Below are positions 1-64,000 of a stretch of 64,000 nt of DNA, piece by piece. Numbering within the stretch: position 1 is the first letter of the stretch; the number at the start of each line of letters is the position of its first letter. The notes below the pieces were generated by a model. That model saw only the letters and a list, made by a program, of their open reading frames with translations. It did no database searches and had not been told where the DNA came from. The stretch is from Candidatus Pacearchaeota archaeon (GTDB lineage Archaea; Nanobdellota; Nanobdellia; UBA10117; JAFCGA01). The position numbers were made by a program, and so were the translations under genes. The stretch covers positions 1,396 through 65,395 of the forward strand of contig JAFCGA010000002.1 of assembly GCA_017608345.1 (NCBI GenBank), written 5' to 3'.

Positions 1-289
1 TAATTTGTCTAACTATTTTGTAATGAGTCTCATAAGGAGTTGCGACGCTGATAATATCAAGCTCATGATTTTCTAGCAGGTCTTTTATAGTCGTGTAATA
101 ATTATTAACTTTCCAGCATTTAGCACAAGAAATTAGCGCTGTTTTGTTGATGTCACAAATAGCTGTGACTTCTGTTTGAGGGTGTTTTTTATAACCACCT
201 AGATGAGTGAGAGCAAATTCTTTGGCATATTTGTCATAATTACTAGCAATATTACCACAACCAACTACACCGACTTTATAGATCTTCAT
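1..289 (-). CDS. Gfo/Idh/MocA family oxidoreductase (runs off window start)
   Basis: Manual translation from ATG at 289: MKIYKVGVVGCGNIAS...LDIISVATPYETHY; Rossmann GxGxIA and VATP..H motifs. Confidence 0.85.
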   Translation of the reverse strand, partial: MKIYKVGVVGCGNIASNYDKYAKEFALTHLGGYKKHPQTEVTAICDINKTALISCAKCWKVNNYYTTIKDLLENHELDIISVATPYETHYKIVRQI

Positions 290-290
290 T

Positions 291-857
291 TTAGATGTCT
301 TTATATATAGTATCTTTTAGTTTTTGATACTCTTCTTTGAGTATACTCATAAAAATAGCATTATAATATTTGTTATTTCTGTAAATTTCATCCCTCCAAG
401 TCCCTTCTTTAACAAATCCTGCCTTGGAATAAGAAGCTTCAGCGCCTTTGTTTTTTTCATTATACCCCAGTCTAATTTTGTGAAGATTTAAATTTTCAAA
501 AGCGTATTTTACTAATAATTTGAGTACTTCTGTACCAATCCCTTTCTTCCAGAACTCTTTTTCCCCAATTATAATTCTAAATTCTGCAGAACGTTTCTGA
601 AAATCAAATTCATATAAACCTGCTATCCCGATCTCTTTATTTGTTTTCTTGTCGTAGATGATAAAAACTATATCGTTTTTCTTAAGTATCTCATCATATA
701 TTTTTGAGAAGGTTTCTTTATTACTGGGCTTGAGCCCAGTCTCTAAATAATGACAAACTTCCTGGTCGTTGGCCCATTTATAAACTAATGTGAGAAAATC
801 TTCTCTTTCTATCCCTCCTAGATAGCATTTGTTACTTTTTAAAAAGAAACTTTTCAT
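291..857 (-). CDS. GNAT N-acetyltransferase (RimJ/RimL, PseH-like)
   Basis: AEFRIIIGEKEFWKKGIG acetyl-CoA motif, N..A..Y.KAGF.EG. Confidence 0.85.
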   Translation of the reverse strand: MKSFFLKSNKCYLGGIEREDFLTLVYKWANDQEVCHYLETGLKPSNKETFSKIYDEILKKNDIVFIIYDKKTNKEIGIAGLYEFDFQKRSAEFRIIIGEKEFWKKGIGTEVLKLLVKYAFENLNLHKIRLGYNEKNKGAEASYSKAGFVKEGTWRDEIYRNNKYYNAIFMSILKEEYQKLKDTIYKDI

Positions 858-1213
858 TTAACCACTGAAGTATTACAATTTAAATATGTTTATAAATATT
901 TGGGTTTAAGGGTTTGTCCAGAATAATGCGCAGCATGATTCTGACATAAGATCTAATAATCCTACTTATTCTCTCTAAATTATGAATTAGTATGCGCTCC
1001 GCCATTTCCCGTTCAGGTAGTGTATTAGTCTATTTTTATTCTTAGGTTTCATAAGAAGATCAAGATAGGCCTTTTTATCTAAGTACTGCCTAAGTCGTCT
1101 GAAATATTTCAGTTTTGTATAGCCGTTTAGTATGATTTCTTCTGCACCTTACAAAAATATACATATGATCGATAGTTTTAAATAAATTACCGTTAGCAGA
1201 GAGCTAGAGGATA

Positions 1214-2983
1214 ATGGGAAAATTCTATCTCACAAATACACACAAGTTTGATAAATCCGCATCAAGAGTTATAGCTTCATCAGGATTCGAAAAAAATAAA
1301 AAGATTTCAATAAATAAAATAGTCCTTAATGTTTTCAAGAAAAAATTAATTAATCACGAGAATTTTTTTATAGATAGGAATAAGAATTTTGTCGCTGTAA
1401 ATGGGACTTTAATTTATAAAGAAGAGTTAGGTAAAGCCGGATTGAGAAACTTATTAAAAGAGTTCAATGATAAAAATATTTCCGAAATTAGAGAGAATTC
1501 AATTGGTCATTATGTAATAATAATTAAGAAGAATGAGCAAATAAGCGTTTTTTGCGATAAATACGGGCTATATAAAGTATATTATTTCATTGATGAAGAT
1601 AGATTCATAATTTCTAATTCTTATTTTAGTATTGTAGAAGCTATCGAGAACAGAGAATTAGATTTATTTGCCTTGTTTGAAGAAGTTATTAATGAAGGAT
1701 GCATCGGAAGAGAAAATGTATTCAATGGGATGTATCGCTTATTTGGTAATGAAGTATTAGAAATAAACTGCAGCAAAAATACAATAAAAGTAAGTCGGCT
1801 TGAATATGAACGGTATCCAAAATTATTCAGAAAGAACTTTGATAATGCAGTGAGAGATTATGCTCATAAGGTAAAATATGTTCTTAGTGTACTCTCTAAG
1901 AATTTTAAAAATAACGCCATATTACTTACTGCTGGACTAGATACAAGAACTGTACTTGCGGGTTTAAATAGTGTCAATATGCAGTATAAGATGATGTATG
2001 GAATAAGTAAAAATCCAAATCAAATAACAGATAAAGAAGACTTAGAAGCAGTTAAATTGTTTTCTGATAAATATTCAAAAGAGTTATATTTAATGGACTG
2101 GAATGATCCTTGTGGACCCCGCGAGATTCCTGATGAATTATTTTATAAGCTGGATAAGGGGATAGGGCTAATTAGTTTTACTAAAAGCTTCTTAGCAGAA
2201 TTGGAAGGTAAAATTCCGAATTATCCAGATTTATTTTTTGATGGATTGTTTGGAGAAACATTGAAAACTCGTAGATGGTTAGAAGTTCAGCTGTTCAAGA
2301 AAAGAATAAGTTTTAAGAATTTAGTTAAACGATATAGCTTGTCTTATGATTTATTAAGACTGTTTAAGGACAAGACGGTCAAGAAAGAGTATATAGACTT
2401 CCGAGTAAGGAAGTTAAATACCCTCGCAAGAGAATTCAAGATAAATCTTAAGAATAATAAATTCGATTCAGATACATTTAATGAAGTTCGCCAAATTATC
2501 GCGAGAGTAACAGATAATCATGCGCTAAATATCCAGAATGATTTCGCATTTTCATTGAGTGTAATCGGAGATTTAAGTTTATATGAGCAGAGTTTTAATC
2601 TTCCATTTAAATTTAGAAAGGACTGTAAATTTCAAGCAAAATTAATTAAGACGCTGGATAGATCTACTCTTGACGTTCCGATCTTTACGCATCAAAGCCC
2701 TCGAAGAATAGATAAAAAATATAATTTAGTTAAAAGAAGAATAACTCTCTGGGAATTCTTTGGATTAAATTTTCTTATGCCTAGTCGAAGATTATTAACT
2801 ATTTTTAAGAAATTATCTGGGAGAAAAAGGATGGAGGAGAAGTATTACGCGCAATATATTAATATACTAAAAAAAGATCCCATCTTTTCTCGCTATTTTA
2901 ATTTAAATAAAATAGAAAATCTTCAACTATTGGATCGAATGTATACTTATAGTGTTATGCTAAGAAAATATTATTACTCTTAG
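1214..2983 (+). CDS. asparagine synthase-related amidoligase
   Basis: Ntn-like N-domain (NGTLIY, D.YG...VYY), PP-loop LTAGLDTR, G.FGE; no N-terminal Cys. Confidence 0.7.
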   Translation: MGKFYLTNTHKFDKSASRVIASSGFEKNKKISINKIVLNVFKKKLINHENFFIDRNKNFVAVNGTLIYKEELGKAGLRNLLKEFNDKNISEIRENSIGHYVIIIKKNEQISVFCDKYGLYKVYYFIDEDRFIISNSYFSIVEAIENRELDLFALFEEVINEGCIGRENVFNGMYRLFGNEVLEINCSKNTIKVSRLEYERYPKLFRKNFDNAVRDYAHKVKYVLSVLSKNFKNNAILLTAGLDTRTVLAGLNSVNMQYKMMYGISKNPNQITDKEDLEAVKLFSDKYSKELYLMDWNDPCGPREIPDELFYKLDKGIGLISFTKSFLAELEGKIPNYPDLFFDGLFGETLKTRRWLEVQLFKKRISFKNLVKRYSLSYDLLRLFKDKTVKKEYIDFRVRKLNTLAREFKINLKNNKFDSDTFNEVRQIIARVTDNHALNIQNDFAFSLSVIGDLSLYEQSFNLPFKFRKDCKFQAKLIKTLDRSTLDVPIFTHQSPRRIDKKYNLVKRRITLWEFFGLNFLMPSRRLLTIFKKLSGRKRMEEKYYAQYINILKKDPIFSRYFNLNKIENLQLLDRMYTYSVMLRKYYYS

Positions 2984-2993
2984 AATGGTAAAT

Positions 2994-3128
2994 ATGAAAA
3001 TAATTTATGCTTGTAATTTCGATTTAGGAACGCCCGGAAATATTGTATTTAGAATTTTTCATGTTGCTAGAGAAGCTTATCGAAGAGATATTACTAAGGG
3101 AGAAGCAATACATTGGGAAAAGATATAG
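2994..3128 (+). pseudogene. truncated N-terminus of a GT4 paralogue of 5060..6214
   Basis: MKIIYACNFDLGTPGNIVFRIFHVAREAYRR aligns by eye to MKVVLIANSDLGKHGNIGFRTFTVAKEAYKR; stop after 44 codons. Confidence 0.75.
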
Positions 3129-3997
3129 CTATAATCGGTGTAGGACGGTTTGGAACCAAACTCCTAGAACGGTTTAATCTGTTCGGAAATGTTACTTTTC
3201 TATGTGGAAGAAGACTAGCTCCCGAATTGATGGTTTTGGGCCAGAAATATGGCATACAAATAAGCACTAATTATCAAGAAATACTCGATCAAATAGATCT
3301 TGCAGTAATTGCTACTCCTGCAAATACGCATTATTCTATTGTGAAAGATTGCTTGCTAAACAATAAACATATATTTGTTGAGAAGCCATTATATACTAAT
3401 TTAGCTGAAGCGAAAGAATGCTTGGATTTAGCTAAAAAGAAAAATCTTACTCTCTATGTGGATGATGTTTTCTTGTATAGGAATGAGTACCAGGAATTAA
3501 AGGCCAGACTCTCTGGCGAGATTGATACTATTCGATTTATCTGGAGAAAATATGGCTCCTTCAAGGAGTCTATTCTTAATAATTTACTGTACCACGATCT
3601 GTATCTGTTAACAGATTTGTTAGGCAAAAATAAAATACATGATTTTGAAGTTATTAACTGTTCAAGTCCACTCGAGGAAGAGCGAATCGATATTTTAGAG
3701 TTTAAGTTTCGATATGGTAAAACTGCAGTCAAGTGTGAATATAATCGCGCTTACTCTGGTGAGAGCGAGAAAGAGATTAAATTAATCCTTGATTCGAGAG
3801 AGACCATTACGTGGAATAATAACGATATCTTTGTGGGAGATACAAAGATAGACTTAGAAGTGAGCGACGCATTAGATACTATGCTTTCACGTTTCTTAAA
3901 TGACGAAGTAAATTATGCTAGAAATCATCTCCTTGCATTAAATAGTATAGCGCTTCTAGAAGACATAAGTATTAAAATCGGTAGTAAAAGGATTTGA
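3113..3997 (+). CDS. Gfo/Idh/MocA family oxidoreductase
   Basis: IAIIGVGRFG, IATPANTHY, HIFVEKP. Confidence 0.85.
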   Translation: MGKDIAIIGVGRFGTKLLERFNLFGNVTFLCGRRLAPELMVLGQKYGIQISTNYQEILDQIDLAVIATPANTHYSIVKDCLLNNKHIFVEKPLYTNLAEAKECLDLAKKKNLTLYVDDVFLYRNEYQELKARLSGEIDTIRFIWRKYGSFKESILNNLLYHDLYLLTDLLGKNKIHDFEVINCSSPLEEERIDILEFKFRYGKTAVKCEYNRAYSGESEKEIKLILDSRETITWNNNDIFVGDTKIDLEVSDALDTMLSRFLNDEVNYARNHLLALNSIALLEDISIKIGSKRI

Positions 3998-4001
3998 AAC
4001 A

Positions 4002-5063
4002 ATGAAAATTGCAGTTGTTGGGGCAGGAATTTTTGGAACAACCATCGCATGGATGTTAGGAAAGAATGGATTCTCAGTTGATCTATATGAAAAGAGGGAA
4101 GGTATTCTATTGGCGGCTTCAGGAATAAATCAGTATAGACTTCATAGAGGGTATCATTATCCCCGAAGTAAGGAAACAATGTTAACTTGCTTACATGGTG
4201 AGAGAGAATTCGCTCAAATATACACTGAAGCCATCCTTGATGAGGAGATTGAGCATTTTTATTGTGTGGCGAGTAAAGGTAGCTTCTTGACTCCAGAACA
4301 ATGTATGCGAATATGGAACGAAGTCGGTTTGAGGTACACCCTGTCTCCGCTAGATATAATAAATCCTAGTAGAATCTCTGCTTCTTTCAAGGTATCGGAG
4401 TATTTGTTTGATCCTGAAGCATTAAAGAAGCTTTGTCGATTTAAACTTGAAAAATATAATATTAATGTATTATTAAACACTGAGTTTCGAGAGAGTAATT
4501 TCTCAGAATATGATTTAGTGGTTATATCTACCTATTCTATCAATAATTCGTTACTTAGTAAATTTCCAAATGTACAGCGAGACTTCCAATTTGAAATCTG
4601 TGAGAAGTTAACGCTTAAACTTCCAGAGAAATATAATAAAAAAAGTGTTGTTGTTATTGACGGTCCGTTTATGTGTATAGATCCTTTTGGGAGAACAGGA
4701 AATTTCGCGATGGGTAATGTAGTACATGCGATACATACTCAAAATATCGGGAAACTACCGGAAATACCAGAGCGGTTTAAAGGCTTGCTAAATAGCGGCG
4801 TAGTTAGAAATCCTCCCATTACTAATTATGAGAAATTCATTAATTCAGCTAAGGAGTTCTTTCCAGGAATCGAGGATGCGGAGCATATCGGATCAATGTT
4901 TACTATCCGAACAGTTTTGCCTTACCATGAGCATGATGATGCACGCCCTACAATCGTAGAACAAGTAAGTGATAAAATAGTAACTGTTTTCTCTGGTAAA
5001 ATTCCCACCTGCATAGATGCAGCTAATCAAGTTTTACGTATAGCTAAAGAGGTGCATAATTGA
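4002..5063 (+). CDS. FAD-dependent oxidoreductase (DAO-like)
   Basis: KIAVVGAGIFG, ASGINQYRLHRGYHYP, C-terminal SGKI. Confidence 0.8.
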   Translation: MKIAVVGAGIFGTTIAWMLGKNGFSVDLYEKREGILLAASGINQYRLHRGYHYPRSKETMLTCLHGEREFAQIYTEAILDEEIEHFYCVASKGSFLTPEQCMRIWNEVGLRYTLSPLDIINPSRISASFKVSEYLFDPEALKKLCRFKLEKYNINVLLNTEFRESNFSEYDLVVISTYSINNSLLSKFPNVQRDFQFEICEKLTLKLPEKYNKKSVVVIDGPFMCIDPFGRTGNFAMGNVVHAIHTQNIGKLPEIPERFKGLLNSGVVRNPPITNYEKFINSAKEFFPGIEDAEHIGSMFTIRTVLPYHEHDDARPTIVEQVSDKIVTVFSGKIPTCIDAANQVLRIAKEVHN

Positions 5064-6214
5064 TGAAAGTAGTACTTATTGCTAATTCTGATCTAGGAAA
5101 ACACGGAAATATCGGCTTTAGAACGTTCACGGTTGCTAAGGAAGCTTACAAACGAGGTTACTTGGATAGGATTATTGTTCGCGGGAACAAGCAGAATATA
5201 ATTCCAAAGAAGTATATTAGATATTTATTTCCGGGGCATAGAGTTATTAATTTAATGATAAATTTTTTAAGTATATATACGCTCCCTAAGGTTGAGGGGT
5301 TCTTCAACGCTCTTAATATAAACTTATTTGATGCGTTTTGTAAGAGAAGGATTAAGAACTGTAGTATTTTACATATTTATGCTGATTGTAAGAAAACAAT
5401 TAGACGGTCTCATAAGTTGGGTAATATAACAATTTATGATTCTCAAATGGCTCATTATGCAGAAGCCCCATCGAATAAAGCTAGGAAGGAGCTAGTTGCT
5501 AAAGAAGTTTATGATATAATTAAATACGCAGATTATATTGTATGTTCTTCTGACTTTGTGACTGAAACTTATCTTAAGCACAAGGTACCTAGAGAGAAAT
5601 TAATAAGCTTACCCTTTGGAGTAGATCTAGATAAATTTACTAATCTCAAGAAAAAAAACGAGAAGGTTTTTAGGTGTTTATATGTTGGTGTTCTCTCTAA
5701 AAGAAAAGGGATTGAATATTTATTAAATGCATGGGAGCAATTGAATTTAAATAATTCAGAATTGGTATTTTGTGGTAGGTGGGAATCAAATATCCGAAAT
5801 TTGCTTAATAAATATCGAAATAGTAAAACAATAAAATTTAAGGGATTTGTTAATCCGGTTGAAGAATACCAAAAAGCAGATATATTTGTTTTCCCTTCCT
5901 TATTTGAGAGTTCCGCAAAAGCACAGTATGAAGCTATGGCTTCGGGTTTACCGATAATAACTACTACTAATGCGGGCGCACCATTTAAAAATAAATCCGC
6001 AGGATTTATTGTCCCAATAAGAAACTCAAATGCAATAGCCGAGAAAATACGAATTCTGTATGAAGATAAGCGTCTGCGTGATAGAATGGGTCAGAAGGGG
6101 CGAGAAATAGCTGAAACTTTATCCTGGGAGAACTATGGGAAGAGAATGAATGATATTTATGAAAAGATAAAGATTTCAGGATCGAAAGCCTTTAAAAGAA
6201 GTGGTAGTAACTGA
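5060..6214 (+). CDS. glycosyltransferase family 4
   Basis: GVDLDKF, YVG...RKG, FVFPSLFE...EAMASGLPII. Confidence 0.9.
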   Translation: MMKVVLIANSDLGKHGNIGFRTFTVAKEAYKRGYLDRIIVRGNKQNIIPKKYIRYLFPGHRVINLMINFLSIYTLPKVEGFFNALNINLFDAFCKRRIKNCSILHIYADCKKTIRRSHKLGNITIYDSQMAHYAEAPSNKARKELVAKEVYDIIKYADYIVCSSDFVTETYLKHKVPREKLISLPFGVDLDKFTNLKKKNEKVFRCLYVGVLSKRKGIEYLLNAWEQLNLNNSELVFCGRWESNIRNLLNKYRNSKTIKFKGFVNPVEEYQKADIFVFPSLFESSAKAQYEAMASGLPIITTTNAGAPFKNKSAGFIVPIRNSNAIAEKIRILYEDKRLRDRMGQKGREIAETLSWENYGKRMNDIYEKIKISGSKAFKRSGSN

Positions 6215-6235
6215 TCTGAATAAATTTAATATAAA

Positions 6236-7147
6236 ATGTCTAATTCTTTGAAAAATAAAAGTTCTGAAAGTAAGATTGTGCGTGGTAATATCGCTCGTAG
6301 CCCAATAGTGGAATTTTTAAGATTATTACCCAATAAACTCTTAACAAAGTTTGGATATAAAGTAAGCACACTTATTAATCGAATATCTGTAGAAGATTAC
6401 ATTAGCTTATACGGTAAAAAAGCTGTTGATGAAAGAAGATTTTATAATATCGGTTCTGGAACATTTAGGCATATTGCCTGGACAAACATTGATCATAAGA
6501 CCGATTGGTATAAAGATAATGTTGTAGATATTGATGTTGATTTATTGGCAAATAAGCCCATTCCACTCGAAAATTCTTCGGCTTATGCGATTTATACCGC
6601 CCATACGATTGAGCACATAACCGATAAGAGTGCAGAAAATATGTTTAGTGAGGTTTATCGGATACTGAAAAAGAAGGGTTATTTTAGAGTTGTAGTTCCA
6701 GATATAGACCTAACTTATCGAGCATATAAAGAAAGTGACAAATATTATTTCTACTGGAGAAATGAGCCGGGGTGGAAAGGTGTATCTATTCCTCAGTTAT
6801 TTTTAGCTTTCTTCGCTAGTCAAACATCTATGAGTCCAATGAATAAGAATATTAATACCAAGAAAATTACTGATGCTGAACTAGCGCGAATATTCAAAGA
6901 AAAAGCTTATGAAGATGCTCTGAATTATTGTTGTTCTTTTTGTAAGGTAGCTATCCAAAAAATAAGAGCAGGTGATCATATGAATTGGTGGAATGAAAAG
7001 AAGCTTATCTCTAAGCTAAAGAGAGCTGGGTTTAAAAGCGTATACAAGTCCGGATATGGCCAAAGTTTTTGTCCAATACTCACAGATACAAACTATTTTG
7101 ATAACACTAAGCCAAGAATTAGTTTGCATATTGAGGCGAGAAAATGA
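6236..7147 (+). CDS. class I SAM-dependent methyltransferase
   Basis: NIGSG, HTIEH, RILKKKGYFRVVVPD. Confidence 0.75.
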   Translation: MSNSLKNKSSESKIVRGNIARSPIVEFLRLLPNKLLTKFGYKVSTLINRISVEDYISLYGKKAVDERRFYNIGSGTFRHIAWTNIDHKTDWYKDNVVDIDVDLLANKPIPLENSSAYAIYTAHTIEHITDKSAENMFSEVYRILKKKGYFRVVVPDIDLTYRAYKESDKYYFYWRNEPGWKGVSIPQLFLAFFASQTSMSPMNKNINTKKITDAELARIFKEKAYEDALNYCCSFCKVAIQKIRAGDHMNWWNEKKLISKLKRAGFKSVYKSGYGQSFCPILTDTNYFDNTKPRISLHIEARK

Positions 7148-7179
7148 TGAACTTAGATTAGAAACCGAGGAAGAAGTTA

Positions 7180-8466
7180 GTGCAAGTCTGCGATTTAGGC
7201 GGTGAGCCAACAGGCGGAAACCTAACTGAGTTGAGATATACTATGCAAAAACCCTACGGGAAGGATATTATCTTGGAGAAATGCCAGTCTGCGAGTGCGA
7301 GAAGTACTTTAGCTGTACGTATAGGGGAAAAAATGAAAGAATCAGCGAGATGGAGTAAAATAATACCTATCAAAGCAAAAAGCCAACAGAAAGAGGTATG
7401 GCAGTACAACAGTTCGGAAGGGACAGAGAATTATAACGTTGATGTTAGGCTTGGAAAGCCGTTAGATTTTCTAGCGTTTAAATCTAAACGGATGGGAGCG
7501 TTCAAAGCAGACCTATTAGCTATAAGTAAATCTAGGAAAGATGTATTTAAAAACAAGAAGAACTTAGAGCACGTAAAGTTCTGTCCAGTTTGCGGATACG
7601 ATACTGAGTCTTCTATCGAAGCAGTTAATATATATAATGCTATATATAGACAATGCTCTAATTGCGCACATTATTTTGTAGTTAATAGACCATCACCATC
7701 TTTCTTGGAATCATTCTATTCCGAAGATGAACAATATCAAGGTCCATATACAGATAAGAATGAAATAAACATTAGGGTTTTGAACATAGTCGCTCCTAAG
7801 CTAGATTGGGTAATTAAGCAATTCAAAAGAGTTTATGGAAGAGAACCAAAGTCAATCTTAGACGTAGGTACAGGAAGCGGTCATTTTGTTCATCTATGCC
7901 GGGAAAGAGGATTAAAAGCTGATGGCGTGGAATTAAGCAAGACAGGTATAGAATTCTGCAAGAATAACTTTAACATAGAACTGTTCAACGTGGATTTCAT
8001 ATCGGAATGGTCTAAGTTCCGTGATTATGATATTATATGCTTCTGGGGAGTTCTTGAACACGTACCATATCCCTGTGAGTTATTGAGCGCAGCTTCGATG
8101 GCTCTATCTGGGAAGGAAGGGCTAGTCATTGCTGAAGTGCCAAGATGGGATTCCATTAGCACAGCCGTTCAAGAAGTGTTTTCAGATTCCATCACTAGAC
8201 ACCTTGATCCATTAGGACACATAAGCTGTTTTACAGATACATCCTTAGCTACACTCTTTAGAGATAGCGGATTTGATATTACTGCAGCATGGTATTTTGG
8301 GATGGATGCCTATGAATGGAGTATTCAACTATCAAATCTATTTGGTAAAAATAAAGTAAACAAGAAGATGAAAGAGCTAATGCCTATATTTCAGCAGACT
8401 CTAGACAAAGCCAAGTTATCTGATGAAGTAGTTATAGTCGGAAAGCCTTCGGAGAAAGCAGAATGA
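7180..8466 (+). CDS. class I SAM methyltransferase with Zn-ribbon (start probably ATG 7243 or 7273)
   Basis: CPVC/CSNC, LDVGTGSG, VLEHVP. Confidence 0.8.
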   Translation: MQVCDLGGEPTGGNLTELRYTMQKPYGKDIILEKCQSASARSTLAVRIGEKMKESARWSKIIPIKAKSQQKEVWQYNSSEGTENYNVDVRLGKPLDFLAFKSKRMGAFKADLLAISKSRKDVFKNKKNLEHVKFCPVCGYDTESSIEAVNIYNAIYRQCSNCAHYFVVNRPSPSFLESFYSEDEQYQGPYTDKNEINIRVLNIVAPKLDWVIKQFKRVYGREPKSILDVGTGSGHFVHLCRERGLKADGVELSKTGIEFCKNNFNIELFNVDFISEWSKFRDYDIICFWGVLEHVPYPCELLSAASMALSGKEGLVIAEVPRWDSISTAVQEVFSDSITRHLDPLGHISCFTDTSLATLFRDSGFDITAAWYFGMDAYEWSIQLSNLFGKNKVNKKMKELMPIFQQTLDKAKLSDEVVIVGKPSEKAE

Positions 8467-8512
8467 AACCAGAGCCACTAAATGATAAAGAACTATCTGT
8501 TATTAAAACATC

Positions 8513-10024
8513 TTAAATTTTGATTTCATCGCGCCGTATTAATCGGATCAGCTCGTTATAATCAATAACTTTCCATAGTATCCCAATTAATAAATATATT
8601 GCTCCTACGATCAAGCTAATTATTATCATTTTAACATAAACTTGCAGATAAATAATTTTCAGTAAGAAGTATACTCCAAAAAAGAGGAACACGTTTAGAA
8701 TTATAATTTTCCACCAGTTTTTATAAGCGATAGCATAGTTTCGATGTATAATAAGCAAACTTAATATAAACATGATCAGGAAACAGAAACTTGTAGCTAA
8801 GGCTGCTCCGATTATTCCTAAATCGAATAACTTAATTCCGAATAACTGTTTTGGGATAAGTATTGTATTAAGTATTATATTTAAGATTACACCAATGTAA
8901 ACTATAAGTGCTACTTTCTTAACTTTACCCAGACCTTGAAGCGTAGCGAAGTTAATTAATGTAAAGCTCTTAAAAAAGAAACCAATGATTAGTATCTTTA
9001 ACGCCATTGATGCTAAAATAAATTCTTTCCCGAAGGCTAAGGATAAGATATCTTGCGCAAAAAAAAGAAAGATTATCGTCAGCGGGAGGACTAAAAAGAG
9101 ACCTAAGTTATAAATTGCTTTTAGTATTGTGGATATCATTTTTTTATCCCCCAAATGTTTCAATTTAGAAATTGTTGGAAATAGATATGATCTTAAGGGG
9201 GTCATGAATAGCAAAGTAAGTGAAGCTGCAGGTAAAGCAGCTTCGTATAAACCAACCATTTTAACTCCTTTGAAAATAGTTAGCATAAATACATCTATCC
9301 TACTTAAGATAAAAAAAGCAGTCGCACTAAGAAAAACCATAGAAGCATATTTACTTATTGGCTTGAAGTAACTCTCTTTTGTTTTAGCGCTTCTAAAGAC
9401 TAATGGGTAATTGATTATCGCTAGTGCAGAATAAATAGCAGATATGATCAAATAACTTACAACCCAGATTATTGAAAATGCTATTAATAAATTCTCCTTA
9501 AAAAAAACGAGAGCGATCGAAGAAGCAATCAGAACAAGTACCAATCGGATAGGGTTCATTGAGGCATAGAATCTTTCATTATTAACGCCTATAAAAAAAT
9601 ATACTATAATCTTGTAGGATATATTAAATAAGAACAGTAGCGTAAAGAGTGGAATAATCAGTATCGCTGCAGATGTATGAAAATATTGACTTGCTAGGAA
9701 GTTCTTAAGTAAGAGAATTATAGATATAATAATTACTGATAACAGGAGATGTATTAGAAATACTTGAATAACAGACCGCTTTATTAGAGAATATTTTTCG
9801 CTGTGAAAGAGCTTAGGTATGTAATGCGCAAGACTACTTCCTAATCCAAGATCTATAAATATGCTAATAAGCGCTACGAAATTAATCATAGCATAAAACA
9901 GACCATAATCTTCAACCCCCAATGTCCTCGAAAAGAGAATTCTTAATAGGAACGTAAATGGCATAACTAGCAATTCAAAAGCCGCAACAGTAAGTAAACC
10001 TTTAAATAATCGTTTCTTGTCCAT
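8513..10024 (-). CDS. oligosaccharide flippase (Wzx/MOP family)
   Basis: About 14 hydrophobic segments, R.LG.EDYG, DLGL, RID..ML, VGLY, GIIGAALAT. Confidence 0.9.
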   Translation of the reverse strand: MDKKRLFKGLLTVAAFELLVMPFTFLLRILFSRTLGVEDYGLFYAMINFVALISIFIDLGLGSSLAHYIPKLFHSEKYSLIKRSVIQVFLIHLLLSVIIISIILLLKNFLASQYFHTSAAILIIPLFTLLFLFNISYKIIVYFFIGVNNERFYASMNPIRLVLVLIASSIALVFFKENLLIAFSIIWVVSYLIISAIYSALAIINYPLVFRSAKTKESYFKPISKYASMVFLSATAFFILSRIDVFMLTIFKGVKMVGLYEAALPAASLTLLFMTPLRSYLFPTISKLKHLGDKKMISTILKAIYNLGLFLVLPLTIIFLFFAQDILSLAFGKEFILASMALKILIIGFFFKSFTLINFATLQGLGKVKKVALIVYIGVILNIILNTILIPKQLFGIKLFDLGIIGAALATSFCFLIMFILSLLIIHRNYAIAYKNWWKIIILNVFLFFGVYFLLKIIYLQVYVKMIIISLIVGAIYLLIGILWKVIDYNELIRLIRRDEIKI

Positions 10025-10028
10025 TTTA

Positions 10029-11333
10029 TTAGAAAAGACGATTCTTATTAATTACGTCTTTAATTATGGTTTTTATTTTATCCTCTTCGGTCTCCTTGAA
10101 TTTATTTAGTAATTTGGCTTTGAGGTATTTAATATGCTCCTGATAATTTTTGTTTTTGATTAAATTATCTTTTTCTAACTCGTTTCTCTTTAGTTCATAA
10201 AACTCTTCTTGGAAGTTACTTAGTATTAATTTGTAGTTCTTTAATCTTGCACCAATCAGGTGATTTTTCTTATCAATTGTTTCAAAGTATATAATTTCGC
10301 CCTTTCTTTTAAAAATCGATCTCCCCTCCCAGTCGTCTGGCGGTTCTATACCTAATAATGCTAGAATAGTTGGGGAAACGTCAATTAGAGAAACTAGCTT
10401 ATGAGTGTTAGTCTTTTTATTAACGTTTAAAAAAATTAAAGGAACTCTCAGATTAATGTCATATAACTTAGAACAGTGTCCAAAATCGCCATACTCGTAA
10501 AATTCTTCACCATGATCTGACGTAATGATCAAGAGCGTATTTTTGTAAATCTTAATTTCTCGAAGAAAACAAACTAATTTTTTGATTTGATCATCTAAGT
10601 AATTAATTTCGGCATCATACAGTTTGATAAGATCTTTCACTTCATATTTAGTAAGTGGCTTATCTATTCTAGTCTTATCTAGTTTATAGTTTAATTCGTG
10701 CATTCGACTTCTAGAGATATTTGAGAATTTCTTTCTATGTCTCTTATCTGGTAGAAAAGGAGCATGTACATCCATATAATGTAACCAAAGAAAGAATTTT
10801 TTATCTTTATTCTTTTTTATCCAGTCTATAGCATCAGATGTTTGCTTTTCTCCTAGGGTCCAAGGAATACTTTTGTTTACGGTAAGGTGCGAATAAATAC
10901 GGATGATTAAGTCATAGATCTTCTTACCTTCTAGCATTTTAGCTATTTTATCTTTAATATTTCTTCGAGTTGTGCGATATTTTTTAAAAGTCAAATAATC
11001 TTCAAAAAAATCAAAACCTTTGTTATAACCATAGTGCCGAGAAACGAAAGGATTTGAATGTATCGCTGCAGTTCTGTATCCGTTATCCTTTAATACTTCT
11101 GAGATCAATAACATATTTTTACTTAGAAAACTGGCGTCCTTATTTTTAGCAGCGTAATTTGCTGCTAATATCGAAATAAACGAACATATAGTCCCTGGAG
11201 CGTTTGAGAAAGCGTTAGTAAATCGAAGACCGTTTAGGCTATCCATAAACGGAGTTGTTTTCTTCTCGTAACCGTAACAACTGAGATGATCTGCTCTCAG
11301 AGAATCAATCGTTATAAGAATTACGTTCTTCAT
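10029..11333 (-). CDS. sulfatase-fold (alkaline phosphatase superfamily) protein
   Basis: NVILITIDSLRADH, HYMDVHAP, YDAEI...D, TSDHGEEF..GH; Thr at nucleophile position. Confidence 0.85.
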   Translation of the reverse strand: MKNVILITIDSLRADHLSCYGYEKKTTPFMDSLNGLRFTNAFSNAPGTICSFISILAANYAAKNKDASFLSKNMLLISEVLKDNGYRTAAIHSNPFVSRHYGYNKGFDFFEDYLTFKKYRTTRRNIKDKIAKMLEGKKIYDLIIRIYSHLTVNKSIPWTLGEKQTSDAIDWIKKNKDKKFFLWLHYMDVHAPFLPDKRHRKKFSNISRSRMHELNYKLDKTRIDKPLTKYEVKDLIKLYDAEINYLDDQIKKLVCFLREIKIYKNTLLIITSDHGEEFYEYGDFGHCSKLYDINLRVPLIFLNVNKKTNTHKLVSLIDVSPTILALLGIEPPDDWEGRSIFKRKGEIIYFETIDKKNHLIGARLKNYKLILSNFQEEFYELKRNELEKDNLIKNKNYQEHIKYLKAKLLNKFKETEEDKIKTIIKDVINKNRLF

Positions 11334-11621
11334 TTTATTTGTTTAGGAAAGTTAATGTAAGTCTCCGACTTGATTTGGTCTTATTTCGTTTCTTTCTCAC
11401 CGTTTTTTATAAGTACTGGGAGTAATTGCTTATTTGTAATCATCAAGTTTTCGTTCATTCTTATTTTAAAGTGTTTTGGAATTATGTTCGCTCATCGAAC
11501 GTTTCATTATATCTTCTCGCAATCGGAAGATTGGGCTGTCTTTTTTACTTTTTCGCAGAGGGTTGTTCTGATAGATTAATAATATGCTGAATTATAGTAT
11601 TTATATTCTCACAATAAGTCA

Positions 11622-12320
11622 TTAATAATCTGAAAGTTCTTCCGCCTTTTTTAAGTCTTCTGGAAAATCGATATCAACAAAGAGCACGTTCTTTCCAATA
11701 TCATACGCAGATACTACCTCACCTCGTTTAATAAGTCTGGAGAGTGATTCAATCAACGTGCTATTAATCGTCTGCTTTGACATATTCTCTAACGCCGCAA
11801 TTAATTTTTTAGCTCCCCGATCAGAAAGCTTTGCAATCCCGATAAACTCACCGTTTTCCCCAAACATATGCTCCTTACTAATCTCTACAATAACTCCTTC
11901 CGTTTCAACAACTTTTTCAGCCTCTTCTCTAAATCCATCTTTTTTTATAGCCAGACAAATATCTCCTTCTTGTTTCAATAAATTATCAACGATCTTTGAA
12001 TCAAATAAAATATCCGAGTAGAGAAAGATAAATCCTTCTCGCAGCTCTTCTTTTGCAATCCAAAGCGCCATACTCATATTTGATACTGCATAGAAAGGAT
12101 TAAACACTCCTTTAATTTTCAAAATGTTACACTGTGTCTGAACTTTATCGGCAAGATATCCCGTAATAACTACAATCTCTTTTATTCCTGCGGCGCGTAA
12201 AAATTCTACTTGATGCTCAAGGATTGTTTTACTTCCAACTTTAAGCAAGCACTGTGGAGTATCTTTTGTTAAAGGTAATAATCTTGTTGCTTTTCTTGAG
12301 GCAAGTATAATTGCTTTCAT
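11622..12320 (-). CDS. LicC/PntC-like NTP (cytidylyl) transferase
   Basis: MKAIILA..ATRL.P.T...PQCLL, NPFY..SN, YSDILF, GEFIGI, DIDFPEDL. Confidence 0.8.
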   Translation of the reverse strand: MKAIILASRKATRLLPLTKDTPQCLLKVGSKTILEHQVEFLRAAGIKEIVVITGYLADKVQTQCNILKIKGVFNPFYAVSNMSMALWIAKEELREGFIFLYSDILFDSKIVDNLLKQEGDICLAIKKDGFREEAEKVVETEGVIVEISKEHMFGENGEFIGIAKLSDRGAKKLIAALENMSKQTINSTLIESLSRLIKRGEVVSAYDIGKNVLFVDIDFPEDLKKAEELSDY

Positions 12321-12425
12321 TGTAAATCGTTGGTCAAATCGCATAAATAGATTTGCAATTCCAAAAATCTACTTAATCGATTTTTGGTTATATTAATCTT
12401 GTATGATTATAAGATTTAAATTTGA

Positions 12426-13229
12426 TTAGTCTACAGACTCTATTCTGATGAGTTTTTTTCTTATGTATGCGCTGAGTCTATCAATTCCAACAACCATTAG
12501 CACCATTATGATTAAGATCGTTAAGACTTCTCTGTTCTTAAAGAGACGCATACTAGTTAATAATTCCATTCCAATTCCGCCTGCACCAACCAGTCCTAAT
12601 ACCGTAGCTGCTCTGAAATTATTTTCAAGATAATAAAGGAAATAATTAGCGAACAAAGGTTTTACTTGGGGAAAAATACCTCGTGCAATAACTTGAATCT
12701 TAGTTGCGCCCGTTGAAATAATTGCTTTTATTTGTTCAGGATCTACTGTTTCAATTGCTTCAGAGAAATATCTTCCTAGCGCACCGGTAACATGTGCTGC
12801 AAGAGCCAGAATTCCTGGAAAAGGACCTAATCCAACCATTGCAACAAATATCAAACCCCATACAATTTCATTTATTCCTCTGCACGCATCGAAAAAAGTT
12901 CTTACACTATGATAAATAAATTTGTTCGGCATGATATTTCTCGCAGCTAGGAAAGACAAAGGCAGGGCAATAAGTGCTCCAATTCCAGAACCAACAATCG
13001 CCATCTGTAAGGTTTCAACTGTTTTCAAAAGAAACCTGCCCAGGTGCGTTATATCTGGAGGAAACATTCGTCTTACAAAATCAATCATATATGGAATTCC
13101 TTTAACGAAGGTAGTAGGACTTGCACCTGTTCCGCTAATTGCCCAATAATATATTATAACAATAAGGAGACCGAGGAGTAAACTCTTGTACTTTTTTCTT
13201 AAGCCGCGTAATATTTTTTTTAATCGCAT
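12426..13229 (-). CDS. phnE: phosphonate ABC transporter permease
   Basis: MFPPD, ETLQMA, GLGPFPG.LAL, SEAIE loop, R.ATVLGLVGAGGIG. Confidence 0.92.
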   Translation of the reverse strand: MRLKKILRGLRKKYKSLLLGLLIVIIYYWAISGTGASPTTFVKGIPYMIDFVRRMFPPDITHLGRFLLKTVETLQMAIVGSGIGALIALPLSFLAARNIMPNKFIYHSVRTFFDACRGINEIVWGLIFVAMVGLGPFPGILALAAHVTGALGRYFSEAIETVDPEQIKAIISTGATKIQVIARGIFPQVKPLFANYFLYYLENNFRAATVLGLVGAGGIGMELLTSMRLFKNREVLTILIIMVLMVVGIDRLSAYIRKKLIRIESVD

Positions 13230-13230
13230 A

Positions 13231-14004
13231 TTAGAATCCAGTTTTACCGTACATATACCAATCTCTAGTCGCGCCATAAATATCTACAATGTCTTTTTCA
13301 GTAAGCTCCTTCGGTGTACCGTCGAATACGATTTCTCCATCTCGTACGCCTATGATTCTTGAACCATATTTTTTAGCAAAATCAAGAAAATGTAAGCTAG
13401 TAACTAATGTAATCTTTTTTTCAGTACAAATTTTCTTTAGCAGATCCATGACTTCTTTCATCAGCTTGGGATCTAAACTCGATACAGGTTCATCCGCTAG
13501 GATTATGCTTGGCTTTTGTGATAGTGCTCGAGCAATTGCAACTCTTTGCTTCTGGCCGCCACTAAGATTAGCAATTCTCTCATTTTCATACTCTTGCAAT
13601 CCTACTCTTGCAATATTTTCTCTTGCAATCAAATAATCTTCTCTGGAGAACCGACCCAACAACGTGTTGAATGCGCTATTATATTTTAGACGTCCATTTA
13701 ATACATTCTTCATTACTGTTTCACGCTCAAGAAGATTGAAATTCTGAAAAATCATCCCAATCTTGCCCCTTATCCGTGCAGCTTTCTTAAGAGAACAATT
13801 CAGTATTTCTTCATTCTGGATGAGGATTTTACCGGACTCCGGCTCGATTAATCGATTAATGCATTTAAGGAGCGTTGATTTGCCAGAACCACTAGATCCG
13901 ATGATTACTACACTTTCTCCTTTTTTTATGTGCAGAGAGATGTTTTTAACTGCTGCATCCTCGCGGTTTTTGTAAGTATGGCTGAGGTTTTTTATTTTTA
14001 TCAT
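13231..14004 (-). CDS. phnC: phosphonate ABC transporter ATP-binding protein
   Basis: GSSGSGKST, NVLNGRL, LSGGQKQRVAIARAL, ADEPVSSLDP, SLH. Confidence 0.92.
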   Translation of the reverse strand: MIKIKNLSHTYKNREDAAVKNISLHIKKGESVVIIGSSGSGKSTLLKCINRLIEPESGKILIQNEEILNCSLKKAARIRGKIGMIFQNFNLLERETVMKNVLNGRLKYNSAFNTLLGRFSREDYLIARENIARVGLQEYENERIANLSGGQKQRVAIARALSQKPSIILADEPVSSLDPKLMKEVMDLLKKICTEKKITLVTSLHFLDFAKKYGSRIIGVRDGEIVFDGTPKELTEKDIVDIYGATRDWYMYGKTGF

Positions 14005-14031
14005 AATAATATAAAATAAGAAAAAGAAAGA

Positions 14032-14955
14032 CTACTTATTAGCAGCCTCTGCGCTTGTTACATCCATGCCAAGTATTTTTGCAGTTTCTCTAATTACATC
14101 ATAGTCGCTATCAGAAACTTTTTGGTAGTTGGAAATCCCTCCCCATCCGTCAACTTTATGGATGGTCTGCTGGTCCATTTCAACCAAAATAGTCTGTATC
14201 TTTTGTTTTAGTTCTGCAGGCAGGTCTCCTCTTACAACTATTGGCGATCCAGGTATCGGCTCTGATTCATGTAATATTATATTAACTTCAGGATCTATCT
14301 CACCTTCTTTAATCATTCGAGCATATACATTGTCTCCACTCGCGCCCGCGTCGACCTTGCCATTTGCAATAGCGTATTGAACTGCGTTATGGGTTCCTGC
14401 GTAGTAACTAGTGCTAAAGTCATTGTCCGGATCTATTTCATTTTCAAGCAACATCTTTCTAGGAATAAGGTTTCCTGACGTTGAGGCAGGATCTACAAAA
14501 GCAAAGGTTTTTCCTTTTAGATCTTCTAGCGTCTCAATCCCACTGTCTGCATTCACGATAATCAATGATTTATATGTTGCACTACCTGTGCTTTCTTTTA
14601 CGCCATTAACAATTGCTTCTGCATTTGCAACATTAGCTGCAATAACATATGAAAATGGTCCAAACCACGCCATGTCAATATGTTTTGCTCGCATTGCTTC
14701 AATCGCAGCAGTATAATCAGATGTAACTTGTATCTCAACGGGAATTCCTAACTTTTCAGATAAGTATTCCTTAACGGGTTCATAATTTCTTAGCATCTCG
14801 TCAGCGTCATCCGCAGGAATTAATCCCATACGCAAGACGGTAATTTCTTCTTCATTAACATCTGTTCCACTAGTAAATTTATTTAGGCCAAAGTTTACTA
14901 GTATAAATGCTAATAGTAAAAGAAAGCCAATTTTCCAAATATTCAATCGTTTCAT
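14032..14955 (-). CDS. phnD: phosphate/phosphite/phosphonate ABC substrate-binding protein
   Basis: N-terminal anchor, DY.AAIEAM, GPFSY, FVDPASTSG.LIP, GTH, IPGSP. Confidence 0.92.
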   Translation of the reverse strand: MKRLNIWKIGFLLLLAFILVNFGLNKFTSGTDVNEEEITVLRMGLIPADDADEMLRNYEPVKEYLSEKLGIPVEIQVTSDYTAAIEAMRAKHIDMAWFGPFSYVIAANVANAEAIVNGVKESTGSATYKSLIIVNADSGIETLEDLKGKTFAFVDPASTSGNLIPRKMLLENEIDPDNDFSTSYYAGTHNAVQYAIANGKVDAGASGDNVYARMIKEGEIDPEVNIILHESEPIPGSPIVVRGDLPAELKQKIQTILVEMDQQTIHKVDGWGGISNYQKVSDSDYDVIRETAKILGMDVTSAEAANK

Positions 14956-15728
14956 TTCATTACCTTTATCCGTCGGTTAATCAGTAACTTGATTCCGAGA
15001 GTATCAGTATCTATCTTATTTATTTGATTGATAAAAACATCTTTAGCGAATTTATATTCTTCAGGGAAATCGATTTCCATCCAATCTTCTCCTGACACAA
15101 GCTCATATTTTACTGCTATTCCACTTTCTGCTATAATTGTGATTAAATCCCTTACGTTCTTGAATTGTATTGCATCAGAATCTTTTAGGAATTGGATGTT
15201 TTCTTTGAATTGCTTGGAACCCTGTTTGTTCATTTTTATTATCCCAGCGAATTCTCCATTAGATTCTTCATTAGGCAATTCTTTACTACATACAATTATT
15301 TTATCATATTTAATCTTCACTTTTTCAGACTCGTCATCGACAGCCTTTTCACTAACTAAGCAAACTATATCACTTTTTTCGCTAGCAACGATTTTTTTCA
15401 AGGCCCTTTCTGAGAAGATAGAATCAGCATACATAAACAATATTTCGCTATTAAATTCATCCAAAGCAAAATATAATGAGTCCAGCATACCTTCTTGTGT
15501 ATAGAGCGGTTCTCTTAAATATCTAACAGAATCTCCAAATTTCTTTTTAATATCTTCTGATCGATATCCAACAACAAGTAAAATATCCTCAACGCCATTC
15601 TTTTTGAGAAGTCTTATTGATCTGCCTAATATAGTTTCATCTTCAATAGGTAGCAAACATTTAATGGTACCATTTGTAGACTCGCCCATCCGAAAATTCA
15701 TGCCGCCAGCCAATATTATGGCTTTCAC
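14952..15728 (-). CDS. LicC/PntC-like NTP (cytidylyl) transferase
   Basis: MKAIILAGG..FRM.....KCLL, YADS, GEFAGI, WMEIDFPEEY. Confidence 0.8.
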   Translation of the reverse strand: MKAIILAGGMNFRMGESTNGTIKCLLPIEDETILGRSIRLLKKNGVEDILLVVGYRSEDIKKKFGDSVRYLREPLYTQEGMLDSLYFALDEFNSEILFMYADSIFSERALKKIVASEKSDIVCLVSEKAVDDESEKVKIKYDKIIVCSKELPNEESNGEFAGIIKMNKQGSKQFKENIQFLKDSDAIQFKNVRDLITIIAESGIAVKYELVSGEDWMEIDFPEEYKFAKDVFINQINKIDTDTLGIKLLINRRIKVMK

Positions 15729-16852
15729 CCGATTACCTCCGGGCAGATCTTAATTAATTCGCTAAACAATTTTTCAGCAATTTCTGGTTTTAATTCCACT
15801 ACGTTACAATTTTCTTCAGGATCTTTGTTTAACTCATAGAGCTCCTTTTTACCTGTTTTAATATTATATATCAACTTCCAATCATTTGTTCTGACTGCTT
15901 TTAATAAAGGTTTTTTCTTTGTTGGATATGGTTTAACTAATCCAGCTCCTTCTGAAAAAGCTATTCTGCTATCTGATTCATGATCCATTAATTTCATTAA
16001 AGATTTTCCTTGGGGTTTTATATATCCTGCACTAATCGGTATACGCAGGATATCTAGAATTGTTGGTAGGATATCAATCGTTCTACCCATCTTTTCGATA
16101 TTTCTAAAAGGAAATATTTCTGGCTGAACAAAGAGCGAGAAAGTTCTTAAGGTGTAATCATAACAATAACGCCCATATCCTATCTCTCCGATTTTATCGC
16201 CAACGCTAGCTCCATGATCTGACATAATAAGGATAATTGTATCCTTAAACAAATTCAATTCTTCACAAGTTTCGAATATCTTACCTAGATACTCATCACT
16301 TTGTTTTATATATTTATCATAATTCTCAAGGTTCTTATCTTTATTTTTGAAATAGTTTTTATCAAAATCATCATACTTTTTTAGAACTGTCTCCACCAAT
16401 CCAGTATGTATATTACTATAATGTAAATATAAGAAGAAATTACCTTTCTTTTTAGCATCCTTTATCATTTTTCGATGTCTATCTGCCAGATTATCTCTTT
16501 TCTCATCGTGAATTGATAATTTGTCAAATCCTTGCTTGGGAACAACAATCTCGTTTATCGTATCGCCAAATGTGTTAAAACCAGCTTCTTTAAGGTATTG
16601 TGCAAGGGTCTTGCAAGACTCTTTTCTAAATAATGCACTACCAAAATAGTTGTAAGCGCCATTAATGTTCCCATAAATTCCAGTAAAACTAGCATGCATT
16701 GACGTAACTGTTTGAGTACCATACGTTATAATTTTTGAGAAGAGTGTCCCTTTTTGGGCCCACATCTGGAAATTCTTTTGATCCTTGATACGATCATACC
16801 TAGCACCATCCACTACAATTAAAAGTACGTTGTATTTACTTTTTCTTGTCAT
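15725..16852 (-). CDS. sulfatase-fold (alkaline phosphatase superfamily) protein
   Basis: NVLLIVVDGARYD, T..S....TG, SDHG, DILPTILD, ELYEL..DP.E. Confidence 0.85.
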   Translation of the reverse strand: MTRKSKYNVLLIVVDGARYDRIKDQKNFQMWAQKGTLFSKIITYGTQTVTSMHASFTGIYGNINGAYNYFGSALFRKESCKTLAQYLKEAGFNTFGDTINEIVVPKQGFDKLSIHDEKRDNLADRHRKMIKDAKKKGNFFLYLHYSNIHTGLVETVLKKYDDFDKNYFKNKDKNLENYDKYIKQSDEYLGKIFETCEELNLFKDTIILIMSDHGASVGDKIGEIGYGRYCYDYTLRTFSLFVQPEIFPFRNIEKMGRTIDILPTILDILRIPISAGYIKPQGKSLMKLMDHESDSRIAFSEGAGLVKPYPTKKKPLLKAVRTNDWKLIYNIKTGKKELYELNKDPEENCNVVELKPEIAEKLFSELIKICPEVIG

Positions 16853-16917
16853 TAAATATAATTATATATAATTACTTTAAAAAGATTGTGAAACTTCTGC
16901 ATTATACTTAAAACAAT

Positions 16918-17130
16918 CTAAAGATAGCCTAACCTTTTTAATCTATTCTTTATCTCATTTTCCACTTTTTTATCAAGAATACCTTCATTTGGTCCAGATA
17001 AAATCTGCCTTAGGATAAAAGTGACATATGCCGAAGCGGAATGTATTCCTGTACCTTCTATATTTTGTTTAATAGCTTCGACTAAGGGTGTGGGGAGAGA
17101 AACGGTAGTAAACTTACTCTTTTTTTTCAT
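16918..17130 (-). CDS. CopG/ribbon-helix-helix protein with C-terminal LxxLGY tail
   Basis: FTTVSLP.PL...IK....GTG..S.S.YV..ILR; ends EIKNRLKRLGYL. Confidence 0.8.
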   Translation of the reverse strand: MKKKSKFTTVSLPTPLVEAIKQNIEGTGIHSASAYVTFILRQILSGPNEGILDKKVENEIKNRLKRLGYL

Positions 17131-17524
17131 TCGTATTATTATATATATTTTATCTTATTAAGCTTTCGAAAGATTACTCTTTTTATATCTAAGGATAGCT
17201 CAGAACTGTATAAAAAATACGGTTATCTAAACTATATTACTAAATATTGCAAGGAACTATAAGGTTAAATCTGCGTGCTATGCTTGCGGTTTGCAAATAC
17301 TTTCCGCCCTATAAATAGTTCTTTTTGTTATGCGGATTTATAGTCCTAACGATTTTAAACTATTTCAGAGCAATGTCTTACAGTAGAAGCAGGTCTAGGA
17401 GTTGGGGAGGGAGTAAGTACGGAGCACGGTTCCACACACAATAAACTTTATATTTGGCAAAATTATCTAGCGTAGATAACACAATCTTTTTAAAAGTTTA
17501 CTCGAGAATAACTTATTGATAATA

Positions 17525-17734
17525 ATGAAAGTGGATATAGATAAGAATATAATACGGGCGCTTCAGGAACGCGTTAATGTAAGTAAGGACTACAATAATG
17601 TTGACCAGTATATAAACTATATCTTGGAGCAGATAGTTGATAGATTTAAAGAACAAGAAGTTGAGAACGCTATTGATCCTGCTGAGCAAAAAAAGATAGA
17701 GCAGCAACTAAAACGCCTCGGATATGAGAAATGA
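17525..17734 (+). CDS. second RHH-like protein with LxxLGY tail
   Basis: MKVDID...Y.NVDQYINYILEQ; ends KIEQQLKRLGYEK. Confidence 0.7.
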   Translation: MKVDIDKNIIRALQERVNVSKDYNNVDQYINYILEQIVDRFKEQEVENAIDPAEQKKIEQQLKRLGYEK

Positions 17735-17785
17735 ATAAGCTCTCTTTGAATCGATCGCGGCCGAGTTGCATTAGCTTAAGCGCAG

Positions 17786-19837
17786 TTATTTAACACTAAA
17801 TAAGAATTCTGATTGAGTATTATACACTAGTTCGAAATTATCAGATGCACTTATTTCTTGCAATCTCTGATTCGTTAGATTCACATCAAATTTATGTTTA
17901 GCTACGCAGCTTGCGCCCAAAACTACATACTCCATCTCATTTCTTTTCAGAAATTGATAGTTATCTTCAATACTTTTATTTAGCGCTGTCCTAAAGTAAG
18001 CAGTTTCTGAGTTCTCAGATAATTCTTCATTCGCCCAAGTCATAGGATGCATATCATACCCATATAATGTAGATGGTTGATGACATAGCGGATAGACGTG
18101 AGAATCCTTAGGAATTATATCTCCATCTCTCAGTTCCACATAAAATTTCTGTGATTCTGGAATAAAGATTTGATGTTCCGGCCAGACTGCGGTGTTGTGC
18201 CAGTATTTCTGCGCGAAGGAAGTAGGGATTACTAATATAACTACTGCAATTATGAATATCGCCGTTAGGTGCTGTTTCTTGATTAGTTTGGCTAGTCCTA
18301 CAACAGCAAACCCGATTATAAGCGAAGCTGGAATTGCGAAGAACGTCCACATCCTAAATGGGAGATACATTACTGAATGATACACACCTAGAATTATAAT
18401 TAGAGAAAAGATCACCCAAATAAGCGTTGTGCTAATCCAAAAGTTTTCTTTTTCGAATAATTTCTTGTAACTTAATAGGATAAATATAATTCCTATTGTA
18501 AAAAGGCTCATCAGAATAATTCCTACTCCAATCGGATTGTTAGTCATATTCCCTTTCTGAGCAACGAAGAAATCAGCAAGAGTATATGCTCTTGTTCCGG
18601 ATCCCTTTAGGTTTATGAGTTTCTTAGACGGTAAAATCAAAATTAGAGCTACTGTACCTAAGACAATAAGGAATAGTATTTGCTTAATGTTCTTGATTTG
18701 TAATCCTCTTTTGATGTGCTTAAACCAGAATTTATTTATAGCTAATAATACTACTAGGCTCGCAATAATTACTATTGATATCCCCAAAATAAGTGGGTTA
18801 AATATTATCTTATGTATTAGTTTAAATATAAAATTAAGTCCACCAGACTGAGCTACAGGGTTAAAGAAAAGATCGCTATGTTGAATGTATATGGGAATAT
18901 AATACAGTAAAGAAAGTATAAAACCGCCGAATAATGAAAGTATAAGCTTAATGTTTAGATCTTCGTGCACAAAAATATAATTTATATAGTATATTCCAAG
19001 AAGCATTAGTATCGTAACTGCAGTATTAACATGATTTATCAGAACTGAGGCGAATACTAAAGCAAGAATATATTTCCATTTGTTATTATTCCGCATAGCC
19101 ACTAAGCAATAGAGCAAGACCGGAAATAGAGCCATATTGAAGTTTAGAGAAAACACAAAGTGCCCAACCCAGCACGGAATTGCAAACAGAGCAAAGGTTG
19201 AAACAATTGCTATATCTTCGTTCTCCGTAAATCGCTTGGCAAAGTAATAGAAAAACAATAAGGATAAAGAGATAATTAGTGCATTAAAGAACTTCATTGT
19301 CCAGTATATAGAATCATTAGTCTGATGCAGAACGCCCATTAAGATTTGATAGCCTTGTGTGTATGGCTCAGCGTAGTGAGAGTATTGAAATGGCGTTGAG
19401 AAAGTCTTTTCTTCTGCAATGTATTTGGAAGCAAGAGAATAACCATAAGGGTCACCATCTTCTAGCCAAGGATATACAAAAGATCCATGAATATACATAT
19501 AAGCAGTTACAGCAAACATTATCAAAAGCAAGATAGAATATATTTGCTGTTTAGTTATTTTAGAAAAACTGAACTTAGGAAAGGACAAAACTTCTTTTTT
19601 TCTAAAATAGGCTGCTGCTGAAAAGATTGTGATCGCAATAATTAAATATATTTTCCAATCTAAAGGAATATGCAATAGATTAAGAATTACTCCGAGAAAT
19701 GTAAATATTGCTATACCAATTCCTAGCCGCATAACTAATTTTTCTAAGAAATCCGCTTTCCAGTCTTTTATAATGAGATCAGTTAAGAATCCAAGACCAA
19801 TTGTTACAATTAAGAAATATATTACGCTAGTCCACAT
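17786..19837 (-). CDS. polytopic membrane protein, probable GT-C fold glycosyltransferase
   Basis: Many TM segments, acidic WLEDGDP loop followed by PY..GY, soluble C-terminal domain. Confidence 0.6.
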   Translation of the reverse strand: MWTSVIYFLIVTIGLGFLTDLIIKDWKADFLEKLVMRLGIGIAIFTFLGVILNLLHIPLDWKIYLIIAITIFSAAAYFRKKEVLSFPKFSFSKITKQQIYSILLLIMFAVTAYMYIHGSFVYPWLEDGDPYGYSLASKYIAEEKTFSTPFQYSHYAEPYTQGYQILMGVLHQTNDSIYWTMKFFNALIISLSLLFFYYFAKRFTENEDIAIVSTFALFAIPCWVGHFVFSLNFNMALFPVLLYCLVAMRNNNKWKYILALVFASVLINHVNTAVTILMLLGIYYINYIFVHEDLNIKLILSLFGGFILSLLYYIPIYIQHSDLFFNPVAQSGGLNFIFKLIHKIIFNPLILGISIVIIASLVVLLAINKFWFKHIKRGLQIKNIKQILFLIVLGTVALILILPSKKLINLKGSGTRAYTLADFFVAQKGNMTNNPIGVGIILMSLFTIGIIFILLSYKKLFEKENFWISTTLIWVIFSLIIILGVYHSVMYLPFRMWTFFAIPASLIIGFAVVGLAKLIKKQHLTAIFIIAVVILVIPTSFAQKYWHNTAVWPEHQIFIPESQKFYVELRDGDIIPKDSHVYPLCHQPSTLYGYDMHPMTWANEELSENSETAYFRTALNKSIEDNYQFLKRNEMEYVVLGASCVAKHKFDVNLTNQRLQEISASDNFELVYNTQSEFLFSVK

Positions 19838-19923
19838 CTTTACCGGAATGAAAGCTATTCTTAAATAATTTGCTATGTTTTATAGCAGATATTCTTAAAT
19901 AACTTTGTGATGAAGCTACTGAA

Positions 19924-20799
19924 ATGAAACAATTAAAGATAGGAATTCTTGGTACTGGAAGATGGGGAAGAAATCATGTGCGGGGCTTAACCACATTAGG
20001 ACAGGAAGTTTACATTTACGATAAGAATTCTGAGCAGATGGAGAAAGTAGCTCAGGAATTTAATTGTAAAACAGCAAGTTCTATAGAAGAAATATTTAGT
20101 ATATGTGATGCTGTTACAGTTGTAACGCCGAGTAACACACACTACGAAATTGTTAAATCTTGTCTGAATGCCGGGAAACATGTTTTAGTAGAGAAGCCAC
20201 TTGCACTTAATTCTAAACACGTAAGAGAATTGCTCGAACTCGCGATGGATAGAAAGTTAATCCTTGCGACAGGACATGTCTTTAGGTTTACAGATACTGT
20301 AAGAGAATTAGAGCAGATGTTTAGAATTCGTTATAAAAATATAAAATATATATCTATGCGCTTTTTGAATACTCTCGGGCCGCGGTCAGATTCAAATGTA
20401 CTCTTTAATTTAGCGATCCACCTTTTTGATATTCTGGATATGATTGTCCATGAAGACCCAGAAATAATACAATGCCAATACAACGAATATTTTGGTTCGA
20501 TTATTCTTAAGTATAAAAAAATAATAGCGCATCTAGAAGTTGCGTGTAATCACCAACACAAATTTAGAGATATGTATGTGCTTGGTACAGATGAAGCTGG
20601 AGAACACTTAGGAAATTATTATAATTTGACAGAGTCCGATAGGGAGCCGTTGTTGGAAGAGCTTCGGGCGTTTTGTTATGCAGTACAAACCAAGACTTTT
20701 CCTTCGAATGCTGCACGTATCGGATACTTTGGAGTTAAGTTGTGCGAACTTGCGCAAAAGTCTTGTGAAGAAAATAAGGCTGTGGAAGTGGAGCTATAA
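19924..20799 (+). CDS. Gfo/Idh/MocA oxidoreductase (WbpB-like)
   Basis: GTGRWGRNH, VTP..THY, HVLVEKP, GHVFRF, H.FD. Confidence 0.85.
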   Translation: MKQLKIGILGTGRWGRNHVRGLTTLGQEVYIYDKNSEQMEKVAQEFNCKTASSIEEIFSICDAVTVVTPSNTHYEIVKSCLNAGKHVLVEKPLALNSKHVRELLELAMDRKLILATGHVFRFTDTVRELEQMFRIRYKNIKYISMRFLNTLGPRSDSNVLFNLAIHLFDILDMIVHEDPEIIQCQYNEYFGSIILKYKKIIAHLEVACNHQHKFRDMYVLGTDEAGEHLGNYYNLTESDREPLLEELRAFCYAVQTKTFPSNAARIGYFGVKLCELAQKSCEENKAVEVEL

Positions 20800-20835
20800 C
20801 GGAGTTCTTAAAAGGATTTCTGTATATATTTTTCT

Positions 20836-21531
20836 ATGACCTTGGAGAGTGTAATGCAAATAATTGAGAATAGCGAGATTGGCAAGAACAAGCAGATAGG
20901 TAATTTCATTCAAATCTATGACTGTAAAATCGGAGACAACTCTGAGATTAAGGATTTTGTTAAGCTTCGAGCATGTAAAATTGGGAATAATTTAATGGTT
21001 GGAGATTTCGTTGATCTAAGTAATACAACTCTTGGGAATGACAATGAAGTCTGGAAGTCAGCATCTCTTAATAACTGTAAAATCGGAGATAGAACTAAAA
21101 TTTTTAAATTTGCAAATCTTTATGGATGTAAACTTGGGTATGATGGCAAAATCGGGTCCTATGTAGAAGTCCAGAGTGATGTGAAGATAGGTAATAATGT
21201 AACTGTTTCATCACATTCTTTTATCTGTTCTCTTGTTACTATTGAAGATGATGTCTGGATGGGGCACGGAATTATGACAGTTAATGATCTCCTTCCTCCT
21301 TCTAGAAAGAGAACTGGAACAACTGATTATTGGCTACCTACTTTGATCAAGAAAGGTGCTGTTATTGGAAGCGGCGCTAAACTTCTTCCAGTAATCATTG
21401 GAGAAAATGCTGTAGTTGGAGCAGGCTCCGTGGTTATTAAAGATGTTCCCCCTAATGAACTTTGGGCAGGAGTTCCTGCTAAATATATAAGGCCTGCTGA
21501 TGAGTTGGCTAGGAAGATCTATAAACAGTAG
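20836..21531 (+). CDS. hexapeptide-repeat N-acetyltransferase (WbpD-like)
   Basis: Repeated [IV]G.. hexads, ND..P, GAGSVVIKDVP...WAGVPA. Confidence 0.85.
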   Translation: MTLESVMQIIENSEIGKNKQIGNFIQIYDCKIGDNSEIKDFVKLRACKIGNNLMVGDFVDLSNTTLGNDNEVWKSASLNNCKIGDRTKIFKFANLYGCKLGYDGKIGSYVEVQSDVKIGNNVTVSSHSFICSLVTIEDDVWMGHGIMTVNDLLPPSRKRTGTTDYWLPTLIKKGAVIGSGAKLLPVIIGENAVVGAGSVVIKDVPPNELWAGVPAKYIRPADELARKIYKQ

Positions 21532-21564
21532 AATTTCTCTAAATCTTCTGCTAGGATGTCTGTT

Positions 21565-22467
21565 CTAAATAACTATCAGAATAACGCCAAGAACGAGTAG
21601 AAGCGTCCCGATTAGTATTGTTAAGAAATTCTCTTTCTCTTTTAGAATAAAAAAGGCGAATATTACTGTAAATATGGCTGAGGCTCGCTTTAATGCAATT
21701 ATATATGCAGTATGAGTTAGAGAGATTCCAAACATCTGTGTTGCAATAACTAAAAAGTTTAGAATAACTAGGACTAGCAATCCCTTGATATTATTCTTCA
21801 GTGTTTCTTTTAGCTTTGGTAAGAAGGAAGATTTTTCTTTAAGTAGAAGATAAATGAAAAAGAACACGATTGCGAAATAGCTGTACAGAAGGATTCTAGA
21901 AATTGCATTGGATGCATTGATAGCTGCTTTGTCAACAACAGAACTGAGCCCCCAAAAGATTGCAAGAAAGAACATTAGCCGCGCGCCTTTATTTGTAAAT
22001 ATTTTAGCAAAAGGTGCCAATAATTTAGAATATCTGACTTCTGAAGTATTAATTGATTTCTCAATATTTAGAACATAAGTTCCAATTACTAAGATAATTA
22101 CTCCGAAGATACCATAGCGATTTGGGTATTCCTGCACCCAAAACATTGCTATTACCAAAGTAAACAGCGGGCTTAAGGATAAGAGAGGGATCGTTTTTGA
22201 AACAGACCCATATTTTAAGCCAGACATGTAGAGGATCCCCCCGATAACAATCATAACTCCGATGATTACCATTAGAAGAAGAGACTCTGAAGTTATAATG
22301 AGCTTGTCCCAGAAGAAGAAAAGAAGTGGTGTAGTTAAAATAGCTGTAAATAACAGCTTCGCGAAGGCAATATATTGCGGATCAGCTTTATCAACTATTT
22401 TCTTGCTTACAATATGAGAAATTGCAAAGAAAACTGCACAAAGTAATCCTAAGATAAGCCATAGCAT
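21565..22467 (-). CDS. EamA/DMT family transporter
   Basis: Ten TM segments in two EamA repeats. Confidence 0.85.
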   Translation of the reverse strand: MLWLILGLLCAVFFAISHIVSKKIVDKADPQYIAFAKLLFTAILTTPLLFFFWDKLIITSESLLLMVIIGVMIVIGGILYMSGLKYGSVSKTIPLLSLSPLFTLVIAMFWVQEYPNRYGIFGVIILVIGTYVLNIEKSINTSEVRYSKLLAPFAKIFTNKGARLMFFLAIFWGLSSVVDKAAINASNAISRILLYSYFAIVFFFIYLLLKEKSSFLPKLKETLKNNIKGLLVLVILNFLVIATQMFGISLTHTAYIIALKRASAIFTVIFAFFILKEKENFLTILIGTLLLVLGVILIVI

Positions 22468-22571
22468 GTCTTATACTGCTTCGTTAAGAATTTAAAACCT
22501 TTGTAATTTCCAGTTAAGACTATGCGCAGGTTCTTGTTAACATGAATTCTTGCAAGAAGCATCAGTTATGT

Positions 22572-22949
22572 TTACTTAAAAAATGAACCTAAAATAAGAT
22601 CTAATAGCCTATCTCTCACGTTCTTTCTCATATAATAATTCGCACTGCATGTCTCGGGCTTTAGATCACGTATATGCCTAGTTAAGACATAATCTGCGCC
22701 AATTTCATTACCATACCTTATAGCATCATGTTCAGGACACGCACCATGAATTCCACGCTCAGTGCTAAACGTCTCAGAGCAAACTAATAATAAATCCTTG
22801 AGAGTAAGTATTTCTCCAGTGTCCTTAAAAATTAGACTAGTACTGCTGCCTCCCCAGTTAGAGTCATAATAAGTTGTTTCTGATTTAACAAACTTCTCAA
22901 CATGATATTCTCTACCATTTCTCTTTAAGCGCTGTATCTCTAGTTCCAT
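22572..22949 (-). CDS. hypothetical protein
   Basis: ORF from ATG 22949, divergent from 23004 across a shared AT-rich promoter region. Confidence 0.55.
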   Translation of the reverse strand: MELEIQRLKRNGREYHVEKFVKSETTYYDSNWGGSSTSLIFKDTGEILTLKDLLLVCSETFSTERGIHGACPEHDAIRYGNEIGADYVLTRHIRDLKPETCSANYYMRKNVRDRLLDLILGSFFK

Positions 22950-22963
22950 ACAGTAGTAACAAT

Positions 22964-22991
22964 AAATAAACTTAAAAGATTTTCTAACTAA
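22964..22991 (+). repeat. 28-bp exact repeat (promoter region), copy 1
   Basis: AAATAAACTTAAAAGATTTTCTAACTAA, identical at 32018-32045. Confidence 0.9.
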
Positions 22992-23003
22992 CCTTTCAAG
23001 AAG

Positions 23004-23885
23004 ATGAAAGCCGGAAGGGAAATTATAATTTGTGACAATCACGAACCAATTTCTTTAGATAATGTGATTATTAACATTTCTCACGAAAAACCTATTCTTC
23101 CAGAAGATGTTGAGGATAGAGTAAAGGCTAATTGGGTAAGGTTCAAAGAATCACGGTCTAATGCGGTAGACAATGAAGTAGCATACTTAGTTGAGTATAG
23201 CTATTCGGAGGGAACAGTAACTGCGGAAGTCTTTACTGCTGGCTTCAGCTACAACCAATATCTAAACAGAAGTGATATTGAAATGAAAGATTCTAGGGCA
23301 GGTTTATATGAGCCACTTGCATCGTGGATGCTTGCAGTATGTGACAATGGAAATTATGCCTTGTTTGGTCACCGGAAAGATTATGGTAACAAAAGAGTAT
23401 CTGCGTTCGGAGGATTTACGAGTCAGGTAGATATAGTTGGTGACAAAATAAATACAGAACAGTTCGTACAGCGAATACTAACGAACGAAATGAAAGATAT
23501 GTCCTCGTCAATTGTAGGTGTATCTATGATTGGTCTTAATTATTATCCAAAAGTTGGCCCGAAAGGATTTGATGGAGTATATGTAGCAGAATTAGAAGGT
23601 AAGCCAGAGGAATTACAGACGCATTTCAGCGAATGTGATCAGTTCTCAACAAAGCTGATTTCCGTAAGAACAGATCCCAAGAGTTTAATCAAATTCCTCG
23701 AGCATGAGCATTGGCATCCGACTAGATCCTGTGTTGCTGGCGTATTTAGTTACATTGGTTCGAGATACGGAAGGGATGAACTAAATGCTGCACTGTCAAG
23801 TTACTCTGGTAGAGATAAGATCCATGTCGTTGAAACTCCTTTTATTGGTAGCGTAGCGGATCAACTTGCGAGCATTAGTACATAA
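23004..23885 (+). CDS. hypothetical protein, possibly degenerate Nudix fold
   Basis: 293-aa ORF; W.R....DNE, LFG.R.....FGGF pattern; no intact Nudix box. Confidence 0.55.
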   Translation: MKAGREIIICDNHEPISLDNVIINISHEKPILPEDVEDRVKANWVRFKESRSNAVDNEVAYLVEYSYSEGTVTAEVFTAGFSYNQYLNRSDIEMKDSRAGLYEPLASWMLAVCDNGNYALFGHRKDYGNKRVSAFGGFTSQVDIVGDKINTEQFVQRILTNEMKDMSSSIVGVSMIGLNYYPKVGPKGFDGVYVAELEGKPEELQTHFSECDQFSTKLISVRTDPKSLIKFLEHEHWHPTRSCVAGVFSYIGSRYGRDELNAALSSYSGRDKIHVVETPFIGSVADQLASIST

Positions 23886-23934
23886 AATATATAAATACAT
23901 ATAAAACGCACCCTCTCGCTAAATGTTGTAATAT

Positions 23935-25053
23935 ATGAAAATCCCCTTAGTAGATCTTAAAGCACAATATCTTAGCATAAAACCAGAAATAGATTCTGCT
24001 ATTCAGGAAATTCTAGATAATACTTCTTTCATTATGGGTGAGCCAGTTAAGAAATTTGAAGAGAACCTAGCTAAATTCTGTGAGTGTAAGCAAGCGATAG
24101 GTGTAAGTAGTGGTTCTTCAGCTCTGTTTCTAGCATTAAAAGCTTATGGTATCAAAGAAGGAGATGAAGTAATAACTGTTCCAAATAGCTTTATCGCAAC
24201 AGCAGAAGCAATTGTTCAGTGCGGTGCTAAGCCAGTCTTTGTTGATGTTGACGAGAAAACAATGTTGATTGATACAACAAAAATAGAAGAGAAAATAACT
24301 CCTAAAACAAAAGCAATAATTCCCGTACATATTTACGGACAAATATGTGATATGGATCCGATAATTGAAATAGCTAAGAAACACAATCTGATTATTTTGG
24401 AGGATGCTGCGCAAGCGATCGGTGCGGAGTATAAGAATAGAAAATTGCCAATTCATGAAACAGCAATATTTAGTTTTTTCCCAGCAAAAAATCTAGGCGC
24501 GTATGGCGATGGAGGTGCAGTTATTACACATAATTCAGAAATTGCTAATAAGGTTTCTAAATTACGGGATCACGGTAGGATTAGCAAATACGAAAGCGGA
24601 ATAGTTGGTTATGGCGAACGATTAGATGCTCTGCAGGCAGCAATATTAGATGTTAAACTCAAGCATCTTGAAGAATGGACTAGCAAACGGAGAGAAAATG
24701 CTTTTAAATATAATGACTTGCTTAAAGATGTAAAATCTATTGAAATTCCTTTTGAAGAATCATACTCCAAGCATGTTTATTATGTATATGTAATAAGGAC
24801 GAAGAAGAGAACAGAGTTAATGAAATACTTAAAAGAAAAGGAAATATTTACTGGAATCTATTATCCAATTCCTTTGCACATACAACCTGCTCTCAGCTTC
24901 TTATCGTATAAAGAAGGAGACTTTCCAGTTGCGGAAAAAGTTGCTAAGGAGATATTATCCTTCCCCGTCTATCCGGAATTAAGTAAAATTAGAGTTGATT
25001 ATATTACCGATAATATAATAAATTTTTATAAAATACCGATAGCGGATGTCTGA
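23935..25053 (+). CDS. DegT/DnrJ/EryC1/StrS aminotransferase (WbpE-like)
   Basis: IPLVDLKAQY, PVHIYGQ, EDAAQA, SFFPAKNLGAYGDGG, RLDALQAA. Confidence 0.95.
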   Translation: MKIPLVDLKAQYLSIKPEIDSAIQEILDNTSFIMGEPVKKFEENLAKFCECKQAIGVSSGSSALFLALKAYGIKEGDEVITVPNSFIATAEAIVQCGAKPVFVDVDEKTMLIDTTKIEEKITPKTKAIIPVHIYGQICDMDPIIEIAKKHNLIILEDAAQAIGAEYKNRKLPIHETAIFSFFPAKNLGAYGDGGAVITHNSEIANKVSKLRDHGRISKYESGIVGYGERLDALQAAILDVKLKHLEEWTSKRRENAFKYNDLLKDVKSIEIPFEESYSKHVYYVYVIRTKKRTELMKYLKEKEIFTGIYYPIPLHIQPALSFLSYKEGDFPVAEKVAKEILSFPVYPELSKIRVDYITDNIINFYKIPIADV

Positions 25054-25777
25054 GATGGTTTACAATAAAAAGGAGAAAATAAAGAAGTACTATGAGGATG
25101 AAGCAGATATTTATGATTACACACATGGAGCAGGCATGTATGGTGCTCAGAGAGGTATTGAGAAATACTACTTCAAATTCTTTAAACAGTATATTAAACC
25201 GGGGGCGAAAGTACTAGAGGTTGGTTGTGGGACGGGAGTATTTACTCAAGCCCTGATGCGAATAAGTAAATCAATTATTTCTTCAGACATCTCAGATAAT
25301 ATGCTTCAGGAAGCTAAAAAAAGAAATCCTGGAGTTAAATTTAAGATAGCAGATATTGAAGATTTGCCGTTTGAGGATGAAAAGTTTGATTTTGTAGTTG
25401 CGGTCAATTCGTTTTCATATGTTCCGGATAAGAAGAAAGGAATTGCTGAGATTAAGAGAGTATTAAAGAAGAACGGAAAATTTCTACTAGTTGATATGAA
25501 CTTACTGTGTCCTGCATATTATTTTACTAATTTGCTGAAGATTCGACAGAGAAAAATCTGGTTTAGCACTATTATGGACAGCAATCGGTTTTATTTATCA
25601 AATCTACTAAAAGATAATCAATTTAAAGTTATTAAGATATATGAAGGTAATCTTGTGCCACATCGAGCTACTAAGAAAAACGTTAAATTCTATCTTCCGT
25701 TAGAGTATCTCTTAAAAATATTCCCTTTCTTTAATATTATTACTATGCGAATTTTCGTTGTTGGAGAGAAGGAATGA
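25046..25777 (+). CDS. class I SAM-dependent methyltransferase
   Basis: VLEVGCGTG, DLPF....FD, RVLKKNG. Confidence 0.9.
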   Translation: MSEMVYNKKEKIKKYYEDEADIYDYTHGAGMYGAQRGIEKYYFKFFKQYIKPGAKVLEVGCGTGVFTQALMRISKSIISSDISDNMLQEAKKRNPGVKFKIADIEDLPFEDEKFDFVVAVNSFSYVPDKKKGIAEIKRVLKKNGKFLLVDMNLLCPAYYFTNLLKIRQRKIWFSTIMDSNRFYLSNLLKDNQFKVIKIYEGNLVPHRATKKNVKFYLPLEYLLKIFPFFNIITMRIFVVGEKE

Positions 25778-26868
25778 AACGAATTATAGATTATGACGTA
25801 TTTGAGCGTTTTTACGGAGTTAAATTAGATAATAAGTCTGACGAAATATCCGCCCTTGCTAATCTAGCTAAGTTTATATTATCTGAAGAATATCTCCCAA
25901 AAACCGCCCCCCTTCTTTCAAAAATCCCCATTTTTCATCCACATATGATCCCGCCACGAATGAGAAGTTATATATCTGGATTAATCGCAAAATCCAAGAA
26001 AAGTGTTAGTACCTTCCCACGATTTCCATATGATTTCAGTGTAGATCATTTAAGAAAAATCGTAAAAGAAAAATATTGTTCAGCATCAAAAATAGAACCA
26101 TTTTGGCCAAATAATAAGCGCTTCGCGATCATTATAACGCATGATGTTGATACAGACTATATTTTTAAGAATGCGGATATACTTAAGTCTTTTATATCTA
26201 TAGAAGAAAAATATGGGTTTCGATCTGCTTGGTATATTGTTACAAATAAGTATCCATTAAACCACAGTACCTTGAAAATGCTAATTAAAAGAGGTCATGA
26301 AATTGGATTTCATGGAGATACACATGATTATAGACTTCCTTTTCTAAAAAAGGAAAAAATCAAGGAGCGATTAGATAAATGTAAACCATTCTTAGATAAG
26401 TATAACGTCAAAGGTGGGAGGTCTCCATTATTTCTCCGCAATCCTACGTTTTTTTCAGTCTTAGAGGAGTATATATCTTACGATACATCTTGCCATGATT
26501 CTACGCTTGGAGCTCTTTCCGGTATGAATGAAGGATGCTGCTCTTGCTTCCCTTTCTTTATAAGTAATCTTTTAGAAATTCCGACCACTTTGCCTGAATC
26601 TTACTTTCTGAAGAAGCTCGGAGTTCAAAAGGAAGAGATACCTAAAATTCAAGAAGATAGATTAGAAGCAATTAGAGAACTCGGAGGAGTAGCGCATTAT
26701 CTTGTTCATCCCGAGCCGCAGATAAGTGCTAATAAAGAGCATCTTGCGGATTATGAGCGGTTTTTAGAGAAATGCAGTAAATATAAAGATGCATGGGTGA
26801 CTTTGCCCAGTGAATTGAATGCCTGGTGGCGTAAAAGAGATGAGAAAATAAAACGTCTAATTGGGTAG
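25774..26868 (+). CDS. polysaccharide deacetylase family protein
   Basis: ITHDVD, GHEIGFHGDTH, YDTS, EIPTT, HP. Confidence 0.85.
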   Translation: MKRIIDYDVFERFYGVKLDNKSDEISALANLAKFILSEEYLPKTAPLLSKIPIFHPHMIPPRMRSYISGLIAKSKKSVSTFPRFPYDFSVDHLRKIVKEKYCSASKIEPFWPNNKRFAIIITHDVDTDYIFKNADILKSFISIEEKYGFRSAWYIVTNKYPLNHSTLKMLIKRGHEIGFHGDTHDYRLPFLKKEKIKERLDKCKPFLDKYNVKGGRSPLFLRNPTFFSVLEEYISYDTSCHDSTLGALSGMNEGCCSCFPFFISNLLEIPTTLPESYFLKKLGVQKEEIPKIQEDRLEAIRELGGVAHYLVHPEPQISANKEHLADYERFLEKCSKYKDAWVTLPSELNAWWRKRDEKIKRLIG

Positions 26869-26878
26869 TGATTAAAGA

Positions 26879-28291
26879 ATGAATATTGTACTAATATACC
26901 CTGAATTTACTGATATATATGGTAGATATCGATTTGCAGCAAGAGTGACTGTAGTATATCCGCCGTTAGGATTGATGTACTTGGCAGCTTCTCTAGAGCG
27001 AGACAACCATAAGGTCACGATAATAGATACCGAAGTAGAAGGATTAACAAAATCAGAGATTATCAAAGAAGTTCTACGCAAAAAGCCAGATATCGTCGGA
27101 ATTACTTCAACTACACCACTTCACCATAAAGCTATCGAGTTATTTCATCGCATAAAGCAAGGCGATTCTTCGATAAAAACAATTGCTGGCGGTCCGCATC
27201 CTACAGCTCTCCCTATGGAGACTTTACGAGAGTGCAAAGATATTGATATAATAGTTATTGGCGAGGCAGAGGAGACTATTCGAGAAATATGCTCTGGAAA
27301 GCAGTTATCTAAAATAAGTGGAATTTGTTTTAGAAGCGAGGGTAAAATTAAACTGACAAGGAGAAGAAGCCTGATCGCTGATTTAGATTCTATTCCGCTT
27401 CCAGCGAGACATCTAGTAAAAAATGAGAAATACTTATGGAGTGTTCCAAAAAAAGGAATCATACCTGTAACGCCAATAATGACTACGCGAGGATGTCCGT
27501 ATAAATGCGTTTTCTGTTCTCAACTGGTGATTTTTGGAAGGTCTATGCGGCATCGTTCAGTAGAAAATATTGTTCAGGAAATTGATGAAATTGTAAATAA
27601 CTATAAAATAAAGCATCTTGTATTCTATGATGATACTCTTGGACTTAATAAAAAACTTACTTATGAACTTATAGCTGCGATAAAGAGAGAGAAACTTGAT
27701 TTTACTTTTGAAGGAATGACTCGAGTTAATATAATCAGCAGAGAATTACTCGAGAAATTAAAGAGCATAGGTTTGAATAGACTATCTTTTGGAGTAGAAA
27801 GCGGTAATCAGCGTATCCTAGACGCTGCTAAGAAAGGCATAACTTTAGAACAGATAAGGAAAGCATATGTGCTAACTAGTGAATTTGACATTGAAACACG
27901 GATGTCAATTGTTTTGGGGCTCCCATTTGAGACAAAGAAGACAATAGAGAATACAATAAAGTTTATGAAATCTTTAAAGTGTTATCAAGCATATGTTAAT
28001 ATTGGTACACCATTTCCAGGTACAGAATATTATGATATGGCGGTTAAGGGTTATGGCGGTATAAAGCTATTAACAAATGATTGGCGAGAGTTCAGACGAT
28101 GGGGAAATGCTGTAATAGAAGTTAATGATCTTACTCGAGCGGATCTCATAAAATACCAAAAAAGAGCTCTTATGAGTTTTTATATGACTCCGAAACGGAT
28201 AGCATATAATTTAAAAAGAGCGGGTGTTAGAGCAGCATGGGTTAATGGGAGGAGTGCAATTAAAAGCTTGTTATTATCAAAGAATAATTGA
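26879..28291 (+). CDS. B12-binding radical SAM protein (class B methyltransferase-like)
   Basis: PPLGL.YLA, GGPHPT, GEAEET, RGCPYKCVFC, GVESGNQ, PFPGT. Confidence 0.92.
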   Translation: MNIVLIYPEFTDIYGRYRFAARVTVVYPPLGLMYLAASLERDNHKVTIIDTEVEGLTKSEIIKEVLRKKPDIVGITSTTPLHHKAIELFHRIKQGDSSIKTIAGGPHPTALPMETLRECKDIDIIVIGEAEETIREICSGKQLSKISGICFRSEGKIKLTRRRSLIADLDSIPLPARHLVKNEKYLWSVPKKGIIPVTPIMTTRGCPYKCVFCSQLVIFGRSMRHRSVENIVQEIDEIVNNYKIKHLVFYDDTLGLNKKLTYELIAAIKREKLDFTFEGMTRVNIISRELLEKLKSIGLNRLSFGVESGNQRILDAAKKGITLEQIRKAYVLTSEFDIETRMSIVLGLPFETKKTIENTIKFMKSLKCYQAYVNIGTPFPGTEYYDMAVKGYGGIKLLTNDWREFRRWGNAVIEVNDLTRADLIKYQKRALMSFYMTPKRIAYNLKRAGVRAAWVNGRSAIKSLLLSKNN

Positions 28292-28908
28292 TGAAAACTT
28301 TCAACGAATCTCCATTCAGTAATCTCCCTAATTATATAAGTTATTATTATCAAATAAATTTAATACCTAAAAAAATAAGCTCAATTTTAGAAATAGGCAT
28401 AGGGAATAAATTTGTAAGTTCGCAACTTAGAAAACTAGGTAAAATAGTTACTACTTTAGACGTTGATAGAAAATTAAAACCAGATATTATTGCGAATGTT
28501 AATGCTATTGGGTTAAAAGACAGATCCTTCGATTGTGTGATTTGTTATGAGGTACTCGAGCATTTACCATTAAGTATGTTCGAAACTTGCTTAAACGAGC
28601 TGAGAAGAATAAGTAGGAAATACCTAATAATCTCGCTTCCTTTTTCTGGTTTTGCGGCAGGTTTGTATCTAAAACTTCCGTTGAGAGGTGGAGGAAGAAT
28701 ATTTAGAATTCCACTCCCTTTTTTTTCTCGTCCGGAAAAGCTAGTAAAGAAATTCAAAATAGCTCATTATTGGGCCATTGGAGAAGGGAAGATTTCTAGA
28801 AATTTCACCCGTAAGAGATTAAAAGGGTGTGGTTTTAAAGTAATGAAAGAGTTATCTCCTGTTTTGAATAGCCACCATATTTTTTGGGTCTTAAGAAAAG
28901 TAAAATGA
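28288..28908 (+). CDS. class I SAM-dependent methyltransferase
   Basis: ILEIGIG, FD...CYEVLEHLP, HYW.IG. Confidence 0.85.
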   Translation: MMKTFNESPFSNLPNYISYYYQINLIPKKISSILEIGIGNKFVSSQLRKLGKIVTTLDVDRKLKPDIIANVNAIGLKDRSFDCVICYEVLEHLPLSMFETCLNELRRISRKYLIISLPFSGFAAGLYLKLPLRGGGRIFRIPLPFFSRPEKLVKKFKIAHYWAIGEGKISRNFTRKRLKGCGFKVMKELSPVLNSHHIFWVLRKVK

Positions 28909-29813
28909 GAACCAAGGTTAAGACCATATTAAAAATTACTTTTAGCTTTTCTTTGTTGTTTATTTTATATTATAAGATTGGTTTTGTTAAAGTAAGCCAA
29001 ACAATTAGGACATTAGATTTAAAATATATTCCACTAATTATCTTAATTTATATTACTATACACGTAATAAATGCGATCGCACTAAAAATATTTTTTCATC
29101 CAGTAAAAAAAATTAAATTTAGGAACATGATAAAATATTATCTAAGTAGTTTTGCTGTAAGTTTAATAATTCCCGGGAAATTGGGGGAACTCTCTATTGC
29201 ATATTTCCTAAAAAAAGAAGATATCAGTATCGGAGTTTCAGGCGCAGTAGCTATAATTGATAAAATAATAACCTTGATTATTTGGTCGATATTCTGCGTA
29301 ATAGGCTTGCTTAGTTTTTTTGAATTAAGAGCCTCAATTAAGGCTATTTTAATTTTAATAAGTGTTATAATAATATTAATATTTTCTATATCTTCTGAAA
29401 CTTCTCGGCGTATAGTCAAAAAATATATTTTAAAAAGCTATTCTCAAAAATTTAAAGGTTTTTCAAAAACGTTAAAGCGATATGTCCGATATCATAAAAA
29501 ATATATAATATTAAATTTAGGGCTTACTGTAGTTAAATTATCTTTGGGTGCACTATTTGCTTACTTTCTTCTAATCGCTACTAGAAATTATCTAGATTTA
29601 CTTACCATTATGATAATAGTCTCAATCGTTAGTATTATCTCATTGATCCCCATCGCTATAAATGGTATCGGTGTAAAAGAAACTTTGGGAATTTTTATGT
29701 ATGGGCTAGTTGGGATTCCAGGAAATGTAGTATTGACGATATATATACTAGGACTCGTACTGGCTTATCTATCTGGCATAATAATCTTCCTTTTTGTTAG
29801 AAACAAGAATTAA
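28905..29813 (+). CDS. lysylphosphatidylglycerol synthase TM / flippase-like domain protein (UPF0104)
   Basis: PGKLGE, IPI..NGIGVKE, about 8 TM segments. Confidence 0.85.
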   Translation: MRTKVKTILKITFSFSLLFILYYKIGFVKVSQTIRTLDLKYIPLIILIYITIHVINAIALKIFFHPVKKIKFRNMIKYYLSSFAVSLIIPGKLGELSIAYFLKKEDISIGVSGAVAIIDKIITLIIWSIFCVIGLLSFFELRASIKAILILISVIIILIFSISSETSRRIVKKYILKSYSQKFKGFSKTLKRYVRYHKKYIILNLGLTVVKLSLGALFAYFLLIATRNYLDLLTIMIIVSIVSIISLIPIAINGIGVKETLGIFMYGLVGIPGNVVLTIYILGLVLAYLSGIIIFLFVRNKN

Positions 29814-30040
29814 TGAATCTATTCTACTATTATTTTTATTAGGTCTATGAACGCTATAATAAACTAGAACCAGCATTAATTCTTATACTCTCAAAGAAAA
29901 TCTATTTTCTGAGTAGATTTAGATTATATCTTATCTCTGTAAGTTTTTCTAATATGTTAACTATAAAGTATGCACGCGATGAATTTTAAGATTTCGTTAT
30001 ACTATAGAATTTAGTCCAAGGCAGCTATGTATTCTTTTAA

Positions 30041-31576
30041 CTAGCTCATCCCTTTTGTCTTACTATATCCTAACTGCCACAATCTAAGATCAAGTGGCGC
30101 ATTAAAAAATCTCAGTTTCCACCGTATTTTTGCTAAAATATTAAAAAATCTGTTAAATATGACTATCGGATAAACCATCAAAGGGGTTCCGAATTTCGCT
30201 ATTTTTTGTTTGTAGCTCCATTGATCTAACAATTGATTTATAAACATTATTCTCGCACACACGTTGATACCTTCATATTTTGATTTTAATTTTTTATTTA
30301 TCCATGTGATATTCCGTTTATCATTAAATCCCCATTCTTTAGTCCAATCTTCCAATTTTTCAGGAAGTTTGTAGTGGTATTTTTCGATTAACAGATTGGT
30401 AAGACTGTTTCTTGGAAAAGGTGTGAAGATAAACAAACCATTTATCCTAGCATTTTTATCTATTGTTTTTATTTTGTCATATACATCAAGGGTTCTATTT
30501 AATTCACTTTCAGTTTCAGATGGGAAACCCATCATTAAACTTAGCAACACAATAAATCCATTTTTTTTCAATATTTTAACTGAATCGACTATTTGTTTTA
30601 CTGTTATATCTTTTGTAATTAAATTAAGAATTCTATCATCTCCAGATTCTGCTCCGAACGCTAATTCCTTAAAATTGGCTTTTTTTAAAAGTCGGAAGAA
30701 ACTTGTTGTATATCTCACAAGATAGTCGCATCTGACCATAGCATAGAATTCAACATCCCACCTCTTTTTTATAATTAAATTACATATATCTTCGATTCTT
30801 TTTCTATCTACAAAAAAATTTGAGTCAAGAAAAACTATTCTTTTCGGATGAAATGTTTTAATAATTTTATCTAATTCTTCAACTACGATTTTTGGACTTT
30901 TACCAACCCATTTTCTTCCATAATTACATTCATTACTGCAAAAACCACACCTATGGGGGCAACCTTTACTAGATACGTATCCAAATCGATAGTATGCTCC
31001 CAAATAATTTTTTTTAATATTGAGGAGGTGATAAGGAAGATCTACAGATTTATTTATATCTCTAAGGGGTCTATCTGACGTGCTTATTATTTTTCCATTT
31101 TTATCTTTAAAAGATAGCCCTTTAATTTTTTTTATACTTTTATCTTTTTCTATCGAATGTATTATTTCGATTATGGTTTCTTCCCCTTCTCCCTTAACAA
31201 CAATATCTACATTCTGATTTGCTGCTGTTTGTTCGGGCATGGAAGAAGGATGTGGACCACCCCATATTATTTTTAATCCCGGATTTATTTTCCGAATATG
31301 CTTTGAAACCTCTAAGGCGTATTTTATTTGTTCACCGGACATGGTTGTAATTCCGACACAAATAAAATCGTCTAGATTTTTCAGATTCGTCTTATAATTT
31401 TTGATTCTGCAATCAAAAATCACCGGCTCATATCCATGCTCAAGAAGAGGTTTTGCTATAAATAATAAATATAACGGTAAATTGACATCTTTAATTCCAT
31501 ATTTGGCAGGCATTACTAATAGAACTTTTTTCTTTTTTTCTTTTTTCAAATTTAATTTTTCTAGCATTTTAACCAA
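30041..31576 (-). CDS. B12-binding radical SAM protein
   Basis: WGGPHPS, GEGEET, SKGCPHRCGFC, GAESG, GFPSET. Confidence 0.92.
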   Translation of the reverse strand: MVKMLEKLNLKKEKKKKVLLVMPAKYGIKDVNLPLYLLFIAKPLLEHGYEPVIFDCRIKNYKTNLKNLDDFICVGITTMSGEQIKYALEVSKHIRKINPGLKIIWGGPHPSSMPEQTAANQNVDIVVKGEGEETIIEIIHSIEKDKSIKKIKGLSFKDKNGKIISTSDRPLRDINKSVDLPYHLLNIKKNYLGAYYRFGYVSSKGCPHRCGFCSNECNYGRKWVGKSPKIVVEELDKIIKTFHPKRIVFLDSNFFVDRKRIEDICNLIIKKRWDVEFYAMVRCDYLVRYTTSFFRLLKKANFKELAFGAESGDDRILNLITKDITVKQIVDSVKILKKNGFIVLLSLMMGFPSETESELNRTLDVYDKIKTIDKNARINGLFIFTPFPRNSLTNLLIEKYHYKLPEKLEDWTKEWGFNDKRNITWINKKLKSKYEGINVCARIMFINQLLDQWSYKQKIAKFGTPLMVYPIVIFNRFFNILAKIRWKLRFFNAPLDLRLWQLGYSKTKGMS

Positions 31577-31631
31577 ATGATTTTTTTACCGTCTTGTATG
31601 TTGCTTCTATTTGTATTGCATTCTCATCGCG

Positions 31632-31878
31632 CGAGAATTTATTTTCTACCCGCGATTTTAAATTTTTCTCTGAGTCTAGTGTTAGATAATAAAGTGTCAA
31701 CTTTCTTAGCAATATCTTATTCGCCCTTTAGTTTTATATGTAGGGAACACCAACAGAGATTTGTGGATCTTGGCGTATAATCTCTTCTTGTTTTTCAATT
31801 ATCTGCAGTCCCACTGCCTTTTGATTTGATTAAAAGCAAACTCCTAGCCATAGCTTCTACTAATACAACATCCAAACC
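31632..31878 (-). pseudogene. degraded GT4 C-terminal fragment related to 32889..34079
   Basis: GLDVVLVEAMARSLLLIKSKGSG.AD and DIAKKVDTLLSNTRLREKFKI match LGVVLIEAMACGLPIIGSKEGG and DIAEKVDLLLSDSKLREKFKI; stops and indels present. Confidence 0.8.
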
Positions 31879-32017
31879 ACGCAACTTTTAATAAGCATAT
31901 AAATCTAATATTATATATTTCTGAGAGCGCTGACGTAGCGAGGGGATTAGTTCTCGTTCTTCAGGTTGTTCTCCTTTTCTCTTCCGGAATATTATATCTC
32001 CCTTACTACTCTGGGAC

Positions 32018-32108
32018 AAATAAACTTAAAAGATTTTCTAACTAATATCTTTAGAACATGAAATCCGGAATAGAAAGTATAATTTGTAATAATCCTGAGC
32101 TATTTTGA
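32018..32108 (+). pseudogene. relic copy of the promoter and first codons of gene 23004
   Basis: 28-bp exact repeat, then MKSGIESIICNNPELF* versus MKAGREIIICDNHEPI. Confidence 0.8.
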
Positions 32109-32118
32109 CTTTCTGACT

Positions 32119-32892
32119 TTATTCGTTTTTATATAATATCCATATGAATGATGGCGTTAAGAAAGATATTTGGTTTAATAGCTTTACTGGAAATTTTGTT
32201 ATTATTATTTTTGGATTAATCATATCCGTAGCACAGAATCTACTCGGATCTTTGATAATTTTTGAGAAATAATCATGTATTTCGAAATTATTCAGTAGTT
32301 TTTTCAACCGCCAATAGGATAAAGGAGTTTCATAATACTCTTTTTTGTTTATTAATATCCGAATATAAATGTTAGCTAATGGCTTAGGGATCCAGCTTAA
32401 AAAAGGAAGATAGTAATGACCTTCTATAATTTTGTATTTATTTGGGCCTCCAAAGTAGCACACACCACCTTTTTTTAAAACACGATATATTTCGGAGAAA
32501 AGTTGCTTACGGTTAGGAACGTGTTCATATGTGTGAGAACTTATCACTACGTCGAAAGATTCATCTTCAAAAGAAAGATGCATAGCATCATCATATTTAT
32601 AGATTATGTTTCTTTTCGAATAGTTTTTCCTTGCAATAGATAGTGATTGTTTATCAATATCTATAGCTATAACTTTCTTAAAGTTTTCTGCTATAACTTG
32701 AGCAATAATTCCGCCAGAGCAGCCGATATCTAAGCAAGTTAGTTTTTTTGGATCCTTTTCAGTTTTGGACAAAAAATCTAATAAGACAGCACATATTTTG
32801 TTGCCCTTTATTCTCTTTCTGTCTTTATCTAGCACTCGTGAGAGTATCTTCGAGAAATTCTGCTGATAATGCAGTCCATTTTTTTTACTCAT
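32119..32892 (-). CDS. class I SAM-dependent methyltransferase
   Basis: LDIGCSGG, FD.VIS.H.YEHVP, RVLKKGG. Confidence 0.9.
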   Translation of the reverse strand: MSKKNGLHYQQNFSKILSRVLDKDRKRIKGNKICAVLLDFLSKTEKDPKKLTCLDIGCSGGIIAQVIAENFKKVIAIDIDKQSLSIARKNYSKRNIIYKYDDAMHLSFEDESFDVVISSHTYEHVPNRKQLFSEIYRVLKKGGVCYFGGPNKYKIIEGHYYLPFLSWIPKPLANIYIRILINKKEYYETPLSYWRLKKLLNNFEIHDYFSKIIKDPSRFCATDMINPKIIITKFPVKLLNQISFLTPSFIWILYKNE

Positions 32893-34079
32893 TTTTTAAT
32901 CGCATTGATATATATTTCCTCAACGTTTTCTGCGGATTTGTCCCAGGAGAATTTTTTCTTAACTGTGTTTGGACCATTAATCTTAAATTTTTCTCTAAGT
33001 TTAGAATCTGATAATAATAAATCTACTTTCTCAGCAATATCATATTCGTCTTTCGGTTGTATATATAATCCATTTTCAAAATCTGTGATAATATCTACGA
33101 TCCCCCCCTCTTTTGATCCAATTATAGGTAATCCGCAAGCCATTGCTTCGATTAATACAACACCCAAGGTTTCAGTTTCTCCTTTCGAGTCGATTATTGA
33201 GGGGAGGATAAATAAATCTGAAGAACGATATAGTGGAGGAAGATCTTGTCTTAGAATTACTCCAATAAATTTAACTTTATCAAGGAAGCCTAGTCTATGA
33301 ATTAGTTTTTTTAATTTCTCTTCTTCTGAACCCCATCCACCAATAATTATAGTAACCTTGTGTTTTTTTAGTATAAGTTGCAGAGCTCTCAGTAAATAAA
33401 TTAACCCTTTCTTTTCAACTAGTCTCCCAACAAATAAAATGATCCTATCTTGTTTAGGTATATTATAAATCCCGTGAAGATCTATTGTTTTTACGCTAAG
33501 ATTAAACTGATTTATGTCTACTGAAGATGGAGACACAATATATTTTGGTACCTGCGTTATAGCTTCTGCTTTATTTTTAAGATAAGAACTGACACAGATT
33601 ACATATTCGCAGTTATTAAGAATGAATTTGTTTAAGAATAATGAGAATTTATTTTTGACTACTAATCCTCTTAAGGTCATTATTAATGGTTTTTTGATTA
33701 TTTTTTTTACTAAGACTCCAACTAACGCAGCTACAGTAGTATGTGCATGTATTAAATCGCATCTTCTTGCTATCCTCAAACCAGTAAAAAAGAAAGAAAT
33801 TAAAAAAAAAGGCATACTTAATTTAGCAATAGGATCTCTAATATTTTCAGCCATACCTTCGCGGTAAGCTAATTTCTCTAGCGACTCTGGGAACATATAT
33901 CTGAATCTAAATATTCTTACCGAATCAACCACTTCTTTAGTTTTAACCCCGCAGTCATGTGGTGTTATAACATAAACTAGATGATTTTTCGCTATTCTTT
34001 TTGCTAATTCATATGCTGGAAGGTGGTACATGTCTCCCTTAAATCTTGGGAAAGAAGGGGATAATACACAGATTTTCAT
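32889..34079 (-). CDS. glycosyltransferase family 4
   Basis: FVGRLVEKKG, ETLGVVLIEAMACG.P, FSW. Confidence 0.93.
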   Translation of the reverse strand: MKICVLSPSFPRFKGDMYHLPAYELAKRIAKNHLVYVITPHDCGVKTKEVVDSVRIFRFRYMFPESLEKLAYREGMAENIRDPIAKLSMPFFLISFFFTGLRIARRCDLIHAHTTVAALVGVLVKKIIKKPLIMTLRGLVVKNKFSLFLNKFILNNCEYVICVSSYLKNKAEAITQVPKYIVSPSSVDINQFNLSVKTIDLHGIYNIPKQDRIILFVGRLVEKKGLIYLLRALQLILKKHKVTIIIGGWGSEEEKLKKLIHRLGFLDKVKFIGVILRQDLPPLYRSSDLFILPSIIDSKGETETLGVVLIEAMACGLPIIGSKEGGIVDIITDFENGLYIQPKDEYDIAEKVDLLLSDSKLREKFKINGPNTVKKKFSWDKSAENVEEIYINAIKK

Positions 34080-34084
34080 TTTTA

Positions 34085-35038
34085 TTATGGTTGTAATTTC
34101 TTATTTTGTTCCATATCAAATAATATCGCGAATAATAGTGATTGAAATCCAAGGATAATTAGCAAGACGCTTAATAAGACTTGGTTACCTGAAACAGAAC
34201 CAGATAATCCTCTGATTCCAATATATGCTGCTAATAGTGTTCCTACTGGAAGCAGAGTTAATCCCATAAGGTAAAATAATACTAACGGATGAAAATCTTG
34301 AAAGAAGTATTTCATCTTAAGGCGCCAGAAAAACATTCTCATCATTCTTGGTAATACTCTTAAAATATATCTACCTATTTTTATTTGGGATTGCCTTTCT
34401 CCCTTGAGATATATGGCTCTCCGGGGTACGTCTTTAATTCTAAGGTTATGGACATTGAATACAACTAACCAATCACCCACATAACCATAGCCTTTCCAAG
34501 CTTTTGACCAATCAATTCTTTCTATTGCTTCTTTAGTTATTGCAGTATATCCATCTTGAGTATCAAATATTTTCCAGTAGCCAGAGGCCATTTTAGCTAT
34601 AAAACTTAGCGAGGAATTCCCGAAGAATCTTTTAAAGGGCATGTCTGTATAAGCATTACCGCCCATTAAGAATCTGTTTCCTTTTATATAGTCTGCTTCG
34701 CCGTTAACTATTGGTTCTAAGAAATTCGGGAGATCTTTCAAATCCATTTGGTAATCTCCGCCAATTACCACCGCAATATCATATTTATCTTTGGCTGCTT
34801 TTTTATACCCTGTAATTATCGCTTGACCTACGCCTCTATTCTTGCGGTGCCGTATGCATTCGATTCGCTTGTCTTTCTTCATGCATCGTCTGACAACTAC
34901 AGGCATATTATCTGTACTACAATCATCAATAACATAGACATGATCAATTGTTTTTGGAACATGCTCCAGAGTAGGCTTGATTAATTTCTGCTCATTATAC
35001 GCCGGAATTACTAATGCTATTTTCTTCTTTTTGTACAT
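34085..35038 (-). CDS. glycosyltransferase family 2 (DPM synthase-like)
   Basis: VIPAYNE, IDDCSTD, N.GVG.A, KGNRF, D.Q.GY, two C-terminal TM segments. Confidence 0.92.
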   Translation of the reverse strand: MYKKKKIALVIPAYNEQKLIKPTLEHVPKTIDHVYVIDDCSTDNMPVVVRRCMKKDKRIECIRHRKNRGVGQAIITGYKKAAKDKYDIAVVIGGDYQMDLKDLPNFLEPIVNGEADYIKGNRFLMGGNAYTDMPFKRFFGNSSLSFIAKMASGYWKIFDTQDGYTAITKEAIERIDWSKAWKGYGYVGDWLVVFNVHNLRIKDVPRRAIYLKGERQSQIKIGRYILRVLPRMMRMFFWRLKMKYFFQDFHPLVLFYLMGLTLLPVGTLLAAYIGIRGLSGSVSGNQVLLSVLLIILGFQSLLFAILFDMEQNKKLQP

Positions 35039-35077
35039 TATACGTCTAGACGTTAGGATATCTATTTAATAATCTTT

Positions 35078-36025
35078 TTATTTCTCTCGTTTATATTGCT
35101 CAATCTGCTTCCTCAGCCCTTCTTCCAAGCTAGTAGTAGGTTTAAACCCAACAAGTTTCGTTAGCTTATCTGTATCTGCGAAGGTATGTTGTACATCTTC
35201 CACGGGCTTCTTTTGAAAGGTTAGTCTAGCTTTTTTATTGAGCAATCTTTCAATTATCTCAATGACTTCAAGGGCCGTAGCGCTATTGCTATTATCGCCG
35301 CCAATGTTGAATATCTCAAAGCCAGTCTTTTTCGTAGTAATAGCAATCATTGCATCAATCACATCCTTAACATAAGTATATGTCCGAGTCATGTCTTTCC
35401 CAGAACCAAATACAGTTACAGCTTCATCGTTTATTATTTGTCTTATCCATTTTGAGAATGCCATCTCGGGTCTTTGTCGCGGACCAAATACAGTAAAGAA
35501 TCTTAGACAAACTAAAGGCGTCCCGAATTTTTTATTATATGCGTAGCAGAGCTTTTCAGTAGCAAGTTTAGTAATTCCATAAGTTGATAGCGGCCACGAA
35601 TCTCTTTCCCATGAATCAGATAAGGGCATGGTCGTTTCATCGCCATAAATAGAAGATGAACTTGCTACTATAACTTGTCTAGGTCTTATTTCTTTTGATA
35701 AATTTAGTATTTGCTGTGTAGCACGCAGATTTCTATCAATATATTTATTAAAGTCTTCTCCCCAGCCACCCTTTACTCCTGGCTGCGCTGCAAGATGATG
35801 GATTACGTCTATTTCGTTACTGTCAAAATCCTCTCTGCTGATATCCACTATATCTTTTCTAATTAACTTGAATTTTGGATTATTAACAACGTTAGATATA
35901 TTTCTCTCTTTCAATTCTTTTGGATAATAATCAGTAAAACAATCTATTCCAATCACTTCGCGATCTCTTGCAAGAAGCGCTTCGGTTAAGTGCGATCCGA
36001 TGAATCTAGCGCATCCAGTTACAAT
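35078..36025 (-). pseudogene. NAD-dependent epimerase/dehydratase with damaged 5' end (pseudogene or non-canonical start)
   Basis: HLAAQPGV, ASSSSIYG, YGITK, RFFTVFGP.QRP; upstream in-frame IVTGCARFIGSH has no ATG/GTG/TTG before it and a G-to-R change in GxxGxxG. Confidence 0.6.
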
Positions 36026-36076
36026 GTCCCTTCTAAATAGCCAATAACTAAAACATAAAAGCCTTGTTCTGCGGGA

Positions 36077-36337
36077 TCAAACAAGATCTTCGTCGCCAAT
36101 AACCACAAAATCACCAATTGCAATAACGGCGGAGAAAGGAATTAAATGACCGCCTTCCTTGTCTTTTTCTAAATCTAATTGATTTGCATAAGGCGTGGCT
36201 CCGCGTAGAGTAAGATAAATGAGCTCTCCGGTTCGAGATTCAAATACGATATCCCCAACTTCTCCGAATTTCTTTCCTGCTTTAGAAACAATTATCTTTC
36301 CGATAATCTGCCTTGAGAGTCGCTTATCTTCAGCCAT
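36077..36337 (-). CDS. PRC-barrel domain protein (CdpB-like)
   Basis: IIGK.IV...GK.FG.V.DI.F...TG.L; IPFSAV.AIGDFVVI. Confidence 0.85.
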   Translation of the reverse strand: MAEDKRLSRQIIGKIIVSKAGKKFGEVGDIVFESRTGELIYLTLRGATPYANQLDLEKDKEGGHLIPFSAVIAIGDFVVIGDEDLV

Positions 36338-36602
36338 ATTGCCTTATATCAGCACATTGTAATAAATACTTTTCTATAACGAAAACAATACGTTAAATAC
36401 TTTTCGCTATCTATTCAATCTCAAGAGCTTGAATATATTCTCGAGTAATTCAATAGTACTACTTTTTGATTAGAATTATCTTATTGGACATATCTTCGGG
36501 GCGATTAAACTACGATTTTAGGTGAATCGGAGAGCGATTAAGCATACTGTGCTAGGTTCGACTATATAAAAGTATATTAGTAGTAATTTTAGCTTCATAA
36601 TT

Positions 36603-37133
36603 ATGGCTGATGAGAAGGAAAGCTTTGCTGAGGAGATTAAAGTAGAAACTACTGAGAAACCTGCAGCGACTCCTCCTGAAGAGAATAGCAAGAAAGAAGA
36701 AACAGAACCCGTTGCTTCGGTTCCGGAAGAAACTAAATCCGCAGAGCCCGCTGTTGAGTCCAAGAGTAACGAAGATAAACCTGAACCTACTTCGGTAGTA
36801 GAATCTAAACCTCCCGCTTCAACTGAGCGACTTCGGCGACTCCCTGCAGAGCTAGTTAAAATCAAGGACTTGCGCGCCGGCATGAAGCGAGTTTGTGTAG
36901 CTGGAACAGTTATTAGTAAGAATACAGATCTCTACTCTTTTATGATTGATGATGGTGAAGCCAAAGTATTGGTTCTAATGAATGATGTTGATCGGTTTCA
37001 GAAGATTGAAATTAGCCAGTTTGTTAGAGCATTTGCAAAAATTTGGGGCGAAGGTGATGAAATAGAGCTACAGGCAGATGTAGTTCAGGATTTCTCGAAA
37101 ATCGATAAGGAACTGTACCAAAAGATTTTCTGA
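36603..37133 (+). CDS. single OB-fold protein (RPA small-subunit-like) with disordered N-terminus
   Basis: V.V.GTV, IDDG...V, ELQADVVQDFS.ID..LY; first ~75 aa rich in E/P/S/K. Confidence 0.7.
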   Translation: MADEKESFAEEIKVETTEKPAATPPEENSKKEETEPVASVPEETKSAEPAVESKSNEDKPEPTSVVESKPPASTERLRRLPAELVKIKDLRAGMKRVCVAGTVISKNTDLYSFMIDDGEAKVLVLMNDVDRFQKIEISQFVRAFAKIWGEGDEIELQADVVQDFSKIDKELYQKIF

Positions 37134-37174
37134 TTGTCTAACGAAGTTAAAGCTATTTCAAAGATAGATAAAGA

Positions 37175-37182
37175 TTTATATA
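37175..37182 (+). promoter_or_regulatory. archaeal TATA box with purine-rich BRE upstream
   Basis: GATAAAGA-TTTATATA about 25 nt before ATG 37205. Confidence 0.6.
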
Positions 37183-37204
37183 TGAAGATGTTTTAGGTGT
37201 TAGT

Positions 37205-37333
37205 ATGAAATTTGGAAAGAAAGGCGGAATGATGATGTTTGGCATCGGCTCTGTTATCGGAGCGTTAATTTTCGGTATAGTTATTGGAATTGTTATCATG
37301 TATGCATACCAAGCCGGCATGTTGCCTTTCTGA
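37205..37333 (+). CDS. 42-aa Gly-rich hydrophobic peptide (absent from ORF track)
   Basis: MKFGKKGGMMMFGIGSVIGALIFGIVIGIVIMYAYQAGMLPF; TATA box and AGGTG upstream. Confidence 0.75.
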   Translation: MKFGKKGGMMMFGIGSVIGALIFGIVIGIVIMYAYQAGMLPF

Positions 37334-37338
37334 TTTTA

Positions 37339-37863
37339 ATGATTCGGGTTGAGAAAGCTGAACTTAGAGACTCTGAAGAGATTGGTAAATTATTCTTTGA
37401 AGTTTTTAGTCCAATATACCAAAAATTGTTTAAATATCATTTAAAGGAATCAACTAGCAGCGCTATTTCAAGATTGTATATTTCTAACGCAGATATGTTT
37501 ATAGCGAAAGATAAAAACAAAATTGTTGGATTTGCCAGCTCTGTAAAATCTATATTTTCATTGTGGAAAAATCCAATTAATATAGTATTGCCTTCGAGGT
37601 ATCTGTTTATTGCGCCAGTACGTTTAAGAGATTTTGGCAAACCTTTATTTTTAACGCTAGGTGTTGATGAATCTTATCGAGGAAGAGGAATCGGCGTACA
37701 GCTTACTAATCGAATAGAAAAGAACTCGAAGGAACAGGGCGTAGTGGAGTTATTTGCGCAGATTCATTTGAAAAACGAACTCAGTAAAAAGCTTTTAATA
37801 AATACTGGATGGTCTCTTGCAGCAAAGCAAGGATTTTTATTGCTTTTTAAGAAAAAGCTATAG
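37339..37863 (+). CDS. GNAT N-acetyltransferase
   Basis: LGVDESYRGRGIG, N..S..L....GW. Confidence 0.85.
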   Translation: MIRVEKAELRDSEEIGKLFFEVFSPIYQKLFKYHLKESTSSAISRLYISNADMFIAKDKNKIVGFASSVKSIFSLWKNPINIVLPSRYLFIAPVRLRDFGKPLFLTLGVDESYRGRGIGVQLTNRIEKNSKEQGVVELFAQIHLKNELSKKLLINTGWSLAAKQGFLLLFKKKL

Positions 37864-37885
37864 ATGATGAGCAGCTATTCTAAAC

Positions 37886-38671
37886 TTATGACTTTCCGCA
37901 CCCCTTGCATAATAGGCAGCTAGTGCTATGTAGCTTATCTGTAGTTCTGATATTTCCAATTATTTTATTTATTTTTGCGCAACAGTAAGCAATATCGCCA
38001 TTGGGCAAGATTCCTGGTCCGGAGAATGCAGTGCTAGGTAATTGCCAGAACTGAACGGCGAACCTAATCTGTAGAAGCGGATTTATCCTAAATCTTTGTA
38101 CAGATGCCCAGATTTTAAGTGCGTCTTTAAATTTAAGGCACATTTCGGGCTTTGCTTTTCCAATCGGAATTACTCTGCCAAGCATAAACTTCTTTACTTG
38201 CGGATAAAAATATTTGATAATTTTCTTAGGCTCGTTTTTATTTAATTTTCCAAGAGCTGTTACGATTACTACTCGCTTTGATTTACCAACTTTCTCTAGG
38301 TTTTCTATCCCGCGTACAGTCTTTTTGAAGGAACCTTTTCCACGGATGCTATCGTTTACTTCTTCAAGTCCGTCGATAGATATGTTAATAACATCCGCAT
38401 TTAGCTTTTTTGCAACACTTTTTGTAATTAGCGTTCCGTTTGTGCATAATTCTACTATTTTTCGTTTTGATTTGCAATAGTCAATTGCGCGAAAAATATC
38501 TTTGTATAGCAATGTCTCACCGCCAGTTAATGCAACCCAGTAAGGCTTATATTTATTAATTGAATATACAAAATCCTCAAAGCTAAGGGTTTGAGTTAGA
38601 CCCACAGGAGTGCAGCACCAAATACACTTTAAATTACAACGACCGGTTAGTCCGATAACTAATTTATACAT
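37886..38671 (-). CDS. radical SAM protein with short Cys-rich (twitch/SPASM-like) tail
   Basis: CNLKCIWC, TGGE, TNGTL, SIDG, RG.GSF, PNGDIAYCC...CLLCKGC. Confidence 0.88.
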   Translation of the reverse strand: MYKLVIGLTGRCNLKCIWCCTPVGLTQTLSFEDFVYSINKYKPYWVALTGGETLLYKDIFRAIDYCKSKRKIVELCTNGTLITKSVAKKLNADVINISIDGLEEVNDSIRGKGSFKKTVRGIENLEKVGKSKRVVIVTALGKLNKNEPKKIIKYFYPQVKKFMLGRVIPIGKAKPEMCLKFKDALKIWASVQRFRINPLLQIRFAVQFWQLPSTAFSGPGILPNGDIAYCCAKINKIIGNIRTTDKLHSTSCLLCKGCGKS

Positions 38672-38768
38672 GATGCTTTCTTGAATTCCTTTACTCTTAT
38701 TCTTTTTGTTTTCTACACACTCAAAAACGTTATAAATTAGTTCTTGTTAAGTTGTGACAGTGAGTACC

Positions 38769-39515
38769 GTGTTTAAATTAAAACTAGATGATCCGAAGAT
38801 TCTGAGCGGAAGCTTGTCGATTATATCAGATTTTATTACTGAGGCAACTTTTGCCATAACTAAAGATAGTATGGGCCTGATAGCAATGGATCCGTCTAAC
38901 ATATCAATGGTTATTTTGAATCTTCTTTCGTCAGCGTTTATTGAATATACAGTTGATTCTGATGAAGAAATAACAATTAATCTAGATATTCTTAATCAGG
39001 CACTGAAGCGTGCAAAATCTGGAGAAATTCTGACGCTGTCCAAAGAGAAGAATCAGCTAGAAATTACTGTAACTGGTAAATCTACGAAGAAATTTCATAT
39101 TCCTCTACTTGAAAAAGAGAGCAGGGACAAGAAAATTCCTTCCCTTGAATTTAATACAGCTCTTGAATTGGACGCTAAAGAATTTAGAGAGTACATAGAT
39201 GATGCAAGCATTGCCGGAGACGCGCTCACATTTAATGCTGTTGGAAATAAATTTAATTTGTCTGCAGGCGATACAGGCAGAAAAGCGAGCATTGAACTGA
39301 AAGAAGGAAGTGATGCTTTAATTAAACTCGAAATCAAAGAGCTTTCTAAATCTATCTATTCTGCAGAGTATTTGAAAAAGATGGCGAAGGCGTCTTCTCT
39401 AGCAGATACAGTTCTTGTTCAGTTCAGCAAAGATTACCCTCTGCGCCTCGATTTCAAAGCACTAAACAAGATGCAGATGAGCTTTATATTAGCACCGAGA
39501 ATTGAAAACAAATAG
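38769..39515 (+). CDS. pcn: DNA polymerase sliding clamp PCNA
   Basis: AMDPSNISMV, F.EY, Y...YL.KM.K, DYPL, FILAPRIE; GTG start (alternative GTG at 38754). Confidence 0.95.
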   Translation: MFKLKLDDPKILSGSLSIISDFITEATFAITKDSMGLIAMDPSNISMVILNLLSSAFIEYTVDSDEEITINLDILNQALKRAKSGEILTLSKEKNQLEITVTGKSTKKFHIPLLEKESRDKKIPSLEFNTALELDAKEFREYIDDASIAGDALTFNAVGNKFNLSAGDTGRKASIELKEGSDALIKLEIKELSKSIYSAEYLKKMAKASSLADTVLVQFSKDYPLRLDFKALNKMQMSFILAPRIENK

Positions 39516-39745
39516 AAACTCCTTTAGAATTTCTATAATTCTTGCAAATATTCATTTGGTTTAGCAAGAACAAATAATAATCACTGCATGATGATAACCA
39601 TCTAACTAAAAACAGCCTACGGAACCGAATAACTTATAAAGGAGTAGTGTACTGTGTTTTTAGGTGAGATTCACCAGCTTTTGGTTAACAGAAGTTGGAT
39701 TGAACCCGCTGGTTTAATTTCACCAACATTGAGAGGAAATAAGAA

Positions 39746-40036
39746 ATGGTAAAAAAGAGAAGAAGAACGACCGGAAGTGTAAGGTACTTTGTACTGCAGT
39801 CTAGTGGAAAAGATACATCCCATGTCTTTACAGGAAGACAGCCACGACAAGCAGCTTTGAAAGCAGCTACTCGAGGATTCACGAGCATTACTCTTCGAGA
39901 GCGCGGAAGAAAGAAGCTTCACATATTCAGTGGTAGCCGAAAGAAAGTTGGCGCTCCAGCAAACGCACCTGCTTGGATGCCAAGATCTATCTGGAAGGCA
40001 AACGTACGAAAGAAGGGTATCAAACACCTTAAGTAA
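39746..40036 (+). CDS. non-histone chromosomal protein MC1
   Basis: FTGRQPRQAALKAA, LRERG.KK.H.F, AP..AP.WMP..I. Confidence 0.93.
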   Translation: MVKKRRRTTGSVRYFVLQSSGKDTSHVFTGRQPRQAALKAATRGFTSITLRERGRKKLHIFSGSRKKVGAPANAPAWMPRSIWKANVRKKGIKHLK

Positions 40037-40060
40037 TTTTTTAGAGAGGGTTTTTCCCTC
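40037..40060. terminator. T-tract plus short hairpin between convergent genes
   Basis: TTTTTT followed by GAGGG-TTTTT-CCCTC. Confidence 0.4.
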
Positions 40061-40065
40061 GATTC

Positions 40066-40815
40066 TTATTTATTTTTTTGTAGTGCAAATACCCAGAATT
40101 TAGAATCTTCTTTTGGTTCTGTGAATTGATAATTATCATATGCTCCGATAAGTTCGAAATTAGTTTGAGCAATAATTTCTTTTAATTCTTCTAGGGTATA
40201 TGTTTTTATTAAGTTCTGTTCTTGGAATTCCCTTTCCTTAATCTTAGCTAATAATGTAACATATACTAAGGAGTGATCTTGCTCATCAAATTTTATAATC
40301 CATTTATATTTTAGTCCATTAACTTTAGTAAACTCAGAACACTTAGCGAATTTCCGTTCGTAGTCAATTCTTGGTTTGACATCGAAAATAAAAATACCCT
40401 CGATATTTAGCTGCTGATAAACTTCATTTAGGAAGCATATAAATTCCTCGCGGCGCAATATATGCGCCGTAGAAAAATCTAAACAAATTGCTGAATCAAA
40501 CTTGTCAGCAAGCACTATATTATAAAAAGATTGGTTAAATAATTTAATATCCAGTTGATGCTTCTTGATTTTCTCTTCTGCAATGTTTAACATATTTTTT
40601 GAGAGGTCTATTCCCGTGACTCTGATTCCGTCTTTTGCGTATAATCTTGCATTATTGCAAGTTCCACATGCTAGATCCAATAATGAATTCGGAATAACGC
40701 CTTGCTGCCGCCAAATTTCTTCTATGAACGCCTTCCATTCGCTATATTTTGAGTATTTCTGTACTTTATCATAAAATTTGCTAAATAGTTCATACTGCTC
40801 GGATGTCTTAATCAT
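40066..40815 (-). CDS. class I SAM-dependent methyltransferase
   Basis: LDLACGT, GIDLS..ML, G.FIFDV. Confidence 0.88.
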   Translation of the reverse strand: MIKTSEQYELFSKFYDKVQKYSKYSEWKAFIEEIWRQQGVIPNSLLDLACGTCNNARLYAKDGIRVTGIDLSKNMLNIAEEKIKKHQLDIKLFNQSFYNIVLADKFDSAICLDFSTAHILRREEFICFLNEVYQQLNIEGIFIFDVKPRIDYERKFAKCSEFTKVNGLKYKWIIKFDEQDHSLVYVTLLAKIKEREFQEQNLIKTYTLEELKEIIAQTNFELIGAYDNYQFTEPKEDSKFWVFALQKNK

Positions 40816-40858
40816 GCTTCGAACAAGTCAAGAAAGGTTTTAAAATATTTATAGAATT

Positions 40859-41023
40859 AAGAGTATTCTCGCCAAGTAGCCATTTTCTTTTCCAGACAGG
40901 AACTAGTTCCTGTTGGCCAAGAGAATCTGCGATTCTCTCTGGCTTTGCGAAAGAAAAGAAACTAGGCATCTAAAGAAAAGAAAGCATATTGTTCGCTTCG
41001 CTCAAGAGTATTCTCGCCAAGTA
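40859..41023. mobile_element. 125-bp palindromic (MITE/REP-like) insertion flanked by 20-bp direct repeats
   Basis: AAGAGTATTCTCGCCAAGTA at 40859-40878 and 41004-41023; hairpin modules at 40892-40916 and 40917-40942. Confidence 0.8.
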
Positions 41024-41331
41024 TGTTTACACTTAGTGCATCTAAAAAATTCTGTCTCGGGCTCGTCAGATGCGCGAGTTTGCAAGGACCAATGGTAGGC
41101 TTTGCTGTTACCGCATTTTTCGCAAGGCTCTTCCAAGCTAATTGTCGCTAGAGTCTGTTCTTCACCTTCTGAAACTCCTTCACCCTTTTGCTCATTAAAC
41201 ATCTTCTCAGAAACTTTGATTCTGGCATGTTTCGTAGAGATTTTTTCATTACAGCGAGGGCATTTTACTACTTGCTTTCCATTCTCTGTTGCCGGTACAA
41301 GTATGCTCCCGCATTTATCACAAAAATTCAT
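41002..41331 (-). CDS. tfs: transcription factor S (TFS, RpoM family)
   Basis: MNFCDKCG..L, CEKCG...AY.W..QTRASDEPET.F..C..C.HTWREY. Confidence 0.93.
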   Translation of the reverse strand: MNFCDKCGSILVPATENGKQVVKCPRCNEKISTKHARIKVSEKMFNEQKGEGVSEGEEQTLATISLEEPCEKCGNSKAYHWSLQTRASDEPETEFFRCTKCKHTWREYS

Positions 41332-41393
41332 TCTGGCTCTTTCCGAGGAACGATTAATATTTAATACTTTCTAATTCAAACCCGCTAAAACTA

Positions 41394-41562
41394 CTTTTTC
41401 TTTCTTGCAACCAAGCGAACTCCGTTCGCGTGGCCAAGAGAAAGCTCGCTTTCTCTCTGGAGAAAGAAAATCTATGCTACCAAGCGGAATGAAATTCCGC
41501 GTGGCCAAGAGAAATCGAAGATTTCTCTCTGGAAAGAAAGAAGCATATTACTCACTGCGCTC
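41394..41562. repeat. modular palindromic element with four CCA...TGG hairpins
   Basis: Hairpins at 41411-41433, 41434-41460, 41480-41504 and 41505-41532; terminus AAGCATATTACTCACTGCGCTC resembles that of the 40.9-kb copy. Confidence 0.85.
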
Positions 41563-41607
41563 GAAAATAAGCAATATTCTTAAAAACGCGCAAAGTAAGT
41601 ATATTCT

Positions 41608-42504
41608 ATGCCAACGAATGTATCTGTTTATTATCTCAAGGCGGAGATGGGCTATCATGAAGCTAAGACTACGCAGGAAAAGCTCAAGGCTCTTAAGCAC
41701 ATGCTTTCTTTATCTCCTGGGCACAAAGGTGCTGAGAAGCTTAGAAAAGATATTAAAGAAAAAATAAGAAAATTAAAATATCTGAAGGAGAAGGAAAGAA
41801 AGCAAGTTAAGCGTTCTGGGCATTCGATAACTGTTAAGAAAGAAGGCGCAGCGCAGATTGTTTTTGTGGGGATTCCTAACTCTGGCAAATCGACTCTGCT
41901 TTCTAAATTATCTGGCAAATCTATTAAAATAGCAGAATATCCCTTTACTACAAAACTACCTGCTGTAAAAATGATTCCTTTTGGGGGAATTAAATTGCAA
42001 GGCGTTGAAATTCCAGCGCTTTACGAAAAAATCGAGGAAAATTCCCGCGGTCGCCAGATGCTAGCTATAATCCGAACCGCAGATTTCATAGTAGTTGTTG
42101 CAAAAGAGCGGAAGTATTTGCAGCCAGCAAAAGATATTCTAGCAGAAGTTGGAATTTACCTCGGAGCTAAAACGAAATACAGAGATGGATTTATCGAACA
42201 TATTCCTTCCCTCGATGTTGTCGGAAAAGACTTTGATAATAAGAACTTGGTAAAGAAGATTTGGCTAAAGCAAGGAAAGATACGCGTTCAGACAAAAGCT
42301 CGCGGACAGAAAGCTGCTAAGAAGCCGGTTATTTTGAAAGAAAGGGGAACAGTTGAGCAGCTAGCTAAAATAGTCCATAAAGATTTTATTAAGAAATTTC
42401 GGTACGCTAAAGTCTGGGGTCCTTCTGCTCACTTTCCGGGCGAGAAAGTTGGCTTTGAGCATAAGTTGAAGGATAGGGACGTTGTTGAGTTGTTTATGAA
42501 ATAA
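41608..42504 (+). CDS. DRG/OBG family GTPase with TGS domain (short, divergent)
   Basis: P.HKG.EK, GIPNSGKSTL, YPFTT, YAKVWGPSA.FPG..VG..H.L.D.DVVE. Confidence 0.88.
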   Translation: MPTNVSVYYLKAEMGYHEAKTTQEKLKALKHMLSLSPGHKGAEKLRKDIKEKIRKLKYLKEKERKQVKRSGHSITVKKEGAAQIVFVGIPNSGKSTLLSKLSGKSIKIAEYPFTTKLPAVKMIPFGGIKLQGVEIPALYEKIEENSRGRQMLAIIRTADFIVVVAKERKYLQPAKDILAEVGIYLGAKTKYRDGFIEHIPSLDVVGKDFDNKNLVKKIWLKQGKIRVQTKARGQKAAKKPVILKERGTVEQLAKIVHKDFIKKFRYAKVWGPSAHFPGEKVGFEHKLKDRDVVELFMK

Positions 42505-43000
42505 GATATTTCTTTAATCGACGGATATGAAAATATTTCGCAGCATCATTTACTTCGAGAATCTTATCAAGTGAAAATGCCTTTGAAAAATCTCGCAGTT
42601 CATTAATCTTATTGCGAGTCTTTCGTTTTTCTTTTATCTTCCCTCTGCGATTGAATCTAGCAATTCGCTGTTCTTTCCAAGCAGCTAGGACTTCTTGTTC
42701 TAATTGTTTCTTTAGATATGCTGATTTGTGAACTCCATATTGATTGAGATGATGTGCTTCGCATAGCGTTACTAAGTTCTTCGAGCTATGAACAAAATCT
42801 CGTTCAAAATATTTTACTTCAGTTGTGCGAGGGATTACGTGATGGACATTAAAATAAAACTCGAGAGATTCGTAACCCGCTACTCGACGAGCGTGTTTAT
42901 TCCTAACGCCGCAAGCTTGACAAGCGTACTTATCTTTTTCTCTTTGAGCATCTCTTATTTCTGCCCAGTTCTTAGGAAGTGGTTCATCTCCATAAGCCAT
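42494..43000 (-). CDS. HNH endonuclease
   Basis: W..IR.....D.Y.CQACG, VHHVIP, NLVTLC..HH. Confidence 0.85.
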   Translation of the reverse strand: MAYGDEPLPKNWAEIRDAQREKDKYACQACGVRNKHARRVAGYESLEFYFNVHHVIPRTTEVKYFERDFVHSSKNLVTLCEAHHLNQYGVHKSAYLKKQLEQEVLAAWKEQRIARFNRRGKIKEKRKTRNKINELRDFSKAFSLDKILEVNDAAKYFHIRRLKKYLIS

Positions 43001-43048
43001 ACGAATATTACAAGCGTAAACTAATAAAAAGGATCGATTATCTGAAGT

Positions 43049-43498
43049 TTAGTCTATTATGTGAAAAATAGCAACTAAGGCCTCTGTTTTGTCCGCCTTG
43101 ACTTCATCGATGAACTCATATCCAAATAGAATTAAGTGATTGACATACTTAGGATCATACACAATAACTCCCTTTGATCTTTCAGTAGTTCTTCTTCTAC
43201 GATGCCGATTAAACCATGTTTCATCGTAAAGATAAGTAAGATGCTCTGATTTTACATCAAGATTACTATACTTAAAGTCTATATCAGACTTAGGATCTCT
43301 GTCAGTTCCTGTTTTTTTAACAAGTTCAAATTGCCGCTCATCAAAGAAGCGATATAGTAACTGCGAGTTATAAAGATTTGAAACCTTCAATTTTTCTATA
43401 ACTTGTTCTTGAAGACTGCCTATGCCTCTATTGGCATCTTCTTCTTTTATTTCAAATATATTCCTGTGATATAAGATTAGTTCAAGCTCAGGTGTCAT
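43049..43498 (-). CDS. hypothetical protein
   Basis: 149-aa ORF co-oriented with neighbours; no recognisable motif. Confidence 0.6.
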   Translation of the reverse strand: MTPELELILYHRNIFEIKEEDANRGIGSLQEQVIEKLKVSNLYNSQLLYRFFDERQFELVKKTGTDRDPKSDIDFKYSNLDVKSEHLTYLYDETWFNRHRRRRTTERSKGVIVYDPKYVNHLILFGYEFIDEVKADKTEALVAIFHIID

Positions 43499-43559
43499 GT
43501 ATTACTCTTTAAAAGTTGTTTTAAAAACGTTTTGATTATAATAAGCTCTCAGTATAGTG

Positions 43560-44120
43560 TTATTTCTTCTCGAGCCCAACTAAATAAACCTCTTTGCTCT
43601 CCTTCCTAGAACTCTCCGGCTTAAATTTCTTAACCTCAGCAAACACTTTTTTCATCTTTCTAACTAATTCATTAGTCTCAGCACCTTCGAAGACCTTAAC
43701 AACAAAAGCCCCATTTTTTCTTAAGAATTTCTGAGCAATTTCAAGGGCAATCTCAGCTAGAATTTCAGATTTTCCTTGGTCTAACTTACGAATCCCTGAT
43801 GTTGATGGTGCCATATCTGAGAGAACTACATTAAACTTGCCTCTTAACTTCTCAAGACATGTATCTTTAGTCAGATCACAAACAATTGATTTAACATTTT
43901 TAATTTCAGAAATTGATTTTAGATCTACTGCTATCCCTTTTGCTCCTAATTTCGAGCAGACTTGCGACCAAGAACCCGGCGCTGCTCCGAGATCTAGAAC
44001 TTTGTATCCTCTTTTAATTATTCTGTATTTCTTGTTTATTTCTAAAAGTTTGTAAGCTGCTCTAGATCGATAGCCTTCTGTTTTGGCTTTCTGGAAGTAG
44101 GAATCTTTTCGATTATACAT
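43560..44120 (-). CDS. rlmE: 23S rRNA 2'-O-methyltransferase RlmE/FtsJ
   Basis: YRSRAAYKL, DLGAAPGSWSQ, SDMAP, K.F.G, KP.SSR..S.E.Y. Confidence 0.95.
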   Translation of the reverse strand: MYNRKDSYFQKAKTEGYRSRAAYKLLEINKKYRIIKRGYKVLDLGAAPGSWSQVCSKLGAKGIAVDLKSISEIKNVKSIVCDLTKDTCLEKLRGKFNVVLSDMAPSTSGIRKLDQGKSEILAEIALEIAQKFLRKNGAFVVKVFEGAETNELVRKMKKVFAEVKKFKPESSRKESKEVYLVGLEKK

Positions 44121-44670
44121 CTTTTAATCCTTCAACAAATTTCCTGCAGAGTTCGTAATCTTTCTTAATCATCTTTCGAGACGTATCAAATTGCAGCTCC
44201 GAGAAAAAGTTTAGTAGCTTGTTAAGCGTTTTGATTATGAATTCATAAGATGTATTTTCTTTATACCTGTGTGCAATCGCTCGGGCAATACCTGCTGGCG
44301 TAAGTAGCCACATCTTATCCGCATCGTGTAATATCTTTCCTTCGAGTGAGGGCCTCTTAATTGTTTTAATAATTGAATGTGTATGACACATTATTGCTAG
44401 CTTAACTTGCTCAATCTTCTTTGAAGGGTAGCCTTCTTTCTTCAGAAACTTTTCAGCAAGCTTTGCAGAATCTTCTGTATGGAATTTCTTACCCCGAGAA
44501 AAATCAATATCATGCAAGCGAGCAGCAATTTCCAAAATCTCCAGATCTGCTTCGAGAAGTTTTCCTAATTTCAGAGCGTGTTTTGTAACAAACTCATTAT
44601 GAATCCAATTATATTCATCGTTATCATATTTGCTTTTTACGAATTTGTTAACCTTGGAAATGATTGTCAT
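44113..44670 (-). CDS. HD domain protein
   Basis: H...V, A.LHDI, H...SA, I..H, DADK. Confidence 0.85.
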   Translation of the reverse strand: MTIISKVNKFVKSKYDNDEYNWIHNEFVTKHALKLGKLLEADLEILEIAARLHDIDFSRGKKFHTEDSAKLAEKFLKKEGYPSKKIEQVKLAIMCHTHSIIKTIKRPSLEGKILHDADKMWLLTPAGIARAIAHRYKENTSYEFIIKTLNKLLNFFSELQFDTSRKMIKKDYELCRKFVEGLKDV

Positions 44671-44720
44671 AGTAAAATATATTAGTTCAGATGTTAAAAG
44701 CTTAATTATTCGGTGATATT

Positions 44721-45098
44721 ATCGGAGGCAAACCAAAAGGATCAAACGCTGAACGGCAGCTAGTCAGTTTTTTCTGGGACACCGGAGAATGGTCTGCGCT
44801 AAGAATTGCTGGCTCAGGTAGAATGAATTATCCTAGTCCAGATGTGCTAGCTAGCAACGGCGATAAGATATTAGCTATTGAATGCAAAGCTACAAAAAAA
44901 GAGCACCAGTATTTTGATAAAGAACAGATAAACCAGCTAGTTCAATTCTCTGAAATGTTCGGCGCCGCACCGCTAATTGCTATTAAGTTTTCCTCAAAAT
45001 GGAATTTTTACGGATTGGCAGATTTAAAGCAAACTCCGTCTGGGCGGTTTGTGATAAAGAAGAACGCTGAAGGGAAGCCTTTTTCACAAATATTATAA
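44721..45098 (+). CDS. hjc: Holliday junction resolvase Hjc (apparent ATC/ATT start)
   Basis: In-frame extension IGGKPKGSNAERQLV...ALRIAGSG precedes PDVLA, IECK, EQ...L..F. Confidence 0.9.
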   Translation: MGGKPKGSNAERQLVSFFWDTGEWSALRIAGSGRMNYPSPDVLASNGDKILAIECKATKKEHQYFDKEQINQLVQFSEMFGAAPLIAIKFSSKWNFYGLADLKQTPSGRFVIKKNAEGKPFSQIL

Positions 45099-45120
45099 GC
45101 TCTCCTACTAACTGCAAAAC

Positions 45121-45840
45121 ATGTTTATTCAACTCCCGTCGATAAGTAATATCCTTATTTTTACACCAATCTTTTTTGCAGGAATTCTAGCTCTCGGAGC
45201 TTTTTCTGGCTGGTTAAAACTAAAGAAACGGATTAACACCGGGCATACAAGAAAACTATTTCATGTCGGAGTTTTCACTGCGGCTGCAATAGTCGGATTA
45301 TTCTTTGGCTTTAAAGCAACACTGATCTTCGGAGGAGCAGCTGGAATTTATACGCTTTTAGCAATTCTTCTGGGAGACGGAAATCTTCTTTATGAGGGAA
45401 TTGCTAGAGAAAAAGACAAGCCACATAGGACGCTTTACATAATAATTCCTTTTTTTGCAACAGCTATCGGAGGATTAGCTAGCAATTATTTCTTCAGCGC
45501 CTTTGCAGTTGCGGGATATTTGGTTGCTGGCTGGGGAGATGCAGCTGGCGAGATATTTGGAACTTGGTTTGGGAAGCACAAGTACTGCGTGCCAAGCATA
45601 CTTAAGAAAGTGAAATGTCAGCGATCCATCGAAGGCAGCTTAGCGGTTTTCGTAATGACTTTTTTAATAATCGCAGTTTATATTTACAAAATAATGTCAA
45701 TTAAAACTTATTATATTTTTATTGTTGCGCTTGTCGCGGCAGCAGCAACAGCGATTATAGAAGCGATTTCACCTCACGGAGTAGATAATTTTACAACTCA
45801 GATCGCAGCAACAGCTGTTTGTTATTTTATGTTAATCTAG
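45121..45840 (+). CDS. phytol/dolichol kinase-like CTP-dependent membrane kinase
   Basis: RKLFH, GWGDAAG..FG..FGKH, SIEGS, E.ISPHGVDN. Confidence 0.8.
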   Translation: MFIQLPSISNILIFTPIFFAGILALGAFSGWLKLKKRINTGHTRKLFHVGVFTAAAIVGLFFGFKATLIFGGAAGIYTLLAILLGDGNLLYEGIAREKDKPHRTLYIIIPFFATAIGGLASNYFFSAFAVAGYLVAGWGDAAGEIFGTWFGKHKYCVPSILKKVKCQRSIEGSLAVFVMTFLIIAVYIYKIMSIKTYYIFIVALVAAAATAIIEAISPHGVDNFTTQIAATAVCYFMLI

Positions 45841-46299
45841 ATCAATCTGAGTAGTTTCTTTGCGAGTTTTAAGTGCTATGAACACGTCGATATCTGCGAC
45901 CCCGTCAATCAAAGAAATCTTATGAGTTAGCTTATGTATATCTGCGATTGTTGGTGCCTTGATCTTTACAATGAGATCATAAGTTCCTTGTAGGACATGA
46001 CACTCCTGCACATGATCCATTCGCGAGACTTGAATAGATATTCCTTCAGAACCCAGAGAGGTATTTGAGACTTTCTTAGCATCGATTAGAACAAAGGCGG
46101 TTATGTAGCTACCCAGATATTCATCATTTAGCACTGCTCTAAATGCTTTTATTATGCCTTCTTTCTTGTATTTCTTAAGGCGATTGTGGATAGTAGACAT
46201 AGGCACTCGAGTATGGTCAGAAAGAGTTCTGATTTTCTGAGAGCAATCTTTTTGTAGCTCTGCTAGCAATTTCTTATCCAGTTTATCGATTTTTTTCAT
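45832..46299 (-). CDS. Lrp/AsnC family transcriptional regulator
   Basis: D.LD..LL..LQ.D, ST...R.K....GII, ECH...G.YDL. Confidence 0.92.
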   Translation of the reverse strand: MKKIDKLDKKLLAELQKDCSQKIRTLSDHTRVPMSTIHNRLKKYKKEGIIKAFRAVLNDEYLGSYITAFVLIDAKKVSNTSLGSEGISIQVSRMDHVQECHVLQGTYDLIVKIKAPTIADIHKLTHKISLIDGVADIDVFIALKTRKETTQIDLD

Positions 46300-46436
46300 A
46301 GTATTAAAAAGAATGGATATATTCTTAAAGTTTCCGGAAATTTTCCAATATATCGTCGGTCTTTGGTTATTTTTATCAAAATTTTATGAATTACCTTATA
46401 AGATTTGCTTTTTTACAAACTATTAGGTGATAAATA

Positions 46437-49049
46437 ATGAAATGGTTTTCCTCAGATCAGCAGTCGTCTTCAGAACAGCGAAGAAAGAATCTCCTAAAGC
46501 GAGCACTTAGACTTACGAAAAAAGAAGATATAGATAGATTAGGTAAGCCGTTGCTAGAGGCTTACTCTAATTGGAGGTATAGAGATCCGAGAATTTTTAG
46601 GTTAATAATTGAGAACCCGAATGCAAGGCATCTTGAGGAAGCAGCGATTAATATGGTTCAAGATAGCGGCTCTGAGACAGGGTATTATGCAGTAAAAGAA
46701 TATATTTCTCCACGTAATGAATACTATAAATATGCCGTTCGTCTGTTAATGCGAATAGCTCAGAATCAGCAGAATAAATCGAATATATACTATGATGCTA
46801 GCGGATTAATAATCGAGAATAAATTAACGGATGAAGATTCTCAAAAGTTAATCGCTCGCATGATGCATAAGCCTTCTAAAGATATCGCGATAAAATTAAA
46901 ACGAATATGGAAAAAACGGCCAGAGTTAAGAGAAACCTTAGATTCTAAAGTAAGAAAAGAGTTGGGAATTATAGCACGGTTCGGTACATGCACCGCTGGT
47001 GATATTGAACTTATCAAGTTTTATTTAGAAAATAATATTTTCTCTGAAGATGTTGTTCTTCCAAAACTAATGTATTTGGCGCGGAAAACTGAAGAGGAGA
47101 CTTTAAAATTCAAAGTACTTGAGTTTTTTAATATGGCGGATTCAAAGAGGCATACTTGTGAATACGCTGATGAATTAATCGGCTTAGCAGTTAAAGGATT
47201 AGATGATCACTTTGAGACTAGCTCAAAGTTTCTTAAAAAAGCACTTAGAGATACTCCTTATGCTACACTAGACAAGCTTAGCGATTTGAGTTACTCTAAT
47301 ACTAATTCTAAGGCGCATTTTCTGCATGAGACTGCGGAGGAGTTTAGTTTACCTGAGCTGAAGAATATAGCATATAATTATCTCTCTAAACGAGCGGAGA
47401 GTGCAGCTGCAGAACTATTTACAGATTCGCGAAGAGCTAAGATTAAGGAACTTATAGCAATTAATAATCTCAGTCAAGAATATTTATCTGTAGATATCTT
47501 AAAACAAGTATTTGGTGTTTTAATTGAGGATACAGATGCAGCAATGAGAGCAGATGCAGCGGAATTATTAGGTACTGTAGGCGGACAGTATCCTGAAAAA
47601 GTGCTTGGTATAGATCATTTAGTATATTATTTAATTGAGAATCTTGATGATCGTTCGTACGATGTCTGTGCTAAGGCAGCAGAGGCAATAGGAAAAATTG
47701 GAGCAGCAAATCCTTCAGCAGTAGCTGAAGCTATCCCGAGATTGGCTGCTGTCAGAGAGCGAGATTCTGGTTTCAATAAGTGTGCCCTACTTGCTTTAGA
47801 GAGGATAGCAAGCTCAAATGCAGCGCTAGTAGCTCCACATCTCGATGATATTATTGAGACCTTAGATAAGCAATATACTTCTATTGAGAAGGAGTATTAT
47901 GAGGTTGACTCGCGTAAAAGAAGGTTCAGGTCAATGCTAAGCAGTGCGTGCAAAATCACTAAGTCCATAACTGAAGGTGGGCTAGAAGAACATGTTCTAA
48001 ACATTTCGCAGGTTTTTCCAACTCTTGAGAAATATCACGAGGAGATGAAGCAAAATGAATTGAATCCAGTTTTAACAGAAACGCGGTTACGCTTAACAGA
48101 AAGATTACCACCTTCACCTTCAACAAAAGTAACGGCCGTTAAAGTTTCAGATAAAGCGGTGTGTACAGAAGAGATTAGTGATGAACTTCCTGAACCAGAA
48201 GAGTTGTTAAAAGAAGTACCGCTTTGCTCTGGCGCTATAGCTGTTAAGACTGGCGTCGGTTATCGCGGCGGAACAGTAAATTATAAGGTTAAGATAGAGA
48301 ATAATACACCTCATCCAATTAATGATCTAAGAATTCTTCCACTGATGGGAGATGAACAGTTATTCTCAATAAATAAGGGCGTGGGAAGGATTAGCTTGTT
48401 AAAACCCGGAGAGTCCAAGACCTCTGAGTTTATACTTCGCCCAACTGGTGAATGTGGGAATATTGAAATTCTTGCACAAGTAACCTATTACGATGCACAG
48501 CAAGGAGAATACCTTGTAATTAGCAGCGATGCAAAGAAGACAGCCATAACTTGCCCATTAATTAAGTCAAAGCCGATAAGTGCAGAAGTATGGGACGAAT
48601 ATGTCAATTCATTGTTACTATATTCTGAAGATACAAGTGCAATAGCTGTCCCTTGTGATACTTTATCTAGCAAGATATCTGAAGCAGTGCGGTCTTCGCT
48701 AAATCTAAGCCTCATTTTTAGTGATACGAATTTGCTTGGACAATACGAGCGAAAACTGACTCAGAAGTTCTACGGAGAAGGTATTAAGGGGCTTCGGTAT
48801 GCAGTGCAAGTTGATGTTATCGGTACTGGCGAGAACTCCCGTGTCGCGGTTAAAGCTTTTGCAGAGAACGAACAAGCTCTGGCTGGCTTTTACCATAAAT
48901 TGCTTGATGAAATAGATAAGGAAGTTGAAGGTCTTAAAGATAGAATTAATGTGAATATATATAATATTCAAGATTCAGTGATTATGAGAAGTAATCTCGG
49001 TTCAGGAAGCCCGATAAAATTAGAAGGCTCGATTGTGATTGGTTCATAA
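46437..49049 (+). CDS. HEAT-repeat protein with C-terminal Ig-like and alpha/beta domains
   Basis: HEAT repeats (MRADAAELLG, VCAKAAEAIGKIG); KVKIENNT..PI.DL, LKPGESKT.EF.L.P. Confidence 0.75.
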   Translation: MKWFSSDQQSSSEQRRKNLLKRALRLTKKEDIDRLGKPLLEAYSNWRYRDPRIFRLIIENPNARHLEEAAINMVQDSGSETGYYAVKEYISPRNEYYKYAVRLLMRIAQNQQNKSNIYYDASGLIIENKLTDEDSQKLIARMMHKPSKDIAIKLKRIWKKRPELRETLDSKVRKELGIIARFGTCTAGDIELIKFYLENNIFSEDVVLPKLMYLARKTEEETLKFKVLEFFNMADSKRHTCEYADELIGLAVKGLDDHFETSSKFLKKALRDTPYATLDKLSDLSYSNTNSKAHFLHETAEEFSLPELKNIAYNYLSKRAESAAAELFTDSRRAKIKELIAINNLSQEYLSVDILKQVFGVLIEDTDAAMRADAAELLGTVGGQYPEKVLGIDHLVYYLIENLDDRSYDVCAKAAEAIGKIGAANPSAVAEAIPRLAAVRERDSGFNKCALLALERIASSNAALVAPHLDDIIETLDKQYTSIEKEYYEVDSRKRRFRSMLSSACKITKSITEGGLEEHVLNISQVFPTLEKYHEEMKQNELNPVLTETRLRLTERLPPSPSTKVTAVKVSDKAVCTEEISDELPEPEELLKEVPLCSGAIAVKTGVGYRGGTVNYKVKIENNTPHPINDLRILPLMGDEQLFSINKGVGRISLLKPGESKTSEFILRPTGECGNIEILAQVTYYDAQQGEYLVISSDAKKTAITCPLIKSKPISAEVWDEYVNSLLLYSEDTSAIAVPCDTLSSKISEAVRSSLNLSLIFSDTNLLGQYERKLTQKFYGEGIKGLRYAVQVDVIGTGENSRVAVKAFAENEQALAGFYHKLLDEIDKEVEGLKDRINVNIYNIQDSVIMRSNLGSGSPIKLEGSIVIGS

Positions 49050-49080
49050 GTATTTTAAGCTTCCATACTTATATTTATTT

Positions 49081-49761
49081 ATGAAACTAGCAGCACTTAT
49101 CAGCGGAGGAAAAGACTCACTCTACGCAGCATACTTAGCTTCAAAAGAGCATGAACTCTCTTGCTTTATAGCAATCAAATCAAAAAATCCAGAATCTTAC
49201 ATGTTTCATGTTCCGAATATAGATTTAGTTAAGCTGCAAGCTAAATCCGCTAGAATTCCCTTAATTTTCAAAACAACAAAAGGCGAGAAGGAAAAGGAGC
49301 TTAAGGATCTTAAAATAGCAATTAAAGAAGCTAAAAAGAAATACAAAATTAAAGGGATTGTTTCAGGAGCCTTATTTTCAAAATATCAGCGATCTAGAAT
49401 TGATAAGTTAGCTGAAGAATTAAAACTCGAATCACTTTCTCCACTTTGGAAAAAAGTCCCGCAAGAACAATGGAAAGAAATGTTCAAAGAAAAATTCAAA
49501 GTAATAATTTCAGCAGTCGCGGCAGGCGGTTTAGGTCCGGAATGGTTAGGGAAAGAAATAAACAGAAAGACCTTCAATCAGTTGTTGAATTTACATAATA
49601 CTTGCTATGTCTGTACGGGTGGCGAAGGTGGAGAATTCGAAACTTTGGTCTTAGATTGTCCGCTATTCAATGAAAAATTAAAGATAATTTCCTCGAAAAA
49701 GCACTGGGATGGACAAGCTGGTTACTTAGCAGCAAAAGCAAAGCTAATTCCGAAGTCTTAA
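49081..49761 (+). CDS. dph6: diphthine--ammonia ligase (Dph6)
   Basis: SGGKDS, SYMFH.PN, GA..S.YQ..R, PLW, GEGGEFETLVLD.P.F. Confidence 0.92.
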   Translation: MKLAALISGGKDSLYAAYLASKEHELSCFIAIKSKNPESYMFHVPNIDLVKLQAKSARIPLIFKTTKGEKEKELKDLKIAIKEAKKKYKIKGIVSGALFSKYQRSRIDKLAEELKLESLSPLWKKVPQEQWKEMFKEKFKVIISAVAAGGLGPEWLGKEINRKTFNQLLNLHNTCYVCTGGEGGEFETLVLDCPLFNEKLKIISSKKHWDGQAGYLAAKAKLIPKS

Positions 49762-49785
49762 AAGTTTTTAGCCCTTGAACGTAGC

Positions 49786-51054
49786 ATGCCTTGGGCAACA
49801 GAAATACTTGATGCAGTTTATAACCGTCACATTGGGCTTAATGAGCTTGAATATGAGATCGTTAAAAGCCCTAGCTATCAGCGACTCAATCGCGTACGCC
49901 AACTCGGACTTACAACTATTCTAGTCTATCCTAATGCAGATCATACGCGATTTGCACACCCGCTTGGCGTTATGCATTTAGTTGGCGGCGTAACTGGTAG
50001 CAAATATTTGAATCTTTCGTCAGAGACTAGACAGTTCTTGAGAATTGCTGCTGAAGATCATGATCTCGGTCATGGACCATTTTCGCATCAGAGCGAGGCA
50101 GTATTTGCAGCTGTATCTGGGAAAGACCATGAAGAAATACTTCCGGATATCCTTAAGGAAGAGCAGGCAGATTTGCTAGCGGATCATGGGATTGATTATA
50201 AGAAGGTCGCAGCAGTTGCACGGGGGGAACTAATGGATTATTCTGAGCTAATTCGCGGTCATTTTGATTTGGATTATTTAGATTGCTTAAAACGGGATCA
50301 GTATTTTACTGGCGCGAGATACGGAGTCCATAATTTTTCATATTTAGTATCTGTAATTCAGTTCTATGAAGATGATGCAGGTATCCAAAGACTTGCAATT
50401 AAGGAAAAAGGCAGAGTCGCATTAGAACATTTCTTTGAGGCGAAGTCGCATATGTTTGAAACAGTCTACTTTCATCATACAAATCGGATCGCTGATAAAA
50501 TGCTTACTCGTGCGTTAGAAGAGTTAGTTTTATCCAAGTATGACCCGAAATCTTATGTTGCAACGGCGCGCAGATTTGACGACGCGCAGATGCAGGTTGC
50601 TCTCGAGAATGAAGGCGGACTAACGTCTGAGTTAATGCGCGGAATATTAGATAGAAAGCTGTTGAAACAGGCTAAGGGATTATACCTATCTAAGCCACAA
50701 GTGGATGCGTTAGACTCGGAATTATTTTCTAGCTTGGAGCGAATAAGAGAAGCGAACAAAATCCGTGAAGTTGAAACTCGACTAGCAGATAAATTTGGAA
50801 TTGATGAGGGATATATTCTTCTCGATATACCTTCGCCGCCGGAGAGAGATATTTCTGATGAATCTGTAACGTCTGATGAGCTATGTTTTGTTATGGATGA
50901 TGGATCACGTAAGCCAATTACAGAAGTTTCATCTGTGTTGAAGTTCTTAAAAGAAAATACTTGGTCTAATTGGAGATTTGGTGTTTATGTTCCTGAAACA
51001 CACAGAAATAATATTGCTGTAGATTCAGTTGTTAGAATATTAAGCGGTTACTAA
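49786..51054 (+). CDS. HD-domain phosphohydrolase (SAMHD1/dNTPase-like)
   Basis: QRL..VRQLG...VYP.A.HTRF.H, HDLGHGPFSH..E, D.LD.L.RD, VYFH. Confidence 0.9.
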   Translation: MPWATEILDAVYNRHIGLNELEYEIVKSPSYQRLNRVRQLGLTTILVYPNADHTRFAHPLGVMHLVGGVTGSKYLNLSSETRQFLRIAAEDHDLGHGPFSHQSEAVFAAVSGKDHEEILPDILKEEQADLLADHGIDYKKVAAVARGELMDYSELIRGHFDLDYLDCLKRDQYFTGARYGVHNFSYLVSVIQFYEDDAGIQRLAIKEKGRVALEHFFEAKSHMFETVYFHHTNRIADKMLTRALEELVLSKYDPKSYVATARRFDDAQMQVALENEGGLTSELMRGILDRKLLKQAKGLYLSKPQVDALDSELFSSLERIREANKIREVETRLADKFGIDEGYILLDIPSPPERDISDESVTSDELCFVMDDGSRKPITEVSSVLKFLKENTWSNWRFGVYVPETHRNNIAVDSVVRILSGY

Positions 51055-51055
51055 T

Positions 51056-51145
51056 TAGCCTTTTAGAAAACCAGAGAGAAATCTTCGATTTCTCTTGGCC
51101 AAGCGGAATGTTATTCCGCTCTGGAGGCTAGCGAAAAGAAGATAA
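51056..51145. repeat. third modular palindromic element, between convergent genes
   Basis: 51071-51098 is the exact reverse complement of 41505-41532; 51099-51124 resembles 41480-41504; enclosed by TAGCCT...AGGCTA. Confidence 0.85.
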
Positions 51146-51499
51146 CTATAATGCCTGGAGTTCTTTAGTTATTTTGTCTATTTTTTCTTCTTTATCTGGA
51201 CCGATTCCCAAACAAGTCATTGTGCCGGGTTTGAGTTCTGTGTGACCAGCGTCGGTGATTAAAGCGGATATTAAGTTAGCTTGCTTAGCTTTTTTATCAA
51301 AGTCTAAAAGCTCTTTTTTGTCAGCAACTCTGAGAACAACTTTCTTAGCGCCTTCTCGTCTCCAAGATTGTAGGAGCTTCTTATCTTTCTTTAGAACTTT
51401 GAGAGCTGATTCTAGTGAAGCGTGACTGCATTGCGCTGCAGTCTTACCTTTAGACATTTTAATATCTGCGCGGATGAGAATTACTTGTTTGAAGTCCAT
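51146..51499 (-). CDS. pth2: peptidyl-tRNA hydrolase Pth2
   Basis: KQV..R.D..MSKGK.AAQ..HA, W...G.KKVVL, DAGHTE..PGT.T..GIGP. Confidence 0.95.
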   Translation of the reverse strand: MDFKQVILIRADIKMSKGKTAAQCSHASLESALKVLKKDKKLLQSWRREGAKKVVLRVADKKELLDFDKKAKQANLISALITDAGHTELKPGTMTCLGIGPDKEEKIDKITKELQAL

Positions 51500-51530
51500 A
51501 ATCAATAGAAGGGAGAGAAGTATTTAATGC

Positions 51531-52094
51531 TTACTCTAAATTGAAATAAGGATAAAGTGGATGGAATTTTCGTGCTTCTGGAGGAATATCATTAATTTCG
51601 TGAGGTAGAACAATCCATCTATCCGCGTCCACGTCTTCCAGGTGATAATCTGGTCTCAGATCAGGGAATTTATTATTACCTGGCTTAAAATAGAGAACAG
51701 CGGATCGTATCTCTGTAGCGCCCAACGATGCCAATTTAGATATTATTGTAATTAGCGTATTGCCTGTGTCCCAGAGATCTTCGCCAATTAATATTTTCTT
51801 TCCAGCAACATCAAGTCGGTCTAATCCATGCAATTCTGCTTCGCCAGTAGCTTGCTGACCATCATAACCAATCGAATAAATAAAGTCAAAAGGGATCTTT
51901 GAACCATATAATCGAAATACTTCGGGCAGAACTAATCCTGGAACTGCGCCGCCGCGCATAACTCCAATAATCCCTTCTGGTTGAAAATCAGACGCGATAA
52001 CTTTCCTAGCTAGCAGTATAGAATCTGTATAAATTTTATTCGGAGTAATAAATAAATATTTTTGATTATTAATTGTTATATAATCTAGTCCCAT
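51531..52094 (-). CDS. type I phosphoribosyltransferase (purine PRT-like)
   Basis: RGGAVP, ILIGEDLWDTGNT, PDY, WIVLP.E. Confidence 0.85.
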   Translation of the reverse strand: MGLDYITINNQKYLFITPNKIYTDSILLARKVIASDFQPEGIIGVMRGGAVPGLVLPEVFRLYGSKIPFDFIYSIGYDGQQATGEAELHGLDRLDVAGKKILIGEDLWDTGNTLITIISKLASLGATEIRSAVLYFKPGNNKFPDLRPDYHLEDVDADRWIVLPHEINDIPPEARKFHPLYPYFNLE

Positions 52095-52132
52095 TTAATG
52101 GAATGGTTGAGGAAATATTAATACTTTTGTAT

Positions 52133-53095
52133 CTATATCAGAACAATATCCGTCTTAATAGCTAATCCGCGTTTAGCCTTCATTATTTGATGAAAAGTCA
52201 TAGCACCTTTTCCAACTGCGCAGAGCTTATTCTTCTGATCAAATATTGCTACCCACACACCTTTTCTAATTCCTGAAGTTAATCTAATTATTCCCGGAAC
52301 AAATATTGGCGAGCCGTGCTTTAATCGCGGAAGCACATTATCATCTATCCAGATCTTTTCTAAATACTGGACAGAATCTTCAATTGGTCTTATGATCTTG
52401 CGAATGTGCTTTTCATCTCGGGTTTTCATAAACTCCCGATAGCTTTTTCTAAGATCTTCCAAAGAAATAACTTCTTTTTCAGTAAAGGATCCGCTCGCTA
52501 TTCTGCGGAGCCGCCACATGCTAGCTCCTACTCCGAGATGCTCACCAATATCATGGCAGAGCTTTCGAATATACGTTCCATGCTGGCATTTTACTCTAAA
52601 GTATATCTTGTTGTTAGTTTCTGCACTTTCCGGAACCATTGCTAAAAGGTCCTTGCTAGCTTCTTTTTTCTCAAGTATTGTTAGGAAATGTACGCGACGC
52701 TTCCGCAATACTCTTTTCACCGCAGAGATCTTCGGCGGCATCTGCTCAATCACACCCGTGAACTTCTTGAAAGCTTTCTTCAAATCCTCGTCCGAGACCT
52801 CGCTATGGATTTTCATAATCCCTTCGTAAGTTTTGTCTGCTTCAGAAAGAACGCCCGTTAGCTTAGTTGCTTTATTTAGAACGAGAGTTAGCACTCCAGT
52901 TACTAACGGATCTAAGGTTCCAATATGGCCAGCATGAGCTACTTCTAAGGCTCGCTTAACTCGCTGAATAACATATTTGCACTTGGGTCCCATCGGCTTA
53001 TCTAAAACAATAACTCCCTGTGCGAAGAGCTCATCGAGATCTCTCTTGTAAGGTGTTTTATTTATTTTGAGATTATTGCGAGTTAGGACTTTCAT
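52133..53095 (-). CDS. cbf5: pseudouridine synthase Cbf5/TruB
   Basis: LDKP.GP, GH.GTLDP.VTGVL, Q.PP..SAVKR.LR.R, GTYIRKLCHDIG, PUA domain. Confidence 0.95.
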   Translation of the reverse strand: MKVLTRNNLKINKTPYKRDLDELFAQGVIVLDKPMGPKCKYVIQRVKRALEVAHAGHIGTLDPLVTGVLTLVLNKATKLTGVLSEADKTYEGIMKIHSEVSDEDLKKAFKKFTGVIEQMPPKISAVKRVLRKRRVHFLTILEKKEASKDLLAMVPESAETNNKIYFRVKCQHGTYIRKLCHDIGEHLGVGASMWRLRRIASGSFTEKEVISLEDLRKSYREFMKTRDEKHIRKIIRPIEDSVQYLEKIWIDDNVLPRLKHGSPIFVPGIIRLTSGIRKGVWVAIFDQKNKLCAVGKGAMTFHQIMKAKRGLAIKTDIVLI

Positions 53096-53168
53096 AAAAG
53101 AATAACTTAGAGAAACTATTAAGAGCTTACTATTCTGCGAATTAGTGCTAGCAGCACCTCGAGCAGTC

Positions 53169-53687
53169 TTACTCAAGGTGTGCTAGTAGCGTGTCTACTC
53201 TTTCTTTTGGTGTTCCAGTAGGGATCCTGATCGGTTCGTGTCCGAGGGTTTTATAGACTTGTTCCAGCTTTCTTTCTAGTTCTAGTGCTTCGGTTTGGTC
53301 TTCGTGTCTCATCTCGTTTGTTTCTGTGCTTCCCATGTTTTCTATCAGGAAGACCTTTGTTATTCCTTCGAGTCCAGTAGCTGCCGTTATCCGCTCGTAG
53401 ATCGGGGTTCTTAGCGGTGCGTATGCTAATCCGTCCGGTACGTCTCGGTCGAGGAAGACTCTCTCTGCATTCGGGTGCACTCTTGCGTTTCTTTGCAGTT
53501 GGATTCGCAGGATCTCGTCCTGGAAGTCAGGTTCCATCCAGGGCTCTTTTGTTCCGTTAGCTTGCTTTAGCTCGATATAGTCTTGCGCAACTTCTTTTAC
53601 TATGTGCTCGCCGTGCCAGATTTCCAGAGCTTTTAGGACTGTGCTCTTCCCGCATCCGGGTCCGCCAGTGATTGCGTATCGTTCCAT
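53169..53687 (-). CDS. P-loop ATPase/kinase (AAA_28/NadR-like)
   Basis: ITGGPGCGKST, E.A, DR...D.LAY, R.E...EA. Confidence 0.85.
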   Translation of the reverse strand: MERYAITGGPGCGKSTVLKALEIWHGEHIVKEVAQDYIELKQANGTKEPWMEPDFQDEILRIQLQRNARVHPNAERVFLDRDVPDGLAYAPLRTPIYERITAATGLEGITKVFLIENMGSTETNEMRHEDQTEALELERKLEQVYKTLGHEPIRIPTGTPKERVDTLLAHLE

Positions 53688-53811
53688 TACTTTTTACCTC
53701 CTATCCTAGTCTAGCTTTCTGCTAGCTACTTTTAGCTCAAAACGCGGATCTAAGAAGGTTTGTTGTAAATTTATTGACAACATTTATAAATGACTGTTGA
53801 TTAGCAATCTT

Positions 53812-54525
53812 ATGACAAGTATTGAAAAAACACTACACTGGATCGGGCTTAGCAAGAATGAATCAAAATTATATTTGGTTATGCTTAGAGAGGGCTCTGC
53901 TAAAGCAGGAAGGATTGCTAAGCTAGCGCAACTAAATAGAACTTCAACTTACGAAGCCCTGCGTAGTTTATTAGATAAGGGCTTAGCGGGTTATGTGGTA
54001 AAAGAAAACCATAAATGGTTCAACGCTGTGAATCCTAAACGGTTAGTAGAATATGTTGATGAAAAGAAAAAGGAAGCAAAGAAAATCTTGCCCGAGCTTG
54101 AAGAAAGATATTCTATACCTAAAGAAAAGAATGACGTAACTCTATATTATGGTAAAAAGGGCGTAAAGTCTGTATTAATGGATATCATACGAGATAAAAA
54201 ACCAAATAGTGTCCTGGACTCGGAAGTCAAGCTTGCTGAGAGATTGCCTTATTTTCAACCACAGTTTAAACGCGGAATTGAAAAAGCAAAGATTCCAATT
54301 CGTCATATTACGCGCAGAGGAGTTACTGTAAGCCCGACAAGGACAACCACCGTTCGTTACTTGAATTTTAAAACTAAATCACCTGTTGCTACTAATATCT
54401 ATGGTGATAAGATAGCCATCATTATCTGGAGCGAGACTCCAGAAGCAGTCATAATTAAAAATAAACTAGCTGCTGAAGCCTATCGAGAGTACTTTGAGAA
54501 GTTATGGAAGCTATCTAAACCGTAA
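53812..54525 (+). CDS. TrmB family transcriptional regulator
   Basis: GLS.NE..LY, R...Y..L..L..KG, Y.G..GV, IYGDK.AII.W, F..LW. Confidence 0.88.
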   Translation: MTSIEKTLHWIGLSKNESKLYLVMLREGSAKAGRIAKLAQLNRTSTYEALRSLLDKGLAGYVVKENHKWFNAVNPKRLVEYVDEKKKEAKKILPELEERYSIPKEKNDVTLYYGKKGVKSVLMDIIRDKKPNSVLDSEVKLAERLPYFQPQFKRGIEKAKIPIRHITRRGVTVSPTRTTTVRYLNFKTKSPVATNIYGDKIAIIIWSETPEAVIIKNKLAAEAYREYFEKLWKLSKP

Positions 54526-56247
54526 TTATTTTGGTAATTTAGCTATACCTAGCTCCCAAAGTGCATCTTTAGAAACTTCATCTGGAGATGCCATCATTGG
54601 ATCTTCAGCAGCCTTGTTTTTTGGAAATGCCATGACTTCTCGGATTGAGTCTTCTCCAGCTAGCAAAGCTACAAATCTATCTAGTCCAAGAGCAATTCCT
54701 CCATGCGGCGGAGCACCATATTTGAATGCATTTAGCAAGAATCCGAACTTTCTCTCAGCATCTTTTTTGCTAATTTTCAGAGCGTCAAATACTTTAGACT
54801 GCAGCTCTGCATTATGAATTCTTATTGAGCCGCCACCTAGCTCAGTTCCGTTCAGAACGAGATCATACGCGCGAGAAAGTACTTTTTCGGGCATAGTTTT
54901 CATATATTTAACATGCTCAGGATTTGGCTGCGTAAACGGATGATGCGAAGCTACCCATCTCTTTTCCTCCTCTTTCCATTCAAACATTGGAAATTCTGTA
55001 ACCCATAGCAATTTCCAGACGCCTGGTTTGATTAATTTCAGCTGTTTAGCAAGAGTTATTCTTACTTGCCCTAATGGAGTGCTTCCGCGAGAATATTCCT
55101 CTTCAGATGCAAGCAGAATTAGATCTTTTTCTTTCGCCTTTAATGATTTTCTTAGCTTCGAAATACTTGCTGAAGAAACTTTAATTTCAGAAGGCTTTCC
55201 CAGTCGTTTGTATACTTGTAATTTACTTCCTTTTAGGACATACAATCCTTTTGCCTTGTAAGTCTGAGCTGTTGCAGCTAGCTCATGCAAATCCGCTTCA
55301 GATAGCTGTTTATCTACCACAATTGCTTTTACTCTTTTTTCTTTAATTGCAGGCTCAATTGCTGAAGCAGGCTGTAATTCATAGCCGAACCTTATGTCGG
55401 GTTTATCTGAGCCAAAGCGGCGCATAGCTTCTTCATATTTCATTTGAGGAAGCGGTGTTTTGATTTTAACATCCATTGCTTCTTTGAAAACATTTGCCAC
55501 GGATTCTTCAGTACATTTATAGACCATTTCTTCATCTGCAAACGATAGCTCAACGTCTAATTGAGTAAATTCTATCTGTCTGTCTGAGCGCATATCTTCA
55601 TCTCTAAAACAACGAGCTATCTGAAAGTACTTTTCCATTCCTGCAACCATTAATAGCTGCTTAAAAATCTGCGGAGATTGCGGCAACGCATAGAATTTTC
55701 CCTTTTGAACTCTGCTAGGAATCAAAAAATCCCTAGCTCCTTCTGGTGTGCTTTTAGCAATGCATGGCGTTTCAATTTCTAAAAAGCCTTGCTTATCAAA
55801 GTAATCTCGGATAGCCTTGATTATTTTATGTCGCAAGATCATATTATTCTTCATTCGCAGCTTTCTGAGATCTAAAAAGCGGTATTTGAGTCTTGTTTCT
55901 TCTTCAGCAGCGCCTTCTGCTAGTTCCATTGGCAGCGGATTCGCTTTATTTAGAACCTCTAACTTAGTGATTTTGATTTCTTTCTTGAATGCTCTTGATT
56001 TACTATCCTTAACTTCGCCTTCAATAGCTAAAACAGATTCTCTGCTAATTGATTTTATCTTTTTAAGATCTTTGAATTCTTTTGTAGCAACTAACTGCGC
56101 TAGTCCTTCACGATCTCTTAGAATTATGAAAGCTAGCTTGCCTAGGAACTTGACGTCTTGCGCCCATCCTGCTAGGACGACTGTTTTTCCGCTCTTTAAT
56201 TCTTGAGTGCTTATTCTTTTATTTAAGTTAATTGCCATCATTTTCAC
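54526..56247 (-). CDS. aspS: aspartate--tRNA ligase with bacterial-type catalytic core and GAD insert
   Basis: STPEGARDF, LPQSPQ.FKQ, CFRDED.R.DRQ.EFTQLD.E, GSDKPD.R, HHPFT, GGGSIRIH, GAPPHGG.A.GLDR. Confidence 0.95.
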   Translation of the reverse strand: MKMMAINLNKRISTQELKSGKTVVLAGWAQDVKFLGKLAFIILRDREGLAQLVATKEFKDLKKIKSISRESVLAIEGEVKDSKSRAFKKEIKITKLEVLNKANPLPMELAEGAAEEETRLKYRFLDLRKLRMKNNMILRHKIIKAIRDYFDKQGFLEIETPCIAKSTPEGARDFLIPSRVQKGKFYALPQSPQIFKQLLMVAGMEKYFQIARCFRDEDMRSDRQIEFTQLDVELSFADEEMVYKCTEESVANVFKEAMDVKIKTPLPQMKYEEAMRRFGSDKPDIRFGYELQPASAIEPAIKEKRVKAIVVDKQLSEADLHELAATAQTYKAKGLYVLKGSKLQVYKRLGKPSEIKVSSASISKLRKSLKAKEKDLILLASEEEYSRGSTPLGQVRITLAKQLKLIKPGVWKLLWVTEFPMFEWKEEEKRWVASHHPFTQPNPEHVKYMKTMPEKVLSRAYDLVLNGTELGGGSIRIHNAELQSKVFDALKISKKDAERKFGFLLNAFKYGAPPHGGIALGLDRFVALLAGEDSIREVMAFPKNKAAEDPMMASPDEVSKDALWELGIAKLPK

Positions 56248-56254
56248 CTTAGTA

Positions 56255-56767
56255 TTACTCCTTTATTATATTTGCTATCATTGGTTTTATTAATTCGATT
56301 AGCTCCTTACGATTTAATTCTAATCCTGCACGATGATCTCCTGAGCTAATATTAACTTTGAATTTTTCTTGCAGCTTTTTATCAAAAATAGTTAGCGGCT
56401 GCTGCTTAAGACTAATGGGCGCTATCGCTCCCTTTCGATACCCTAAAACTTCCTCAATCTGTTCTGGAGATGCGAAGCTAAGTCTTTTGCATTCAGCAAC
56501 CCCTTGAACTTTTTTCAAATCTAGCTGCTGATCTCCGGGCAAACAAGCAAGAATATAAACTCCTTTTTTATCCCGGAGGAGCATACATTTAATCATCTCG
56601 CTAATTGGAACTTTGCGTTCATTAGCAGCTTCCTCACATGTAAAAACTTGCTTAGAATGCGGTAAAAGTCTATACTTAATTTTCTTAGTATCTAAAAATT
56701 TAGTTAAAGAAGTTTTAAGAGGATTAGCTAGACAAGAATTCCTACACTGCTCAGTTTGAGTAGAGAT
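56255..56767 (-). CDS. YbaK/EbsC aminoacyl-tRNA deacylase family (start uncertain, non-canonical)
   Basis: Upstream in-frame KTSLTKFLD...Y.L..H...TCEEAA.ER; then MIKCML, GY..GAI.P, SSG.....L. Confidence 0.85.
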   Translation of the reverse strand: MSTQTEQCRNSCLANPLKTSLTKFLDTKKIKYRLLPHSKQVFTCEEAANERKVPISEMIKCMLLRDKKGVYILACLPGDQQLDLKKVQGVAECKRLSFASPEQIEEVLGYRKGAIAPISLKQQPLTIFDKKLQEKFKVNISSGDHRAGLELNRKELIELIKPMIANIIKE

Positions 56768-56826
56768 CTATTCTAACCACCGAATAAAGTGTTAAAACGA
56801 ATGCTTATAAGATTTATGGTTTATTA

Positions 56827-57306
56827 ATGTGCATGGAAATCAGTGACATATTCTCAATATCCTATTCTTCTCCACCCGTCGTTATGGGTTTTCATACGGG
56901 TTCCGAACTGTTTATAGACGAAAAACGTAGAATGATTACTGGAAAGTCAGAGGAGTATAATCTCCCTGAGAACTTCGCTGAGGTGTTTATCGATAAGCGT
57001 GCTAGTACAGATAGTCGGGTTGTGTATAAACTTCTAGACGCTCCAAGTGCTAAGCTAACAGAAGCAATCCAGCAATTAGCAAATAAGCAAAATATGACTG
57101 CGAGCGAAATAAGCGGTCTGGGAGCTAAAATCGAAGAGTGGGAAGCTGGCGGATCAGCACGAGTAAAAATACCGCGTAAAGAGGATGAGCTAATACGAAT
57201 TTTCATAGAGAATCCCCGAACGTATACTCATTCTAAGGAATCTAATTATCCGGTTGTCTATCTCGGCACCAAGAGAGTAATTGCTTGCGCGCCGAAAATA
57301 GATTAA
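56827..57306 (+). CDS. hypothetical protein
   Basis: 159-aa ORF with TATA-like TTATAA upstream. Confidence 0.6.
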   Translation: MCMEISDIFSISYSSPPVVMGFHTGSELFIDEKRRMITGKSEEYNLPENFAEVFIDKRASTDSRVVYKLLDAPSAKLTEAIQQLANKQNMTASEISGLGAKIEEWEAGGSARVKIPRKEDELIRIFIENPRTYTHSKESNYPVVYLGTKRVIACAPKID

Positions 57307-57339
57307 TCTTATTTTTTGCCCAAATTCTAAAATAAAAAA

Positions 57340-57924
57340 TTAGTAATCAACTTCATTAGTGCGCGGATTATAGTAGAACCCAGCATTACTGCTCGCATAT
57401 TTCTTCATCTGGCGACCTTCAGTATCATAGTAATAATCATAATTCACATCAATCCATTTCCATCCGGGCCAATACGAGTTAGAGATTTCATGGTCCCATG
57501 CGATTAATATTGCTATATTGCCATCTTTTTTAGCATACTTGTTTAAGTCTCTAAATGCTTCGGGCGTATTGTCGTAAATCTTATTGTTTAGCCAGTCAGT
57601 TAGATCTATCCACGCGCTAACTTGTTCATTAACTTTCGCTTCGGGCAGATAATCGCGGATATATTCCGCTACGCCCGCAGTTGTTTTCGAAGCCCATGGA
57701 ACATTAGTGATCTCGGTCTCTCCATGACTTAGATACACCCACATGCATTTATCATATGTTCTTTCATTAACGGTGCAAGATACAACACTTCCGGAATAAG
57801 TTACTCCTCCGCTAACTGAATTCTTCGGGGTCGCAAGGGGTATTATTACCATTACTGCTATGACAATACCCATTACTACAAAGAAGATTGTTTTACTGGT
57901 TGCTAATTTTTTAGCTCCCGCCAT
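57340..57924 (-). CDS. membrane-anchored hypothetical protein
   Basis: N-terminal TM segment, then Trp/Tyr-rich domain with a Cys pair. Confidence 0.65.
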   Translation of the reverse strand: MAGAKKLATSKTIFFVVMGIVIAVMVIIPLATPKNSVSGGVTYSGSVVSCTVNERTYDKCMWVYLSHGETEITNVPWASKTTAGVAEYIRDYLPEAKVNEQVSAWIDLTDWLNNKIYDNTPEAFRDLNKYAKKDGNIAILIAWDHEISNSYWPGWKWIDVNYDYYYDTEGRQMKKYASSNAGFYYNPRTNEVDY

Positions 57925-57958
57925 ACTTTAATTAATCTATTCCAGAATATAAACTTTA

Positions 57959-58606
57959 CTAGAAGTCACCTAAACTGACTTGCTCTTTCTTAGATTTCAG
58001 ATTTTTAAATGTCGACCAGCTTTTCCTCAGAAACTTCTCATGCTCTGACTTGTAATGATTATCTAAAAACGACCGACAGATCGGATCAGATTGATAGCCA
58101 GAGCCAATTGGATATCCGATTTCTTTCTCAATCTCGCGAACAAGTCTATCTCGAGTGACTTTTGCTAAAATTGATGCAGCAGAGCAAACTGGATAATTGA
58201 CATCAGCTTTATGTTCCGCAAGCACCTCTGTTCCGTTAGTAAGTCCGGAAATCACATCTCCGAATCTACTTGCTATTGGATCTGGTGAATCAATGATAAC
58301 TTTGTCTGGCGATAATGCAGAAATAATTTCAGCAGCTTTGATAGCTTCTAATTGATTTAAATTTGTTCCAACTGCTTTCCGAGAATCAATTTCTTGCGGT
58401 TCAGTAATGTTTATTTCATGCGCATCTACAAGCGAAATGATTTGTTCAAATAGCTCCTCTCGCTTTTTAGGAGTCAGTAATTTAGAATCTTTAACCCCGA
58501 GGTTCTTTAATTTCTCGAGCTTATCTTCTGAGATAGCTACGCCTGCCATTACCATTGGGCCTATGACTGGTCCGCGCCCAGCTTCATCTATTCCGCAAAT
58601 TATAAT
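57959..58606 (-). CDS. rnhB: ribonuclease HII (apparent ATT start)
   Basis: Upstream in-frame IIICGIDEAGRGPVIGPM; DSK.L...R, N.LE, EHKAD..YP..SAASILAKV.RD, GSGY. Confidence 0.95.
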   Translation of the reverse strand: MIICGIDEAGRGPVIGPMVMAGVAISEDKLEKLKNLGVKDSKLLTPKKREELFEQIISLVDAHEINITEPQEIDSRKAVGTNLNQLEAIKAAEIISALSPDKVIIDSPDPIASRFGDVISGLTNGTEVLAEHKADVNYPVCSAASILAKVTRDRLVREIEKEIGYPIGSGYQSDPICRSFLDNHYKSEHEKFLRKSWSTFKNLKSKKEQVSLGDF

Positions 58607-59336
58607 GCTTAATCACCTCAATTACTAATTTCTCTATTTCTTCTTTATCAAATGATGCCTCTTCTTTTCTTATTTTCTTAGTGAAGTAAGTCTCAATAAG
58701 CTTGTTTACTTTCTTATTTGGTGCACCTTTAAGTTTCTCAGAAGCTTGCTTTTGGATAACTATTTTTTCCATGAATTCCTGCGCATATTTCGGCAGATAT
58801 GTTGTTGTTTTTTTATATTTCAATGGAGGTACGTTTCTGTATTTCTTCAAGTATTCCACGCAAGCTATTGCTCTCAGAACATAAACATATTTCTTAAGAT
58901 TAACTTCGTCTTTGTTTCGTATATACTTCTCATAATTTTGTCTTGCTAAGCTTATGTAATGTTTCTTCAACGCGTGTCGAGAAAAATATTTCTTGAAGAT
59001 CTCCCGAAATTTCTTTCGATACATCGAGTTGATATAAACTTGGTCGCTTTCTAGCCATTCAGATATAGATGGATTTGATTTTAATAGTAATGAAGCGAAT
59101 TTCTTAATATCCCAGCTAACTATATCAATATCACCTTGCATAGTCTCTATCTGTGGCTTGATCAGCTTAATTCCGAGATACGCGTCAATAGAGCTGCAAT
59201 GGATTGCTCTCACGTCATAATCTGAATCTTCAGACGCAAAACCCCAAGCTCGGCTTCCAGATTCAATAGCGAAGATAAATCTAATATTATGCTTCTCTTC
59301 GAGCTTTTTAAGTGAAGCGAGTATTTTCTCTTTCAT
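58584..59336 (-). CDS. predicted nucleotidyltransferase (YcgL/RlaP-like)
   Basis: ESGSRAWGF.S.DSDYDVR, WD..K...LL.SNP...EWL.S, KKY.YVLR. Confidence 0.9.
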   Translation of the reverse strand: MKEKILASLKKLEEKHNIRFIFAIESGSRAWGFASEDSDYDVRAIHCSSIDAYLGIKLIKPQIETMQGDIDIVSWDIKKFASLLLKSNPSISEWLESDQVYINSMYRKKFREIFKKYFSRHALKKHYISLARQNYEKYIRNKDEVNLKKYVYVLRAIACVEYLKKYRNVPPLKYKKTTTYLPKYAQEFMEKIVIQKQASEKLKGAPNKKVNKLIETYFTKKIRKEEASFDKEEIEKLVIEVIKHYNLRNR

Positions 59337-59375
59337 AAATAAAAGTAAAATAGTCTATTCAAAAAGCTTACTAAT

Positions 59376-59729
59376 CTACTCTGCTAGGTCTTTATTTTCC
59401 TCGAACCATTTATATGCTAAATCAATCTGATTAAGATACTCTTTCTCTAAATCAACACCATAGTGATTTGCTAATCGAATTAGAATAAACAGGATATCAG
59501 ACATTTCGTCTCCGAGTTTTTCCTTAGTTGTCTTGTATTCCTCTAGCTTATCTCGGTGCTTAATGTAATAGTTCTCAATCGACATCACGTATTTAGCTAA
59601 TTCACCTAATTGCTTTTGGAGTTCCATAACGCACGCTTCAGGTCCCCAGGGCTTTTTCTCATGCTTAGCGAATTCGCTATGTAATTTTAGTGTTTTTTCC
59701 TTAATTTCATCAAAAGTTAAGCTTGCCAT
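59376..59729 (-). CDS. MazG-like nucleotide pyrophosphohydrolase
   Basis: L..Q.GELA, DE.SD.L..L..LA..YGVDLE. Confidence 0.8.
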   Translation of the reverse strand: MASLTFDEIKEKTLKLHSEFAKHEKKPWGPEACVMELQKQLGELAKYVMSIENYYIKHRDKLEEYKTTKEKLGDEMSDILFILIRLANHYGVDLEKEYLNQIDLAYKWFEENKDLAE

Positions 59730-59769
59730 GCTAGCGCTCAGGAGCTAATTCATAAAAAGATTATGGTGA

Positions 59770-60813
59770 TTATCGCCGCGTATGCACATCCCGTTGCGGG
59801 AAAGGAATTTCAATTCGTTCTTTCTTAAATCTTTCATGAATCGCTTTAATGAATTCATGGCGAACGGGGAATTTAGCTGAGCGATCTTTTACTTTAAGAA
59901 TTGCATTAAAATTAATGCTTGAATCGCCGAAATCAGTGTATCGAACTACTGGTTTGAATTCTGGATCACCACCGTCTACACGTTTAAGAACTTTTTTTGA
60001 AACATCAATAACAACTTTTTCTACTTTTTCTAGATCCGCGTCGTAGCTTACACCAATCGGAATAGCGAATAGCATGCTAGAACGCGGAGCATTATAATTA
60101 CGTAAAACTGCAGAGCTAATCTTTGAATTCGGAATAATTAAGTGATTATTATCCCACGTTTTTATTCTGGTGGTGCGCCATCCAATATCAGTTACGTGCC
60201 CTGAAACTTTGTCATCTAGCTCGATAAAGTCTCCGATTCGGATTGGCCGATCAGTACTTAAGTAGATTGCAGAGAAGAAATTCTCTAGTGTTGGCTTGAG
60301 TGCTAATGCAATTGCTATGCCCCCAATTCCTAGCCCTGCTAGCAGCGGAGTAATCTTAACACCGAAGCTCATTAAAATTAGCAAAATAGCTACTATAACA
60401 ATTATTGCGTTTATGACCTTACGCACGAAATTAAAGATCGTGCTATCTATTTTTTTCTTGAATTTATGCTGTAGCTCATCCGTGTACCATAAGAACAGCG
60501 CATGAATTATTTTAGTAGTAAATAGCGCTCCAGTTAATATCCAAATTACATTGAATATTCGATCCAGGGGCAGGTTAAATATTACGAAAGAAGGATGAAC
60601 TACGCGAAGCGCATAATAGAATCCACCAACGAGGAAGATTATCTTTAACGGCAAGCTTATATGTCGGATAAGAATATCATCCAGCTGTGTTTTAGTCTTA
60701 CTCGATAAGTGTTTTATCCATAGCAGTATTTTATTAAGAAATATCGATAATGTAAATACTGCTGCTAGAATTATAGTTGCTAGAACGTATTTGTTTGATA
60801 GTATGCTGAGCAT
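59770..60813 (-). CDS. mscS: small-conductance mechanosensitive channel
   Basis: LAGLGIGGIA.ALA, P.RIGD.I, IGWR.T, IPNS, F..E.IEIPFPQ. Confidence 0.93.
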   Translation of the reverse strand: MLSILSNKYVLATIILAAVFTLSIFLNKILLWIKHLSSKTKTQLDDILIRHISLPLKIIFLVGGFYYALRVVHPSFVIFNLPLDRIFNVIWILTGALFTTKIIHALFLWYTDELQHKFKKKIDSTIFNFVRKVINAIIVIVAILLILMSFGVKITPLLAGLGIGGIAIALALKPTLENFFSAIYLSTDRPIRIGDFIELDDKVSGHVTDIGWRTTRIKTWDNNHLIIPNSKISSAVLRNYNAPRSSMLFAIPIGVSYDADLEKVEKVVIDVSKKVLKRVDGGDPEFKPVVRYTDFGDSSINFNAILKVKDRSAKFPVRHEFIKAIHERFKKERIEIPFPQRDVHTRR

Positions 60814-60854
60814 GGCAGTCTATTTTGATTCAAGTATAAAATAGTTACTAAAAG

Positions 60855-61079
60855 TAGCGCGGGTTAGATTTGAACTAACGACCTACGGGTCTCTCTAGCC
60901 TTTATTTCGGAGCGAAAGTAAAGTAAAATGCTTCTCTTTCTTTCCCCAGGGTTTCTTTCTCTTCGCAAGAGAAAGAAAGGCTGTATGAGCCCGTCGGGCA
61001 CCTTCTGCAACCAAAGCTGAGCTATCTTCTTTTCGCCAACCTTTTTTTAAAAGGTTGTTCCAGACTGCCCCACCGCGCT
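60855..61079 (-). tRNA. initiator tRNA-Met (CAT) with two introns (61002-61058 in D-loop; 60891-60983 at 37/38)
   Basis: Spliced: AGCGCGG TG GGGC AGTCTGGAGT GCCC G ACGGG CTCATAA CCCGT AGGTC GTTAG TTCAAAT CTAAC CCGCGCT A; A1-U72 pair and three G-C pairs in anticodon stem; BHB-like junctions; CCA not encoded. Confidence 0.92.
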
Positions 61080-61118
61080 AGTAAAAAGTCCGTGCAGCAC
61101 TTTAAAAAAGCTTCGAAT

Positions 61119-61907
61119 TCACAAAAGTTTGATTCTTAAAAAACCGCCAACTGTTTCGAGATATTTTTTAGAAGTGTCCGCTAGCTCCGCATTTGTCAAG
61201 AGCAGGACAGGGGTCCGTTGTTCTAGAGCTTCAGCATATAATTCAACTAGCTCGCTCTTGCTAATCTTTCTCTTGTTTCGGATTCTAATTAAGAACTTGA
61301 CAGCGCCGACCGCAGAAGGTACATTAACAAGTAGATCTGCGCTCCTCGATTTCTCTTCTTTTTCTAGTATTTCGATTTTATTTCTGACTAGCAGATTAAT
61401 TGCACGTTCGATGAAATTATCCCTGTCTTCTTCGTTTATATCTGGTTCAATTAGCAGAATTTCTTTTTTTTTAGCTTCTGGCGTTGGTAGCGGAATTTCA
61501 GACCTAGCTATTTTTATTTGAACGCGAGGTTGAATTGGCGGTTGAGGCGCTAGTTTTATTGTTTTAATTCTGGCTTCTTCTGTCTCGATTCTCTTCAGGC
61601 GGTTATCAAACTCTTCCCGCTTTTTTGCTAGTTCTGGCGTGACATTAACTTTCTTGTCAGCATATATCCTAGCAGTTTTTTTAGCAGACAATCCAGAGAT
61701 TTTGGCTTCGACTGCTGATTCCTGACCGGGTGCAAAGTAAATAAAGGACTCGCCTACCTTCTTTTGGCTTTTTCTTAGTACTCCTGTCTCAACCAACTCA
61801 TCTAAGTATGCTTTTGTGAGGAAACTATTACTTCCTACTTTGCTAGATACTTCTACTGGCAAGGAAGGACCTTGGCTTCGAATAATACTAATTATCTTCT
61901 CGCGCAT
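61119..61907 (-). CDS. hypothetical protein with N-terminal winged-helix-like and C-terminal nuclease-like domains
   Basis: GPSLP......S....YL.EL...G; C-terminal D....PS.VG...F....K.K. Confidence 0.65.
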   Translation of the reverse strand: MREKIISIIRSQGPSLPVEVSSKVGSNSFLTKAYLDELVETGVLRKSQKKVGESFIYFAPGQESAVEAKISGLSAKKTARIYADKKVNVTPELAKKREEFDNRLKRIETEEARIKTIKLAPQPPIQPRVQIKIARSEIPLPTPEAKKKEILLIEPDINEEDRDNFIERAINLLVRNKIEILEKEEKSRSADLLVNVPSAVGAVKFLIRIRNKRKISKSELVELYAEALEQRTPVLLLTNAELADTSKKYLETVGGFLRIKLL

Positions 61908-61957
61908 AAGCTATAGTTTAAATTAGTCAATTTAAATAATTGTTTTGTGGAAACAAA

Positions 61958-62737
61958 TCAGATCTTTATTACGTGTGCGTGATCGACTCTACCTAGCAAT
62001 GCTTCAGCTAATTTTATTCCACCAACAGCTTCAGGTATGATTACCAGATCTGCTCCCGCATGTTTAAATTTGGATATTAGTTCTGCATCCATAATTCTCG
62101 CAGCGATTGTTAGCTTCGGATTAAGGTGTCTAGCAGTTATTACAAGCAGAAGATTCTTACCGTCATCTCCGAGCGAAGCAGTTAGCGATTTTGCCTGTTC
62201 TACTCCGACCGCAACTAATACTTCCTCATCGATAGGCCCAGTTTCATAAACATAGTGGCCTTTTCTCCGCAGTGCATTTATTACGTCAGATTCTTTTTCA
62301 ATAAATACTACCTTCTCTTTTTTCTCAGCTAATTTCTTACCAACATTTTTACCGACTCTTCCAGCCCCACAAATTATATGATGATTTTTCATTTTCTTCA
62401 TTCGATTCATACGTTTCACCCCGTGTAGATGTCTACCGATTTTTCCAGATATCGAGATATCTATTAGAATATAAAATATATAAAATATTAAAACAGATAC
62501 AGCAAAGGATAGAGTCAAGTAGATTGATTTAAGCGCTAGTCCCGCAGCCATAAATTCGTCCCCGCTATGAGTAGCAAACGCTAGCGCAAATGAAATAGCC
62601 TCTCCGACAGGCATATTTTTTATATAAGATATTGCAACTCCGCTAAAAACGAAAATCCCAATCATTACTAGAATTCCAATGCTAGCTTTCTTAAAAGCTT
62701 CAGCTATTGAATCCGGAACCGCTACTTTACCACCCAT
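61958..62737 (-). CDS. 2-TM ion channel with TrkA-N/RCK domain
   Basis: Two TM segments and pore helix, H.IICGAGRVG, DD..NL....AR..NP, AGAD.VI.P. Confidence 0.85.
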   Translation of the reverse strand: MGGKVAVPDSIAEAFKKASIGILVMIGIFVFSGVAISYIKNMPVGEAISFALAFATHSGDEFMAAGLALKSIYLTLSFAVSVLIFYIFYILIDISISGKIGRHLHGVKRMNRMKKMKNHHIICGAGRVGKNVGKKLAEKKEKVVFIEKESDVINALRRKGHYVYETGPIDEEVLVAVGVEQAKSLTASLGDDGKNLLLVITARHLNPKLTIAARIMDAELISKFKHAGADLVIIPEAVGGIKLAEALLGRVDHAHVIKI

Positions 62738-62878
62738 ACAGTAGAAGATATAGTTTAGAGTATTAATAACTTTTGAAAGTGCTGGGAGCAAGCACGGCAG
62801 TCTTAGTTCGAACCCCTGACTGTGCTGTAAGTAATATAGTTCCTAAGACTTATTAAGATTACTATCATCCATTAAAGT

Positions 62879-63760
62879 ATGCTATGGATTGTCTTGGCCA
62901 TATTAACGGCAGTGATATGGGCAGCTGTGAATGTTTTAGACAAAATCTATCTGACAAAGTGGGTCCGCCAGCCGATGGTTCCGGTTATAATGCTGACTAT
63001 TTTTGGCGTAGTTTCGGTGCTTATTATCTACTTTGTGAAAGGCATAGCGAAGCTCTCATCTTTTCATCTCTTCATAGCTTTGATGTCGGGCGTTACATGG
63101 ATAGCCATGGCAATATTCTATTTTAAGGCGATTCAACTCGAAGAAGTATCAAGAGCAGCGCCTCTATTTTATGTAAATATTATTTTTGTCTTGATTCTCG
63201 CGACAATATTCTTAGGAGAGCGTTTTACATCTCTGAAATATCTTGGAGTCCTCCTATTGGGTGTAGGTGCAATAACGCTCTCCACTCGGAGCATACGTAT
63301 AAAGTTCAATAAAGCATTCTGGTTAATGTTATTAGCTTCATTACTAGTCGCAGTATCTACTATCTTAATGAAGTACCTATTGAATTTCACAGATTATTGG
63401 AGTGCTTTTGCATATAGACAAATTGGAGTTGGGCTTACAGCAATTCCGATATTATTACTATTTATGCCTGAGCTGATTAGAACTGTAAAACAACACGGTA
63501 CGAAGGTCCTTATAGCTATGTCTGCAGCTGAAATTGGTAATCTCACGGCTCTACTCCTCATAACGGTAGCGCTATCTATTGGTTTTGCTACATTAGTAAA
63601 TGCGCTCGTATCTGTACAGGTGATTTTTGTATTCTTATTTTCAATTATCCTTAGCACCTTCTATCCAAAGATATTAAGCGAGAAAATAACTAAGCCGATT
63701 ATTGTGCAGAAAATAATTTCGCTGGCGTTAATGGTAGCCGGTGCAGTTTTAGTTGCTTGA
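62879..63760 (+). CDS. EamA/DMT family transporter
   Basis: Ten TM segments, N.LDK, EEVSR..P, FLGE. Confidence 0.88.
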   Translation: MLWIVLAILTAVIWAAVNVLDKIYLTKWVRQPMVPVIMLTIFGVVSVLIIYFVKGIAKLSSFHLFIALMSGVTWIAMAIFYFKAIQLEEVSRAAPLFYVNIIFVLILATIFLGERFTSLKYLGVLLLGVGAITLSTRSIRIKFNKAFWLMLLASLLVAVSTILMKYLLNFTDYWSAFAYRQIGVGLTAIPILLLFMPELIRTVKQHGTKVLIAMSAAEIGNLTALLLITVALSIGFATLVNALVSVQVIFVFLFSIILSTFYPKILSEKITKPIIVQKIISLALMVAGAVLVA

Positions 63761-63829
63761 GCATAGCGATTTCTAAAGGAAAGGTTTTTAAGAATTCTAT
63801 CTGACGTCATTATTATGGCTAAGGTGAGT

Positions 63830-64000
63830 ATGAGCAATCCACATAATCCAGAAGAACTTATTGCAATTGTTGATGATAATGATAATGTCATTGGAAAATA
63901 TCCAAGAAGAAATCATGCAGAGGGAAGACTGCATAGAGAAACTTCTGTTTTAATTGTAAATCCAAATAATGAAGTTCTTGTTCAAGAAAGAGCTGATAAC
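63830..64000 (+). CDS. NUDIX / type 1 IPP isomerase-like protein (runs off window end)
   Basis: EELIAIVDDNDNVIG...R..H....LHR..SVLI.N...EVLVQ.R; AGGTGA upstream. Confidence 0.75.
   Translation, partial: MSNPHNPEELIAIVDDNDNVIGKYPRRNHAEGRLHRETSVLIVNPNNEVLVQERADN

What the first reader, a model, noticed from the sequence alone, without database searches (positions are those of the whole stretch)
8513..17130. Phosphonate import-activate-transfer module inside a glycosylation locus
Seen: one co-oriented run of RHH regulator, sulfatase-fold protein, NTP-transferase, phnD-phnC-phnE, second NTP-transferase, second sulfatase-fold protein and flippase, with several overlapping stop/start codons. No PEP mutase, C-P lyase, PhnW/PhnX or PtxD occurs in the window. 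Known: LicC/PntC enzymes CMP-activate phosphocholine or phosphonates, and PhnDCE usually serves catabolism. Inference: this archaeon scavenges an external, perhaps host-derived, phosphonate or phosphoester and grafts it onto its surface glycan, a salvage route analogous to the lic phosphocholine operon. PhnD has IPGSP rather than the aromatic cap of phosphite-binding PtxB, which favours an organophosphonate or phosphoester ligand.
Basis: partly seen in the sequence, partly recalled or inferred. Interest (0 to 1): 0.78.

Follow-up and report, generated by a model that had tools for sequence, protein, structure and literature searches.

The report
Phosphonate salvage module for surface glycans
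A tiny-genome archaeon that cannot make phosphonates appears to import one, activate it with CTP and attach it to its surface sugars, because related genomes carry phosphonate-synthesis genes at the same place in the locus instead of the importer.

Summary
The gene run is real. On the minus strand, window 17130 to 8513 encodes a small RHH-like protein, a sulfatase-fold protein (Sulf1), a nucleotidyltransferase (NT1), PhnD-PhnC-PhnE, a second nucleotidyltransferase (NT2), a second sulfatase-fold protein (Sulf2) and a flippase.

- All 10 loci holding this PhnD orthogroup have a cytidylyltransferase-type gene directly upstream of phnD.
- In sister genomes the same Sulf1...NT2-flippase frame holds PEP mutase, phosphonopyruvate decarboxylase and an Fe-alcohol dehydrogenase in place of PhnDCE.
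- One NT1 ortholog (60% identity) is fused to PEP mutase.
- Sulf1 and NT1 are a single fused protein in three relatives.
- The window's genome (88% complete) has no PepM, Ppd, PhnJ, PhnX or PhnW, and no PtxD-like dehydrogenase.

Both "sulfatases" lack the formylglycine motif and carry Thr at the nucleophile position. I read them as candidate phosphonyl transferases, not sulfatases.

The ligand is unproven; 2-hydroxyethylphosphonate or 2-aminoethylphosphonate are my best guesses. A phosphoester ligand remains a live rival.

This is a new variant of the known phosphonyl-tailoring / lic logic.

The parts
16918..17130 (-). 70-aa small protein, putative ribbon-helix-helix regulator at the head of the module
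   Evidence: ORF. No Pfam or NCBIfam hit. Orthologs lie beside Sulf1 in L002, L003, L004, L038, L040 and L041 at 37-59% identity. RHH fold not confirmed.
15725..16852 (-). Sulf1: cytoplasmic sulfatase-fold (alkaline-phosphatase superfamily) enzyme with Thr48 at the formylglycine position; candidate phosphonyl transferase
   Evidence: PF00884, 2e-28. AF2 model pLDDT 89.9; best Foldseek hits are S1 sulfatases, TMq about 0.75. No [CS]x[PA]xR motif. The profile alignment puts T48 on the FGly Cys of 6hr5, with the Arg replaced. D15, R18, D212 and H213 are invariant; position 48 is T in 8 and S in 4 of 12 orthologs. No hydrophobic segment: maximum Kyte-Doolittle 19-residue mean 1.21. Fused to NT1 in L002, L003 and L004.
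14952..15728 (-). NT1: LicC/PntC-type nucleotidyltransferase (PF12804), predicted CTP:phosphonate cytidylyltransferase
   Evidence: PF12804, 2.6e-15. Best PDB sequence hits are LicC 1jyk (2.4e-8) and PntC-AEPT 6pd1 (8.4e-7). Ortholog P0144 (60% identity over 240 aa, E 2e-105) is fused to a CTP_transf_like domain and a PEP mutase carrying the EDKxxxxxNS motif. The GTG start overlaps the Sulf1 TGA stop.
14032..14955 (-). PhnD: substrate-binding protein of the ABC importer, with an N-terminal hydrophobic anchor
   Evidence: TIGR03431, 279.9 bits > 261.1. Closest solved relatives are PtxB 5lv1/5o2j, E about 8e-50. The Tyr cap is absent. The six P-head residues of E. coli PhnD are conserved; E177 becomes N209 and D205 becomes S237. 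S237 is found in 120 of 120 and N209 in 115 of 120 orthogroup members.
13231..14004 (-). PhnC: ATPase of the importer
   Evidence: TIGR02315, 319.8 bits > 266.1.
12426..13277 (-). PhnE: permease of the importer
   Evidence: TIGR01097, 294.2 bits > 216.7.
11622..12344 (-). NT2: second LicC-like nucleotidyltransferase, conserved directly after phnE
   Evidence: Best PDB hit LicC 1jyk, 1.6e-19, then 6pd1, 2.1e-10. Orthologs at 53-60% identity follow phnE in L038, L046, L047, L048 and L049. An NT2-like gene follows PepM-Ppd-FeADH in L042.
10029..11333 (-). Sulf2: second cytoplasmic sulfatase-fold enzyme without the sulfatase motif
   Evidence: PF00884, 1.9e-47. No [CS]x[PA]xR motif; 'APGT' at residue 45 parallels Sulf1's 'AP(Y/Q)T'; DHG at residue 273. 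The pairwise alignment to arylsulfatase 6hhm is ambiguous in this stretch. Relatives at 25-31% identity lie beside Sulf1 in L002, L004, L040, L041, L042 and L043.
8513..10024 (-). Wzx/MOP-type flippase ending the run
   Evidence: PF01943, 2.4e-21, and PF13440. Flippase homologs (32-33% identity to the window's by tblastn) lie convergent to NT2 in L038 and L042; those two flippases are 48% identical to each other.

Best explanation
This is a phosphonate salvage-and-decoration module inside a surface-glycan locus of a small-genome (DPANN, Woesearchaeota-like) archaeon.

Proposed steps:
1. PhnDCE imports a free small organophosphonate. My best guess is 2-hydroxyethylphosphonate; 2-aminoethylphosphonate or methylphosphonate are possible.
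2. NT1 and/or NT2, which are LicC/PntC-type enzymes, condense it with CTP to a CMP-phosphonate.
3. The soluble Thr-nucleophile sulfatase-fold enzymes Sulf1 and Sulf2 take the phosphonyl group from the CMP donor through a covalent Thr intermediate.
4. They pass it to a lipid-linked glycan on the cytoplasmic face of the membrane.
5. The flippase exports the decorated glycan.
6. The small RHH-like protein probably regulates the operon.

Shown here: gene identities, conserved gene order, the importer/biosynthesis swap, domain fusions, absence of the sulfatase motif, and no hit for the known biosynthetic or catabolic phosphonate genes searched in this genome.

Inferred: the ligand, CTP as the nucleotide, the transferase role of Sulf1/Sulf2, the acceptor, and the regulator role.
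For: 1. PhnD, PhnC and PhnE pass NCBIfam equivalog cut-offs.

2. The best solved relatives of both NTs are LicC and the phosphonate-specific PntC.

3. All 10 loci with this PhnD orthogroup (window, L002, L004, L038, L046-L050) have a PF12804 and/or PF01467 nucleotidyltransferase gene immediately upstream of phnD. Six of the 10 have NT2 right after phnE. Five of these loci (L046-L050) were found through PhnD alone, so their NT adjacency is independent of the query. For comparison, 0 of 4 loci with distant PhnD homologs (L052-L055) show any NT.

4. Cassette swap. L038 reads RHH-Sulf1-CT-PhnDCE-NT2-flippase. L042 reads Sulf1-rSAM-CT-[CT-PepM]-Ppd-FeADH-NT2-flippase. Sulf1 is 43% and the flippase 48% identical between the two loci. 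PepM and Ppd pass equivalog cut-offs: 408 > 319.55 and 511 > 312.5 bits.

5. Sulf1 orthologs also sit beside PepM-Ppd-FeADH in L044, and about 4 kb from PntC-AEPT and Ppd in L039.

6. Fusions. NT1 ortholog-CT-PepM (P0144). Sulf1-NT1 in L002, L003 and L004.

7. In L003 an organophosphate:Pi-antiporter-family MFS stands where PhnDCE stands elsewhere. A 2AEP permease, AepP, belongs to that family (PMC8316502, passages).

8. Genome level. G000, G213 and G436 have PhnD and no PepM. G260 and G416 have PepM and no orthogroup PhnD. G299 has both. In the 400-genome sample only 1 of 6 orthogroup-PhnD genomes also has PepM.

9. The PF01467 enzyme at NT1's position in L038 matches the Fom1 cytidylyltransferase domain (5x3d, 8.3e-14, full length) better than TagD (1coz, 4.4e-9). 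Fom1 makes CMP-HEP (PMC6697681, section 6).

10. No PhnJ, PhnX, PhnW, Ppd, PepM or full PtxD-like gene was found in the genome.
Against: - No binding or activity data exist.
- The PhnT family also holds a glycerol-phosphate binder, GpxB (PMC12718374, passages). The window PhnD has neutral polar residues (N209, S237) where GpxB uses Arg/Thr and E. coli PhnD uses Glu/Asp, so a hydroxylated phosphoester is not excluded.
- L046 pairs the PhnDCE-NT core with a TagF-like CDP-glycerol glycerophosphotransferase (PF04464, 4.9e-73). L047 and L003 pair it with CDP-alcohol phosphatidyltransferases. These fit phosphoester chemistry as well.
- Only 4 of 10 PhnDCE loci contain Sulf1.
- 4 of 9 Sulf1-bearing genomes in the sample have neither PepM nor the orthogroup PhnD.
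- One Sulf1-family representative is fused to APS kinase. L045 and L040 hold ATP-sulfurylase and PAPS-reductase genes near Sulf1, so the family may also handle sulfate.
- The genome lacks PstS and PiT, so PhnDCE could also serve general phosphorus nutrition.
- The genome is 88% complete.
Confidence: 0.62

Rival explanations
1. The architecture is the same, but the imported molecule is a phosphate ester: sn-glycerol-1/3-phosphate, phosphoethanolamine or phosphocholine. The NTs make the CDP-alcohol, and Sulf1/Sulf2 or other transferases build a teichoic-acid-like or phosphocholine-like decoration.
For: - GpxB shows that a PhnT-family binding protein can be specific for glycerol phosphates (PMC12718374, passages).
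- The tail-pocket residues N209 and S237 are hydrogen-bonding and not acidic.
- A TagF-like glycerophosphotransferase lies in L046, and CDP-OH_P_transf genes lie in L047 and L003.
- LicC is the top solved relative of both NT1 and NT2.
- The best partial PDB hit of the L038 CT is ethanolamine-phosphate cytidylyltransferase.
Against: - The biosynthetic cassette that replaces PhnDCE in the same frame makes a phosphonate (PepM-Ppd-FeADH), not a phosphoester.
- The NT1 ortholog is fused to PEP mutase.
- The CT matches Fom1 CyTase over its full length better than it matches TagD.
- No choline kinase or LicD was seen among the 43 window ORFs scanned.
- The window PhnD is far closer to PtxB (about 8e-50) than to the GpxB-like chain 9lf9 (4e-13).
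Confidence: 0.18
2. PhnDCE is simply the cell's phosphorus importer (phosphate or phosphite) and sits in a variable glycosylation island by hitch-hiking. The NTs activate sugar-1-phosphates and the sulfatase-fold proteins are hydrolases unrelated to transport.
For: - No PstS or PiT was found in the genome.
- Picocyanobacterial PhnD1 has been argued to be a constitutive phosphate transporter (PMC10284923, abstract in the search listing only).
- The closest solved relatives of the window PhnD bind phosphite.
Against: - Relatives mostly lack PstS (0 of 40) and PiT (5 of 40 over the cut-off) without having PhnDCE (0 of 40), so PhnDCE is not the lineage's general answer to phosphorus supply.
- The Tyr cap that excludes larger ligands is missing in all 120 orthogroup members, which carry Ser there.
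- No PtxD-like gene was found.
- NT adjacency in 10 of 10 loci, the PepM swap and the fusions are not explained by hitch-hiking.
Confidence: 0.08
3. This is a new catabolic route. The phosphonate is imported, nucleotide-activated and then cleaved by the alkaline-phosphatase-fold enzymes to release phosphorus for growth.
For: - Phosphonoacetate hydrolase belongs to the alkaline-phosphatase superfamily and cleaves a C-P bond (recalled, not from a call).
- An HD-domain protein recurs in L003, L004, L046 and L048. HD oxygenases such as PhnZ cleave C-P bonds (recalled).
Against: - Sulf1 and NT2 are equally present in loci that synthesise the phosphonate de novo (L042, L044, L039). Catabolism there would be a futile cycle.
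- The module is framed by glycosyltransferases and a flippase.
- The window's genome has no homolog of that HD protein, and the HD protein has no PDB sequence hit.
Confidence: 0.05

Closest known systems
Phosphonyl-tailoring (Pnt) pathway: Ppm-Ppd-AEPT/PhpC plus PntC cytidylyltransferases (Rice et al. 2019, PMC6697681; abstract and sections 6 and 8 read)
   Same: LicC-like PF12804 and Fom1-like PF01467 nucleotidyltransferases stand next to the phosphonate source. The locus is a cell-surface glycan locus. An NT1 ortholog occurs in the NT-CT-Ppm triple fusion type that the paper describes.
   Different: The window's genome shows no PEP mutase, Ppd or aminotransferase/reductase hit. An ABC importer takes their place in the locus. 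The organism is a DPANN-type archaeon. Sulfatase-fold enzymes are fused or coupled to the PntC-like enzyme.
lic phosphocholine operon (LicB permease, LicA kinase, LicC cytidylyltransferase, LicD transferase; as summarised in PMC6697681 section 6)
   Same: The logic is import, then CTP activation, then transfer to a surface glycan. LicC is the closest solved relative of NT2 (1.6e-19).
   Different: The importer is an ABC system of the phosphonate family, not a LicB-type permease. There is no kinase, which fits a substrate that already carries phosphorus. There is no LicD; sulfatase-fold proteins are the candidate transferases.
PhnCDE of the E. coli C-P lyase operon and PtxABC phosphite importers
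   Same: Same transporter family. All six residues that bind the P-head in E. coli PhnD are conserved.
   Different: No C-P lyase, phosphonatase or PtxD accompanies it. The amine-binding Glu/Asp pair is Asn/Ser. The PtxB Tyr cap is Ser. The neighbours are biosynthetic, not catabolic.
Marine phosphonate biosynthesis neighbourhoods (pepM/mpnS) that include arylsulfatase-like, choline-kinase-annotated and transferase genes, including Nitrosopumilus maritimus (PMC9381506, passages; the original 2012 Science paper could not be fetched)
   Same: Sulfatase-like and LicC-like genes accompany the phosphonate source in a polysaccharide context. Their role has been hypothetical.
   Different: Those clusters make the phosphonate, whereas this one imports it. 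I could not test whether the N. maritimus genes are orthologs of Sulf1 or NT1.
Exogenous 2-AEP incorporation into phospholipids by the diatom Phaeodactylum tricornutum (PMC9765203, passages)
   Same: An external phosphonate is used intact through a CMP-phosphonate intermediate, without C-P cleavage.
   Different: That case is a eukaryote, with endocytic uptake, Kennedy-pathway enzymes and a lipid as the target. Here the organism is a prokaryote with a dedicated operon, an ABC importer and a glycan as the target.
Membrane-bound alkaline-phosphatase-superfamily transferases (EptA/MCR-1, LtaS)
   Same: Same Pfam family (PF00884). Thr nucleophile with Asp and Asp-His metal ligands. They transfer a phospho-headgroup to a surface polymer.
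   Different: Sulf1 and Sulf2 have no transmembrane domain and are predicted to be cytoplasmic. They carry the C-terminal subdomain of true sulfatases (PF16347). Their best structural neighbours are S1 sulfatases. The implied donor is a nucleotide conjugate, not a phospholipid.

Membership tests
PhnCDE phosphonate ABC importer (TCDB 3.A.1.9) | Each subunit scores above the curated equivalog cut-off | tested here: met
   PhnD 279.9 > 261.1; PhnC 319.8 > 266.1; PhnE 294.2 > 216.7 bits.
PhnCDE phosphonate ABC importer (TCDB 3.A.1.9) | Conserved residues that bind the PO3 head (E. coli Y47, Y93, S127, T128, S129, H157) | tested here: met
   these map to Y81, Y128, S158, T159, S160 and H189. All six are invariant in 120 of 120 orthogroup members. 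The list of E. coli residues is recalled; only E177 and D205 are named in a paper passage I read (PMC12718374).
PhnCDE phosphonate ABC importer (TCDB 3.A.1.9) | Binds and transports a phosphonate | not testable with these tools
   Needs ITC, MST or DSF with HEP, AEP, MPn, phosphite, Pi, G1P and G3P.
PtxB-type phosphite binding protein | Aromatic cap (Tyr208 in PtxB) giving the P-H...pi contact and excluding larger ligands | tested here: not met
   PtxB 'PQYPW' aligns with the window's 'PGSPI', with Ser in place of Tyr. Ser is found in 120 of 120 members. The role of the Tyr is taken from PMC12718374 passages.
PntC / LicC cytidylyltransferases (PF12804) | NTP_transf_3 domain with LicC or PntC as nearest characterised relatives | tested here: met
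   for both NT1 and NT2 the top two PDB sequence hits are 1jyk and 6pd1.
PntC / LicC cytidylyltransferases (PF12804) | Genomic or physical link to PEP mutase | tested here: met
   Met for the family, not for this genome. NT1 ortholog P0144 is fused to CT and PepM. NT2-like genes follow PepM-Ppd-FeADH in L042. The window's own genome has no PepM hit.
PntC / LicC cytidylyltransferases (PF12804) | CTP-dependent formation of a CMP-phosphonate | not testable with these tools
   Needs an enzyme assay.
S1 formylglycine sulfatases | Overall sulfatase fold with the C-terminal subdomain | tested here: met
   PF00884 plus PF16347. Foldseek top hits are S1 sulfatases, E about 4e-23, TMq about 0.75.
S1 formylglycine sulfatases | C/S-x-P/A-x-R motif that is converted to formylglycine | tested here: not met
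   the motif is absent from both Sulf1 and Sulf2. T48 aligns with the FGly Cys of 6hr5, and the Arg position holds non-basic residues; position 48 is T or S in 12 of 12 orthologs.
EptA/MCR/LtaS-type phospho-headgroup transferases | Thr nucleophile plus Asp and Asp-His metal ligands | tested here: met
   D15, D212 and H213 are invariant, with T/S at position 48. This rests on alignment only.
EptA/MCR/LtaS-type phospho-headgroup transferases | N-terminal multi-span membrane domain with an extracytoplasmic catalytic domain | tested here: not met
   the maximum 19-residue Kyte-Doolittle mean is 1.21 for Sulf1 and 1.57 for Sulf2, against 3.16 for the flippase. There is no N-terminal extension.
lic operon | LicA choline kinase and LicD phosphocholine transferase present with LicC | tested here: not met
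   Neither family appears among the 43 window ORFs scanned against Pfam. The rest of the genome was not scanned for them.
Ribbon-helix-helix (CopG/Arc/MetJ) regulators | Significant match to an RHH profile or an RHH fold | tested here: inconclusive
   2 of 8 orthologs match RHH_1, best E 0.033; no PDB profile hit; a three-helix model with only weak (E >= 0.7) fold matches to VapB, NikR and ParD, which I take to be RHH proteins.
Wzx/MOP flippases | Polysacc_synt domain, multi-span membrane protein | tested here: met
   PF01943, 2.4e-21; strongly hydrophobic.

The most novel reading that the evidence does not exclude
Sulf1 and its relatives are a previously unrecognised class of soluble, cytoplasmic, Thr-nucleophile sulfatase-fold transferases. 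They take an anionic head-group (a phosphonate, and in some members sulfate) from a nucleotide-anhydride donor (CMP-phosphonate, APS or PAPS) and put it on nascent surface glycans. That would make them the missing transferase of phosphonyl-tailoring pathways.

If so, DPANN archaea (and, judging from one Patescibacteria-labelled PhnD ortholog, perhaps CPR bacteria) decorate their surfaces with phosphonates scavenged from the community. Environmental phnD counts would then partly report surface decoration rather than phosphorus starvation.
Probability: 0.35. Interest if true: 0.85.

Novelty: new variant of a known kind. Interest (0 to 1): 0.74.

Why it matters
1. Phosphonate ABC importers are routinely read as markers of phosphonate catabolism or phosphorus stress. 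Here a large PhnD orthogroup sits in biosynthetic glycan loci of genomes with no known C-P cleavage route. At least 120 clusters at 68% identity or more were listed. That would change how such genes are counted in metagenomes.

2. The steps after CMP-activation in phosphonyl tailoring are described as enigmatic (PMC6697681, abstract). The Sulf1-NT1 fusion points to a concrete candidate for the transferase, and it can be expressed and assayed.

3. It would show that ultra-small symbiotic archaea, which cannot make the C-P bond, still display phosphonates by salvage. Phosphonylated surfaces are proposed to protect cells against grazers, viruses and hydrolases (PMC8931226, passages).

4. The clean swap between a biosynthetic cassette and an importer inside one conserved frame is a useful natural experiment. 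The product of the replaced cassette can be used to assign the importer's substrate.

Tried and rejected
- True sulfatases: rejected, because neither protein has the C/S-x-P/A-x-R motif.
- PhnDCE as the replacement for a lost Pst or PiT system: not supported. Relatives lack PstS (0 of 40) and mostly lack PiT (5 of 40 over the cut-off) without having PhnD.
- Phosphite use: no PtxD-like gene and no Tyr cap.
- Sulfate activation in the window's genome: tblastn with ATP-sulfurylase, an APS-kinase domain and PAPS reductase from relatives found nothing at E <= 1e-3.
- Homologs in the window's genome of the PF01467 CT, the HD protein, the Phosphodiest protein, the MFS, PepM, Ppd and the Fe-ADH seen in relatives: none.
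- RHH identity of the 70-aa protein: four approaches were tried and none was significant.
- HD-domain protein: no PDB sequence hit.
- Residue-level comparison with GpxB: not possible, because I had no GpxB sequence from any tool. Only approximate equivalence through E. coli PhnD could be used.
- Metcalf et al. 2012 (N. maritimus methylphosphonate cluster): not held under two identifiers. What I say about it comes from PMC9381506 passages.
- Earlier findings of this scan were not open.
- Literature searches for a prokaryotic phosphonate-salvage-to-glycan route found none. The nearest item is the diatom lipid case.
- No supplements were opened. Supplementary gene-neighbourhood tables of PMC8942020, PMC9381506 and PMC8931226 might already list PhnD-containing or DPANN clusters.

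Full report
OBSERVATION

Pfam and NCBIfam give these identities:
- Sulf1 (15725-16852): Sulfatase family PF00884, 2e-28.
- NT1 (14952-15728): NTP_transf_3, 2.6e-15.
- PhnD, PhnC and PhnE: each above its curated equivalog cut-off (279.9/261.1, 319.8/266.1 and 294.2/216.7 bits).
- NT2 (11622-12344): NTP_transferase and NTP_transf_3.
- Sulf2 (10029-11333): PF00884, 1.9e-47.
- Flippase (8513-10024): Polysacc_synt.

Sulf1/NT1 and NT1/PhnD overlap by four bases. The Sulf1 TGA stop overlaps the NT1 GTG start. The 70-aa first gene has no family hit.

The run lies in a glycosylation island of about 35 kb (roughly 1.2-36 kb). The island holds glycosyltransferases, sugar-modifying enzymes, methyltransferases and two B12-radical-SAM genes. 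Its G+C is 0.30-0.37, against 0.36-0.40 for the contigs of the genome.

ORGANISM

The window encodes PCNA. The genome is 1.05 Mb in 15 contigs and 88% complete. Its 40 nearest relatives have genomes of 0.3-1.2 Mb. Named records carrying the closest versions of the module are 'Candidatus Woesearchaeota' or 'Nanoarchaeota' MAGs. I therefore treat it as a DPANN-type archaeon. This is an inference, because the genome itself carries no name.

COMPONENTS

Nucleotidyltransferases. For both, the top two solved relatives are LicC (CTP:phosphocholine cytidylyltransferase, 1jyk) and the phosphonate-specific PntC-AEPT protein 6pd1. The E-values are 2.4e-8 and 8.4e-7 for NT1, and 1.6e-19 and 2.1e-10 for NT2.

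Sulfatase-fold proteins. These are the only PF00884 genes in the genome.
- An AF2 model of Sulf1 (pLDDT 89.9) matches S1 sulfatases (Foldseek E about 4e-23, TMq about 0.75).
- Neither protein has the C/S-x-P/A-x-R formylglycine motif.
- In a profile alignment, Sulf1 T48 falls on the formylglycine Cys of sulfatase 6hr5, and the motif's Arg is replaced.
- Across 12 orthologs position 48 is Thr in 8 and Ser in 4. D15, R18, D212 and H213 are invariant.
- Neither protein has a hydrophobic segment.
- They are therefore soluble alkaline-phosphatase-superfamily enzymes with a Thr nucleophile, not sulfatases. They also differ from the membrane-anchored EptA/LtaS type.

COMPARATIVE EVIDENCE 1: LOCI FOUND THROUGH NT1

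NT1 has only four close near-length homologs (52-62% identity) in the 5.8-billion-protein collection. The next tier is 36% identity or less and carries names such as 'phosphocholine cytidylyltransferase family'.

Scans of genome and metagenome contigs returned five loci:
- L002 and L004: RHH, then a single fused Sulf1-NT1 protein (629 and 628 aa), then PhnD (81% and 65% identity), PhnC and PhnE.
- L003: RHH and a fused Sulf1-NT1 (644 aa). These are followed not by PhnDCE but by a 232-aa protein and an MFS whose best NCBIfam matches are organophosphate:Pi antiporters (PgtP/GlpT, 6e-35, below cut-offs). A 2-aminoethylphosphonate permease, AepP, belongs to that family (PMC8316502, passages).
- L005 and L006: too short to judge.

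COMPARATIVE EVIDENCE 2: LOCI FOUND THROUGH SULF1

I searched 400 other genomes of the phylum with the fused protein. 74 of 401 genomes had some match at E <= 1e-10, mostly generic NT or sulfatase similarity. Full-length Sulf1 orthologs (E <= 1e-67, 35-47% identity) occurred in 9 of the 400. One of these, G395, is flagged unpublished. I used only its presence/absence rows.

I fetched about 20 kb around eight of them and annotated them:
- L038 (G213): B12-rSAM | Phosphodiest | RHH | Sulf1 | PF01467 cytidylyltransferase (CT) | PhnD (84%) | PhnC (78%) | PhnE (82%) | NT2 (60%) | flippase (convergent).
- L042 (G260): Sulf1 | B12-rSAM | CT | CT-PEP mutase fusion (TIGR02320, 408 > 319.55) | phosphonopyruvate decarboxylase (TIGR03297, 511 > 312.5) | Fe-alcohol dehydrogenase | NT2-like | flippase (convergent).
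- L044: CT-PepM | Ppd | Fe-ADH next to Sulf1 and a Phosphodiest protein.
- L039: Sulf1 lies about 4 kb from a PntC-AEP-transaminase fusion (TIGR03301, 431.7 > 360.8) and Ppd, at a contig end.
- L040, L041, L043 and L045: no phosphonate source in the fetched stretch. G268 (L045) has a PepM about 38 kb away on the same contig.

The frames of L038 and L042 are homologous: Sulf1 43%, CT 33%, NT2 29% and flippase 48% identity. In one conserved frame, PhnDCE and the PepM-Ppd-FeADH cassette are thus alternatives. That cassette is the route to 2-hydroxyethylphosphonate.

All four PepM proteins checked carry the Ppm-specific EDKxxxxxNS motif (the motif is taken from PMC6697681 section 6).

COMPARATIVE EVIDENCE 3: LOCI FOUND THROUGH PHND

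PF12974 occurs in 10 of the 400 other genomes. Six of them score 247 bits or more and are 72-85% identical to the window PhnD. Their loci are L038 and L046-L050.
- In every one of these loci, phnD is directly preceded by a PF01467 CT. In three of them (L046, L047, L049) a PF12804 NT stands between the CT and phnD.
- In L038 and L046-L049, phnE is followed by an NT2 ortholog (53-60% identity). In L046 an HD-like gene intervenes.

Counting the window, L002 and L004 as well:
- 10 of 10 orthogroup loci have a nucleotidyltransferase gene immediately upstream of phnD.
- 6 of 10 have NT2 downstream.
- 4 of 10 have Sulf1.

The four weakly related PhnD loci (L052-L055, 25-29% identity) show no NT, CT or Sulf match.

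Other transferase classes appear where Sulf1 is missing: a TagF-like PF04464 protein in L046, and a CDP-alcohol phosphatidyltransferase in L047. L003 also has a CDP-alcohol phosphatidyltransferase.

GENOME-LEVEL PATTERN

PEP mutase (TIGR02320):
- It matches 26 of 401 genomes at E <= 1e-20.
- 20 of those are over the cut-off.
- Three more score 315-318 bits, just under it.

Of the six orthogroup-PhnD genomes in the sample, only G299 also has PepM. G000, G213 and G436 (the genome of L002) have PhnD and no PepM. G260 and G416 have PepM and no orthogroup PhnD.

Among the nine Sulf1-bearing genomes, five have PepM or the orthogroup PhnD, against 23 of the other 391. A one-sided Fisher test gives p = 1.2e-4. 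Related genomes are not independent, G395 is included, and G268's PepM scores 316 bits, just below the cut-off.

The importer is far better conserved than a housekeeping enzyme between the same genomes. PhnD/C/E are 72-85% identical. AspRS is 43-45% identical in G213, G220 and G285, 55-60% in G261, and 33% in G113. This suggests lateral spread of the cassette or very strong constraint.

The orthogroup is large: at least 120 clusters at 68-87% identity. The named ones are Woesearchaeota, Nanoarchaeota or 'archaeon', plus one Patescibacteria MAG.

FUSIONS

A search for longer relatives of NT1 found five proteins:
- Three Sulf1-NT1 fusions.
- One NT1-methyltransferase fusion.
- P0144 (690 aa). 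Its first 244 residues are 60% identical to NT1 (E 2e-105). They are followed by a CTP_transf_like domain and a PEP mutase. One source names it 'phosphoenolpyruvate phosphomutase / 2-hydroxyethylphosphonate cytidylyltransferase'.

Rice et al. report that about 60% of Ppm enzymes are fused to PF12804 and/or PF01467 domains, and that the Fom1 PF01467 domain makes CMP-HEP (PMC6697681, section 6). The CT of L038 matches a 160-aa PDB chain named 'Phosphoenolpyruvate phosphomutase' (5x3d) over its full length at 8.3e-14, against 4.4e-9 for TagD. I take 5x3d to be the Fom1 cytidylyltransferase domain.

The Sulf1 family proper comprises roughly 50 clusters at 50% identity before scores fall to generic sulfatase levels. 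Among its long members are fusions to NT, to SAM methyltransferases and, in one case, to APS kinase.

LIGAND

The window PhnD keeps all six P-head residues of E. coli PhnD. It lacks the PtxB Tyr cap. It replaces the two acidic residues that hold the amine of 2-AEP: E177 becomes N209 and D205 becomes S237. An invariant Asp208 lies next to N209, so a one-residue register shift could still supply a carboxylate.

Together with the replaced cassette (PepM-Ppd-FeADH) and the Fom1-like CT, I rank the candidates as HEP first, then AEP, then methylphosphonate. This ranking is inference only.

MECHANISM

Shown:
- The gene identities.
- The conserved NT-PhnDCE-NT core.
- The importer/biosynthesis swap.
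- The fusions.
- The missing sulfatase motif.
- No hit for known phosphonate synthesis or cleavage genes in this genome.

Inferred:
- PhnDCE imports a phosphonate.
- NT1 and/or NT2 form the CMP-phosphonate.
- Sulf1 and Sulf2 transfer the phosphonyl group via Thr48 to a lipid-linked glycan in the cytoplasm.
- The flippase exports the decorated glycan.
- The RHH-like protein regulates the operon.

Sulf1 also accompanies de novo clusters (L042, L044, L039). This argues that it acts after activation, rather than freeing the phosphonate from an imported conjugate.

RIVALS AND COUNTER-EVIDENCE

- A phosphoester ligand is not excluded. The points in its favour are GpxB in the same transporter family (PMC12718374), the TagF-like and CDP-alcohol transferases in some loci, and the neutral tail pocket.
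- PhnDCE may also feed general phosphorus needs, since no PstS or PiT was found. However, relatives lack these too without having PhnD.
- Four of the nine Sulf1 genomes show no phosphonate source.
- Sulf1's links to APS kinase, ATP sulfurylase and PAPS reductase in a few cases suggest that the family is not restricted to phosphonates. The window's genome has no homolog of those sulfate-activation genes.

COMPARISON WITH WHAT IS KNOWN

The logic matches two known systems: the Pnt pathway (PMC6697681) and the lic operon.
- Sulfatase-like and LicC-like genes have been noted beside pepM/mpnS in marine bacteria and archaea, without an assigned role (PMC9381506, passages).
- Use of an external phosphonate intact, via CMP-AEP, has been proposed for a diatom's lipids (PMC9765203, passages).
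- My searches found no description of a prokaryotic importer-fed phosphonate decoration route, of such loci in DPANN archaea, or of Sulf-NT fusions. No supplements were opened.

I therefore class the finding as a new variant of a known kind.

Noticed in passing
window 17516-17734 (+): A second small ORF (72 aa, P0021) is a diverged paralog of the RHH-like protein, with 24% identity and the same C-terminal 'LKRLGY' ending. It lies in the 650-nt spacer upstream of the module, on the opposite strand.
   Followed up: partly
P0165; L045:413-1516 and 1513-2127; L040:10935-11693: Sulf1-family proteins are linked to sulfate activation in a few cases. One representative is fused to APS kinase. L045 holds ATP-sulfurylase and a HIT protein 8-9 kb from Sulf1. 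L040 holds a PAPS-reductase-domain gene next to Sulf1 and RHH. The window's genome has none of these.
   Followed up: partly
L004:14044-14739, L003:7180-7878, L046:9211-9960, L048:12686-13288: A protein of about 200-250 aa recurs next to the importer or the cytidylyltransferases in 4 loci. The L004 copy has a weak Pfam HD-domain hit, and the other three are its homologs by tblastn. It has no PDB sequence hit and no homolog in the window's genome.
   Followed up: partly
window 26879-28291 (+) and 30041-31576 (-); L042:5271-6743: B12-binding radical-SAM genes accompany nearly every locus examined. The one beside Sulf1 in L042 scores best against the Sden_1168 'P-methyltransferase' family (318 bits, below the cut-off of 575). 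It is 32% identical to the window's first copy. A Fom3-like methylation of the CMP-phosphonate is a lead I did not test.
   Followed up: partly
L004:11745-12476, L047:10134-10865; P0143, P0148, P0167, P0169: SAM-dependent methyltransferases are inserted between phnD and phnC in two loci. They are also fused to NT1 or Sulf1 homologs in four database proteins. This hints at methylation of the head-group.
   Followed up: no
P0085: One member of the archaeal PhnD orthogroup (73% identity) comes from a record named as a Patescibacteria group bacterium. This suggests exchange between DPANN archaea and CPR bacteria. Its context could not be fetched.
   Followed up: no
window 54526-56247 (-): The aspartyl-tRNA synthetase carries a GAD domain. 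To my recollection that domain is typical of the bacterial-type enzyme.
   Followed up: no
window 17786-19837 (-); L038:18815-19999: A 683-aa polytopic membrane protein with weak EpsG and DUF2079 hits lies just upstream of the module. It has a 29%-identical homolog in L038. It may be a glycan polymerase or a GT-C-type transferase.
   Followed up: no
L050:7219-9001 and 12588-14370: Two gene pairs (Glyco_tran_28_C plus Polysacc_synt) give identical Pfam scores. They are separated by a LAGLIDADG-domain ORF and a ribosomal protein L11 gene. This looks like an exact duplication or an assembly repeat.
   Followed up: no
window 1-36000: The glycosylation island has lower G+C (0.30-0.37) than the genome's contigs (0.36-0.40). 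PhnD is absent from the 40 nearest relatives searched. Both fit a laterally acquired, variable surface locus.
   Followed up: partly

Follow-up and report, generated by a model that had tools for sequence, protein, structure and literature searches.

The stretch of DNA that we analysed (the window, 64,000 nucleotides) comes from a Candidatus Pacearchaeota archaeon, whose own genome (G000) comprises 1.05 Mb in 15 contigs and is 88% complete. The locus considered here is the 3' end of tfs. The 109-aa ORF of this gene matched the Pfam family Zn_ribbon_TFIIS (E 2.1e-17) and, weakly, an RPB9-type N-terminal ribbon. The end of tfs is present twice, on either side of a short insert that separates it from a downstream gene with methyltransferase domains. 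The features of the locus are as follows, with strands given where they could be assigned.

40066-40815, minus strand: downstream gene with methyltransferase domains
40846-40853, minus strand: TATA-box-like octamer of the methyltransferase gene, 4 nt past the old tfs stop (from the sequence)
40857-40859, minus strand: putative original tfs stop, TAA; the displaced copy reads TWREYS-TAA
40859-40878, minus strand: distal (displaced) copy of the 20-nt repeat, putatively the original tfs end
40879-41003, no strand assigned: non-coding insert of 125 nt that belongs to the dispersed "family A" repeats (own-genome matches and alignments)
40879-40891, no strand assigned: arm of the outer stem, pyrimidine-rich on the plus strand, whose terminus at 40879 abuts the displaced gene end (fold)
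40892-40916, no strand assigned: hairpin 1 of the double-hairpin module (helices 1 and 2 92–95% paired, three compensatory pairs)
40917-40942, no strand assigned: hairpin 2 of the double-hairpin module (helix 3 94.8% paired, three compensatory pairs)
40949-40967, no strand assigned: arm of the outer stem, purine-rich on the plus strand (folds, and simple-hairpin copies that lack the inner hairpins)
40968-41003, no strand assigned: module C, a purine-rich block, and a truncated module D, which is longer in other copies (alignment of right-arm copies)
41002-41331, minus strand: working tfs gene, 109 aa, ending TWREYS plus a new TGA (ORF list, Pfam)
41004-41023, minus strand: proximal (working) copy of the 20-nt repeat, consisting of the last six tfs codons and the first base of the stop
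41393-41480: second, diverged family-A copy with outer stem and two hairpins, just upstream of tfs (nhmmer E 8.2e-12; a row of alignment A1, see below)
41483-41540: further, partial family-A copy upstream of tfs (nhmmer E 6e-5)

The initial annotation of this DNA had described a perfect 20-bp duplication around a 125-bp element, and this was confirmed. Exactly two copies of the repeat are present in the window, 100% identical and 145 nt apart from start to start, with 125 nt (40879-41003) between them; a search allowing up to two mismatches returned two matches in the window and none in 100 shuffles. On the tfs sense strand, the new stop codon TGA (41002-41004) is made up of the last base of the repeat and the first two bases of the insert, and the distal copy reads TWREYS-TAA, both as previously read from the sequence. 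The claim that the tfs protein was left unchanged also stands, since a KHTWREYS-stop ending is common to many TFS genes of other genomes. At tfs the duplicated core runs directly into the stop codon, such that the stop is the sole difference between the two gene ends and there is no recoded tail.

The displaced tfs end appears to occupy the position of the BRE or upstream promoter region of the methyltransferase gene. Given this position, the spare copy may plausibly be under constraint. On the other side of tfs, the family-A copies at 41393-41480 and 41483-41540 lie between tfs and a divergent GTPase gene (41608-42504), and tfs thus has family-A copies on both flanks. No spare tfs 5' end was seen near these two upstream copies.

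BLAST of the 167-nt region around the insert gave 38 matches in the own genome at E ≤ 10, and the matches to the insert stopped at query position 147, which corresponds to window position 41003. Two family-A copies in the genome were near full length (81–82% identity over ~112 nt), and an nhmmer profile built from seven copies identified 20 distinct merged loci at E ≤ 1e-3. We aligned 14 own-genome copies of the double hairpin (alignment A1) and evaluated 17 proposed base pairs. These pairs were formed in 93.6% of the alignment cells, versus 30–52% when the partners were slid by one to three columns. Six pairs had changes on both sides, and the observed covariation score was reached in none of 500 shuffles. 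This pairing and covariation indicate that the double-hairpin structure is conserved, at the level of either DNA or RNA. The two hairpins sit in the loop of the outer stem. The statement in the initial annotation that there are no terminal inverted repeats held in so far as none joins the insert termini at 40879 and 41003, but internally the insert is a long imperfect palindrome. Other copies in the genome occur as the simple outer hairpin only, or as the double hairpin only, which suggests that the tfs insert is a nested composite. A stand-alone double-hairpin copy without a flanking repeat was observed between two convergent ORFs at window positions 51061-51147. A permissive Rfam search of positions 39000-43000 produced only noise (best E 1.4).

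Read in the direction of tfs, modules C and D bring T-rich tracts immediately behind the stop, and the insert as a whole adds a strong hairpin to these tracts. T-rich tracts in this position would suit an archaeal terminator, and the insert probably has the role of a terminator or insulator that separates tfs from the next gene, or is tolerated in that role.

The insert had initially been interpreted as a product of recent mobility. This was not borne out by its relatives in the genome, none of which was more than 86% identical to it over at least 60 nt; the closest family-A pairs were 95% identical, but over the 60-nt hairpin core only. A recent burst of the family within the genome is thus not indicated, and the lack of a near-identical source copy would fit better with import than with a local burst. 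BLAST of the insert against 39 genomes of the order returned the own genome and two weak matches only. A degenerate exact motif for the double hairpin gave 58 single matches in genome_contigs, all with bacterial or unclassified-bacterium titles, and none in viral_contigs. As we estimated that ~35 would be expected by chance, we did not regard the 58 as relatives. The perfect identity of the tfs repeat may reflect one of three things: a recent arrival from outside, homogenisation, or constraint on both copies.

Collection of further copies and measurement of their flanking duplications, as the initial annotation had proposed, gave a divided result: other copies exist and some have flanking duplications, but most family-A copies have no flanking repeat. 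At the 20 profile-defined loci, exact flanking repeats were above chance at tfs only, with the other 19 of the 20 at 9 nt or less (3.2% of 2000 random positions reach at least 10 nt). Flanks were also compared by local alignment in a catalogue of 35 loci, for which the null distribution had its 95th percentile at 9.5 and its 99th at 12.5; three of the 35 scored above the latter. The duplications that this catalogue added to the one at tfs were at the 3' end of aIF2-gamma (27.5), at a tRNA 3' end (17 nt, perfect) and at a gene 5' end (12.0). The exact scan of 20 loci had suggested that the tfs repeat was a one-off, a view overturned by the looser scan and by an unbiased one. The unbiased scan looked for exact repeats of 14 nt or more with a spacing of 40–600 nt and returned 254 pairs, many of them inside tandem-repeat protein genes. 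We inspected 29 of these pairs, and about two dozen proved to be inserts of 73–200 nt between perfect repeats of 14–35 nt. Such gene-end inserts occur about twenty times in the genome and belong to at least two insert families.

To characterize these inserts we used virtual excision of 22 cases, comprising 21 of the 29 inspected pairs and one diverged pair at a gene 5' end on contig C12. All 22 were at a gene terminus or tRNA end and none interrupted a gene body. At least 15 other genes in this genome shared this arrangement, in which a perfect core of 14–35 nt and a small insert with a hairpin accompany a spare end of the gene; the working tail of many of these genes repeats the spare one with synonymous recoding. 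In the 15 gene-3'-end cases ORF length was the same with and without excision, and the proximal and distal tails encoded the same peptide in 12 of the 15. When these cases were pooled, the 86 core codons showed zero differences. From the first mismatch to the stop there were 16 identical codons, 36 synonymous and 5 non-synonymous changes, and 7 stop variants, with 13, 7 and 43 nucleotide differences at the first, second and third codon positions of the tails. The ratio of 36 synonymous to 5 non-synonymous codons could not have arisen if the spare copy had simply decayed neutrally after a duplication. It points to the spare tails having been, or still being, under selection at the protein level, and to the boundary between core and tail being a mosaic junction.

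Three other origins for the recoded tails were tried and set aside. Homology-facilitated illegitimate recombination left unexplained how 0 of 86 core codons could differ beside 48 of 64 changed tail codons, and uniform divergence between donor and recipient failed on the same point. A diversity-generating retroelement was rejected as no reverse transcriptase was found and the differences were not adenine-specific.

Several of the individual loci were informative. Both ends of aIF2-gamma are duplicated around small inserts of two different families (C1:131879-132048 and C1:133170-133360), and after the perfect cores every difference is synonymous. At C12:39756-39930 it is a gene 5' end that is duplicated: a family-A copy is preceded by a diverged orphan start of nine codons and followed directly by the working start of a 476-aa ORF. 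A further 13 gene-3'-end duplications had inserts of 73–186 nt (C1:21610, C1:25600, C1:25922, C1:159015, C10:94147, C13:18423, C14:56076, C14:66501, C2:87914, C2:102678, C4:32470, C6:45314 and C5:24736). Most of those 13 inserts are of a second hairpin family, which shares a short motif with the tRNA introns of the genome.

Family-A modules were likewise found inside unusually large tRNA introns of this genome, and they occur both in tRNA introns at non-canonical positions and between genes. ARAGORN in intron mode identified only 15 tRNA genes in the whole genome, 8 of them with introns of 13–134 nt; without intron mode it called no tRNA in the window. Two large inserts, a family-A copy among them, lie in a tRNA gene at window positions 60854-61079 (C2:62249-62474, minus strand). 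ARAGORN in intron mode called this gene tRNA Arg(CCG) with an odd 134-nt intron, and by eye its anticodon loop seems to resemble CAT, with one intron at the canonical position. At C1:167016-167409 a tRNA(GTC)-like gene has a family-A copy inserted in its T-arm region and is followed by a 199-nt segment that holds another family-A copy. This segment is flanked by perfect copies of the last 17 nt of the tRNA, and the duplicated end resembles a classical T-loop att site.

The initial annotation had looked to relatives for an empty site. Within a set of 41 genomes searched, the own genome was alone in its family and genus, such that close relatives were absent from that set, and a metagenome scan with TFS returned nothing above 65% identity. 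In another genus (g11), however, the analogous site could be compared directly. Among 110 TFS loci, our own included, we searched for a second copy of the gene end up to 400 nt downstream of TFS ends located by pattern. A duplicated tfs end was present in 5 of the 109 other loci. The second end was perfect in L054 (genome G019; 26 nt) and in L125 (a metagenome contig; 25 nt), diverged at synonymous sites in L060 (genome G034), and weaker in L103 and L132. An 18-nt AT-rich match in L118 was left out of this count. In L103 (a metagenome contig) positions 725-900 hold two tandem 56-nt units after the tfs stop, each consisting of a gene tail and a small hairpin, for a total of three tail copies. 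Of the 38 relatives in the same order or class that had a TFS match, 36 carried a single tfs end.

G019 belongs to another family than the genome of the window. Its tfs insert is 71 nt long and, apart from the double hairpin, is collinear with the window insert; it ends in the same terminal motif, beside the distal copy. This likeness is one of architecture and of a single three-sequence alignment, to which BLAST was blind at E ≤ 0.001. Within genus g11 the site is filled in G019, and the other members, G013 and G010, carry a single tfs end. The spacer and gene downstream of tfs in G013 align with what follows the distal copy in G019, which shows the distal copy of G019 to be the original site, the event having added the insert and one repeat copy. 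By analogy, the distal copy at tfs in the window would be the ancestral one. Both G019 repeat copies carry G019-specific alleles (5 of 26 positions differ from G013), which makes the G019 repeat look like a true duplication of resident sequence.

The inserts also have a polarity. In the family-A cases that we examined by eye (tfs, the 3' end of aIF2-gamma, the gene 5' end, which was read on the opposite strand, and G019), the purine-arm terminus abutted the displaced copy and the other side was variable or truncated. The terminal motif at 40879 adjoins the spare copy at aIF2-gamma and at the G019 tfs as well. Overall, 10 of 16 cases had a purine-arm motif no more than 30 nt from the spare copy, one more was a near miss, and the reverse orientation was seen in 1 of 16.

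As had been stated initially, there is no transposase in the window, in the sense that none of six enzyme families searched genome-wide matched inside it. The initial annotation had also anticipated a cognate reverse transcriptase, HUH or nuclease gene. Profile searches of the 88%-complete genome with RVT_1, Y1_Tnp (PF01797), Cas1 and the TnpB-type zinc ribbon gave no match. The genome has two tyrosine recombinases only, of 196 and 408 aa (C2:144637-145131 and C7:3520-4029). Both are outside the window and neither is near an insert of these families; they are candidates for an integration enzyme acting in trans. A single sequence-specific integrase would, however, hardly account for more than 20 different cores. 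A few hundred bases from the gene of the 196-aa recombinase, an 18-nt perfect repeat surrounds 131 AT-rich nt (C2:145368-145534), in which no likeness to the insert families was seen.

Based on these observations, we propose that a small, non-coding, structured mobile element entered the last bases of tfs and that 20 resident nucleotides were duplicated in the process. The gene-side copy would keep tfs intact, with the insert supplying two bases of the new stop, and the far-side copy would be the original gene end, still attached to the promoter of the next gene, which begins 4 nt past the old stop. The one precise terminus of the element, the purine-arm end, would have been joined to the displaced copy, the other side being variable or truncated. 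The tfs insert would then be one of a class, present here and in other small archaeal genomes, in which a perfect core of 14–35 nt and a hairpin insert of 70–200 nt are found at a gene terminus. The recoded but working tails of the sister cases lead us to infer that such units move between diverged lineages, and that conservative recombination, either att-like or guided by short identity, regenerates the gene end through an integration enzyme that would act in trans. Horizontal import and the chemistry of integration are the inferred parts of this proposal. We give an even chance to the reading as a whole, that is, to insertion of a structured element by att-like or short-identity-guided integration, with the gene end regenerated and units exchanged between lineages.

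The initial annotation had favored a move by staggered nicks or target-primed insertion, and a transposition-like or target-primed move within the genome, with nicks ~20 nt apart being filled in and nothing imported, is the alternative that survives best, although we consider it unlikely. At tfs itself a plain long target duplication fits equally well as an att-like event. The tfs repeat is perfect, and both G019 copies carry alleles of their own genome. In addition, repeats of variable length (14–35 nt) accompany inserts with one precise end and one variable or truncated end. Variable duplications of this kind, with one precise and one truncated end, are the pattern of target-primed insertion known from non-LTR elements. 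Such a move is at odds with the sister cases, however, in which perfect cores are followed by tails with 36 synonymous and 5 non-synonymous codons, the working tail being synonymously recoded. It would also lack a source, as no copy is more than 86% identical, and an enzyme, as RVT_1, Y1_Tnp, Cas1 and the TnpB-type ribbon were all without a match in the 88%-complete genome. Furthermore, most copies have no repeat at all.

An old insertion kept by selection is less probable again. Here the working copy would be held by the TFS protein and the spare copy by the promoter of the next gene, and the perfect identity of the repeat would then be uninformative as to recency or mechanism. The position of the spare copy directly upstream of the TATA-like box of the methyltransferase gene is consistent with this, as are the 14–18% divergence of the insert from every paralogue and the collinear insert at the same gene end in G019, a genome of another family. 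Against it, the five synonymous sites of the working copy would be free to drift and none differs, the G019 repeat is perfect despite 5 of 26 positions differing from G013, and the 36 of 38 relatives with a single tfs end would call for many precise losses.

A bulge-helix-bulge (BHB) intron, which the tRNA splicing endonuclease would remove at the RNA level such that the distal end is used in the mature mRNA, is a very improbable explanation. It draws on the presence of family modules inside large tRNA introns of the same genome and on the spare tails being kept at the peptide level, as would be expected if both ends were translated. However, 11 of 15 cases, tfs included, lacked the canonical motif (a 4-bp helix, two 3-nt bulges and at least 2 bp per flank, in register with the repeats), and Rfam gave no match above noise. 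A spliced insert would, moreover, be tolerated in the middle of a gene, whereas 22 of 22 duplicate-flanked inserts were at a gene terminus or tRNA end. An assembly artefact, through the tandem joining of two strain variants or of a collapsed repeat, is scarcely credible even for a 15-contig, 88%-complete metagenome-assembled genome, as the 14–35 nt cores are by our estimate shorter than the usual assembly k-mers, the insert genuinely belongs to a structured family, and the same architecture occurs ~20 times in the genome and at tfs in five independent assemblies.

The insertion with its target duplication is therefore real and is neither an artefact nor a classical MITE event; with a 20-nt repeat and no inverted repeat joining the termini, the initial annotation was right to prefer a long target duplication to the latter. 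A broader idea, possible although we would not count on it, is that DPANN-type archaea harbor a hitherto undescribed class of mobile DNA without enzymes of its own, made up of hairpins related to tRNA introns that home to gene termini between lineages, with a duplicated core of 14–35 nt and a recoded replacement end, and never break the essential genes of an ultra-compact genome. If true, this would provide a route at the DNA level for the movement of archaeal tRNA introns and intergenic hairpins, and the sequence link to tRNA introns would bear on how archaeal introns spread. The recoded tails suggest that diverged DPANN lineages often exchange very short pieces of DNA. Compact archaeal genomes have almost no neutral space, and at tfs the stop is 4 nt from the next promoter. 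Inserting DNA while copying the gene end that it overlaps would explain how repeats colonize such genomes, and the same mechanism would explain orphan ends and mini-ORFs that confuse annotation.

Several known systems share part of this architecture. MITEs and other small bacterial repeats, such as Correia elements and REP/BIME sequences, are structured sequences without coding capacity that occur in many copies, mainly between genes and often close to their ends, and that can include terminator-like hairpins. The tfs insert is like them in being short, non-coding, structured, multi-copy and often near gene ends. It differs from MITEs in having no terminal inverted repeats and no short duplication of fixed length (20 nt here, 14–35 nt in the sister cases), and from REP/RAYT systems in that no Y1 HUH (RAYT, PF01797) match was present in the 88%-complete genome. 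Mobile or transposed tRNA introns are known from the Thermoproteales. The same modules being found in tRNA introns at non-canonical positions and in intergenic DNA is similar to these, but there is no BHB at the boundaries of the tfs insert, which sits after a protein gene, where splicing is not needed.

Prophage e14 and phage 21 at icd of Escherichia coli, and elements with tRNA-targeting integrases, integrate into a gene at its 3' end and supply a replacement for that end. Elements of the icd type are kilobases long, encode their own integrase and have one specific target. The likeness to them is close in that the core overlaps the gene end, the working end is beside the element and the displaced end lies beyond it. 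At tfs the repeat extends over the gene end and the gene is restored, and an integrase of its own is missing from the insert. The replacement end differs at tfs by the stop codon only; the replacement tails of the sister cases differ mostly at synonymous sites, and one case duplicates the last 17 nt of a tRNA. Unlike elements of the icd type, the inserts are 70–200 nt long, encode nothing and have more than 20 targets in one genome.

The remaining comparison is with insertion with long target duplication (ILTD) in bacteria (Nobusato et al. 2000; Furuta, Abe and Kobayashi 2010, PMC2853133). As far as the description in PMC2853133 goes, the inserts are kilobase units of restriction-modification genes, the repeats exceed 30 bp by the authors' criterion, and some repeats overlap a gene 3' end by 2–15 bp. 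No archaeal restriction-modification case was left there after selection for genome comparison. Taking ILTD as described there, the features in common are long direct repeats of variable length, for the analogous insert of G019, a target that is single-copy in the related G013 and G010, and the lack of a transposase in the insert. By contrast, the tfs insert is a 125-nt non-coding hairpin and a member of a repeat family, its 20-nt repeat is below 30 bp (17–48 nt in the sister cases with their tails counted), and the sister cases have recoded tails. In a literature search conducted largely at the level of abstracts, with supplements aside, we found no archaeal account of such gene-end inserts. 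The inserts at tfs and at the other gene ends thus stand apart from both ILTD and icd-type elements in being non-coding, ~100 nt long, members of repeat families, related to tRNA introns and directed at many targets per genome, and they appear to represent a route, hitherto undescribed, by which small mobile DNA enters a compact genome and leaves its genes intact.

Follow-up and report, generated by a model that had tools for sequence, protein, structure and literature searches.

A double-hairpin repeat family that occurs between genes and within interrupted tRNA genes of a pacearchaeal genome

The 64,000-nt stretch of contig JAFCGA010000002.1 from a Candidatus Pacearchaeota archaeon that we analyzed (the window) holds, at three places, short hairpin-forming modules bounded by CCA and TGG, and we asked what these modules are, how they are built and in which surroundings they recur. 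An initial annotation, made from the letters alone, had described eight such modules of 23–28 nt in three loci, joined in pairs through TGGCCA and carrying compensating stems, and had proposed a structured repeat or RNA family assembled from interchangeable bricks. All eight modules were found at their positions, each pair was joined by TGGCCA, and every stem that had been listed was present in the sequence. The modules had also been described as shuffled and inverted between copies, and reverse-complementing the module at 41505-41532, with its loop, gives exactly the one at 51071-51098.

Reading of the sequence showed that the eight modules make up four double hairpins (DH) of 50–54 nt. In all four window copies the two hairpins abut directly at TGGCCA, with zero linker, and each hairpin is closed by three pairs, CCA/TGG. 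The third closing pair is followed by one unpaired base or one mismatch and then by a perfect 6–10-bp stem of free sequence; this irregularity always lies on the outer strand, that is, on the 5′ strand in the first hairpin but on the 3′ strand in the second. Two types of frame were recognized: CCAGA..TTGGCCAA..TCTGG, which is its own reverse complement, and CCAA..GTGGCCAA..TCTGG. In relatives the closing triplet covaries within a single hairpin (CCC/GGG, CGC/GCG, CCG/CGG), showing that each hairpin closes on itself, and for the same reason a fold that joins the first CCA to the last TGG was ruled out. The junction word varies in more distant copies (GGGCCC, GGGCGC, CGGCCA); TGGCCA at the junction is a structural trait of this lineage, not a universally kept word.

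Searched with a pattern of the frame alone, the 1.05-Mb genome yielded 26 matches; four of them lacked stems and were dropped, which left 22 hairpin pairs. A slightly wider frame pattern found 29 frames, and in 19 of these both stems were perfect and at least 5 bp long, whereas 20 dinucleotide-preserving shuffles of the genome gave 1–9 frames each and none with stems. A covariance model built on the 22 copies recovered all 22 and added two degenerate copies (C12:10750-10803 and C14:33705-33762) plus two weak ones, so that the genome, which is 88% complete, contains 24 good and 2 weak DH copies. In the 22-copy alignment, 93.6% of the cells pair compared with 76.8 ± 1.1 after shuffling, and none of 500 shuffles reached the observed value. 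Changes on both sides were seen in 13 of the 23 DH pairs, and there were 80 double-change cells against a single one changed on one side only. The covariation score was 0.437 versus 0.143 in shuffles (0/500 reached the observed value), and in a control in which the 3′ partners were slid by 1–3 columns it did not exceed 0.196. A covariation test and a covariance-model scan were the checks that the initial annotation had named; the first gave the score just described, and the second gave the 24 good copies here and matches in 18 of the 38 further genomes scanned within the order. The structured repeat of interchangeable bricks is thus a genuine family, and its fold is kept by compensating changes.

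The initial annotation had further proposed that the repeat or RNA family is selected for its fold. A G-U pair reads as an A-C mismatch on the complementary strand, and we counted both among the 1,079 model-pair cells that were Watson-Crick, G-U or A-C. G-U pairs numbered 8 and A-C mismatches 9: the 22 copies of this genome contributed 1 G-U, 4 A-C and 453 Watson-Crick cells, and 28 non-redundant copies of relatives contributed 7, 5 and 609, respectively. This balance means that the complementarity of the DH is kept equally on both strands. Within the tRNA introns of this genome, described below, DH copies read by eye lie in both orientations, two and two. The rarity of G-U pairs and the occurrence of both orientations in introns together indicate that the constraint is strand-symmetric, which purely RNA-level selection would not yield. 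Preservation of the fold was upheld, and selection at the RNA level was not supported. Strand-symmetric complementarity would be expected of a unit that has to fold in whichever orientation it is inserted.

A second repeat is built of a pyrimidine tract (Py), the purine tract that complements it (Pu1) and a further purine tract (Pu2), all A-rich, and is present in 52 modules genome-wide; the outer TTTCTTT/AAAGAAA stems noted earlier are part of it. When Pu2 was compared with Pu1, the mirrored match was longer than the direct one in 39 of the 52 modules, shorter in 2 and equal in 11, and with a required margin of at least 2 the comparison favored the mirror in 28 modules and the direct repeat in none. 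The two purine tracts are thus mirror and not direct repeats, and we discarded the ideas that they are alternative Watson-Crick partners or the product of a target duplication. No Watson-Crick pairing with Py is possible for a mirrored purine tract, and to our knowledge a triple helix of the purine motif is the sole structural rationale for such a tract. The order Py, Pu and 3′ mirror-Pu is that given for the class II intrastrand triplex motif in the portion of Holder et al. (2015, PMC4666352) available to us. Judged by sequence, the Py/Pu1/Pu2 module carries the signature of a class II intrastrand triple helix, and it may form one.

The gaps of this module were bimodal. Py and Pu1 are separated by 0–3 nt in 44 modules and by 46–55 nt in 8, with none between; Pu1 and Pu2 are separated by 4–15 nt in 44 and by 51–69 nt in 8. 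The long loops are mostly filled by a DH. By reading, 13 of the 24 DH copies were placed in Py/Pu1/Pu2 modules, 10 of them in the first loop and 3 in the second, and 11 in other contexts. The DH is a discrete insertion unit in the loops of this module.

The three window loci are free copies of this composite family (Table 1). The outer stems of the TTTTCTTT/AAAGAAAA type, which had been thought to close the modules into multi-way junctions, were predicted by folding tools that consider Watson-Crick and G-U pairs only to form three-way junctions at locus 1 (z -2.9) and locus 2 (z -4.1; more exactly -4.07, with 0 of 200 shuffles folding as well). The end that two loci had been said to share is a ...GCATATT...CGCTC tail, present at 40985-41003 and 41544-41563.

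Table 1. Positions of the repeat components at the three window loci (window coordinates)
Feature	Position	Strand	Remark
Direct repeat copy 1, orphan last six TFS codons and first stop-codon base	40859..40878	.	20/20 exact repeat of 41004-41023
Locus 1, 125-nt composite between two direct repeats	40879..41003	+	
Py of locus 1	40883..40891	+	Pairs with 40949-40961 in predicted fold
DH of locus 1, hairpins 40892-40916 and 40917-40942, in loop 1 between Py and Pu1	40892..40942	.	65.7-65.9 bits on either strand
Pu1 of locus 1, Watson-Crick partner of Py	40949..40961	+	
Pu2 of locus 1, mirror of Pu1	40972..40984	+	Longest shared run 13 mirrored vs 12 direct
Conserved tail of locus 1, CATATT...CGCTC	40985..41003	+	Same tail in other free copies and in tRNA introns
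Direct repeat copy 2, working 3′ end of TFS gene (41002-41331, minus)	41004..41023	.	
Locus 2, one Py/Pu1/Pu2 module with a DH in each of its two loops, plus tail	41394..41563	+	
Py of locus 2	41394..41406	+	
DH in loop 1 of locus 2, hairpins 41411-41433 and 41434-41460	41411..41460	.	55.4 bits
Pu1 of locus 2	41461..41470	+	
DH in loop 2 of locus 2, hairpins 41480-41504 and 41505-41532	41480..41532	.	67 bits
Pu2 of locus 2	41533..41543	+	
Conserved tail of locus 2, CATATT...GCGCTCG	41544..41563	+	
Locus 3, TAGCC, small T/A palindrome, DH and GGCTAGCGAAAA	51056..51137	+	Shorter form without purine tracts
DH of locus 3, hairpins 51071-51098 and 51099-51124	51071..51124	.	70.8 bits

Locus 1 directly follows the stop codon of the TFS gene, and its Py/Pu/Pu sense lies on the strand opposite both neighboring genes. 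A perfect direct repeat of 20 bp flanks it on both sides, the sole such case among the 22 DH copies; the orphan copy reads T W R E Y S on the minus strand, followed by its own TAA and then by an AT-rich region before the next gene. The repeat looks like an insertion scar. Locus 1 is ~81–82% identical over ~112 nt to copies on contigs C4 and C10, and the difference of ~18% between these long-form copies suggests that they are not recent. The TFS gene and the DRG-type GTPase gene diverge from either side of locus 2, which, judging from the TATA-like boxes, is probably upstream of both and in neither mRNA. The two genes around locus 3 converge and end 16 and 21 nt away from it, and the ends of the locus itself, TAGCC...GGCTAGCGAAAA, resemble the ends of T-loop introns in this genome (TAGCC...GGCTAGGAAAA). 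No tRNA parts flank the three window loci, which lie between protein genes, and on this ground we rejected the possibility that the window copies are archaeal bulge-helix-bulge introns in a tRNA or rRNA gene. Their predicted folds show no clear bulge-helix-bulge, and the exon-side partner of the central helix at locus 3 is weak. Genome-wide, 18 of the 22 DH copies are located outside every ORF of at least 90 aa, and such ORFs cover ~88% of the genome; the remaining 4 copies each overlap such an ORF, in our judgment probably a spurious or over-extended one.

The composites are also the body of large tRNA introns in this archaeon. Intact tRNA genes numbered 13 with ARAGORN and 14 above the cut-off with the Rfam tRNA model in the 88%-complete genome. 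Four DH neighborhoods, read by eye, lie in interrupted genes for tRNA-Glu(CTC), tRNA-Ala(GGC), an anticodon-GTT tRNA (tRNA-Asn) and tRNA-Gly(TCC). The tRNA-Ala gene has three inserts, in the D-loop, at 37/38 and in the T-loop, one of which contains a DH. After in-silico removal of the three inserts, ARAGORN called tRNA-Ala(GGC) in 1,398 of 7,104 boundary combinations, a test that covers tRNA-Ala only, the other three tRNAs having been read by eye with putative splice sites. Inserts occur in D- and T-loops as well as at 37/38, with several per tRNA gene. The filling of tRNA genes by DH and modules explains that standard tRNA finders recover only 12–14 tRNA genes here.

The T-loop introns of five tRNA genes have a common scaffold, ...TTCAAA, AGCC, Py, Pu1, CCCTSGGG, Pu2, ...GGC, ...GAAAA, in an alignment whose first 66 columns were computed and whose remainder was aligned by eye. 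Three of the five have no DH, and two have one at the same point, with exact CCA...TGG ends. Comparison of filled and empty scaffolds among these five introns revealed no visible duplication at the DH. T-loop inserts start directly after TTCAAA and end with GGAAAA or AGAAAA before the last T-loop base, and from the known geometry of the bulge-helix-bulge these borders would fit an intron at 59/60. By a script pattern, 9 of 51 modules have a T-loop-like exon end directly upstream on their own strand, as does one more read by eye, but 0 of 51 have one on the opposite strand; the Py/Pu1/Pu2 module is co-oriented with the tRNA. The genome encodes an archaeal TFS and a single EndA gene, and the inserts would be removed from the tRNA precursors by splicing.

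We examined the distribution of the family with the covariance model. By family of the order, the 18 positive genomes out of 38 were distributed as f3 13/17, f4 1/1, f7 1/1, f8 3/6, f5 0/11, f2 0/1 and f6 0/1. In a class-wide sample, the DH was found in 7 of 18 genomes of the order versus 2 of 132 outside it, both of them weak. Within the genome set, the closest relatives belong to the same order only; among metagenome contigs the best protein identity was 48%. The model gave no match on 363 kb of related metagenome contigs, and among 79 metagenome loci of the DRG-type GTPase (best identity 48%) none adjoined TFS and none contained a DH match; neither the genome set nor these contigs yielded an orthologous site with and without the DH. 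Rfam at a loose threshold gave no match at the DH loci of 20 relatives, a search that is blind to split tRNAs, and some of these loci hold tRNA halves. The DH frame, the position of the bulge and the zero-length junction are kept across four families of the order, and the stems vary.

The abundance of the DH tracks the disruption of tRNA genes. Across the 39 genomes of the order, those with a higher DH load tended to have fewer contiguous tRNA genes (Spearman -0.67; within f3, -0.74), although the compared genomes are kin and the correlation and its p-values overstate independence. The median number of tRNAs was 10 in genomes with at least 6 DH matches (n=15) and 31 in those without DH (n=20). 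One genome of the order, G003, was an exception, with 29 DH matches and 39 intact tRNAs. Three strict DH sites were found among the 7 loci examined in it, none with tRNA flanks. A genome with many DH copies and intact tRNAs suggests that the DH can multiply without tRNA introns.

Comparison with known families and mobilizing enzymes gave negative results. Rfam at the gathering score gave no match over the whole window, and at E <= 10 the regions 40800-41650 and 50980-51220 produced matches at chance level only (6–20 bits against cut-offs of 35–117). A blastn search against plasmids and phages found no match to the DH, in keeping with the initial annotation, which had recognized no described family. 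The strict DH frame had no match in viral contigs. A CRISPR array was ruled out because the copies are scattered across 10 contigs with differing stems and irregular spacing. In an exact-match screen, only 1 of the 22 copies had a flanking exact repeat above background, the 20-bp repeat at locus 1; there is no regular target-site duplication. Searches of the 88%-complete genome for the Y1 transposase (PF01797), TnpB (PF07282) and reverse transcriptase (PF00078) gave none. In the limited literature collection that we searched on tRNA introns, DPANN, Woesearchaeota and repeats, we found no account of such a DH repeat. The genome also encodes two tyrosine recombinases.

What, then, is this family? 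We lean toward the view that it is a selfish, self-folding, non-coding DNA repeat that seeds tRNA introns and spreads within the lineage. It would be built in two layers: a strand-specific triplex-type module that forms the body of tRNA introns, plus the DH, which would insert into the loops of the module and elsewhere in either orientation. The family would be tolerated because it folds on itself and, inside a tRNA precursor, does not get in the way. Removal of the composites would fall to the tRNA splicing endonuclease, acting at a bulge-helix-bulge motif at their base, and between genes a composite would be neutral, or at most a hairpin at the end of a transcript. In this view the DH would be mobile. 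In favor of it are the discrete-unit behavior of the DH, its presence in tRNA genes, its distribution, the correlation with tRNA disruption, the many copies beside intact tRNAs in G003 and the scar at locus 1. Against it are a flanking direct repeat at only 1 of 22 copies, the negative searches for transposases and reverse transcriptase in the 88%-complete genome, the ~18% divergence of the long-form copies, the strong conservation of frame and bulges, the kinship of the genomes behind the correlation, to which G003 is an exception, and the overlap of 4 copies with ORFs. A bolder version, which we put forward tentatively and consider rather improbable, is that the module with its DH passenger is a self-propagating 'introner' system of DPANN archaea. 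Excised intron RNA or its DNA copy would then re-enter tRNA loops, rRNA and the ends of protein genes, and the 3′ tail would supply the intron-side half of the bulge-helix-bulge, so that each T-loop insertion would be born spliceable. If true, archaeal tRNA intron gain would have its first concrete vehicle, and it would be explained why tRNA genes fall apart in exactly those genomes in which the repeat multiplied.

The same data can be read as those of a functional RNA motif. The DH would be a three-way-junction platform for a host protein, for example the splicing endonuclease or its partner, which would help to fold, splice or stabilize the long introns; the DH would likewise mark processing sites at mRNA ends, with the free copies being cut out of transcripts. 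The conservation of frame, bulge position and zero-length junction in four families alongside variable stems is strong, and a host function or a protein partner could account for it equally well. Many free copies lie 12–40 nt past a stop codon, the ends of locus 3 are like those of T-loop introns, and the Py/Pu/Pu module is always co-oriented with the tRNA (9/51 and one by eye, against 0/51). On the other hand, the DH itself is oriented both ways in tRNA introns (2 and 2), G-U pairs are no commoner than A-C mismatches (8 vs 9), locus 2 lies between diverging genes and would be upstream of both likely promoters, and the Py/Pu/Pu sense of locus 1 is opposite to both neighboring genes. The N-terminal tail of EndA, which has 65 residues in this genome and is longest in the DH-richest genomes, seemed to favor a protein partner; a shorter version is also present in genomes with 0–3 DH matches, and the tail, occurring outside DH-bearing genomes as well, was discarded as evidence. 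We consider a functional RNA motif unlikely.

Strand symmetry also fits an element that would act as DNA, in which the palindromes would form cruciforms and the mirror tracts H-DNA, and which would act on replication, recombination or chromosome organization or be the site of a DNA-binding protein, much as bacterial REP/BIME do. Complementarity with almost no G-U, the lack of a preferred DH orientation, the palindromic junction TTGGCCAA in 12 of 22 copies (read from the alignment) and the position of locus 2 between two promoters all agree with this, and mirror repeats are the classical requirement for H-DNA according to the part of PMC4666352 consulted. The strict co-orientation of the module with tRNA genes, however, is unexpected for a pure DNA role, and the junction sequence varies in distant copies (GGGCCC, GGGCGC, CGGCCA). 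Stems of 9–13 bp with loops of 3–6 nt are also short for stable cruciforms, and we regard a role of this kind as distinctly unlikely. A classical miniature transposon (a MITE or an IS200/IS605-type palindrome) moved by a hairpin-recognizing transposase seems very unlikely. In its favor are the two imperfect hairpins with a bulged base, the many dispersed copies in both orientations and the terminal inverted CCAGAG/CTCTGG frame, read from the alignment in 12 of 22 copies; but neither the Y1 transposase nor TnpB was found in the 88%-complete genome, target-site duplication is not regular, and the strict frame is missing from viral contigs, with no plasmid or phage match to the DH. Moreover, hairpins that a transposase binds normally keep their sequence, and here the stems vary from copy to copy.

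A selfish, self-folding repeat, the reading that we prefer, has relatives in kind among several known systems. REP/BIME are dispersed palindromic repeats with paired hairpins in either orientation, as is the DH here, although in this case no RAYT or other Y1 transposase was found and the stems vary with compensation rather than staying conserved. Rickettsia palindromic elements are tolerated in frame inside genes, a situation to be compared with that of G003, the genome with many DH copies and intact tRNAs. Eukaryotic Introner elements are a repeat family that creates introns, but the splicing system here is the archaeal endonuclease and not the spliceosome.

Double-hairpin elements are known from Allomyces mitochondria, and hairpin-forming repeats from sponges and fungi (PMC2800124, citing Paquin et al. 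2000). According to the sections of that paper available to us, the mitochondrial elements lack regular flanking duplication, and its authors suggested an RNA intermediate (PMC2800124). Like the DH, they are small non-coding repeats of adjacent hairpins, intergenic, in compact genomes, patchy among relatives and without regular duplication. They differ from the archaeal family in being organellar and unrelated in sequence and, as far as those sections go, in not being known in triplex-type modules or tRNA introns. The bacterial TMECO class II triplex repeats, in the portion of PMC4666352 that we consulted, resemble the Py/Pu1/Pu2 module in the order of Py, Pu and a 3′ reverse-Hoogsteen mirror Pu, in their two short loops and in being repeated. 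In contrast to them, the tracts here are A-rich and not G/C-rich, the host is an archaeon, the modules are co-oriented introns inside RNA genes, and the loops carry a DH.

In this lineage, archaeal tRNA intron material is recognizable as a repeat family with two nested parts that can be counted across genomes. The repeat is found within tRNA genes and away from them, and it is more abundant where tRNA genes are more disrupted. The arrival of introns remains an open question in the accessible part of a 2026 preprint on Asgard tRNA introns (10.64898/2026.10.13.758758), and the family offers a concrete starting point for learning how archaeal tRNA introns are built and how they spread, and makes that question testable. 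We found no report of a free-standing counterpart of a tRNA intron repeat in the literature searched. A mobile-element model proposed for Caldiarchaeum is one near published case, as far as the excerpt of PMC3293823 goes. Another is formed by the transposed bulge-helix-bulge tRNA introns at non-canonical positions in Thermoproteales and by the pre-tRNA intron at 59/60 in ARMAN-2, as described in the excerpts available of PMC3239211 and PMC4090602. With these the present introns share sites in D- and T-loops in addition to 37/38, several introns per gene, sequence common to different tRNAs and a single EndA. They differ, by the account in those excerpts, in that the intron body here is a defined modular repeat that also stands free between genes and at gene ends, and that can be followed by a covariance model across the order.

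The archaeon whose genome (G000) carries the double hairpin (DH; 50-54 nt, two abutting hairpins framed by CCA...TGG and joined at TGGCCA) encodes a single splicing endonuclease, EndA, which is alpha-type and bears a low-complexity N-terminal extension. We compared EndA lengths in a set that includes one gene truncated at the edge of its contig. All eight DH-rich genomes examined have an EndA of 223-245 aa; in eight further genomes, which form a mixed group, the protein spans 197-218 aa, and in the 11 genomes where DH hits number 0-2 it spans 155-188 aa. The length of the extension tracks DH load across the genomes examined, a relationship that is confounded by phylogeny.

The junction word itself is under-represented in the archaeon's own genome (G000). 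TGGCCA occurs there 102 times, against about 138 occurrences expected from base composition, and DH junctions account for about a quarter of these, so that outside the repeat the word stands at roughly half its expected frequency.

Several copies lie close to genes. In the window, the 125-nt composite element beside the TFS gene is flanked on both sides by an identical direct repeat comprising the final six TFS codons plus one base, the distal copy being an orphan that is not translated and is followed by a separate stop codon. Because a 10-nt core of this repeat is nearly self-complementary, the two copies can pair with each other in the predicted plus-strand fold. At three other copies, the DH is immediately preceded by about 38 nt of shared, conserved sequence, in which complementary segments alternate (A, B, A', B'), suggesting from sequence a pseudoknot-like arrangement; each of these three copies lies 21-52 nt ahead of a start codon. 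In another genome of the same order (G003), two abutting copies (50 + 2 + 53 = 105 nt) are found between uS12 and uS7, in a reading frame that stays open into uS7. The pair may therefore be translated within a Lys/Glu/Pro-rich N-terminal extension, or may instead be located in an open spacer.

Positions of the features described
Feature	Location	Related copies
EndA gene	G000 C6:48841-49578	loci L061-L087
Exact direct repeat of TFS gene end	window 40859-40878 and 41004-41023	
Conserved ~38-nt stretch upstream of DH	L018:163-200 (G000 C2:135160-135197)	beside DH copies in L023 and L027
Tandem DH pair between uS12 and uS7	L314:529-1461 (G003 C5)	
Long-form copies L014 and L026	G000 C1:38736-38860 and C10:43880-44013	
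Triple hairpin	G000 C1:63425-63504	
Repeated hairpins around degenerate DH	G000 C14:33550-33850	

Variation was also seen in the repeat itself. Past the CATATT motif, two long-form copies (L014 and L026) have in common another conserved tail of about 45 nt, which is not present in the window copies. Elsewhere in G000, three consecutive CCA...TGG-framed hairpins lie 2 nt apart instead of abutting; a looser DH relative, this array matches the DH covariance model only weakly (25.8 bits). Further repeated hairpins with a common TTTGATTTTTGGTTATAAACTTTCCG-like flank surround a degenerate DH copy, showing that G000 holds additional hairpin repeat families.
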